Shown here one piece after another: positions 1 to 49,558 of a stretch of DNA of 49,558 bases. The position numbers and the translations under genes were made by a program. Each line of letters starts with the position of its first letter. Within the stretch, counting starts at the first letter, position 1. Origin of the DNA: Macrostomum lignano (Eukaryota); contig NIVC01004340.1 in the NCBI GenBank assembly GCA_002269645.1, positions 1-49,558 on the forward strand, read 5' to 3'. The notes under the pieces were generated by a model, which had not been told where the DNA came from, ran no database searches, and was given only the letters and a program-made list of their open reading frames with translations.

Positions 1-1208
1 TTATATAATCTCTGGTAATTGCTGTTTATTCAATGCAGTGGGTATTGACATTCATGCAATTGCAAATGTCCATAGCCAGTGTAAAAATTAATTAGTTAAG
101 ATAAAGGACTAAAATACAATACTCTAGGAAGCTCTATGAAGGCTACAATATATACAAGGGGATAAAAACCATCTAGCATTCCTTGAGATCATATTGACTG
201 AATGAGGTTATTTGAGTGATCAAATGACTAACTTTATATTTTAATGACTAAAGTAGACATAGTAAAGATATATGAAATATTGATAGTTAGCTATTTTAAG
301 GGTCAAGATACTTTTGGCTAGAGGTAGGAAGATATTGGAATCTTTCCAAAGACAGGTTTTTTATCCTATCAAATTTCTTAGAACTTATATATTGAAGGGA
401 GCTAAAGTTATGTTTTCACTTTTAATAGAAAGATAAGGAGAGCTTTTAAATATCTTAAGGTCAAAGACTAAAAAACAACAAAGCTCTATATATGTATATT
501 GTGTGGTTGGGGTTATATACTAAAAGGTTTAAGTTAAGATAGATATTTTCATTTCTATACAAAATGAGCTCTAAATCCTACTTATACAGTCATTAGGATC
601 AATCAGATTTAAGAAAATTTACATTTTATTGTACTATTTACTTTTCTTTACTTTACTTTTTATACCAAATGCATATTATGGTTTGTTTAGCAGGGACTAA
701 AGTTAATTAATTAGATATAGTTATCATAGATATAGGTAAATTTTGATATTATGTTAAAACTAAGTTATTAATAATCAATATTAAAACAAATATTTTAGCT
801 TAGGCCTCACTATAAATTAAAGTTTAAAAAATCCTTATTTGTTTTTTGTTTTTAAAATTTGTAAAATTTATATTTTGCCTATTAACATTGGATTTACTAA
901 ATTACTTTTTCCTAAGGCTAGGCCCAAGGTATATAGCTATACATAGCTTATGGGAGAATAACTAAGATATCAAGGCTAAAGTCAGAAGCTACAGTAAATG
1001 TAGTTTATTCAAAACTTTTAATTACATTATTTGTTGGCTCTTTATAAGGGGGGTCATTGATAGAAAAAGTGTCATGTTGAAGTTAAGAGATTCATTTGGG
1101 AATTGCTGCACTGTCAAAGCTTGGAAGAGATTGCTATAATGCTATAATGACTCTTAGGGAGAATTGCTAAAATGCTAATGCTATAGCTATGGGATCCTTT
1201 GGCAAATA

Positions 1209-2239
1209 AGACAAAAAAGTAATCCAATCAATGGAAAATATTTAATTTGTTTAAATAGGCTTTGCTGCATTTATATAAGCATGAGAGCAAAGTGGTTTTT
1301 TAAAATATGAGCACATTTTCATTTTCAACCCCTTCCTCCTAGTCAATGCTTTACATATGGCGCACGATGCAGATAAGGCCTTAGGTAGTCCTATGTGGCA
1401 TGCAGTGCATATGATATTTCCAAATAATCTTAGCATGCGGCATACAAATAAGGGGGCCTATGGTAAAATAGGTGCTTATAGCAATTATGGATTGCCTTTG
1501 GTAGATATGCTGCTCTTATAGCTACAACTATAGAAATATGGTAGTTGATGTCATATTCTGTAGATTCATATAGCCATAGTTGTTAATTTAAAAAAATATT
1601 AGAAACAGGTAGAATAAAACAAAAATACTTTAGTAAACTGTATTATAGACTTAGATATAGGAATATGGTAATATTGGGGTCCCTACAGCTAGCTAAGGAA
1701 TATAGAGAATTGGAATTGGAATAAGCCATATATTTTGCTTATGGCTATGGCTATGGCACATAGACCCTCCTTATAATAGAACACTAGTTAGAAGGTTAAC
1801 AGGAAATTTTTTAAGGCTTTAAGGCTTATTAGCCACATGCAAAATAGATTTGAAAATAAAATTAAAGGTTTGGATTTAGCTAGACTATGAAAAATTTAAT
1901 TGGTAAAATCTTGATTCTAATTATTATTTTTGATATTTTAATTATAAAATTTTTGTTAAATAATTATAATATAATAGCTTTTTTTGTTACTTTGTAGCAA
2001 AAAAAGACAAAAAAGTAATCCAATCAATAAAAAATATTTAATTTGTTTAAATAGGCTTCGCTGCATTTATATAAGCATGAGAGCAAAGTGGTTATTAAAA
2101 TATGAGCACATTTTCACTTTCAACCCTTTCCTCCTAGTCAATGCTTCACATATGGTGCACAATGCAAATAAGGCCTTAGGTAGGCCTATGCAGCATGCAG
2201 TGCACATGATATTTCCAAATAATCTCAGCATGTGGCATA
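1209..2239 (+). repeat. Dispersed direct duplication of ~235 bp (1209-1444 and 2005-2239)
   Basis: Both copies begin AGACAAAAAAGTAATCCAATCAAT and end ATTTCCAAATAATCT(T/C)AGCATG(C/T)GGCATA. Differences are mostly C/T and G/A transitions. Confidence 0.9.
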
Positions 2240-2284
2240 GGCCATAGAGTCAAAAAGTTTTGTTGCATGCCACAGCCAGGAAGA

Positions 2285-2850
2285 CGGTAGAATCCTCGGA
2301 ATTTTCCGGCGCAAATCAGCAATTTGCCGGCGCACGGCGCACACTTCACTGCGCCGCGCGCATGGGTTCGGCGCATCGGCGCATGGCTCGGTGCATTGGT
2401 GCATGGCTCGGCGCATGGCGCACAAGGTACGTCAGTGTACGTGACAATATAATAATGATATTGTATATTAAATGTCAATCAATCAATAAAATAAACGATA
2501 GTCGATACGATAGTCGTTATTTCCAATGTTGTTTCTATTTCAAATTTCATTAATCGACTTAACAAACTTAACAAATTTGCGCCTTTCGCGGCTTTTGTTG
2601 CGTCTTTTTGCTTATATTTTGCAAATAGAAGCTATGATTGAACTGCTTGAACTTCCATTGATATTGATTCAATTTAGATACTTAATACTTGATGGTGCTT
2701 TTTCAAGTGTATTTTTCTTGGCGCATGGCGCACAAGTAATTTTTTTTTCTCGGCGCACGCGGCGCACAAGTAATTTTTTTTTCTCGCGCACGCGGCGCAC
2801 AACAAAATTTTGATGGATGTTATTCCGGCGCACACGCTGCACCTTCCTGA
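2285..2850. repeat. CpG-rich island of GGCGCA(C/T) motifs with a short ~33-bp tandem duplication (about 2736-2800); element remnant or promoter
   Basis: GGCGCATGGCGCACAAG occurs at ~2410 and ~2719, and TTTTTTTCTC(G)GCGCACGCGGCGCACAA is repeated. The flanking DNA is almost CpG-free. Confidence 0.55.
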
Positions 2851-3667
2851 CCATGGGTTGCATGCATGGAACATCTTTGAGACTAGGCCTATGAGGCTAT
2901 GGCACAGCTGCATACAAAAATTTTATATATGCACTGTGCATGAAGTCTCACTGCACGTGATAATGCACGCAGTGCAGGGGCCAAAAACCCTCATGCATGC
3001 CACAAATTTGTGGAGAAAACAGCATCTTGGGGAGAGTGGATTAGCACTAGGAATGCTATAAAATTATTAATAGGGCCTAAAATAGATTTAAAAATTAACA
3101 AAGACCTACAAGCCTACAAAATTTAAATAGAAAGGGTCCCACTATAACAAAAATTTTATACACATAGCCATCCATAGCATAGGCCTAGCCTAGGCCTTAG
3201 GTACTAGGTAGTAGTAGGTAGACTAAAAGGTAAAAGTGGGATAGCCCTAAAAGCCCCTAATGCATGTACATAATGTACACATGAAGATAGGCCTAAGGAT
3301 AAGTGGAAGCAGTATATTAGACATGATCTGGACAGAACCGACTTCTACGCCGACAATAATTTCCTTACCATAGCATCATGTATAAGCTCTACAAACATGA
3401 AAGCATAGAATTTGATGCTGAACTAACCTTCGTCGAACTCTTATTTTAGCAATTGCAATTTTGTAATTTCTTTTTTACATTTGATTTAGAACTATACTAC
3501 AAGTTATAACAACAACGTTATATTGACCAGAACAATATTGCATAACATATTATGTGCCTCAGTCTTAAGAAAACAAAATGTGTATAAATTAAGTAAATGG
3601 CTTTTAACTAGCAGCGTAAAAGCTTAGATCACAAATTTTAACATTACTGAATTTTTCGCTTTTTTTC

Positions 3668-3718
3668 CTGGAACCCCCTGCTGGAACCCCCTGCTGGAAC
3701 CCCCTGCTGGAACCCCCT
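3668..3718 (+). repeat. 13-bp tandem repeat x4 (CTGGAACCCCCTG)
   Basis: Read directly from the sequence. Confidence 0.9.
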
Positions 3719-4419
3719 AGTAATTTAAGACTACAATAAACGGCTACTGTAATGAGTCAATGACACATTTAGTTATCTAAAATACATTATCTTTTACTGA
3801 TACAAAATCTTCACCACTTTATGTTTTTGGGAAAGGAGATCAAGCAAATCACACCTCGGCCTGCTAGGCGAAAAAATCCTTTTTGGTTTTTGATCGCGTG
3901 TCTGCAGTTGGGTTGGCAACAATTGTCTACAATTTACAGCAGACAAATACAATGATCTGATGTGATGGGTAGAGTGTCTATCAGTTAACATTATACACTT
4001 CGGGCTTTGGTACCTTTTATACCTAAACCTCTAAAATTTGTAGTCACAAACTTTTGAAATGTTAAAATAAGATGACATAATTTTATATAATTTATAAATT
4101 TAATAATTGAATATTTTTTCAATATTAACTAATAACTAATATTATAGACTATATCAATTGAACAAATCATTCCATCAAAATATGTGCTAACATAGAAATG
4201 AAATAGCTATATGATACTGTAAGTGTTGTATTAGTCATAATTTTTTAAATATTTAAATAGATAAAACAAATATATTACTGATTTCTATTGAAAAACTCAT
4301 ATTTCAAGTACATAACATACCATTTTATATACTTCGGTTTTTAATATTAAAAGCATTCATTCCATCTTTGCCTTTCTCATGAATTTATTGACAGTGAAGT
4401 TGATCATCCAAACTTGGCA

Positions 4420-7316
4420 ATGAAGTGGCACAACTCAATTATTGCACTACTCTACTTGTTCTGTACTCATCTGCATGCTCATAAGCCTGAAACCAAAATC
4501 AACAAGGCTGATAATTTTAAAGCTAGTGGACAGCCGACTCCAGCCACCGCAGTAGGCTCCAAGCCAAGATTCGCTCCACCAAAGCTACCAGATGGTGCAT
4601 ATTATGCGCAGTATTTTCCCGGCCCAGGAAGTCCAGCCGACCATGGTCTAGTTCTGTCCCAGTCAAAGAAGGACTCTGATGAGCTGGCAGACAAGTACGA
4701 TGGCCAGTGGTCCGTAGAGGTGCCGGATAGCTCTGCCATCGAGGGCGACTACGCTCTCGTGATGAAGAGTCCAGCAAAGCACTACGCCATCTCGGCCAAG
4801 CTCGACCGGCCATTTGTGTTCGACCAGCCCGACAAGCAATTTGTTCTGCAGTACGATGTGAAATTCCAGCACGGCATGGAGTGCGGCGGCGCCTATCTGA
4901 AACTGCTGACTGACAGTCCCAGCCTTAACCTGACAGAGTTCACTGACAGGACAGCCTACACTATCATGTTCGGGCCTGACAAATGCGGCCCGGAGCACAA
5001 GCTGCACTTTATACTGCGCCACCGCTGCCCAGCAACCGGCAATGTAGAAGAGAAACACGCCAGAAAGCCTCAAGTAGATTTGAGCGCCTACTTCAATGAC
5101 AAGCGAACTCACCTGTACACTCTGGTTGTCAGCTCGGACAACAGTTTCCAAGTGTATATCGATCAAGTGCTAGTTAACAATGGCAGCCTTCTGGAGGACC
5201 TCCAGCCGCCAGTGAATCCTCCGCCGGATGCGGACGATTCCACCGACCAGAAGCCGGCCGATTGGGATGATCGAGAAAAAATCCCAGATCCCAAAGCTGT
5301 CCGGCCGGCCGACTGGGACGAGTCGCAGTCGGAGTTCATCGACGATGCCCAGGCCAGCGTGCCGGCCGGCTGGCTGCTGGACGAGCCGCCGACCGTGCCC
5401 GACACGACGGCTAAAAAGCCGGCCGACTGGGATGACGACATCGACGGAGCCTGGCAGCCGGCGCACATCGAAAATCCCAAGTGAGAGGCCGGTGAATGCG
5501 TGCTCTTCATGCTACTCTTTTAGGGCACCTCTACCCCTCAGCTACTTCAGAGAGCACCTCTACACCCTCAGCTACTTCAGAGGGCACCTCTACACCCTCA
5601 GCTGCTTCAGGGGGCACCTCTACACCCTCAGCTACTTCAGAGGGCACCTCTACCCCCTCAGCTACTTCAGAGAGCACCTCTACACCCTCAGCTACTTCAG
5701 GGGGCACCTCTACACCCTCAGCTACTTCAGAGAGCCCCTCTACACCCTCAGCTACTTCAGGGGGCACCTCTACCCCTCAGCTACTTCAGAGAGCACCTCT
5801 ACACCCTCAGCTACTTCAGAGAGCCCCTCTACACCCTCAGCTACTTCAGGGGCGCCTCTACCTCTCAACTATCAGAAGGTGCCCCTACCCACTCACACTT
5901 TGAATTCCAAGGTGCAAAGACGCGCCCGGCTGCGGGCCATGGACTCGGCCGAAAGTGAGGAATCCCCTGTACCGTGGCCAGTGGACTCCGCCATTGGTGG
6001 ACAATCCGGCCTACAGAGGCGCCTGGCGACCCCGCCGGATTGCCAATGCGGATGGGTTCGTGGACAAGCAGCCTTGGAAATTTTCACCCATTGGTGCCAT
6101 CGGCTTTGAGCTCTGGTCCGTGACTGAAGGCGTCGCATTTGACAATTTGCTGATAGTCGATCGCAAGCCGCTAGCCGACTCCTTCGCCGATCAGACTTGG
6201 TCGATAAAGCGCCAGGCTGAGCGCCAACAGGACTCGGCTCTGCAGGCTGTTTTTGACGCGGTGCGCGATGCCACCAACGATAGGCCGTGGATTTGGGCGG
6301 CGCTGCTAGTTGGAGTTGTACTACCGGTAGTGCTACTCATTGCTTACTGTTGCTGTCTGCGCGAGAGCTCCCCAAGTTCGAAGGCCGCCGCCGCCGCCGC
6401 TCGGGCTAGGCGAAAGAAAACAGACGGAGACGATGACTATGATTATGATGATGAGGATGACGAAGATGACGATGATGATCTTGTCGATGATGCGGCGCCG
6501 GCAGCTGCGGAGGCTGACTATTATGACGACAGCGATGAACCGCCGGAACTGGTCGATTTGGACGCGCCTGACGATGAGTGAGTGTGGGTCCATGCTGGTT
6601 GCTGCTGCCCTCAGGGCTCTTCAGTAGGTGTGCTGCTGCCCTCAGGGCTCTTCAGTAGGTGTGCTGCTGCCCTCAGGGCTCTTCAGTAGGTGTGCTGCTG
6701 CCCTCGGTGCTCTTCAGTAGGTGTGCTGCTGCCCTCAGGGCTCTTCAGTAGGTGTGCTGCTGCCCTCGGTGCTCTTCAGTAGGTGTGCTGCTGCCCTCAG
6801 GGCTCTTCAGTAGGTGTGCTGCTGCCCTCGGTGCTCTTCAGTAGGTGTGCTGCTGCCCTCAGGGCTCTTCAGTAGGTGTGCTGCTGCCCACGGTGCTCTT
6901 CAGTAGGTGTGCTGCTTCCCTCAGGGCTCTTCAGTAGGTGTGCTGCTGCCCTCGGTGCTCTTCAGTAGGTGTGCTGCTTCCCTCAGGGCTCTTCAGTAGG
7001 TGTGCTGCTGCCCTCGGTGCTCTTCAGTAGGTGTGCTGCTTCCCTCAGGGCTCTTCAGTAGGTGTGCTGCTGCCCTCGGTGCTCTTCAGTAGGTGTGCTG
7101 CTACTGCTGTGTAATATTATTATTTTAAGTTAAGCTCGAAAAAATTATTTCTATTGAAAGTAGCGTCTATACTACAAATTCTCTATTATTGCCATTCACT
7201 TGAAACGAGAAAAGTGAGGTTTTTTATTTTGTTTTTTTTGCAGGCCAGAGGCGGAGCCGATCGGAGCGGAGCCCTCAGTCACGGGGCCGCGGCAGAGAAC
7301 AGTCGGAAAGGCCTGA
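4420..7316 (+). CDS. CANX: Calnexin, join(4420..5480,5912..6577,7244..7316), ~599 aa
   Basis: Signal peptide MKWHNSIIALLYLFCTHLHA; lectin-domain motifs ECGGAYLKLL and IMFGPDKCG; P-domain repeats (KPADWDD, IPDPKAVRPADWDE). Splicing restores NPK|CKDAPGCGPW. TM segment WIWAALLVGVVLPVVLLIAYCCCL, acidic tail, ending PRQRTVGKA*. All introns are GT-AG and frame-consistent; AATAAA at 7370-7375. Confidence 0.95.
5524..5862 (+). repeat. 30-bp minisatellite in calnexin intron 1 (~11 copies)
   Basis: Unit GGCACCTCTACACCCTCAGCTACTTCAGAG with variants. Confidence 0.92.
6600..7101 (+). repeat. 31-bp minisatellite in calnexin intron 2 (~16 copies, two alternating variants)
   Basis: Unit TGCTGCTGCCCTCAGGGCTCTTCAGTAGGTG alternating with the CCCTCGGTGCTC variant. 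Confidence 0.92.
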
Positions 7317-7867
7317 ATGATCCAGATTCAACTCTGATCAATATTTTGTTATCGATTTATCGATTTGTAAATAAAATAGCTAGTTTAATCGACACTGGAT
7401 TCGCGAGACTAAAAGTACAAGCTTTTTTGCATTTCTATACGCTTTTATTAATGCTCATTTAATCAGCATAGCAGTCTTCAGTTTTGTGTCTTAATATGCT
7501 CATAATTATTATGTACATGTACGAACCGTTCTATCATGAATACAGCTGAATTATTCATCGTTTATACTAATGCCTTTTTCTAGTGGAAATCCAATTCGAA
7601 ACTGCTTGTTAGTTTAAATTATTTCTAAAGCACTTTGGGCATTTCAAGTACCTGTACTGCTTTTCAATCATAGTTTTATAGATAACAAACATGCTCTGAG
7701 TTCTTTGCGAACCTGTTGTGCTTGTCACACACAGCCTTTATATTGATGAAGCGATTATTACGATAATGGCCCAGCCCAGGTTACCTTGTGTTGTGTGTCT
7801 TGTGTCATGCTGGTGCAACACAACTGGATAAAAATTTGCACCTCTTCCTAATCTAACAGTTGAAGAC

Positions 7868-8053
7868 GTAAGCTTAGCAGCCGCAGGGAGCAAGCCCGGA
7901 CACCAAGTGAGTAGGTAAGCTTAGCAGCCGCAGGGAGCAAGCCCGGACACCAAGTGAGTAGGTAAGCTTAGCAGCCGCAGGGAGCAAGCCCGGACACCAA
8001 GTGAGTAGGTAAGCTTAGCAGCCGCAGGGAGCAAGCCCGGACACCAAGTGAGT
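7868..8053 (+). repeat. 47-bp tandem repeat x4
   Basis: GTAAGCTTAGCAGCCGCAGGGAGCAAGCCCGGACACCAAGTGAGTAG starts at 7868, 7915, 7962 and 8009. Confidence 0.93.
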
Positions 8054-8879
8054 AAAAATATTTTACGTTCGCACTTGTCATGATTCTGGAAATGGAACTT
8101 TTCAGAAGGCAGCAGATAAAACCGAAAATTTGTAGCATACGAGCTGGTACATGTGTAGCAGTGGTAAAATCTGGGTTTTTTATTACCAAACACAACTCGA
8201 CACGAGAGCATTGAAAGCGTGGACGGATTAACGCCGTAGATCAAATAGTTGCCGCCCCAGCGCATCGGATTTGACAATTCTTATCTGGAATTAAGTAGCA
8301 GCACAGACGCAGCCATGCAAAGGAGATTAGGGACCCCGGAGAGGAGAGAAGAAGAGAGGAGATCGGCCTCGTTCGCGCTCAGAGCAATCTGATTCGAACT
8401 GCATGATCGGCAGACGAGCTTGGCCATTGGCTGTATTCCATTGTCGGATAGACTCATGTAATCATTAATTGCTATTTGCTTTCCTCTAGATCTGCTCATT
8501 GCATGCTCATGAGTGCGCATGAGAACTGCTCAATTAGAGTCCCCTCTGCCCCAGCTTGATCTGTATATTAGTCAAGTGCATTAACCGCCGTGCATGGGCT
8601 AATGAACTCTGCTTCAAGGTGCAAAGGTAAGCTTTATGAATTCATTTTATTCTTGCTCACTTTATAGTTAATTACATTTATTCGACGTCGATAACGTCGA
8701 CCGACGTTTCCGACGTCTAACGACGTCGCTGATAGATACGTACTTTTACATTGCACCGACGTTCGGCCGAGGTATGACGTCGTTATCGGCCGATGTAATG
8801 TAAATTTGCATATTTGCCAGCAACGTCTCACAGCACAGGATTATGATCCACGTCTCTGACTGGAGTTAACCGGCTGCTG

Positions 8880-9338
8880 ATGACCGAATTGTATTCCGCT
8901 AACAGACTAAACGCAGACAAAAGCCAGTCAGCCATAACGATGACAAAGAGCGACTTGCCCATGCTCAGCCTGCACGAAATGGCCCTGATGACTCAACCAC
9001 TGGATCCGTGGACCAGCGAGCGGCTGAGCAGTAACGATGCCGAGGAGTGCAGCAGCGAGACGCCGGCCAACCTGCCGCCAGACTGGAATCGGAGCCTGCG
9101 CCGAGTCTGCGGCGACAGCTGGAGGCTGCGAAGCGGCCGCGCCTTCGGCGGCAGCGGCGGCGGCCAAGGAGGCAGCTCAGACGGGCACGTCGGAGACGAC
9201 GGCACAGGCTGGACAGCCGGCGATGCTGGCAAGATTATTTGCGTCACGATGGCCTTTCTCAGCTTCCTTGGCCTCATCTTGATGCTACTGATTGCGCTGC
9301 TTCTGCGTCGGGATGGTTCGCGAGGCAATTCTGACTGA
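8880..9338 (+). CDS. Hypothetical 152-aa protein with Gly-rich linker and a single C-terminal transmembrane helix
   Basis: ATG-to-TGA ORF with GC-rich codon usage like the neighbouring genes; hydrophobic IICVTMAFLSFLGLILMLLIALLL followed by RR. No family recognised. Confidence 0.6.
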   Translation: MTELYSANRLNADKSQSAITMTKSDLPMLSLHEMALMTQPLDPWTSERLSSNDAEECSSETPANLPPDWNRSLRRVCGDSWRLRSGRAFGGSGGGQGGSSDGHVGDDGTGWTAGDAGKIICVTMAFLSFLGLILMLLIALLLRRDGSRGNSD

Positions 9339-10217
9339 CACGATGTCCTTTATGAATGGCATGGTTGCCTCTTGACTGAACTTGATGTCCCTCCTGAGTG
9401 ACACGACGTCCTTAATTGGCTGTTTGCCAGTTTGTAATTGTAAAGCATCCCATAATAGTTGCTTACCATTGAATTAACTTCATGAAAGCTAGTGAACACA
9501 GCTTAAGAATTATTAAAAAGGACGAGCTATAAATTCTATATAATACAGGACTGAATTGAATCACCACTCATCGACAGAAGACTTTGAAAGGCTTATAATG
9601 AAGAGTGGAAGCCCTCTGAGGCTAATAGAAAGCAATGAAAGTTTAATAATTCTTTGTGTTTAAGTACCAATGTAAAATTTATACCGAGACATGAAAGAAA
9701 TAAACCAAAGAAGCACAGAAATATTGGAAGTTGACTTTATCTCAAGCAAAAGAATATTTCCTTCAGTTTAAGCTGCGAGTGGACGGAACCGTGGCAGAAA
9801 TCCTCTCACTGGTACCATGTAAGTTCAGTTTTCTGCCATGCGCGATGCAGAATCTTTACTGTGTAGCTTGGCAGCTTCAGCCAACCGACTTCACACAGTG
9901 CACCCAGTGTAGCTGAATTCGGCTGGAGGGCCGGGGATGCAGGAACAAGGCTCTCCGCGCCGAGTTCAGCTGCTGACCGCGTGCGCAACCGCAACAGCAG
10001 CTAGAACTGCGGGATAGAGACAGACACACGGCTTCAATAGGATCGATTCTGCAGCTGTACTGTCAGAATTTCCCTATTCCCCCCCCCCCAAGTACGCAAC
10101 GGCAGTGCACCGCATGCTTGCGAGGCAATATTGATCAATCAGCATTCCTGGCGATGCCGGGGCGGTCGAACGATGCAGAGATGGGCAGCGGGCCTGTGCA
10201 ATGGCCTTTTTACCATA

Positions 10218-10227
10218 CCATAAAAGG
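10218..10227 (+). promoter_or_regulatory. CArG box (SRF site) upstream of the myosin light chain gene
   Basis: CCATAAAAGG matches CC(A/T)6GG, ~380 bp upstream of the predicted TSS of a muscle gene. Confidence 0.5.
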
Positions 10228-10578
10228 TCAGCGCGCAGTTCCAGGCTGAATCCTTCCTTTCGTCCTCCGCTGAACCCCAGTTCCGGAACACCACCCCCCT
10301 CTCTCATCCCTCCGGTGAGGCTGCCTTGACTTCTTTACCTTGCCGTGGTCGTTTGCTACGTGACCCGACTGCATCAAGGAATACAAAAACTGTGTCCGCG
10401 GCTTTTCGCAGTGCCGTCCCGCCCGCTCGGTCATTTCGCATTTCTCCCCAAACCATCCAAGGCTGCTCCCCGTCTGTTGGCCGCTCCGTGCTTTCAAGGT
10501 AGGCGAATTGAATTTTATAGCTAAGGAAAAATTGGTCGTCAGTCGCGATAGACAGACAACTGTTCCACCGGCTGGCAT

Positions 10579-10611
10579 TATATAATTTCACATTTCAGCG
10601 CGAAATCAGTT
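10579..10611 (+). promoter_or_regulatory. TATA box plus Initiator core promoter of the myosin light chain gene
   Basis: TATATAA at 10579 and TCAGTT (Inr, +1 A at 10608) are 29 nt apart; ATG follows at 10658. Confidence 0.7.
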
Positions 10612-10657
10612 TTGAACTTGCAACATTCTTGGCTGCTAGCGAAGCTAAGAAGCGACA

Positions 10658-11833
10658 ATGGCTGATGATGTGAGTGCTGTGTGGTGCGGGGGTCTGGGGG
10701 TCGCTGACGCGAATTTTTAATGGCCCTCGCGTGTTGCGTTCGCCAAGGTGACACTTGACACACTTGGCGTTAACATTCCGGCATAGCATCACACGTTGCT
10801 AGCAAATTAATCATCGAGTAATGGAATCCACTTAGCATTTCCAAAAGAGACGAGCTGGAAATCCAATTATCTTTTAATCCATCCACCGTAATTATTTTGA
10901 ATTTCATTGCAGGATGGCAAGAAGGAAGGCAAGCGCGCCCAACGAGCGACTTCCAACGTTTTCGCCGCCTTTCCGCAGCAGCAGGTGCAGGAGTTCAAGG
11001 AGGTTAGTACGTTGTGGGATCATTGTTTGAGACTCAGAATCTTAGTATTATTATAGACTTGAAATTAATTATCTAATGATAGCTAGTCAGAGCCATTGAG
11101 CTTTTGAAATCGTAAAATTTCTGCTTGGAGATTGGTCAGTCCTTGTGACATCCGAACGCAGCTCGGTAAACAACTCGACCACTTCTCAAACGCAGGCGTT
11201 CACCATGATCGACCAGAATCGCGACGGTTTCATTGATGTCGAGGACCTCAAGGACATGTACGCCTCCCTTGGTAAGTCATTGCTGAACACAGAAGCTCAT
11301 TGTGTCAGAGGCTTTAATTGTGATGCTTCAGTAACTCTCGGTTCGTTCCCCGCACAGGTCGCCAGCCAACCGACAAGGAGCTGCAGGAGATGCTGAAGGA
11401 GTCTCCCGGCCCGTTGAACTTCACCATGTTTCTGCAGATCTTCGGCGAACGGCTGACCGGCTCCGATCCGGAGGACGCATTGCGCAACGCCTTCAAAATG
11501 TTCGACGATGCCAACTCGGGCTTCCTGGACGAGGAATAGTGAGTTGCCCGCTCGCTGAAGTGCAGCTGTGATGATCATTAAGTCAGATGAAAGTTGCCAG
11601 ACATCAAAGACTTCCAAGTAGAAATGTTGCAAAAGCTACAAAAAGTTGCTAAAACGTTCACCCTTTTATCGATTCTGTTATATTCCAGTTTCCGTGACCT
11701 GATGAAGAACATGGGCGACAATTTCACGGACGACGAGATCCGGCAGACCTGGAAGGAGGCGCCAATCCAGGCCGGCAAGTTGGATTATAACAAATTTGTC
11801 ACGCTGATCAAACGCGGCAAGGAGGACGAATGA
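10658..11833 (+). CDS. Myosin regulatory light chain (EF-hand), join(10658..10669,10913..11002,11196..11271,11358..11538,11689..11833), 167 aa
   Basis: [11 protein letters not shown] phosphorylation motif, [25 protein letters not shown]-hand, [32 protein letters not shown]. All four introns are GT-AG and frame-consistent. Confidence 0.95.
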
Positions 11834-12442
11834 GCGCAACAAGCGTTGGCCATTTTATTTTAGCGATAACGCAATCGCGCTTTACTCTGGACGACAGACT
11901 TTTCATATAGCCTTATTACTTGCTTTCTAACTAATGTTTTCGGGAGTAAATCTTGGTGTACTGATTTTAAATTAGCAATTTTCTTTAACTTCAAAGCCCT
12001 CATATTTCTAGCTCGTAATTCAATTTTCTCTTCTCCGCTATAGACAGGCGCGCAGTCTTCTTCAACCCTACCATGGTCGTTCTTCCGCTGCTGCTGCACT
12101 TTCGTTACTTGCTACTAACTGAGGATTGGCAGTAGAGTATCGCGCATTCGTTTTCGCGCTAACCCCCCCCCCAAGCCGATGCTGCTAATTATCCCAAGTA
12201 GTATCTTGCGTTTGTTTAAAAAACTGAGTGAAGGAATAGATTCTAATCAGTCTAAAATTTGGTCTACCTTTGAGCGGTCATTACTAAGAAAATATTTGGC
12301 AAGGTCCTGCAGCAATGAAATATGACAAATAAACTAACCCAGCTTGAAATAAAAGCGCATTCTATAGACTAGTTTGCATACGAGCTAAAAACATAAGCGA
12401 GTCTTTATTCAGTTTTTTTGAAGTGAACAAAAACGGCGCTGT

Positions 12443-13234
12443 AACCCAATGAGACACTAGAAAGGGACACAGCGGCAACCCAATGAGACACTAGAAAGGG
12501 ACACAGCGGCAATTCAATGGGACACTAGGAAGGAACACAGCGGCAACCCAATGAGACACTAGAAAGGAACACAGCGGCAACCCAAGGAGACACTAGAAAG
12601 GAACACAGCGGCAACCCAATGAGACACTGGGAAGGGACACAGTGGCAACCAATGAGACACTAGGAAGGAACACAGCGGCAACCCAATGAGACACTAGAAA
12701 GGAACACAGCGGCAACCCAAGGAGACACTAGAAAGGAACACAGCGGCAACCCAAGGAGACACTGGGAAAGGACACAGCGGCAATTCAATGAGACACTAGA
12801 AAGGAACACAGCGGCAACCCAATGAGACACTAGAAAGGAACACAGCGGCAACCCAAGGAGACACTAGAAAGGAACACAGCGGCAACCCAAGGAGACACTA
12901 GAAAGGAACACAGCGGCAACCCAAAGAGACACTGGGAAAGGACACAGTGGCAACCAATGAGACACTGGGAAAGGACACAGCGGCAATTCAATGGGACACT
13001 GGGAAAGGACACAGCGGCAATTCAATGAGACACTGGGAAAGGACACAGCGGCAATTCAATGGGACACTGGGAAGGGACACAGCGGCAATTCAATGGGACA
13101 CTAGGAAGGGACATAGCGGCAATTCAATGGGACACTGGGAAGGGACACAGCGGCAATTCAATGGGACACTAGGAAGGAACACAGTGGCAACCAATGAGAC
13201 ACTGGGAAGGGACACAGCGGCAACCCAATGAGAC
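12443..13234 (+). repeat. 34-bp minisatellite (~23 copies)
   Basis: Unit CCAATGAGACACTAGAAAGGAACACAGCGGCAAC with variants. Confidence 0.92.
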
Positions 13235-14114
13235 AGACAAAACAGAATTCACTAATCAAGAACAATGAAGGTTAAATAAGTGTGTTTAAACAATAATTAA
13301 GATGATTTTATAACGACAGCAGAGAGAAACATCTCATACAATCCCGTACGGTCACAGTTATGTTATTTATTAAATAAATTTGAAACAGTTCATTGCAATA
13401 GACTAAGCACAATTTACAACAGAAAAAACAACACAAACAGTTCATAGCAAACCATCTCAATAAATTGCGAAACCGAAATTAAACAAATTTTTGACAAAAA
13501 GCATTTGTTTTCCATTACAACGGAGACAATAAACTAATCAGCTAAATTCCACGGGGAGGGGAGTTAAAAACAAAGAAACAGAAAATGCACCGAAAAATTC
13601 TAAACTCATCTAGCTATTCAAATTTATCTAACCGTTTTATCTACAGTAATCCATACCCGCCAGGCTCAGCAATGAACCGAGTCCTAGTGCAAAAGGAACA
13701 GTTATCTAGGGCAGGAACACAAATAAAGATTATAGCTAAACCCTAATTTAAGTAGCCAAGTATCAATAAGTCAGATAATAATAATCCAGCAAGCGATTTA
13801 TAAGCATAAAATGGGAGCGCGCGAGCGAGAAAGCTACATTAGTAATATAAGCTTCATTACTAATTAGTTTTATAATATGGATGAAGCGAGGAGCAGCATA
13901 ACAAAACATATAATAACAATTCCATCGCGTTGAAATATGCACGGAATCATGTATCTGGGTCCAGCAACAGAGTAACTCTACGAGCGCATGTGTGCAGTCA
14001 TTTTTTGACAAAAATATCTAAGCATGCAAATTCGCAATCCGATTTTACAAGTCTTTTTTATTTATTTTTTTAGACAGATTTTTTTGTATTTGTATTTGTT
14101 TGTATTTATTTTTA

Positions 14115-14247
14115 CACAGTCAGACAGACACTAAGACAGACAGATAGACAGCCAGACAGACAGACAGCCAGACAGCCAGACAGGTAGACAGACACAGACA
14201 GATAGAAAGACAGACAGACAGACAGACGGACAGACAAACAGCCAGCC

Positions 14248-14284
<37 letters not shown>

Positions 14285-14563
14285 GCCAGACAGACAGACA
14301 GACAGGTAGACAGACAGCCAGACAGACAGACAGACAGACAGCCAGACAGCCAGACAGACAGCCAGACAGACAGACAGAAAGCCAGACAGACAGCCAGACA
14401 GCCAGACAGACAGACAGACAGCCAGACAGACAGACAGAAAGCCAGACAGACAGCCAGACAGCCAGACAGCCAGACAGACAGCCAGACAGACAGACAGAAA
14501 GCCAGACAGACAGCCAGACAGCCAGACAGCCAGACAGACAGCCAGACAGACAGACAGAAAGCC

Positions 14564-14606
<43 letters not shown>

Positions 14607-14703
14607 AAGCCAGACAGACAGACAGACAGACAGACAGACAGCCAGACAGACAGAAAGCCAGACAGACAGACAGACAGACAGCCAGACAGACAGACAGAAA
14701 GCC

Positions 14704-14736
<33 letters not shown>

Positions 14737-14795
14737 GCCAGACAGACAGACAGAAAGCCAGACAGACAGACAGACAGACACAGACACAATCAGAC
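14115..14795 (+). repeat. Compound (CAGA)n microsatellite with CAGC/GAAA interruptions
   Basis: Read directly; explains the three-frame LSVC ORFs on the minus strand. Confidence 0.95.
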
Positions 14796-15409
14796 AAGTA
14801 TATTTAACCAGCAAAGGAAACTCAGAATTTGCCGAAGTCCTGCACACAAAAACAAAGTTGAGTTAAGCCGCACAACAAAGCAGAAATCGGAGGAAAAACA
14901 GACAAAAGCAGGGAAAAACAAATACAACTGCGACACAGAAATCCGAGCAGAAGCAAAATAAACTGGCCCGTGAGAAACAATCGCAAAATACTCGTAAATT
15001 CGAATTTCTCCAGCACAGACAGGGGCGCAAGGCTCTGTATTGAAGAGCAAGTTAATTAGCATCATTGATGATGCGCAGTGAAAATCCACACCGGCAATTA
15101 GTGCTGTAAACAGATTGGGCAGATGAATAAAATAAATTAATCAGCAACAGAGCCATACAATACTTGTCAGCGGATGGGACAAAATACACATGCTGTAGTG
15201 CGATTGCTATCAGTAATTAATGGTGGTAATTCTAATACTTTTAAGATGACGCTGGAATATTAGGTGTCAACACTGTGAGGCCTGTTATAAAAATTATCAG
15301 ACAAAAGGTGGTTGAGTTTTTGTTTTGAGAAGTTAATTCTTTCACTAATATAGGCCAAGATGAGACACAGGGGTAGGGAGAGGAAGGAAAGAAGAAAAAC
15401 CGGAGAGGA

Positions 15410-15415
15410 GGGAAG

Positions 15416-15461
<46 letters not shown>

Positions 15462-16290
15462 AGAGGTGGAGGGGAGAGAGGAGTGAGAAATACGGGAGAG
15501 AAGAGGGAAGAGGAAGAGGAAGGAGGGGAGAGAGGAGAAAGGAGGGGAGAGAGGAGGGAAGAGGAAGAGGAAGGAGGGGAGAGAGGAGAAAGGAGGGGAG
15601 AGAGGAGGGAAGGGAGGGAGGAGAGGAAAAAGGAGGGGAGAGAGGAGAAAGGAGGGGAGAGAGGAGAAAGGAGGGGAGAGAGAGGAGAAAGGAGGGGAGA
15701 GAGGAGAAAGGAGGGGAGAGAGGAGAAAGGAGGGGAGAGAGAGGAGAAAGGAGGGGAGAGAGAGGAGAAAGGAGGGGAGAGAGGAGAAAGGAGGGGAGAG
15801 AGGAGAAAGGAGGGGAGAGAGAGGAGAAAGGAGGGGAGAGAGGAGAAAGGAGGGGAGAGAGGAGAAAGGAGGGGAGAGAAAGGAGAAAGGAGGGGAGAGA
15901 GGAGAAAGGAGGGGAGAGACAGGAGAAAGGAGGGGAGAGAGGAGAAAGGAGGGGAGAGAGGAGAAAGGAGGGGAGAGAGGAGAAAGGAGGGGAGAGAGAG
16001 GAGAAAGGAGGGGAGAGACGAGAAAGGAGGGGAGAGAGGAGAAAGGAGGGGAGAGAGGAGAAAGGAGGGGAGAGAGAGGAGAAAGGAGGGGAGAGAGGAG
16101 AAAGGAGGGGAGAGAGGAGAAAGGAGGGGAGAGAGAGGAGAAAGGAGGGGAGAGAGGAGAAAGGAGGGGAGAGAGGAGAAAGGAGGGGAGAGAGAGGAGA
16201 AAGGAGGGGAGAGAGGAGAAAGGAGGGGAGAGAGGAGGGAAGGGAGGGGAGAGAGAAGGGAAAGGAGGGGAGAGAGGAAAGAAAGACGAG
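15410..16290 (+). repeat. Polypurine tract / 19-21-bp GAGAGGAGAAAGGAGGGGA minisatellite
   Basis: Almost exclusively A/G over ~880 nt. Confidence 0.93.
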
Positions 16291-16556
16291 GGAATACCAA
16301 AAAGAAAGAATTGAAAATCAATTAGACACCGAGGAAGATAGAGTGCAGAAACGCGGATGCCATCTCAAAGCATGAGTTCACCCGGTGCATCTGCAATATG
16401 CAGCAATATCGCAGCAAAATTAGCTAGCAAACCAAGACACCAAGCAAACCCAGCAATTAGGACAGGCAGCAGTGGAAGCGAGAATGGGGGTCAAAGGGTG
16501 TTGAATAGGCGATCAAATCCGGACACCGACAAGCTTCGAAGCTCCAGAGGCAGTCA

Positions 16557-16723
16557 CTAATTGCTGTTGCCCGACGCTCTTAGCCGGAGACTGTCGGCAC
16601 CGCCGCCGGATTTCGACGTCGGTCCGGCTGCGGCAGTTGAGTCCGTCTGGTCGTCCTCCGTGTCCGAGTACTCCGTAGGCTGCTCGCTTGGCCGCAGCAG
16701 CTTGCCCACCAGGTCGTATTTCT
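16557..16723 (-). CDS. PGRMC: PGRMC/MAPR exon 3 (terminal); full CDS complement(join(16557..16723,27177..27332,31022..31331)), 210 aa
   Basis: Not in the ORF track frame. Reads (E)KYDLVGKLLRPSEQPTEYSDTEDD...GNSN*, matching the PGRMC C-terminal KY..VGKLL....P..YSD motif. The CAG acceptor is phase-compatible with exon 2. Confidence 0.9.
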
Positions 16724-16829
16724 CTGTGTGTATTGGGCGTGGTGTCAGTCAGTGAGTCTATTCTCCTGTCCATCTGTCTGGCTGAGTTAGAGGCTGTGTA
16801 GTGAGTTAGTAAGTCAGTAGGTCAGGGAC

Positions 16830-16830
<1 letters not shown>

Positions 16831-16874
<44 letters not shown>
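16831..16874 (+). repeat. (CTGT)11 microsatellite, left flank of the insertion
   Basis: Read directly. Confidence 0.95.
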
Positions 16875-18018
16875 GTTAGTGTATGTGTGTTTGCGTAGAC
16901 TCTCCGTCGGTTTAAAAGCCTCGTTAGCGGGACCTTTCGATTACATGGACCCTTTAAGTGGACCACTTTAAATTTCCTCGATGGGAAGTACAGAGAGGGT
17001 TTATCTTGACTGACTGCATAGTCTGAAAGGCAGCCATTACTGTGGCCAAAGTCCCTCTACTTAAAGTAGTTTAGATTTTAAGTATTGAGTATTTTAGTTT
17101 ACAAGGACCTTTAACACAGTCCACCCAAACCACATCGCTGAGGTCCACCTAACCCGAAAACAGACAAATTTCACACATACATAGTGTATGTTTTGTTTGT
17201 ATGAAAACTTATTTTTTATGATATAGCTCTTTAAAATGCGTGTTTAAGCACATTGTGGCATTTTTGAGTTGCAGAAGCAAGCTTACTAAACAGGCCGAAG
17301 TGATTGGAATGTAAAATAGCTCGTAAAATTGAAGTTTCTGCTACAAACGAAGCTCCGATGTAGCCCATAATGACTAAAAATTCACGAGATGGTTTTATTT
17401 ATTACTTGTGGTTTCTGAAACAAAACTGTTCACTAATAGTCCTGTCGCTATCATACTTGGAATAAATGCTTCATCAAGTGTTGATTTTAGAGAACCTAGA
17501 TTGAAGGCTATGCATGACTACATAATTTCTCATGCTGCATTTGCAGCATTGCTTAATTTAAGGAGACATAAAGACAAGAAGAGCCTTGCTTACAGCACGA
17601 ACTCCTAAAATAGTTTGTGTGCTTTATATTCAAACGTTTACAGCTTCGGCAACCGATAGGATAGGGCTGGATAATGAAACTTAAAAGCCGAACCATCCTG
17701 ACTGAGGTCCAAGCAAACCCCAAAGCTCATCAGCCAATCCTGTGCTTAAACGGACAGTCAAGAATGGGGTGGTTTAACTTTCATTCCTTACTGTCCGTCC
17801 GTTTGAACGTTGGTCATTTCCCTCTCTCCCTCCGAAGGGCTCTTATTGGTCTGTAGCTGGCTTATTCATCAAGGTCGAGGGTCTGAAATAGAGGGTCAAC
17901 GTAAACATCTTCCTAATCACAAAAACAGACACCAATTCCCAACCTCAAACAAGACTTTAACTTGAATTAGTTGGCCTCACAAGTTGGTTCTGCCAACTGG
18001 TTGTCCTTAACACGCCAG

Positions 18019-18301
18019 CATGCAGAAAAAAAGCCCCAAGCTAGTAGGCGTTTCTACGTTGAAAGGATTATCAAGTGCACGAAAAGGAAGCTCTACATAA
18101 AGTGGAAAGGATATTCAAGGTGAGTTTCAAAAGACTTATTCACCACTGCACTCTATTTATTATATATACTAAGAGTTGTTTCCATACGGCCATATCGGTT
18201 CGGCTAATAAACAGTGCTTTCATATTTTAGCAATCAAAAGTCTTGGGAGCCACGAAGCAACATACCAACAAGTGTGATTCAAAGTCTGCATTCATCTTGC
18301 G
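18019..18301 (+). CDS. Chromodomain-encoding exons of the element gene, join(18019..18119,18231..18301)
   Basis: Spliced translation RRFYVERIIKCTKRKLYIKWKGYS|SNQKSWEPRSNIPTSVIQ fits the chromodomain consensus (VE.I...Y.IKWKGY....WEP..N). The intron is GTGAGT...TTTTAG and phase-consistent. Absent from the ORF track. Confidence 0.8.
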
Positions 18302-19597
18302 GTAAGAATTTTTAGTCATCACGTGTAATAATCTTATTAAATAATTGACCGTCTAACTTGTGTCAGATAAAAACTGACAATCTAACTCTCTTTCAAAATC
18401 TACCAAACTCAAAACATTCCTGAAAAATGCTTCCCGCCGAACGAGCAGCAGAAAACGATGACGGTAGGAACTCCTGACTTAACTGTTACTTAGATGTATG
18501 CCACTTCATTCCGCAATCGAATCTTAAGGCACGATTTCATTCGAAAGCATTCCAATCTGAGAGGTGGGGTCCAGCTAAACCTTCATTGAATGTCGTTCAC
18601 ATTGACTGTGGGTGCTTCAAGCATCGACTGCCAAACAGACTTTCAGACATGGGGTCCAGCTAAACCCTCATTGAATGTCGTTCACATTGACTGTGGGTGC
18701 TTCAAGCACCGACTGCCAAACATACTTTCAGACATGGGGTCCAGCTAAACCTTCATTGAATGTCGTTCACATTGACTGTGGGTGCTTCAAGCATCTACTG
18801 CCAAACAGACTTTCAGACATGGGGTCCAGCTAAACCCTCATTGAATGTCGTTCACATTGACTGTGGGTGCTTCAAGCATCGACTGCCAAACATACTTTCA
18901 GACATTGGGTCCAGCTAAACCCTCATTGAATATCCTTCACATTGAGTGTGGATGCTTCAAGCACCGACTGCCAAACATACTTTCAGACATGGGGTCCAGC
19001 TAAACCCTCATTGATTGTCGTTCACATTGAGTGTGGATGCTTCAAGCACCGACTGCCAAACATACTTTCAGACATGGGGTCCAGCTAAACCCTCATTGAT
19101 TGTCGTTCACATTGAGTGTGGATGCTTCAAGCACCGACTGCCAAACATACTTTCAGACATGGGGTCCAGCTAAACCCTCATTGATTGTCGTTCACATTGA
19201 GTGTGGATGCTTCAAGCACCGACTGCCACATACTTTCAGACATGGGGTCCAGCTAAACCCTCATTGAATGTTTCACATTGACTGTGGGTGCTTCAAGCAT
19301 CGACTGCCAAACATACTTTCAGACATGGGGTCCAGCTAAACCCTCATTGAATGTTTCACATTGACTGTGGGTGCTTCAAGCATCGACTGCCAAACATACT
19401 TTCAGACATGGGGTCCAGCTAAACCCTCATTGAATGTCGTTCACATTGAGTGTGGATGCTTCAAGAACCGACTGCCAAACATACTTTCAGTCATGGGGTC
19501 CAGCTGAATCCTCATTGAGTCATAATATGTTTACATTGAGTATCAATGAGTACATATGAGTACATTGAGTAGTTCATCAAAATTAATCATTGTGCAG

Positions 19598-19984
19598 ATG
19601 GGCAGCGACGTGACCATCCCACAAGCAGAGGGATCTTCTGCTGATGCTGACGCTGGCGACAGCGAACCGTGTGCATCTCGCGATGAGTCGAGTGTAGAGA
19701 AGGCGGCTACGAAGAAGACGACTTCCGTTCATAAGTCGCGTGAACAGCTCTCAGCATCAGCCAGGGTGACGAGAGCTACTCAAGAGGCAGCGGCTGCTGG
19801 ACAAACCCGGAAAAACCATCCTGGAGACAAGAAGAGCTCTCCTAGTACCTTGGCGCTCCAGTCATCGAAGGAGAATGCTATGGTTGAGGAATCCGACTCA
19901 AGTGCTGCTGATCTCATGATCACGTCATCTGCTAACAAAATACAAGACCGGAAACCGTCACCACAGCGTCAGCATTTTGAATCG
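19598..19984 (+). CDS. Repeated phase-0 exon, copy 1 (129 codons, Ser/Ala/Glu/Lys-rich)
   Basis: TGTGCAG acceptor and GTGAGC donor bracket 387 nt within the 189-aa ORF. Confidence 0.6.
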
Positions 19985-21108
19985 GTGAGCATTGCTGAGT
20001 TGAGTTACACTAACGCTGGAAGAGTGCATTCGCTTTACTTAATGAATATCATTTTTATTGGGCCAAAAAATGCTGCAGCTTTCAATGTCTTAGTTTCGAT
20101 TGTAAAAAAGCAAACTTTATCATGACGTATGCCAAGTCAGCACAGTCAATCAAATTTCAGCATATTTGTCGCGGGTCCAGCTAAACCCTCATTGAATGTC
20201 GTTCACATTGACTGTGGGTGCTTCAAGCATCGACTGCCAAACATACTTTCAGACATGGGGTCCAGCTAAACCCTCATTGAATGTTTCACATTGACTGTGG
20301 GTGCTTCAAGCATCGACTGCCAAACATACTTTCAGACATGGGGTCCAGCTAAACCCTCATTGAATGTTTCACATTGACTGTGGGTGCTTCAAGCATCGAC
20401 TGCCAAACATACTTTCAGACATGGGGTCCAGCTAAACCCTCATTGAATGTTTCACATTGACTGTGGGTGCTTCAAGCATCGACTGCCAAACATACTTTCA
20501 GACATGGGGTCCAGCTAAACCCTCATTGAATGTTTCACATTGACTGTGGGTGCTTCAAGCATCGACTGCCAAACATACTTTCAGACATGGGGTCCAGCTA
20601 AACCCTCATTGAATGTTTCACATTGACTGTGGGTGCTTCAAGCATCGACTGCCAAACATACTTTCAGACATGGGGTCCAGCTAAACCCTCATTGAATGTT
20701 TCACATTGACTGTGGGTGCTTCAAGCATCGACTGCCAAACATACTTTCAGACATGGGGTCCAGCTAAACCCTCATTGAATGTTTCACATTGACTGTGGGT
20801 GCTTCAAGCATCGACTGCCAAACATACTTTCAGACATGGGGTCCAGCTAAACCCTCATTGAATGTTTCACATTGACTGTGGGTGCTTCAAGCATCGACTG
20901 CCAAACATACTTTCAGACATGGGGTCCAGCTAAACCCTCATTGAATGTCGTTCACATTGAGTGTGGATGCTTCAAGAACCGACTGCCAAACATACTTTCA
21001 GTCATGGGGTCCAGCTGAATCCTCATTGAGTCATAATATGTTTACATTGAGTATCAATGAGTACATATGAGTACATTGAGTAGTTCATCAAAATTAATCA
21101 TTGTGCAG

Positions 21109-21495
21109 ATGGGCAGCGACGTGACCATCCCACAAGCAGAGGGATCTTCTGCTGATGCTGACGCTGGCGACAGCGAACCGTGTGCATCTCGCGATGAGTC
21201 GAGTGTAGAGAAGGCGGCTACGAAGAAGACGACTTCCGTTCATAAGTCGCGTGAACAGCTCTCAGCATCAGCCAGGGTGACGAGAGCTACTCAAGAGGCA
21301 GCGGCTGCTGGACAAACCCGGAAAAACCATCCTGGAGACAAGAAGAGCTCTCCTAGTACCTTGGCGCTCCAGTCATCGAAGGAGAATGCTATGGTTGAGG
21401 AATCCGACTCAAGTGCTGCTGATCTCATGATCACGTCATCTGCTAACAAAATACAAGACCGGAAACCGTCACCACAGCGTCAGCATTTTGAATCG
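21109..21495 (+). CDS. Repeated phase-0 exon, copy 2
   Basis: Same sequence and splice sites as copy 1. Confidence 0.6.
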
Positions 21496-22287
21496 GTGAG
21501 CATTGCTGAGTTGAGTTACACTAACGCTGGAAGAGTGCATTCGCTTTACTTAATGAATATCATTTTTATTGGGCCAAAAAATGCTGCAGCTTTCAATGTC
21601 TTAGTTTCGATTGTAAAAAAGCAAACTTTATCATGACGTATGCCAAGTCAGCACAGTCAATCAAATTTCAGCATATTTGTCGCGGGTCCAGCTAAACCCT
21701 CATTGAATGTCGTTCACATTGACTGTGGGTGCTTCAAGCATCGACTGCCAAACATACTTTCAGACATGGGGTCCAGCTAAACCCTCATTGAATGTTTCAC
21801 ATTGACTGTGGGTGCTTCAAGCATCGACTGCCAAACATACTTTCAGACATGGGGTCCAGCTAAACCCTCATTGAATGTTTCACATTGACTGTGGGTGCTT
21901 CAAGCATCGACTGCCAAACATACTTTCAGACATGGGGTCCAGCTAAACCCTCATTGAATGTTTCACATTGACTGTGGGTGCTTCAAGCATCGACTGCCAA
22001 ACATACTTTCAGACATGGGGTCCAGCTAAACCCTCATTGAATGTTTCACATTGACTGTGGGTGCTTCAAGCATCGACTGCCAAACATACTTTCAGACATG
22101 GGGTCCAGCTAAACCCTCATTGAATGTCGTTCACATTGAGTGTGGATGCTTCAAGAACCGACTGCCAAACATACTTTCAGTCATGGGGTCCAGCTGAATC
22201 CTCATTGAGTCATAATATGTTTACATTGAGTATCAATGAGTACATATGAGTACATTGAGTAGTTCATCAAAATTAATCATTGTGCAG

Positions 22288-22674
22288 ATGGGCAGCGACG
22301 TGACCATCCCACAAGCAGAGGGATCTTCTGCTGATGCTGACGCTGGCGACAGCGAACCGTGTGCATCTCGCGATGAGTCGAGTGTAGAGAAGGCGGCTAC
22401 GAAGAAGACGACTTCCGTTCATAAGTCGCGTGAACAGCTCTCAGCATCAGCCAGGGTGACGAGAGCTACTCAAGAGGCAGCGGCTGCTGGACAAACCCGG
22501 AAAAACCATCCTGGAGACAAGAAGAGCTCTCCTAGTACCTTGGCGCTCCAGTCATCGAAGGAGAATGCTATGGTTGAGGAATCCGACTCAAGTGCTGCTG
22601 ATCTCATGATCACGTCATCTGCTAACAAAATACAAGACCGGAAACCGTCACCACAGCGTCAGCATTTTGAATCG
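22288..22674 (+). CDS. Repeated phase-0 exon, copy 3
   Basis: Same sequence and splice sites as copy 1. Confidence 0.6.
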
Positions 22675-23798
22675 GTGAGCATTGCTGAGTTGAGTTACAC
22701 TAACGCTGGAAGAGTGCATTCGCTTTACTTAATGAATATCATTTTTATTGGGCCAAAAAATGCTGCAGCTTTCAATGTCTTAGTTTCGATTGTAAAAAAG
22801 CAAACTTTATCATGACGTATGCCAAGTCAGCACAGTCAATCAAATTTCAGCATATTTGTCGCGGGTCCAGCTAAACCCTCATTGAATGTCGTTCACATTG
22901 ACTGTGGGTGCTTCAAGCATCGACTGCCAAACATACTTTCAGACATGGGGTCCAGCTAAACCCTCATTGAATGTTTCACATTGACTGTGGGTGCTTCAAG
23001 CATCGACTGCCAAACATACTTTCAGACATGGGGTCCAGCTAAACCCTCATTGAATGTTTCACATTGACTGTGGGTGCTTCAAGCATCGACTGCCAAACAT
23101 ACTTTCAGACATGGGGTCCAGCTAAACCCTCATTGAATGTTTCACATTGACTGTGGGTGCTTCAAGCATCGACTGCCAAACATACTTTCAGACATGGGGT
23201 CCAGCTAAACCCTCATTGAATGTTTCACATTGACTGTGGGTGCTTCAAGCATCGACTGCCAAACATACTTTCAGACATGGGGTCCAGCTAAACCCTCATT
23301 GAATGTTTCACATTGACTGTGGGTGCTTCAAGCATCGACTGCCAAACATACTTTCAGACATGGGGTCCAGCTAAACCCTCATTGAATGTTTCACATTGAC
23401 TGTGGGTGCTTCAAGCACCGACTGCCAAACATACTTTCAGACATGGGGTCCAGCTAAACCCTCATTGAATGTTTCACATTGACTGTGGGTGCTTCAAGCA
23501 TCGACTGCCAAACATACTTTCAGACATGGGGTCCAGCTAAACCCTCATTGAATGTTTCACATTGACTGTGGGTGCTTCAAGCATCGACTGCCAAACATAC
23601 TTTCAGACATGGGGTCCAGCTAAACCCTCATTGAATGTCGTTCACATTGAGTGTGGATGCTTCAAGAACCGACTGCCAAACATACTTTCAGTCATGGGGT
23701 CCAGCTGAATCCTCATTGAGTCATAATATGTTTACATTGAGTATCAATGAGTACATATGAGTACATTGAGTAGTTCATCAAAATTAATCATTGTGCAG

Positions 23799-24185
23799 AT
23801 GGGCAGCGACGTGACCATCCCACAAGCAGAGGGATCTTCTGCTGATGCTGACGCTGGCGACAGCGAACCGTGTGCATCTCGCGATGAGTCGAGTGTAGAG
23901 AAGGCGGCTACGAAGAAGACGACTTCCGTTCATAAGTCGCGTGAACAGCTCTCAGCATCAGCCAGGGTGACGAGAGCTACTCAAGAGGCAGCGGCTGCTG
24001 GACAAACCCGGAAAAACCATCCTGGAGACAAGAAGAGCTCTCCTAGTACCTTGGCGCTCCAGTCATCGAAGGAGAATGCTATGGTTGAGGAATCCGACTC
24101 AAGTGCTGCTGATCTCATGATCACGTCATCTGCTAACAAAATACAAGACCGGAAACCGTCACCACAGCGTCAGCATTTTGAATCG
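23799..24185 (+). CDS. Repeated phase-0 exon, copy 4
   Basis: Same sequence and splice sites as copy 1; one substitution in the downstream intron (ATGAAT to ATGAAA). Confidence 0.6.
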
Positions 24186-25473
24186 GTGAGCATTGCTGAG
24201 TTGAGTTACACTAACGCTGGAAGAGTGCATTCGCTTTACTTAATGAAAATCATTTTTATTGGGCCAAAAAATGCTGCAGCTTTCAATGTCTTAGTTTCGA
24301 TTGTAAAAAAGCAAACTTTATCATGACGTATGCCAAGTCAGCACAGTCAATCAAATTTCAGCATATTTGTCGCGGGTCCAGCTAAACCCTCATTGAATGT
24401 CGTTCACATTGACTGTGGGTGCTTCAAGCATCGACTGCCAAACATACTTTCAGACATGGGGTCCAGCTAAACCCTCATTGAATGTTTCACATTGACTGTG
24501 GGTGCTTCAAGCATCGACTGCCAAACATACTTTCAGACATGGGGTCCAGCTAAACCCTCATTGAATGTTTCACATTGACTGTGGGTGCTTCAAGCATCGA
24601 CTGCCAAACATACTTTCAGACATGGGGTCCAGCTAAACCCTCATTGAATGTTTCACATTGACTGTGGGTGCTTCAAGCATCGACTGCCAAACATACTTTC
24701 AGACATGGGGTCCAGCTAAACCCTCATTGAATGTTTCACATTGACTGTGGGTGCTTCAAGCATCGACTGCCAAACATACTTTCAGACATGGGGTCCAGCT
24801 AAACCCTCATTGAATGTTTCACATTGACTGTGGGTGCTTCAAGCATCGACTGCCAAACATACTTTCAGACATGGGGTCCAGCTAAACCCTCATTGAATGT
24901 TTCACATTGACTGTGGGTGCTTCAAGCATCGACTGCCAAACATACTTTCAGACATGGGGTCCAGCTAAACCCTCATTGAATGTTTCACATTGACTGTGGG
25001 TGCTTCAAGCACCGACTGCCAAACATACTTTCAGACATGGGGTCCAGCTAAACCCTCATTGATTGTCGTTCACATTGAGTGTGGATGCTTCAAGCATCGA
25101 CTGCCACATACTTTCAGACATGGGGTCCAGCTAAACCCTCATTGAATGTTTCACATTGAGTGTGGATGCTTCAAGCACCGACTGCCAAACATACTTTCAG
25201 ACATGGGGTCCAGCTAAACCCTCATTGAATGCTTCACATTGAGTGTGGATGCTTCAAGCATCGACTGCCAAACATACTTTCAGACATGGGGTCCAGCTAA
25301 ACCCTCATTGAATGTTTCACATTGAGTGTGGATGCTTCAAGCACCGACTGCCAAACATACTTTCAGACATGGGGTCCAGCTGAATCCTCATTGAGTCATA
25401 ATATGTTTACATTGAGTATCAATGAGTACATATGAGTACATTGAGTAGTTCATCAAAATCAATCATTGTGCAG

Positions 25474-26790
25474 ATGGGCAGCGACGTGACCATCCCACAA
25501 GCAGAGGGATCTTCTGCTGATGCTGACGCTGGCGACAGCGAACCGTGTGCATCTCGCGATGAGTCGAGTGTAGAGAAGGCGGCTACGAAGAAGACGACTT
25601 CCGTTCATAAGTCGCGTGAACAGCTCTCAGCATCAGCCAGGGTGACGAGAGCTACTCAAGAGGCAGCGGCTGCTGGACAAACCCGGAAAAACCATCCTGG
25701 AGACAAGAAGAGCAGTCCTGGTGTCTTGGCGCTCCCGAATTCTTCATCCGGACGTTCTCCCTTAAAGCAGTCTACGACGACGAATGTTCCGTTGACGAAT
25801 GAAGTTTCGAATTCAAGGCTGTCTGCTCTTAGAAGTCGTGTTATGAATAAGTTGCGATTTGGTGGTGCTCGATTAAAAAAATTAAAAGTTGACTTAGATG
25901 ACAGCAACGAAAGCGAAGAGAGTGATTTCGATGACGAAGTAGAGTTTGAGAAGGTGATGAATTCCTGTGTGGAAGAAAGTGCTGCCTTTGGCAATGTAGA
26001 TGATGTGCCTGAATTCGACTTTGGTGACGTCGAGCTCGAGGAGTTGTCGTCGGATCTACATCCAGCTCTTCAAATGATTGCTGACGAAAATGAAAAATTG
26101 GAGTCGAATGCACAGAAGAAGATGAAGGGCCGATCATTTGAGAATAAGCGTCATAATTGCGTTTTCTGTAATGAGCTGTTTTCTCAAATACGCCGGCATA
26201 TTATTCGTTGTCATAGTGATCAACTGGACGTGCAGCGCGCGCTATCTTATGGTTCTAATTCTAATGGTAAGCCTAAGTGAATATGCTTCTTACATCAAAA
26301 CTGAATAAATAGTCCACTGGTTTTAGTATTTGGATATTTATAGTTTGATCTAAATGGTTAGGTTTTAGTTTTTTAAAATGAAAACTAATTCTTTCAAATT
26401 TTGTCTGAAGCAAGTCAGAATTTACTCGTGCTTCAGTTTGGCACAATAGTTTTATTAGAACGCCTCTATATGTATGATTTAAACTGTCAGATCGATTGAT
26501 TCTTTTTTGTTGTGATCGTAAAGATTTATATTTAATTGGCTGCCTTTTTTAATTTCTCTGTTAGGTTACAATCGGGAGATGGACAGACTGCGACTTCTAG
26601 GCGATTTTCATCACAATATTGCTGTACTGAAGGATGAAAAGGACGGTAAAATTATTGTCTGTCGGGAGAAAAGCGTGACCATGGAGTCTACGGAAGTACA
26701 CACCTATCTTCCTTGTGTTCACTGCTTTGGATTTTTTACGGACGTGAAATAAGTCGCCACTGAGACCGCTGCAAATTTAGATCTAACTGT
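25474..26790 (+). pseudogene. 3' part of the element gene: exon 25474..26266 plus disrupted exon from 26565 (acidic region, C2H2-like finger, HN..VL / YLPC..C.GF motif)
   Basis: RHNCVFCNELFSQIRRHIIRCHSDQLDVQRALSY...|GYNREMDRLRLLGDFHHNIAVLKDEKDGKIIVCR...YLPCVHCFGFF is joined by a phase-1 GTAAG...TTAG intron. A frameshift follows in the T run at ~26732-26737, then a TGA at 26761 within the shifted SRH*DRC motif. Confidence 0.7.
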
Positions 26791-27078
26791 TAAAACTGTT
26801 AAAAATCTTCGTTGCTCTAGATTTTTATATTGGTCCACAGTATATTGGTCCACGTACACCATCATGTTCTAAAGGTCCGTTTAAACCTGGTCTACCTAAC
26901 AACATAGTTCGAATAGTTTAATTTACTCGAATTGAAGACCTTTTGAAATTAAAAAGGCAACAGTATTTTCCAAGCGTCTCAAATTAAGCTGGTTCCCCGA
27001 TTTTCTAACCATAACTAATTGGTCCACCTAACGCATTGTCAGAACAACGGTCTATGTAACCACACATACACTAGTATA

Positions 27079-27079
<1 letters not shown>

Positions 27080-27135
<56 letters not shown>
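27080..27135 (+). repeat. (CTGT)14 microsatellite, right flank of the insertion
   Basis: Read directly. Confidence 0.95.
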
Positions 27136-27176
27136 GTGGTGAGCCAGTAAGTGATTCAAATCAATCAGTCACAAAC

Positions 27177-27332
27177 CCTTGAACTGCAGCTCCCATTCCC
27201 GGAGGCTCTCCAACTGTTTAGGATTGAGGTCGCTGAGGTCGTCAAATGTGTCCTTGAGAGCAGATGAGTCCAAAGAGAAGGTGGCCAGAGCCCTGGATGC
27301 ATCCCGACCGGCGAATACAGCATATGGGCCGC
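27177..27332 (-). CDS. PGRMC: PGRMC/MAPR exon 2
   Basis: (G)[51 protein letters not shown], the hallmark Y..FAGRDASR motif of the cytochrome-b5-like heme/steroid-binding domain. TTTAG acceptor and GTTTGT donor, phase 1 at both ends. Confidence 0.93.
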
Positions 27333-27829
27333 CTAAAGATTTGGATTTGTAGACAACAATTCTATCGGCTATCGCAACAATTAAAACAAGACAAGCTTCA
27401 AGAAAATTAAAATTCAGAAGTAATTATTAACCTTAAATTTGTGAAAATGAGATTATTGAAAAATAAAAAACAATATCAAAACACACATGAAGCCAAAATT
27501 TTGTTCCATTTAACGATTTAAAAGAAAATGTTTACCATTAATTGGCATAAAAATTCTACATGCACAAAATGACAAAGTTATGCTAAAAACTTGAATATTA
27601 GGTTGCAGCAGAAATGCAACAATAATTAGATATGTCACTCATACAAATATGCATATCTACTCTGTTCTTAGTACGAAGTTAGTATTTTTTGTTCTGATAA
27701 AATAAAGAAAAGAAAATAAGTGGCATGTCATATACATAAATGAAGCATCATGTAAAACATTAAAGAAGCATAATATCAAACATTAAGAACTGTAATATTC
27801 TATATAAAAGAAGTGTCATGTCAAACATA

Positions 27830-28260
27830 AAAGATTTGTTGGGTAATCTGCTAAGATGTCAAGGCTTAGGAAGAAATTGAGATATGAGTGCTGACAAGGG
27901 AATTGATGAGATGTCAAGGCTTGGAAGCCTTGTTTTGAGAATTACTAAGATCTCAATGCTGATAGGGGGATTTCTAAGATAGCTTATATCAAAGCTTATT
28001 GGAAGGAATTGCTAAGATTTCAAGGCTTTTGGGAGAAACAGCTAAGGTGTCAATGCTCAAAAAGGAATTGCTAATATTTTAAAGCTTATAGGGGAGGGGG
28101 AACTGCTAATATTTCAAGACTTATAAGGGGATTGATAAGATGTCAAGGCTAATGGGAACATTGCTAAGATTTCAAAGCTTATAAGAATTATATAGATATC
28201 ATAGCTTATAGGGTGAATCAATAAGATTTCAAACTTACATATTTAGAAGTTAGAAGTTAC
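27830..28260 (+). repeat. Degenerate AT-rich ~30-bp repeat (TTGCTAAGATGTCAAGGCTT...), related to 940-1190
   Basis: Recurrent GCTAAGAT(G/T)TCAA(G/A)GCTT motifs; similar text also at 961-1190. Confidence 0.55.
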
Positions 28261-29020
28261 ATATATAGCTTATTTAAAACTTTATTGTATTCTTTGTTGG
28301 CTCCCTAATAGGAAGCAGCAATTGCAGGGTCTGCTATTAGTTTGTCTATTAGCAGATGAATTTACTCTATAGTACATAGACTTAGAGATTTAGTATATTT
28401 GGATGATAAAGGTATTAATGACTTTAATTGACTACATTAACTAATCAATTAACTAACCAACAATTCACTAAACATTCAGGGGTTGATTTCTTTTTAACTA
28501 ATAAATAAATGTATATATAACTGAGTGGCTCTATTCAAAATGAAAGGAAACAATTTGCTACAGTTTGTTTACATTTGATAGTGTTAAATAATTTGTAAGG
28601 TCAATATTGTATTCCTTTATTTTGGTATTTAACCATGACTTTTTAACCTATATTGTTTGAAATTCTTATTACAGTTTTTCTTTGAGGTAAATTTGATCAC
28701 TTTTACAACCATGCAAATAAAAAACTAATTATCAACATTTTGTAATTTTTAACATTGCAACGCATTTTGATCATCATTGATCATTCTCAAGCAAATCTTA
28801 GTTATATTTGAAAACAAAACAGAGTTTAAACGATGACATATATGTAAGATGTGTTAAAAATTCAAATATTACGCAGTCAGTAGAATGAAGGAAATATTCA
28901 CCAGTCACAATCTAATGTACAAAAGAGCAGAAAAGAATCATGTACATTCAGCCTCAAGCTACTACACACAAATAATTGCCAACTCAAAAAACCCTTATCG
29001 AATGGCCTGCACCAGTGCAT

Positions 29021-29290
29021 CAGCTGTGTGTTCAATGAGGGGTTTAATTTCTTAATGTACAATGCCTCCAGAATGCTGAGTTTGAAATCTAAGTCACAGT
29101 GATCAATAATCTCAAACAAGTCTGTGGGCTCACTGTTGCAACAATCATTGCATAGTAGCAGATGTTTATGGATTGCAGAATTCTTCAGCCAGTGTTCTCT
29201 TACCCTGGTATGCAAGTGTCTTTTAGTTTTTCCAATGTAGGAAATGCTCCAATCACCAGAGCAGTAAAAGTTGTAGACAACACCAGCACA
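29021..29290 (-). mobile_element. Penelope-like retroelement relic, GIY-YIG endonuclease fragment
   Basis: VVYNFYC...SYIGKTKRHLHTRVREH...SAIHKH...FEII...LSILEALYIKKLNPSLNTQ is the typical C-terminal GIY-YIG domain of Penelope-like elements. No RT is visible. Confidence 0.85.
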
Positions 29291-31021
29291 CAGAGTACAA
29301 AGAACACTAGACTTCAATTTGCTCACAAACATGTCACAATGTTACAAATTACAAAATGTTGATAATTAGTTTTTCTTTCCCTTATTTTTCTTTACCATAA
29401 ACTTTTTATTTCAACAAAAACTATATATTCCAATTATTGAAGTATTGACTATCTATATTTTATTTATCTTAACAAAACTTTAAAAATAGCAATAAAGAAG
29501 TAAATAGAAATTAAAAATAGAAAAAAACAGCTGATTATTTTTATAAAATGTTGCGTTAAATAATATTTCATTGCTTCATTGCTAGCTATTGTTTCTATTA
29601 GATATAATAGTAGCAAACTATTGTTTACCCTAAGGTAGAATTTTTGAAGGTAGAAGGTAGAAATAAAATCTTGGATGCATTCCATGCACACTAACAAAAA
29701 CTTGTGCATTTGTATATGTATTTTGACAAATTTTCATAATTATAAAAGACTTATGTGCATGCAAGCTTTTGTTTGTTCAAAAACATGCATGATTTTATTT
29801 TAAAATGTTGAATATTGCATTTGTTTGAATAAAACTAAGTTATAACATTTAAAAGAAAAGCCACTGAGCATTATATTAACAATGAAAGAGAATTAAAAAC
29901 TTTTTATGTCTTTATTTAAACTTTAAAGAAATATCTTTAAAAAGTTACTTACAAAATTTAAATGCCAAAAGACTTGCACAGTTTAAAGTAAAAAACTTAT
30001 ATAAAAAATTAGTGTGCAACTTTTTATTACAAAATTGCCATGCAAAGACTCTGTCCTAGTATTTAATTTATTAACCCTAGCAGGGACTAATAAACAAACT
30101 ATAATAGTAGATAAAATCTACAGTCTGGATCATGGTATGCCTGTGCCAAAATAAATCTTGCGCCTGAAAAAAATACTATAAAAAAGTTTGGCTTATACTA
30201 TATACTAGAAATATTCCTATCAAAAAGTTTGCTTGCATCATATACTGCAAATTTCTAAAAAAATGCAAAAAATAGTAATTTTTGTTTGAAAAATACTAGT
30301 ATTAGTAAAACTTGTATTTGAATCTGTTTTATAGAAAATACAATGTTAATACATATTAATTAAAAAAGCCATCAATACATTATATATAAAAAATTCTAAT
30401 AAAAAGAAATAACTTGCTAATTTTTCTATCAAAGAAAATATTATCACATTAGAAGTTTTGGTCGTATCAAATTATACTAATTTTTTCATCTTGTGCTACT
30501 GCTACACTACACCAGATTTTTTCTATTGTCTGCTATTGCACAAAAATGCACCATTGTGGTGAATATCCAACCCTCTTTTGCACCAGAATTTTCTGTGAAA
30601 AAAGCCATCTTCTTGACTAGGCCTATGGGATAAAATGACTTATACCCTTGATGAATAGTCACTAAGACCTAAAATTAACCAACTAAAATTACAACTTTGA
30701 TCTTAAAGAATATCCGAAACCTAAGATACAAACATTTAAGAATTTTATAGGCCATAATATTAATAATGCTCAAATATTTTAAATTACTATAACGTATAAG
30801 TAATTAATATTTAAAAATGTAACTTGAAGTTGAAGGCTTAAAGAGCTGAAACTTAAAGAAAGATTCTAGAATGATTTTAAAATGACCTGCACAAAAATTT
30901 TTATTGCAATATATTGATTTTTTGTAAGAAATTTAGTTAAAAACTATATAGTAGATTTGATTTTGGATATAAAAATGCAATTAATAATTCTTTGTCTCTT
31001 GTAGACTGCTCTGCTACATAC

Positions 31022-31331
31022 CTTTTCCATACATGCTTCTGCCTTTGTTTGTAACATCAAACACTTTTTGATTTACAGCAACAAGTATCCTCTTCTCTTC
31101 ATTTGCCTCTCCATTGTAAACTGCCAAGTCCTCAACTGTGAAATCTTGTCTCTTCATCTTAGGAAGGATAGGTGAATCGTTTTTCTCCTCAGTGGAATCT
31201 GTAGCTGGCCTTTTGATTTTAAATATTTTGTAGATCAGGAAAACGCAAACGCCCAGCAAAAGAAGATTTAGGGGACTTGTGACTAGCTCTGTAACCAATG
31301 ACTTCGACACTTCCCATGTTTGGATGCCCAT
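31022..31331 (-). CDS. PGRMC: PGRMC/MAPR exon 1 (start, N-terminal TM helix, start of the cyt-b5-like domain)
   Basis: MGIQTWE...LNLLLLGVCVFLIYKIF...LPKMKRQDFTVEDLAVYNGEANEEKRILVAVNQKVFDVTNKGRSMYGK|G, followed by a GTATGT donor. Confidence 0.93.
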
Positions 31332-33491
31332 CGATCAGCGTTTCACCGAAAGCTACTTAGACTTGTGGAAGATGTACAGCTGCAAAATTTACTATTTTTT
31401 CTAATGAAATCTTTAGAGCGCTAAAAGCTTGACTTTACAAAAACACAACTGTTGTCGCCGACTCGCCGTTGACAATCGTTGATTGATTGATATTTTGCAT
31501 GTATATATATTGTATACAACAAGCTTTCTAGGAACTAAACTTCAATATTGATTTGAATGACATGATACAATTTTAACAGAGCTTAACAAAATACTCTATA
31601 ACAAACTAGTTTAAGTGGGTTTAATTACGTTATCTAACATGCAAGGATCTATAAATTGTAATTGATTTTTACTTTAAAGAATAATTTCTTAGTATAGCTG
31701 ATTTAAACTACGTTTATTTTACTATAGGTCGTGTGCACGTGTGCATTCTTGAATTGTATTGCACATTCTTCACAGTTCCAATGTAGGCGATAGCGAGTGG
31801 CGTAGCCGATGGGCGGGCACACTGAGAAACAAATTCGATCTTATTTTTGCATGTTTTTCTTTTTTCTCTTGGTAGATTTAATTTATCAATGGAAAGTGGC
31901 CGTGCAAGGTGCCTGGCGTAGAAATTTTTGAAATGGTTACAAGAAGAATTTATGCTCATATCAAAAACCACAAGCTAAACGGTAACTTCTATTAGTCCTT
32001 ACTTATACATCGATTATCAAAGTCCAACCAAAGCTATACGTGATGATGTACATGATGTACGAGTAATACTGGGATAAACTTGTACCTGCGTTCAGTGCAT
32101 TTGGTTCATGCATAAAATCGACTATCAAAAGTCAAAACCGGTCTCAACCGTTTTTGCTCATAGCCCTGGGCTATCGCAACATAGCCAAATCAAGGAAAGT
32201 CCTGTCTTTTTCATCCAAGCCGCGCACTTATGGAGACAGGATGGAGATCGGGACGTGACTTGAATTCTCTTGATGAAGAATTCTGGGAGAAAAAACACCT
32301 GACATTTCGAGAAATAAACAAAACTCAGGAGGTAGGAATTCTTCCTATTCAGAATAACCAACAACAACGTCATAGTCTACTACGTAGAAAAGTAGTAATT
32401 TGCGATTTCTTACTAATAAATGAATGCTCTGTTGGAATGAAGGCTAGCTAATTGCAGTGGCTATATTTAAAAGTTCATTTCAACATTTCAACATCGATCT
32501 CAACATCAAAGTAGACAAAGTATATAGCTAAATTCAGTTAAAAATGAATTGACAAAGTTTTGTTGACACATAGCGTGACATAATTAGAAGCTGCAGTGCT
32601 GCAGAATGTTAGAAAAATGGAAAATTCCTAAAAAATCTTTTCGGGGATCATTGTGCAGAAAAGATTTTTATAACTGAGTCATATTACGATCCATTGTAGC
32701 ACGTTCTCAGGCTCATTCTCTTTACCTAATCCCAACGAAATTGTCCAGAATCAGGAGCACTAGCTGCGCTAGAACAAATTTTGATAAACTATTTCAGTTT
32801 TTGCCCAGTCAGCAAATCATATTGATCTACACTTTTCGTCTCCATTGCTTTTTAGCGGTGCATGAAGATAGCGAGCCCAGCTGAGTCATCGTCGATACAG
32901 TCAGACGGTGACGAGTTCAGGGGAAGTTTTTGGCTTTGGGGGGGATTCCATTCCGTAACCCGACTGCATGGCGGCCCACAGTTCCCCCGGAGGGTGAAAG
33001 AAAAAAGTTCCCAGATCCCAGCCATTACCGCGGTATAGTCATAAATCACGCAGGGAGAGGGGATGGGATGAAGAGTTCGGTTTAAAAAAGTCACTAATGA
33101 ATAATCGTTGCGAACCCCTGATTGGCATTGTAATCAGTTCAAATCAAAGCCTTGCACTGTAAAAAAAATAATTTATAGTCAGTCGCCAACAACTCAACCA
33201 ACAATCAACAACGCATTTATCCAAATCTGACATATGCCCATGCAGAGTCCTGCCCTGCTCGAATGATGAACAGCTTCTGGTTGTTTTTAGAGGTCTTTTT
33301 ACCTCTCTAAACTAGATTGACATCGGGGTAAAGATTTGGCAGCAATGCTTCAGACGGTGGCGTAGTCAAAGGGGGAGATCACGGGAGCGTCATGACCCTA
33401 CTAAAGAGAGCCGATATTTAAATCTCGATCGATTAATAATATTCAAAAAGCATCAAATGAGTAATGACAACATAATTTTGTCAACAGACCT

Positions 33492-33892
33492 AAAGTGGCG
33501 CTTAAATCTCACCTGCGGAGCTTGTAAATTGGCGCCTAAATCTCACCTGCGGAGCTAAATTGGCGCCTAAATCTCACCTGCAGAGCTGAATTGGCGCTTA
33601 AATCTCACCTGCAGCGCTAAATTGGCGCTTAAATCTCACCTGCAGAGCTAAATTGGCGCTTAAATCTCACCTGCAGAGCTAAATTGGCGCTTAAATCTCA
33701 CCTGCAGAGCTGAATTGGCGCTTAAATCTCACCTGCAGAGCTGAATTGGCGCTTAAATCTCACCTGCAGAGCTCGTAAATTGGCGCTTAAATCTCACCTG
33801 CGGAGCTCGTAGATTCGCGCTTAAATCTCACCTGCGGAGCTCGTAAATTGGCGCTTAAATCTCACCCTGCTGAGCTGAATTGACGCTTAAAT
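33492..33892 (+). repeat. ~31-bp minisatellite (~12 copies), partial solo copy at ~34021-34065
   Basis: Unit AAATTGGCGCTTAAATCTCACCTGCAGAGCT. Confidence 0.9.
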
Positions 33893-34582
33893 ATTTTCTC
33901 AGTGACTTAATTATGCTACAGTGACTTTGACTATAGTCTATGGCTTGCTGTGGCTCTGTATGGCCCCAGAGTGATAGATACGAGCATACCTAACTAGATT
34001 AGATATCTATTAGATATTAATATCTCACCTGCGGAGCTCTTTCTTCTGCAGGAGCACCTGCGGAGAATATCTTTCGATAGAATTCTATGGAAAGGCTCGG
34101 GACCCCAAAATTAATGCCTAATCTTAACATGTCTAATCGAATTTAGTTTCCTGGTGCACTTTCAGCTAAAATTATCATTTATGACAGTAAGTATATATTA
34201 CTTTCTGGCTAAACAGGAACTTTCCTTTGTTATTTATGCTTTTATAACTCCGTAAGCTCCCACGCCATACTAGCGCAATTCTAACCACTTCCGTGCAACC
34301 TATTGATATATTCGTGTTAGGCCTTCAGTTTTAAGATAAAGCCGGTTAAGCTTTCAGGTCTCGGCTGGAAGTCGTGCATGGGAGTTGAAAAAATATGGCA
34401 AATTCGTTTTAACAAAAACCGCACACGTGTGAATGAACCAAGTAATTACTGCGTGAGTCTCAGTGATGGTGGCAGGCAAAATAAACATATGAATAATAAA
34501 AATTTATTGCCTCTAACTTGCCGCCTGCTCTGAGGGTTGTTGCATATTTTTTCTGCAAAATGTAACTTTTTGTGAAATCAAT

Positions 34583-36146
34583 AGATTAGCAATCCATTGC
34601 ATCCTTAAGTCATGAGCTAGATTAGCAATCCATTACATACTTTATTCATGAGCTAGATTAGCAATCCATTACATACTTTATGCATGAGCTAGATTAGCAA
34701 TCCATTACATACTTTATTCATGAGCTAGATTAGCAATCCATTACATACTTTATTCATGAGCTAGATTAGCAATCCATTACATACTTTATTCATGAGCTGG
34801 ATTAGCAATCCATTACATACTTTATGCATGAGCTAGATTAGCAATCCATTACATACTTTATGCATGAGCTAGATTAGCAATCCATTACATACTTTATGCA
34901 TGAGTTAGATTAGCAATCCATTACATACTTTATGCATGAGCTAGATTAGCAATCCATTACATACTTTATTCATGAGCTAGATTAGCAATCCATTACATTC
35001 TTTATGCATGAGCTAGATTAGCAATCCATTACATACTTTATGCATGAGCTAGATTAGCAATCCATTACATACTTTATGCATGAGCTAGATTAGCAATCCA
35101 TTACATACTTTATGCATGAGCTAGATTAGCAATCCATTACATACTTTATGCATGAGCTAGATTAGCAATCCATTACATACTTTATGCATGAGCTAGATTA
35201 GCAATCCATTACATACTTTATGCACGAGCTAGATTAGCAATCCATTACATACTTTATGCATGAGCTAGATTAGCAATCCATTACATACTTTATGCATGAG
35301 CTAGATTAGCAATCCATTACATACTTTATGCATGAGCTAGATTAGCAATCCATTACATACTTTATGCATGAGCTAGATTAGCAATCCATTACATACTTTA
35401 TGCATGAGCTAGATTAGCAATCCATTACATACTTTATGCATGAGCTAGATTAGCAATCCATTACATACTTTATGCATGAGCTAGATTAGCAATCCATTAC
35501 ACACTTTATGCATGAGCTAGATTAGCAATCCATTACATACTTTATTCATGAGCTAGATTAGCAATCCATTACATACTTTATGCATGAGCTAGATTAGCAA
35601 TCCATTACATACTTTATTCATGAGCTAGATTAGCAATCCATTACACACTTTATGCATGAGCTAGATTAGCAATCCATTACATACTTTATGCATGAGCTAG
35701 ATTAGCAATCCATTACATACTTTATGCATGAGCTAGATTAGCAATCCATTACATACTTTATTCATGAGCTAGATTAGCAATCCATTACACACTTTATGCA
35801 TGAGCTAGATTAGCAATCCATTACACACTTTATGCATGAGCTAGATTAGCAATCCATTACATACTTTATGCATGAGCTAGATTAGCGATCCATTACATAC
35901 TTTATTCATGAGCTAGATTAGCAATCCATTACACACTTTATGCATGAGCTAGATTAGCAATCCATTACATACTTTATTCATGAGCTAGATTAGCAATCCA
36001 TTACACACTTTATTCATGAGCTAGATTAGCGATCCATTACATACTTTATGCATGAGCTAGATTAGCGATCCATTACATACTTTATGCATGAGCTAGATTA
36101 GCAATCCATTACATACTTTATGCATGAGCTAGATTAGCAATCCATT
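34583..36146 (+). repeat. Homogeneous 36-bp minisatellite (~43 copies)
   Basis: Unit AGATTAGCAATCCATTACATACTTTATGCATGAGCT. Confidence 0.95.
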
Positions 36147-37924
36147 GTTGCATACTCCACAACAGCTTATGCCAGTGAGTAATGAGAGATTTATGACACA
36201 TATTTAGCTTTAAATTTCCGAAAAGCAGATACTGTCAAATATTGAGAAACCACACGGAAATGGCTGTACAGCACAAGAGCGGCAGTCAGTTTCTGGCATA
36301 CCCAGCAAGCGCAGGTGAAATTCACAATAAAAGCTGACGGTTTGATGCGGGCCGTCTGTCCGCTCAAAACAGCTCGTAATTGAGTTGCTAGCTGCGCTGA
36401 GTTATCTGGCTCACTAAACCCGTATGTAGGCGGTTCTCCAGGAACAAAATTCCGAAAAATCGAGGGAAGTCCTCCCCCCCCTGTGATGACGCAACCCACC
36501 AACCAGCCCCAGCTGAAATATAAATATTGCAGTATTTTAATGCAGGTCAGAGCTATCCGCATTTAATAAATGGTACACAACAGTTGAGGCTTGTAAAAGC
36601 CTAACGCAGAAGACATTATTATAAATGCAACATAATGTTTAACTATGGAATGGTGATCGTAAATAATAATTATCTCCTGTAATAAACTTGTGTCAGAAAA
36701 TTTATATTCGGAGCCTTATATGCTATAATGTATAAGAGCTATAAGCATAATGGGGATAATTTCGGGACCAGGGATTCGATACAACCCGCCGACTTCAAAC
36801 GTATTTTTTATATACAACAACTATAGGACTCGACAGAAGTCAACTTAGACTGCCGAGGTCGACAGACGGACCCCGGCTCCATAAAAAACTTTACAGAAGG
36901 GTCGTGAGCCACCCTCTGTCGATGCAGAGCTGAATAAAATAAAATTGAAAAAACCAACTCTCGTTGGAATGGCGCCATTCGTTATCCGTGTTCAGGACAG
37001 GGATTTATGTTGAAATTGGGGAACTTATAGGAAAAAACAACAATAGCTACACTATAACTCATCGAGGAAGCGCTCAGACTCTGGCTCTGGGATGCTTTTT
37101 GAGAGTTGGGAAAGGCAGTCGTGGAAGTGGGAGGAAGCCCTGCTTTTTGGCTGCACACACAAGGATGCAGGTCTACAATTGCCACTTTGCCCTAAGACCT
37201 CCGAAGACCTCCAAGTCCAAACTCTACAGGGCGTGACTGCATGCAGTTCCATATCAACCGTCGAGAGAGGGAGAGAGAGTGGGGCATAGGGCGGCACAGA
37301 TGGCCCAGTTCTCGACTTCTCGGCTATACATGCATGTGTTAAGACATTTTGGGAGAATTTGGGACTGGGGCGGCCGTGTCCGGGAATAGGGTCTCCAGAG
37401 CACTGCTGCTGCAACTGCGCCGTGAAGCCAGCAGCTATAAGAGGCACCGACTGCACGTTCGCTGGGATCCTCCCCTAGCTGCATACGAAAATATTCTGCT
37501 TTTATAACAACTTGATTTAGTCTTCGCCGAAGCTTAAATCTAAAAAAAGAACAGTTAGCTGAAAAAGCAGTTTCTAACCGAACTTCTCATCTAATTTGTC
37601 TACGAGCGTATATTGAAAATCTCTATAAAAGATAGACGGCTTCTTGCCTTTCATTAATTATATTTCAATACAAATTCGCCTTGGGGTTTTCTCCGTATAC
37701 TGCATGTGAACAACAATTCAGTTGAGCGTTAAGAGTTTTTAAAGCAATAAAAAATATAAAAATTTAGGACAGTTTTCTAGAACAGTTAATTTGTAGAACA
37801 TTTGCTTTTTGTACGAGCCTGTTTGAAGCGAACAGCGGACCAGTAGTAATATAGGGGGAAACATCCCTTTTACAACTTCACAGCAGCTGCGATTTGTGAT
37901 TGGAGGGGGCGCGTCTTTGGAGGA

Positions 37925-39510
37925 GGCGCCATCGATGGGGTTGGAGGCGCCATCGAGGGGTGTGGGGGGGCGCCATCGAGGGGAGTTGGGGACGCCATTG
38001 AGGGGTGTGGGGCGCCATTGAGGGGAGTTGGGGACGCCATTGAGGGGTGTTGGGGCGCCATCGAGGGGAGTTGGGGACGCCATCGAGGGGAGTTGGGGAC
38101 GCCATTGAGGGGTGTGGGGCGCCATCGAGGGAAGTTAGGGACGCCATTGAGGGGTGTGGGGGCGCCATCGAGGGGAGTTGGGGACGCCATTGAGGGGTGT
38201 GGGGCGCCATTGAGGGGAGTTGGGGACGCCATCGAGGGGAGTTGGGGACGCCATTGAGGGGTGTGGGGCGCCATCGAGGGGAGTTGGGGACGCCATTGAG
38301 GGGTGTTGGGGCGCCATCGAGGGGAGTTGGGGACGCCATTGAGGGGTGTGGGGCGCCATTGAGGGGAGTTGGGGACGCCATTGAGGGGTGTTGGGGCGCC
38401 ATCGAGGGGAGTTGGGGACGCCATTGAGGGGTGTGGGGCGCCATTGAGGGGAGTTGGGGACGCCATTGAGGGGTGTTGGGGCGCCATCGAGGGGAGTTGG
38501 GGACGCCATTGAGGGGTGTGGGGGGGCGCCATCGAGGGGAGTTGGGGACGCCATTGAGGGGTGTGGGGCGCCATTGAGGGGAGTTGGGGACGCCATTGAG
38601 GGGTGTTGGGGCGCCATCGAGGGGAGTTGGGGACGCCATCGAGGGGAGTTGGGGACGCCATTGAGGGGTGTGGGGCGCCATCGAGGGGAGTTGGGGACGC
38701 CATTGAGGGGTGTGGGGGCGCCATCGAGGGGAGTTGGGGACGCCATTGAGGGGTGTGGGGGCGCCATCGAGGGGAGTTGGGGACGCCATCGAGGGGAGTT
38801 GGGGACGCCATCGACGGGTGTGGGGACGCCATCGAGGGGTGTGGGGACGCCATCGACGGGTGTGGGGACGCCATTGAGGGGTGTGGGGGCGCCATCGAGG
38901 GGAGTTGGGGACGCCATTGAGGGGTGTGGGGGCGCCATCGAGGGGAGTTGGGGACGCCATTGAGGGGTGTGGGGGCGCCATCGAGGGGAGTTGGGGACGC
39001 CATCGAGGGGAGTTGGGGACGCCATCGACGGGTGTGGGGACGCTATCGAGGGGTGTGGGGACGCCATTGAGGGGTGTGGGAACGCCATCGAGGGGTGTGG
39101 GGACGCCATCGAGGGGTGTGGGGACGCCATCGAGGGGTGTGGGGACGCCATCGAGGGGTGTGGGGACGCCATTGAGGGGTGTGGGAACGCCATTGAGGGG
39201 TGTGGGGACGCCATCGACGGGTGTGGGGACGCCATCGAGGGGTGTGGGGACGCCATTGAGGGGTGTGGGAACGCCATTGAGGGGTGTGGGGACGCCATCG
39301 ACGGGTGTGGGGACGCCATCGAGGGGTGTGGGGACGCCATTGAGGGGTGTGGGAACGCCATTGAGGGGTGTGGGGACGCCATCGACGGGTGTGGGGACGC
39401 CATCGAGGGGTGTGGGGACGCCATTGAGGGGTGTGGGAACGCCAGGGGTGGGGACGCCATCGATGGGGGTGGGGGCGCCATCGAGGGGTGTGGGGGTGCC
39501 ATCAATGGGA
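37925..39510 (+). repeat. G-rich 20-22-bp minisatellite (GCCAT(C/T)GAGGGG(A/T)G(T)TGGGG(A/G)C)
   Basis: Read directly; explains the Pro-rich (-) and Gly-rich (+) ORFs. Confidence 0.93.
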
Positions 39511-41093
39511 CAGGTACAAGGGGCGCCACCTTAGGGCGCCAGCACTATCGAAGGTGGCGGCCGCGGCCACCTTTGCTTGCCCTCCCCACTGGGTCGCTCC
39601 TTCAACGCCGCAGAGCCCCAGCATGCAACTCTACAGCATTCCAGCTCGGCCTCTCGTCACTGTCACGGGCTTACTAGCTACCGTGTGTCTGTCGCTAAAG
39701 TCTGTTTGTTTACTCAGTCGCCAAGGTCGCCGAGGTCACATGACAATTATAGACGGGGAATCGCTCTCAGCAAAAATATGCCCCAATTTTTTCGGAATCC
39801 TTTTCACGTCCGGCCAGATTGTTGACAGTTGATAGCGCTCGCCATTTTAGTGGATTGGGTAGCGGCGCAAGGGTCAGATGTAAGCGTCGGGCTCACCTTC
39901 TGCTCCCAATGCCAAACACAACTCGTAAGCAACTTCCTTCCCACGAATATCAAACGGGTTCTTGTTGGGATAATAAAGCAACGAAGGGAAGCGCAGAGGA
40001 GTGGAGCCGTGAATCCTATCGGTGAGCCACCCAGTCTGAGTCAACAACCTGAACTTCTCGGGCGGCCACAAACAAGCCGGGCCAAAAAAGGACCCCGGAA
40101 TGATTAGCATTAGCAAGTCCCTCAAACAGGGTCTGTTTGTCACGGAGAAGCCCTGGGCCCGCACAACAAACCGTTAACCCGTGACCCCCTGCGATACTGT
40201 AGACTGACTGCATATAGTAGGGATAAATATGGAACAAAGAGCGAAAATTCGGAAACAGAATAAAGAGGCCTCTTATCTCCGGGATTTGGTAAAGCAAAGT
40301 GTTCGCATTATGGGGAGAGAGGAATCGGCAACTACCCTGCAGACTGCAGCCCTCGTCATCGCATGGTTATTAGCAAGGTGAACTGAGTCATCGCCGCCCG
40401 GTGTTAAAGCGAAATGGGGCTTGAAAAGTACAAATGCCAGTTCTCCCACTAAGCCTATATATGCAACAGTTTTTGATACTGCAGCAAGGTCACCTTCAGA
40501 TCCAGCACAAAGAACTGCTGGGCTGTCTCCCTGCATAGGGCTGCATTCACAGACAGGTACAATTTGGTGTCACAAGGCTTGCTGTGGCGGTGGCATGTTC
40601 TAGCTTGCCCTGCACAGCAAACAAAGACATTTTTTCTCTCCATCACAAGGTGACTTCTGCCGCTAAACTGTAGTAGTGCCAGTTCTTATCAGCTATCAAC
40701 CCCCCCCCCGAAAAGAGTTCCGTAAGAATAAATAATGATTGCAACTATAGCTAGCTACCTTGCGTTACAAGGTCTTCGGTTGATACTTACTTCTTTCTTG
40801 GGTTCATTTCTCGAATACTAGGCCTGCTGGAGGAAAGTGAACTTAGTGAAGAAACGGAAACCTGGGGGTTAACTTAATTGAATTAGTCACCATCACGACT
40901 TAATGCATTGCTCGAATATGTTAGTTCGGTGTGTAGTGTCTGTAAACAATCAGTACAAGGCAGAAACAAGGGCAGCGACTACATATTTAGGACAAAATAA
41001 TTCACCAACAAGTGCCTAGTGCGTAACTCCTTCTGCTTTCTGCTCAGTCATATAAGGGCTGGAGGCCCTCGGGTGTTACGAGACATTGTCATG

Positions 41094-41308
41094 AGGTTCA
41101 TCCAGTCCAACCCGCCTCGGTCATAGAGGCTTATCCAGTCCAACCCGCCTCGGTCATAGAGGTTTATCCAGTCCAACCCGCCTCGGTCATAGAGGTTTAT
41201 CCAGTCCAACCCGCCTCGGTCATACAGGTTCATTCAGTCCAACCCGCCTCGGTCATAGAGGTTCATTCAGTCCAACCCGCCTCGGTCATAGAGGTTCATT
41301 CAGTCCAA
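41094..41308 (+). repeat. 33-bp tandem repeat (~6.5 copies)
   Basis: Unit GGTTTATCCAGTCCAACCCGCCTCGGTCATAGA. Confidence 0.9.
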
Positions 41309-41789
41309 TTATCTACAGTCAATCTTATTTTTTTCACTTCAAATGTTGTGTCTCCGCCCAGGGGCTTATCTTAGGTAACAATTTTAAATTTATCTTAAAA
41401 ATTTCAGTTCACATATTCAATAAATAGGTCCCTTGGACTGTCAGAACTTCGCTGTCAGCAAATATGCATCTTTATACTTTCCTCTCAGTCTCTCCATCCT
41501 CCTACCTTTAGTATCTTCAGCAAGGCCGGTTTGTTTATGCGTATAGCGAATGCATGAATGGAACTGCTGTGCGAGTATTCTGTTTCCGTTGTTGCCTGTT
41601 ACTTATGTTATGACGAAAAAGGCCTTGTCAAACTCAATGCAGCACGTGCCACTACGGGTTGCACCAGTTGGGACAGAACTGACCTAGACCATTCTTCACA
41701 TTGTTGAAAGTTCCCCCATCATCAACCAGCCATTAATCCCCGATTAGAGATCCCATTGTCCAGGCATCATCCATGCCAATAAATCGAAT

Positions 41790-43315
41790 GCCCGATGCCC
41801 CAGTGTCAGATGCCGATGCCCCTGTTGTCAGATTCCGATGCCCCTGTGTCAGATTCCGATGCCCCTGTGTCAGATTCCAATGCCCCTGTTGTCAGATTCC
41901 GATGCCCCAGTGTCAGATGCCGATACTTCTGTGTCAGATGCCGATGCCCCAGTGTCAGATGCCGAAACCCTCATGTCAGATGCCGATGCCCCTGTTGTCA
42001 GATGCCGAAACCCTCATGTCAGATGCCGATGCCCCTGTTGTCAGATGCCGAAACCCTCATGTCAGATGCCGATGCCCCTGTTGTCAGATGCCGAAACCCT
42101 CATGTCAGATGCCGATGCCCCTGTTGTCAGATGCCGAAACCCTCATGTCAGATGCCGATGCCCCTGTTGTCAGATGCCGAAACCCTCATGTCAGATGCCG
42201 ATGCCCCTGTTGTCAGATGCCGAAACCCTCATGTCAGATGCCGATACTCCTGTGTCAGATGCCGATACTCCTGTGTCAGATGCCGATGCCCCTGCAGTGT
42301 CAGATGCCGATACTCCTGTGTCAGATGCCGATGCCCCTGCAGTGTCAGATGCCGATGCCCTCATGTCAGATGCCGATGCCCCAGTGTCAGATGCCGAAAC
42401 CCTGTGTCAGATCCCGATTCCCCCGTGTCAGATGCCGATACTCCTGGGTCAGATGCCGATGCCCCTGCAGTGTCAGATGCCGATGCCCCTGCAGTGTCAG
42501 ATGCCGATGCCCCCGCAGTGTCAGATGCCGAAACCCTCATGTCAGATGCCGATGCCAGATTCCGATGCCCCTGTGTCAGATTCCAATGCCCCTGTTGTCA
42601 GATTCCGATGCCCCTGTGTCAGATTCCAATGCCCCTCATGTCAGATGCCGATGCCCCAGTGTCAGATGCCGAAACCCTGTGTCAGATCCCGATTCCCCCG
42701 TGTCAGATGCCGATACTCCTGGGTCAGATGCCGATGCCCCTGCAGTGTCAGATGCCGATGCCCTCATGTCAGATGCCGATGCCCCAGTGTCAGATGCCGA
42801 AACCCTGTGTCAGATCCCGATTCCCCCGTGTCAGATGCCGATACTCCTGGGTCAGATGCCGATGCCCCTGCAGTGTCAGATGCCGATGCCCCCGCAGTGT
42901 CAGATGCCGAAACCCTCATGTCAGATGCCGATGCCAGATTCCGATGCCCCTGTGTCAGATTCCAATGCCCCTGTTGTCAGATTCCGATACCCCTGTGTCA
43001 GATTCCGATACTCCTGTGTCAGATCCCGATTCCCCCGTGTCAGATGCCGATACTCCTGTGTCAGATGCCGATACTCCTGTGTCAGATTCCAATGCCCCTG
43101 TTGTCAGATTCCGATACCCCTGTTGTCAGATTCCAATACCCCTGTGTCAGATTCCGATACTCCTGTGTCAGATGCCGATACTCCTGTGTCAGATGCCGAT
43201 GCCCTGCAGTGTCAGATGCCGAAACCCTCGTGTCAGATGCCGAAACCCTCATGTCAGATGCCGATGTCCCAGTGTCAGATGCCGATGCCAGATTCCGATG
43301 CCCCTGTGTCAGATA
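41790..43315 (+). repeat. Variable ~21-24-bp minisatellite with a TGTCAGAT core
   Basis: GTCAGATGCCGATGCCCCTGT and variants. Confidence 0.93.
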
Positions 43316-43734
43316 GTGATAGTCATTGTATGTATAGTCATTAGTGGGACTATTGCCGATATGTATTGAAAACAATTTAAAGCACTACTATCTAAACCGC
43401 GGGTGCAAAAGTTATAGACAAGACACTATCGTTGCCAGGCAAGTGTTTTGGCTATAAAATGCTTGAATTAAAATCCATAACGAAGTTCCATGACGAAGTT
43501 CGCGTTCATTCTTCTTCGTTCTGGTTCTGCAGCAAAAAGGTCTTGTTGGCTTGGCAAATCTAAAAATACCTTAGCAAAGTCTAATTTTAATTCTATTTGA
43601 TGACCGAGTAGTTTACAGTTTGATTCGCCTGAATGACACTCATGACAAGGATGTGTAGACAGTGCGTATTTTACGCGAACCCCAACTTCTTGATCTGTCC
43701 CGGGACATGGCCCCACTATTAACAGTGATAACCT

Positions 43735-44755
43735 GTGGTCAGATATACTGATGCCTCTGTGTCAGATACCGATGGCTCCTGTGTCAGATACCGATCGCCC
43801 CTGTGTCACCCACCTGTGTCAGATACTGTCACCTTGTGTGAGATATTGTCAGATACTGCCACCTTGTGTGAGATATTGTCAGATACTGCCACCTTGTGTG
43901 AGATATTGTCAGATGCTGCCACTGTGTGGGAGATATTGTCAGATGCTGCCACCGCGTGGGAGATATTGTCAGATATTGCCACCGCGTGGGAGATATTGTC
44001 AGATATTGCCACCGTGTGGGAGATATTGTCAGATGCTGCCACCTTGTGTGAGATATTGTCAGATACTGCCACCTTGTGTCAGATACTGCCACCTTGTGTG
44101 AGATATTGTCAGATGCTGCCACCGTGTGGGAGATATTGTCAGATGCTGCCACCGTGTGGGAGACATTGTCAGATGCTGCCACCGTGTGGGAGATATTGTC
44201 AGATGCTGCCACCGTGTGGGAGACATTGTCAGATGCTGCCACCGTGTGGGAGATATTGTCAGATATTGCCACCGTGTGGGAGATATTGTCAGATGCTGCC
44301 ACCGTGTGTCAGATATTGTCAGATATTGTCAGATATTGTCAGATATTGTCAGATATTGTCAGATATTGTCAGATATTGTCAGATGCTGGCACCGTGTGTC
44401 AGATATTGTCAGATGCTGGCACCGTGTGTCAGATATTGTCAGATGCTGGCACCGTGTGTCAGATATTGTCAGATGCTGGCACCGTGTGTCAGATATTGTC
44501 AGATGCTGGCACCGTGTGTCAGATATTGTCAGATGCTGCCACCGTGTGGGAGATATTGTCAGATGCTGCCACCGTGTGGGAGATATTGTCAGATGCTGCC
44601 ACCGTGTGGGAGATATTGTCAGATACTGTCGCCTTGTGTGAGATATTGTGAGATACTGCCACCGTGTGTCAGATATTGTCAGATGCTGTCACCGTGTGTC
44701 AGATAGTCGCCTTGTGTCAGATACTGATGCTGCGCCTACATGTCAGATACTGTAA
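43735..44755 (+). repeat. 10/33-bp minisatellite with a TGTCAGAT core
   Basis: GAGATATTGTCAGATGCTGCCACCGTGTGG and (GTCAGATATT)n. Confidence 0.93.
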
Positions 44756-46915
44756 ATGCACCCCGTGTCGGATTACAGTCAGACGTCGCGATTTGGATGG
44801 ACATTTGGACCCCAATCCTTAATAACTATTGCGTAAACTGAAGCTGTACCAATACCAAGACGCTAATTTTAAAACAGTTTCGTAAAATTATGCCTAAAAG
44901 AGTCAATTTGTTTTTGTCAACGTCCACGACAGCGACCCCAAAAAAATTATAGAAAAGTAAAAAAGATTAAACTAAAATCTTTCGATCTGACAAATGACTA
45001 GCCAGTAGCCACTACTATTTTTTTATCTAAGACTACGACAACCCTGTCTGTAACACTCTTCTCTCAGCCTGCAATGCAAACTACGAGTATAACTATACAG
45101 GCTGATCTTGTACGAGAGTTAATTACACCGCCTATCGTGATAATGCCTTGTACAGCTATTTAGCGGAGAGAGATTATTATGGGGTGGGGGTTGGCGCTAG
45201 ACTGAGCCATCCGATTCATAGCCGGCATTCAAGTCAAACAAAAACGCTGACACTGGCCGGCAAGGACGAGCTTAACAAGTGCCCTGGCCGTCCAAACTCC
45301 AAGACCAAAACTCCAGGGCCGGTATTTCAACTTGAATTCTATTCCTTCCTTAATCTTAACTGGCGCAAAATAATTCAGTCAGTCAGTGGCTGCCTGCTGC
45401 GGGCACAGCAGTGGGTTGGTGGGTGCTGCTGTCCTGTGCATGAAAATTCAGATAGAGAGGCTAGATTAGGGAGGAGAGGAGTGAGCTATGGGGTGTTGGG
45501 GCTGCGGACAAACCAACTGATAAGGAAGCCTCCAGTCCGCCCCCCCCCTTAGTTGATGTTGGAAAGGCCTGTAGAGTAGAGAGAAGTAACGTATTATTGG
45601 CCATTGAGTGCAAAACCTGGGCCGACTGTCGTTCTCAATTCGGGCTCCGGCATACATTTAAGACTTGTAGAGGAGCTTTGCAATCTGCTTTCGCATGCAG
45701 CCAGTGAGCCAGCACCCAGTGGAGTTCTTACAACAAAGAGCTTAGAAAGAGAAAGAGCGTGGTGAAGGGTTAAAAAAAACACTTTGAAAGGCGGAACTGT
45801 GCAGTGCGCACGGCACGGGGTGAAGGGTGGACCATAAAAACTGAGGCATAGGCGGTGGGGGTGAGGGCGCGCATTGGTATACTCACTGGCAGGCCGAGTC
45901 ATGCCACGGCGTGCAGCTGTGCACATTAAAAAACCGCTCCCTTAGCAAGAAGGATAGGAAACCGGCCTCCGCCACCGGCTCTTTGGGGGTTCGTCATTCA
46001 GCTTAGGGCCGTAGGGCGTCTCTCTCATTCGCGTTTTTATCTCTAATAGTTGAGTTATTACACACATATGAGAGTATTTGGAGCTGGCGCCATGTATACA
46101 GGGGGGGGTTGCATCTCAATGCTCAATTTCCTAATTGCCTTCCCAAAACCATATAGGCAGCCAACTAAATTAGCGTAGACTCACTAAACTAATTTGATCT
46201 TATTATAAAAGTACATCGACAGCCCTGGATTAGCAGTAACAGTTTAGTGATTCACTTATTCACGAATCAATACTAGGAGCTACTTACTAGCTAGTTCCGG
46301 CGACCCCCCTCGCCCGAACATAACAAGTGTCTAAGGCTAATCAAGTCCGGATCAGCGGCCCAGCAGTCAGTCACTCACTCACTCGCATTGTCACAGGGAC
46401 TTACAGCAGCACAACATTCCCTCCTATCCCTAATTCTTTCATTCTCCTTTCTCTTCCTCGTCCAATGGAGTGTGTGGACGTAGCCTCTCCGCTCTCCCCC
46501 TTAAGCTATCGGAGCAGGGTGGGGAGGGTGCTGGGCCACTGCGGGCGTTCCGCCGCAAACCCCCCTCCCCCCAAAACCTGACCCCGCGAGGGTTGGTTTA
46601 TGATTTAGTATGTTTGTTGAGGGTGCAGTGAGAGAAGGAGAGAAAAGAGCGAAGACACCCCAAAGCCAGCGGCAGCCCGAGTCCGAAGTGACAGCCGAAC
46701 GGAGCTAAGGATATCTCGGGCAAGCAATCGCTCTATTGTAATTGTAATGTCCTCAGACCTTGGCCTAAACTGTCTGCTACAGCCTGTGCCACTTGCTTCT
46801 GGCGACTGCGTCTACTTGTCTGCAGTCTAATCTGTGCTTTAACCGCTTAAAGAGTTAGTTCTTCCTGTATAAATTAAGAGTAAAATTCGAGCCCAAGCTG
46901 CTGCGACAGCGCCCA

Positions 46916-48648
46916 ATGTCAGACACAGAAGAGAGCATATGCGTCGATCAAGTCAATGCTGCTGCAGAGGCCCCCACGCTAGCAGAATTTAATAAAAACA
47001 GTAGCAGCGGCCCAATGCCAATGGACCTGAAAGTGCTGCCTGATGACAGCAAGCTGCGCCTGCGCACCGAGTCCGAGCCGGGACAAGGCGATGATAATGA
47101 CGGAGAGGGCGAAATCCATAACAAAAAGCACGATGACAGAGCCGACGAAGGGGCCGACGGTGACATTGATGACGAAGACGACGGGCCGAGTCATTATCGG
47201 AGGCTGGACGGCGCTGTAGACAACAACGCGGCTCTAGCCGACGAGGACAAATCGACGTCCAGCCCTTGCTCGGTGCCGGATTCCGCCGTCGGCTGCCGCG
47301 ACCGCGACCTGCACTCGCTGGAGATCGAGCGGGCCTGCATGGAGTCGCAGGGCGAGGTCAACGTCAAATGGGACATCACGCGAAAGAACAAAACCAGCAT
47401 AGTGATCAACGGCTATAAGATGACGGAGAGTCGGGCTGGCAAGGACGGCCGGATATTCTGGCGCTGCAGCAAGCGCTTCTGCTCGGCCACGGCCATCAGC
47501 CTCGGCCAGCGGCTGCTGTCCGTACGCCAGGTGGACGAAGCCCGATTTCATAATCATCCGCCGACTGGCCGAGAGGAATTCTTTCGAGGCGACTTCAGCA
47601 CGCCGGGAACATCGACCAGCGTCACCGTCAAGTGGCCGGTGCTGCGCGCCTCTTCAGCTAGAGGATCGGCGACGGCGCAGATTCCAAAGTCGGCGTCGAA
47701 GGCAGCGGCGGCGTCAGGTGGTCCGGACGAGCTGCAGTACGCTGACGGAATGGTTCAGGCATCGCAGGCCGACGAAGCCCTTCCTGCAGCGGCGGCGGCA
47801 GCCGCTTCGATGGCAGCAGCCACGGCGGCGATGCTGCCCTCCTCGCAGGCGCAGACGGTCTCTTCGCTGCTGGCAGCTGCGGGTGCATCGCAGCTGCACC
47901 TGGGACAGCAGCAGCAGCAGCACTATCAGCAGCAGCAACTCCAGCAGCACCTGTATAACAGCGCCAAGCGAATGCGCCACGGCTCAATTGAAAGCGCGGC
48001 AGCAGCACCGGCACCTCCGAGGCCGCCCTGTCCGACCCACTGTGCGCCAGCCAGCAGCGCCAGCAGCTCGGCCAGCTGAGGGCGGCATCCGGCGGCCTGG
48101 TGCCATCAAGCGCCGCCGCCGCCGCCGATGTGCACAAATCATTTTTATCGCTGGCCTCGAGCTTGGGCCTACCCTATTCTGGCCTGTTTCCCAATTCGCT
48201 TCCAACGGAGCCCATTGCTCCACACCAGCAGCACCAGCAGCAACTGCATCGGCTGCAGCACCAGCACCAGCACCAGCAGCACCAGCAGCAACTGCATCGG
48301 CTGCAGCACCAGCACCAGCACCAGCAGCAGCAGCAGCACAGTTACCAACCAAATGGCAGCAATATGCAGACTATCAAGTCGTATCACTCGATATTTAATC
48401 CGCCACAGCCAATGCCGATGCTGCACCAGTCGCCGAGGCATCATCAGCAGCCGCTGCCACCGCCGCAGCCGCCGGCTGAAGCCACAGCCTCGCCGCTGAA
48501 GGAGGCCCTATCCCAGGTGGATAACTTCCAGCTGCAGCGCCAGCTCAGACGACTGGACGGCTATTTCCGGTCGGGCATTGTTGCCCTGACGGACACGCTC
48601 ACGGGGCACCAGGCGCCGCAGCTGCCGCCAATGACGCCGATTTTGTAG
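46916..48648 (+). CDS. FLYWCH-type zinc-finger protein with Ala/Gln/His low-complexity regions; reading frame breaks near 47996
   Basis: KNKTSIVINGYKM...GRIFWRCSKRFCSATA...FHNHPP fits the FLYWCH pattern (G.Y...W.C....C...HNH). The first frame runs 46916-48079; a second frame is open from 47992 to the stop at 48648 and reads as a natural continuation. Confidence 0.8.
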
Positions 48649-49558
48649 CCTGGGAGCGGGACAGCATGACCCGCCTGTTCGCCTACATGGATGGCCTTGA
48701 ACGGGTACAGAAGCTGGCCAGTGACCTGCCGTAGTCTGAGCTGAATCCGGAACTTTAGCTTAATACTCGTTTATTTGCGCCAAAACCGTCTCCGCACTAC
48801 TCGGTGAGTTTTACTTGGAGTTTCTGCTGCCGCTATATGATGTTGCTCTGGTTATTTGTTTCACTAAGCTCCCCTGCTAAACACTACCGCATTGCTGAAT
48901 AGGGAATTTGTTTTTTGTTGTTGCCTGCCCCTCTTTTTCTTTGCAAAATTTTGTCTCAAATCTTGCAGCATTCACATTCTAATTTGTGCTCACTACACTA
49001 CTACTACTACTACTAGCAGTAGCATGGATTGCGAACTGCATTCTCGTTAAACAATTTAGTTTTTTACACAAATTTTTATTGAAACGGAATTTTAGCTAAA
49101 ATCTATCACGAAGAACGCAATTGACAATTAAGTTTTACTGGCAAAGTCGTCCTTATGGTGCAGCTATAAATGTAACTCTCTTCTATCCTTCTGATGCTCA
49201 TTGTCCTCAGTTTTTTGCCATTTCGCCTTGCTCCATCGCTTCCCATTTAGCAATGTTTTCAGCGTTTCCGGTGCTTATTTCTTGTCGAATAACTTATTGT
49301 ACCCCCCCCCCGAGTGACCCCAGACTGTGCTCAAAGTCGTTTACTATTTTGTATGTTATGTAGCTCAATGATTATTACCAAGGAAGGCCTTTGAGGTGCT
49401 ACAGGTAGCTAACCTAACAATTACATTTATATTTTTCCCATTTAAAAGTAGCTTAAAATTTAGCAACGAACTGTTCAGCTTTCTGTTCAAGCTCGCACTG
49501 AATCAGTCTTCTGCATAACCCGCCTTTATTTATTGCCATATTGCTGCTCGCCCTTTGA

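What the first reader, a model, noticed from the sequence alone, without database searches (positions are those of the whole stretch)
16877..27073. 10.2-kb TIR-bounded element filling PGRMC intron 2 and carrying its own spliced antisense gene
Seen: 24-bp inverted termini (21/24 identical), inverted subterminal GGACC/GGTCC motif clusters, and (CTGT)n on both sides. Removing the element leaves an intron of about 250 nt instead of 10,453 nt. The interior holds a multi-exon gene on the strand opposite the host. Inference: a large cargo-bearing DNA element that I cannot place confidently in a standard superfamily. This copy lacks any visible transposase or recombinase, so it would be an internally deleted derivative of an autonomous family.
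Basis: partly seen in the sequence, partly recalled or inferred. Interest (0 to 1): 0.8.

Follow-up and report, generated by a model that had tools for sequence, protein, structure and literature searches.

The report
Microsatellite-targeting tyrosine-recombinase transposon, deleted copy
The 10.2-kb insert in this flatworm gene's intron is a broken copy of a mobile DNA element that probably moves with a tyrosine recombinase, has inverted ends unlike described relatives, and in all four copies examined sits inside a (CTGT)n microsatellite.

Summary
The window is a whole contig of Macrostomum lignano (GCA_002269645.1).

- **Family and copies.** Three further copies with the same 24-bp inverted termini lie at unrelated loci. 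They are 8.8, 15.9 and 38.4 kb long and 97-99.9% identical.
- **Target.** All four copies sit in the same orientation inside a (CTGT)n microsatellite, with identical junctions and no target-site duplication.
- **Empty site.** A paralogous PGRMC locus keeps an uninterrupted (CTGT)n array at exactly this intron position.
- **The interior gene is not cargo.** It is the element's only gene. Its domains run chromodomain, two zinc-finger motifs, then a roughly 430-aa domain. That domain's catalytic half models as a tyrosine-recombinase fold and conserves R, K, R, H and Y.
- **Damage in the window copy.** It carries two 1-bp frameshifts, a TGG>TGA stop and a 2,735-bp deletion that removes the whole recombinase domain.

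Most likely mechanism (inferred): conservative site-specific recombination of a circular intermediate with genomic (CTGT)n.

It is closest to Cryptons. It differs in having inverted termini, a chromodomain, microsatellite targeting and no DUF3504 match. I rate it a new variant of a known kind.

The parts
16830..16876 (.). Left half of the split target microsatellite: (CTGT)11 followed by GT
   Evidence: TRF. The junction CTGTCTGTGT|TAGTG is identical in all four copies.
16877..16900 (+). Left terminal inverted repeat, TAGTGTATGTGTGTTTGCGTAGAC
   Evidence: (I2). The same sequence lies at L001 8870, L002 1770 and L003 8873.
16901..17150 (+). Left subterminal region carrying inward-facing (T)GGACC motifs (16930, 16947, 16960, 17105)
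18020..18119 (+). Exon 1 of the element's gene: the start codon and the first half of the chromodomain. An A8>A7 frameshift lies at 18026-18032.
   Evidence: Pfam Chromo, E = 1.5e-7. tblastn with P0001, plus comparison of the A-run with L001.
18231..18301 (+). Exon 2: second half of the chromodomain (…SWEPRSNI…)
   Evidence: GT/AG intron at 18120-18230 read.
18422..18464 (+). Short exon encoding EKCFPPNEQQKTMT. The 5' boundary is approximate, because I saw no canonical AG acceptor.
   Evidence: tblastn of P0001 residues 58-78; sequence.
18565..25394 (+). Higher-order tandem array of 83/85-bp satellite units, each containing GGGGTCCAGC. It is interrupted by four identical truncated copies of a cassette exon at 19598-19987, 21109-21498, 22288-22677 and 23799-24188.
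   Evidence: The number of cassette units is 3, 5, 9 and 25 in the four element copies.
25474..26266 (+). Large exon corresponding to P0001 residues 201-465: an acidic region and the first zinc-finger motif (CVFCNELF…HIIRCH)
   Evidence: 98% identity to P0001.
26565..26788 (+). Remnant of the last exon with the second zinc-finger motif. It has a T7>T6 frameshift at 26732-26737 and TGG>TGA at 26761-26763. It ends at the deletion junction 26788/26789.
26789..27049 (+). Right subterminal region with GGTCC motifs (26832, 26847, 26874, 27021). It follows a 2,735-bp deletion (L001 14651-17385 is missing here) that removed the recombinase domain and the 3' UTR.
27050..27073 (-). Right terminal inverted repeat
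27074..27135 (.). GTATAT followed by (CTGT)14, the right half of the split target microsatellite. Together with the terminus it forms CACACATAC-ACTA-GTATATCTG, an inverted repeat matching 7/9 here and 8/9 in the other three copies.

Best explanation
Window 16877-27073 is a non-autonomous, internally deleted copy of a recently active DNA transposon family of Macrostomum lignano.

The family's only gene encodes four successive parts:
- a chromodomain;
- two zinc-finger motifs (C-x2-C … H-x4-CH and C-x2-C…);
- a core-binding plus catalytic domain of tyrosine-recombinase type;
- a C-terminal tail.

**Shown**
- The family has at least four copies at unrelated loci with the same termini.
- Every copy lies inside a (CTGT)n microsatellite, in one orientation, with identical junctions and no target-site duplication.
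- A paralogous locus shows the unoccupied microsatellite.
- The window copy has lost the recombinase domain.

**Inferred**
- The recombinase excises the element as a circle. In that circle the two 13-24-bp inverted termini flank a short CTGT-type tract.
- The recombinase then integrates the circle by conservative strand exchange inside a genomic (CTGT)n array. This would explain why arrays lie on both sides and why nothing is duplicated.
- The termini are themselves an in-phase degenerate (TGTN)n tract, so a protein that reads them would also read the target.
- The window copy could move only if a full-length copy supplied recombinase in trans.
- The GGACC repeats and the GGTCC-bearing satellite may be accessory binding sites, and the chromodomain may tether the protein to chromatin. 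Both are speculation.
For: **Family and autonomous copies**
- phmmer found PAA76011.1, 1184 aa and 94% identical to the window protein.
- Its locus L001 holds an 8,778-bp copy with the same termini.
- L002 (15.9 kb) and L003 (38.4 kb) hold two more.
- Copies are 97-99.9% identical.
- Flanks beyond the microsatellite are unrelated.

**Target**
- All four copies have (CTGT)n on both sides, the same orientation and the same junctions.
- Such arrays make up at most 1.6% of the surrounding DNA, so chance for four of four is below 1e-7.
- No CTGTCTGT occurs inside the element.

**Empty site**
- L005, a paralogous PGRMC locus, has flanks 95-99% identical to the window. Its intron 2 holds only a roughly 280-bp (CTGT)n array.

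**Recombinase**
- An AlphaFold model of the catalytic half reached pLDDT 82 and pTM 0.77.
- The seven best PDB matches to it are all tyrosine recombinases, and the list then drops to noise. They are five XerA 5hxy chains (probability 1.00, E = 3e-3), VchIntIA (2a3v) and HP1 integrase (1aih).
- Conserved residues are R 17/18, K 40/41, R 45/47, H 45/46 and Y 44/47. The H-to-Y spacing is 9, as I recall for XerD.
- Pfam Phage_integrase matches 3 of 17 members weakly.
- The full copy has no other ORF of 90 aa or more apart from antisense overlaps.

**Lesions in the window copy:**

**DNA-based movement**
- The gene keeps its introns in every copy.

**Precedents**
- The Crypton model and observed Crypton activity: PMC3212892, PMC9977147.
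- Tandem-repeat-specific tyrosine recombinases of endogenous nimaviruses: PMC10871703.
Against: - **Fold evidence is moderate.** TM-scores are 0.40-0.45 and the best Foldseek E-value is 3e-3. A model of the whole 475-aa region gave no significant match.
- **No sequence-level match.** Profile searches of PDB sequences found no recombinase.
- **One catalytic residue differs.** The first histidine of the classical HxxR box is a conserved threonine.
- **No direct evidence of the mechanism.** I saw no circular form or excision footprint, and only four copies could be examined.
- **The circle junction is atypical.** The two inverted arms would be separated by a repeat tract longer than the 6-8-bp spacer of canonical sites.
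- **The left junction is asymmetric.** It has no inverted partner in the flank.
Confidence: 0.75

Rival explanations
1. It is a classical cut-and-paste transposon. An unseen DDE transposase encoded elsewhere recognises the inverted termini and subterminal repeats. The chromodomain/zinc-finger/recombinase-like protein is an accessory or captured gene.
For: Inverted termini plus subterminal short repeats are typical of DDE transposons. Described animal Cryptons have no terminal repeats (PMC3212892). A TA or YTAG reading of the junction is just possible.
Against: No consistent target-site duplication fits. TTAG/CTAG, TTA/TAG and TA readings all require ignoring the constant GT and GTATGT linkers present in all four copies. 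The full copies encode no other ORF. No DDE domain appeared in Pfam scans of the proteins. One fixed orientation relative to an asymmetric microsatellite in four of four copies is not expected of DDE insertion.
Confidence: 0.1
2. The element spreads passively. Ectopic homologous recombination or gene conversion between (CTGT)n arrays copies the segment from one microsatellite to another, without site-specific catalysis by its protein.
For: Long perfect (CTGT)n arrays flank every copy and would serve as homology arms. An unrelated 310-bp insert sits in the same array in L004, so this microsatellite accepts other sequences too.
Against: The junctions are identical to the base in four copies. There are defined inverted termini, and the recombinase-type gene is conserved and intact in three copies at 99.8-99.9% identity. 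These features are those of an enzyme-defined element.
Confidence: 0.08
3. It is a tyrosine-recombinase retrotransposon (DIRS/Ngaro-like) whose reverse-transcriptase part has been lost.
For: DIRS elements have inverted terminal repeats and a tyrosine recombinase (PMC13465315).
Against: The full-length copies show no RT or RNase H in Pfam scans or in their ORFs. The gene keeps its introns in every copy. No internal complementary region was seen.
Confidence: 0.02
4. It is not a mobile element. The copies are segmental duplications or assembly artefacts of a repeat-rich polyploid genome.
For: The genome is highly repetitive (background knowledge). The internal units are 100% identical, which could partly reflect how the assembler handled arrays.
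Against: The four flanks are unrelated. Homology ends exactly at the inverted termini. The paralogous locus is empty.
Confidence: 0.02

Closest known systems
Crypton DNA transposons (Goodwin et al. 2003; Kojima & Jurka 2011, PMC3212892)
   Same: The only enzyme encoded is a tyrosine recombinase. There is no target-site duplication. The same short sequence lies on both sides of the insert and once at the empty site, as in the circle-integration model. Non-autonomous deletion derivatives exist. CryptonF-1_cRei has been seen inserting at CAYCG and excising cleanly (PMC9977147).
   Different: Described Cryptons have no terminal inverted repeats, and animal Cryptons have no terminal repeats at all. 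This element has 24-bp inverted termini and subterminal repeats. Its target is a microsatellite array rather than a 4-6-bp motif. Its protein carries an N-terminal chromodomain and two zinc-finger motifs. None of 17 family members matched DUF3504, the CryptonA hallmark. Its interior holds a variable higher-order tandem array that includes a cassette exon.
Telomere-repeat- and rDNA-specific tyrosine recombinases of endogenous nimaviruses in crustaceans (PMC10871703)
   Same: [quoted passage not shown] Two members of the present family gave weak SAM-like Pfam hits.
   Different: Those are 200-300-kb viral genomes, whereas this is a single-gene element of 9-38 kb. Homology between the two recombinase families was not tested. 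The telomere-targeting viruses lack defined inverted repeats.
lox/FRT/att-type recombination sites of prokaryotic, phage and yeast tyrosine recombinases
   Same: Perfect 13-bp inverted arms would be expected to face each other across a crossover region once the element is circular. The right junction reads as 9-bp inverted arms (8/9) around ACTA.
   Different: The tract between the arms is a repeat of variable length, not a fixed 6-8-bp spacer. The target offers direct repeats rather than inverted half-sites.
Microsatellite-specific retrotransposons and DDE elements (for example the Ginger2-bearing sesarmid nimaviruses in (AT)n, PMC10871703)
   Same: They use a microsatellite as a harmless, multicopy landing site.
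   Different: They use a different enzyme class and different junction anatomy (target-site duplications or target-primed reverse transcription).

Membership tests
Crypton (tyrosine-recombinase-only DNA transposons) | Encodes a tyrosine recombinase with the catalytic R…(H)xxR…H/W…Y residues | tested here: met
   The seven best Foldseek matches to the modelled catalytic half are all tyrosine recombinases. R, K, R, H and Y are conserved in 94-98% of members. The first His of HxxR is Thr. Pfam PF00589 matches only weakly, in 3 of 17 members. This holds for the full-length copies; the window copy has lost the domain.
Crypton (tyrosine-recombinase-only DNA transposons) | No reverse transcriptase, DDE transposase or other mobility enzyme | tested here: met
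   The full copy in L001 holds one gene. Pfam finds only Chromo in P0001.
Crypton (tyrosine-recombinase-only DNA transposons) | No terminal inverted repeats; short (4-6 bp) direct repeats at the termini, or none in animal Cryptons | tested here: not met
   All four copies have 24-bp inverted termini plus inverted subterminal homology. The flanking direct repeats are whole (CTGT)n arrays.
Crypton (tyrosine-recombinase-only DNA transposons) | Insertion without target-site duplication; the empty site keeps one copy of the flanking repeat | tested here: met
   The empty site in L005 is one continuous (CTGT)n array between the same flanks.
CryptonA subgroup | Recombinase domain recognised as DUF3504 (PF12012) | tested here: not met
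   None of 17 family members, scanned at E up to 1, had DUF3504 among the matching families.
DIRS/Ngaro/VIPER tyrosine-recombinase retrotransposons | RT and RNase H domains; inverted terminal repeats with an internal complementary region, or split direct repeats | tested here: not met
   No RT/RNase H was found. Introns are retained in all copies.
DDE cut-and-paste superfamilies (Tc1/mariner, PIF/Harbinger, CACTA, Ginger, hAT and others) | DDE transposase plus a fixed-length target-site duplication flanking the inverted termini | tested here: not met
   No DDE gene was found. No consistent duplication fits the four junction pairs. The termini read TAGTG…CACTA, the reverse of CACTA ends.
Starship/Enterprise giant elements | DUF3435 'captain' recombinase at the 5' end, large cargo, fungal host | tested here: not met
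   No DUF3435 hit appeared. The element holds a single gene and no cargo, and the host is a flatworm.
Nimavirus-type tandem-repeat-specific tyrosine recombinases | Sequence homology to the majanivirus recombinase family | not tested
   No reference sequence was at hand. The resemblance rests on the domain description in PMC10871703.

The most novel reading that the evidence does not exclude
This is the first readable example of an undescribed, metazoan-wide superfamily of tyrosine-recombinase DNA transposons. Relatives of the zinc-finger-plus-recombinase protein occur in fish, echinoderms and corals, and Pfam does not recognise the catalytic domain. Here both halves of the recombination site (the inverted arms) and a microsatellite 'safe-harbour' target are visible. 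The enzyme would be a natural eukaryotic integrase programmed for (CTGT)n arrays.
Probability: 0.35. Interest if true: 0.75.

Novelty: new variant of a known kind. Interest (0 to 1): 0.6.

Why it matters
Eukaryotic tyrosine-recombinase DNA transposons are poorly understood. Their ends are usually unreadable, and activity has been seen directly only in Chlamydomonas.

This family supplies what has been missing in animals:
- sharply defined ends;
- a defined repetitive target;
- an empty site;
- near-identical autonomous and deleted copies;
- a lab-tractable host in which transgenesis exists.

It therefore makes the Crypton circle-integration model directly testable. It also points to a recombinase that lands DNA in a harmless multicopy sequence.

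It bears on genome annotation too. Intron size variation in M. lignano (256 nt against 10.4 kb here) and 9-38-kb length variation between copies both come from one element with an expanding internal array.

Tried and rejected
- **Junctions read as DDE target-site duplications.** I tried TA (Tc1/mariner), TTA/TAG (PIF/Harbinger), TTAG/CTAG with TGT…ACA ends (Ginger or integrase-like) and CACTA. All were rejected: none is consistent across the four copies, and no DDE or integrase gene exists.
- **Word-indexed search with the 340-aa window protein.** It found nothing. The exhaustive phmmer search was needed.
- **Exact-product look-ups.** Look-ups of the 282-aa and 189-aa ORFs, and of P0002 and P0010, found nothing.
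- **PDB sequence searches.** Profiles of the whole C-terminal region and of the catalytic half found no recombinase.
- **Model of the 475-aa region.** It was too poor in the catalytic part for a significant fold match. Only the 240-aa model worked.
- **Rfam.** No family matched the window or the L004 insert.
- **Distant relatives.** A Patiria miniata locus (L006) holds only fragments. An ENA contig (L007) holds a near-full gene but no recognisable inverted termini or flanking microsatellite, and with a single copy its ends cannot be defined. Whether relatives share the architecture remains inconclusive.
- **Bacterial promoter/terminator scan.** It is irrelevant for a eukaryote.


Full report
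**Observation**

The 24-nt arms 16877-16900 and 27050-27073 are inverted copies matching at 21/24, and the outer 13 nt are perfect (I2). That 13-mer occurs nowhere else in the window, where 0.05 matches are expected by chance.

The ends share more than the arms. GCGTTAGnnGGACC lies about 45 nt in from each end and GTTTAnAnGGACCTTTA about 220 nt in. Inward-facing GGACC motifs occur four times within about 230 nt at each end (Poisson P about 1e-6).

(CTGT)11 and (CTGT)14 abut the element.

The host is a PGRMC-like cytochrome-b5 gene on the minus strand. My spliced product is identical to the deposited protein PAA47767.1. Intron 2 is 16724-27176, which is 10,453 nt, and would be 256 nt without the element.

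**Source**

The PGRMC protein cluster lists PAA47767.1 on a contig of exactly 49,558 bp. The window is thus a whole contig of the Macrostomum lignano assembly GCA_002269645.1.

**Anatomy of the interior**

On the plus strand the element carries one gene.
- Two exons (18020-18119 and 18231-18301) encode a chromodomain (Pfam Chromo, E = 1.5e-7).
- A short exon follows near 18422-18464.
- Then comes a 6.8-kb array of 83/85-nt satellite units (18565-25394). It is interrupted by four 100%-identical copies of a roughly 650-nt module that contains a cassette exon.
- A fifth module continues into a large exon (25474-26266), an intron, and a last-exon remnant (26565-26788).
- Together these encode an acidic region and two zinc-finger motifs.

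**Relatives and the autonomous form**

A word-indexed search found nothing. An exhaustive phmmer search found 1,062 relatives. The best is PAA76011.1 of M. lignano, 1184 aa and 94% identical.

That protein starts with the chromodomain and runs through the repeated exon and the zinc-finger region. It then continues for about 650 residues that the window lacks.

Its locus L001 contains an 8,778-bp element with the same termini. Two paralogous proteins led to copies of 15.9 kb (L002) and 38.4 kb (L003). Length differences come from the number of satellite-plus-exon modules, which is 3, 5, 9 and 25. Copies are 97-99.9% identical, so the family has been active recently.

**What is broken in the window copy**

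Relative to L001 the window copy has four lesions:
- A8>A7 just after the start codon (18026-18032).
- T7>T6 at 26732-26737.
- TGG>TGA at 26761-26763.
- A 2,735-bp deletion (L001 14651-17385). It joins 26788 to 26789 and removes codons from about 541 to 1184, plus the 3' UTR.

The interior gene, however, is the stump of the element's own enzyme gene and not cargo.

**The enzyme**

The missing C-terminal region is conserved together with the zinc-finger region in many animal proteins.

Pfam does not recognise it. Only 3 of 17 members give a weak Phage_integrase hit, and none matches DUF3504 or DUF3435. PDB sequence profiles find nothing.

A model of the whole region was poor in its catalytic part. 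A model of the 240-residue catalytic half, built from 47 sequences, reached pLDDT 82 and pTM 0.77. Its seven best PDB matches are all tyrosine recombinases, after which scores fall to noise: five XerA chains (5hxy; best probability 1.00, E = 3e-3), VchIntIA and the HP1 integrase catalytic domain.

The family conserves the following residues:

| Motif | Residue | Conservation |
|---|---|---|
| LFNRRRxGE | R | 17/18 |
| RGKRGRxVPVLL | K | 40/41 |
| TSTxLRK | R | 45/47 |
| TSTxLRK | T at the usual His position | 44/47 |
| LGH | H | 45/46 |
| FYR | Y | 44/47 |

These are collinear with XerD's R-K-HxxR-H-Y, and the H-to-Y spacing is 9 as in XerD. The XerD comparison rests on my own knowledge of that sequence.

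I regard the tyrosine-recombinase assignment as well supported but not proven. The full copies encode nothing else.

**Target and empty site**

All four copies lie between (CTGT)n arrays, and all have the gene's strand reading CTGT. The junctions are identical: …CTGTCTGTGT|TAGTG… on the left and …CACTA|GTATGTCTGT… on the right, with one G>A change in the window.

Beyond the arrays the flanks are unrelated, so these are independent insertions. Such arrays cover at most 1.6% of the neighbouring DNA. There is no target-site duplication, and no CTGTCTGT occurs inside the element.

Two syntenic paralogues or homeologues of the PGRMC locus were recovered.
- In L005 the same intron, between flanks 95-99% identical to the window, holds only an uninterrupted (CTGT)n array of about 280 bp. 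This is the empty site.
- In L004 the array contains a different, unrelated 310-bp insert.

**Mechanism**

What is shown:
- a single-gene element with a tyrosine-recombinase-type enzyme;
- precise ends;
- the same repeat on both sides of the insert and once at the empty site;
- a fixed orientation;
- introns retained in every copy.

I infer from this the Crypton-type pathway (Goodwin's model as summarised in PMC3212892; activity observed in PMC9977147). The element is excised as a circle and integrated by conservative strand exchange within sequence shared by donor and target. Here that shared sequence is the CTGT repeat.

In the circle the two termini would face each other as inverted arms. 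This is the standard layout of a tyrosine-recombinase site (PMC3212892).

Two details fit this reading:
- The left terminus is an in-phase degenerate continuation of the repeat (TGTC TGTC TGTG TTAG TGTA TGTG TGTT TGCG).
- The right junction reads CACACATAC-ACTA-GTATGTCTG, 9-nt inverted arms matching 8/9 in three copies and 7/9 in the window.

Two details do not fit neatly:
- The tract between the arms would be longer than a canonical 6-8-nt spacer.
- The left junction has no inverted partner in its flank.

The roles of the GGACC repeats, the GGTCC-bearing satellite and the chromodomain are speculative.

**Comparison with known systems**

The element works like a Crypton but fails one defining feature. 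Cryptons, and animal Cryptons in particular, are described as lacking terminal repeats. It also lacks the DUF3504 signature of CryptonA.

It is not a DIRS/Ngaro element, because it has no RT and keeps its introns. It is not a DDE transposon, because it has no transposase and no duplication. It is not a Starship.

The nearest functional precedent for a zinc-finger-bearing tyrosine recombinase that targets tandem repeats is the endogenous nimaviruses of crustaceans (PMC10871703). Homology to that recombinase family was not tested.

No paper in the held library links Macrostomum with Cryptons.

**Verdict**

This is a real mobile element, correctly spotted. It is a deleted copy of a Crypton-like tyrosine-recombinase transposon with inverted termini and (CTGT)n-specific insertion. 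I rate it a new variant of a known kind, of moderate to good interest.

Noticed in passing
window 28898-29332 (-): A 144-aa ORF matches the Pfam GIY-YIG domain (E = 1.2e-6). It lies in PGRMC intron 1 and is probably a remnant of a Penelope-like retroelement endonuclease.
   Followed up: partly
L004 14250-14560 (paralogous PGRMC intron 2): A different insert of about 310 bp (ATAGCTTGGCC…(CT)n…TTTATTTCAG) sits inside the same (CTGT)n array. It has no similarity to the element, no inverted termini and no Rfam match. A second, unidentified sequence has therefore landed in this microsatellite.
   Followed up: partly
window 18565-25394; L001, L002, L003: The internal module (83-bp satellite array plus a cassette exon with its own splice sites) is present 3, 5, 9 and 25 times in the four copies. 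This makes the element 8.8 to 38.4 kb long. Units within one copy are 100% identical, and the annotated mRNA of L001 includes the cassette exon twice.
   Followed up: partly
proteins P0003-P0150, P0156-P0189: The zinc-finger-plus-recombinase protein family occurs in teleosts (Engraulis, Phyllopteryx), a sea star (Patiria) and a coral (Montipora). It often appears as giant gene models with up to nine tandem copies of the zinc-finger region. Pfam does not recognise its catalytic domain.
   Followed up: partly
window 14116-14780, 15406-16292, 37870-39677, 41773-44700: The contig is dense in long tandem arrays: (ACAG)n-type arrays, purine-rich 19/59-bp repeats just downstream of PGRMC, and GC-rich repeats that give long spurious ORFs in several frames.
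   Followed up: no
window 4414-6581 (+): Calnexin/calreticulin-like exons lie here. The gene order PGRMC, EF-hand gene, calreticulin is kept in L004 and L005, which shows these are paralogous or homeologous loci of this polyploid genome.
   Followed up: partly
window 46916-48079 (+): A 387-aa ORF contains a stretch (…WRCSKRFCSATA…FHNH…) that looks like a FLYWCH-type zinc finger. This is only my reading of the translation and was not tested.
   Followed up: no
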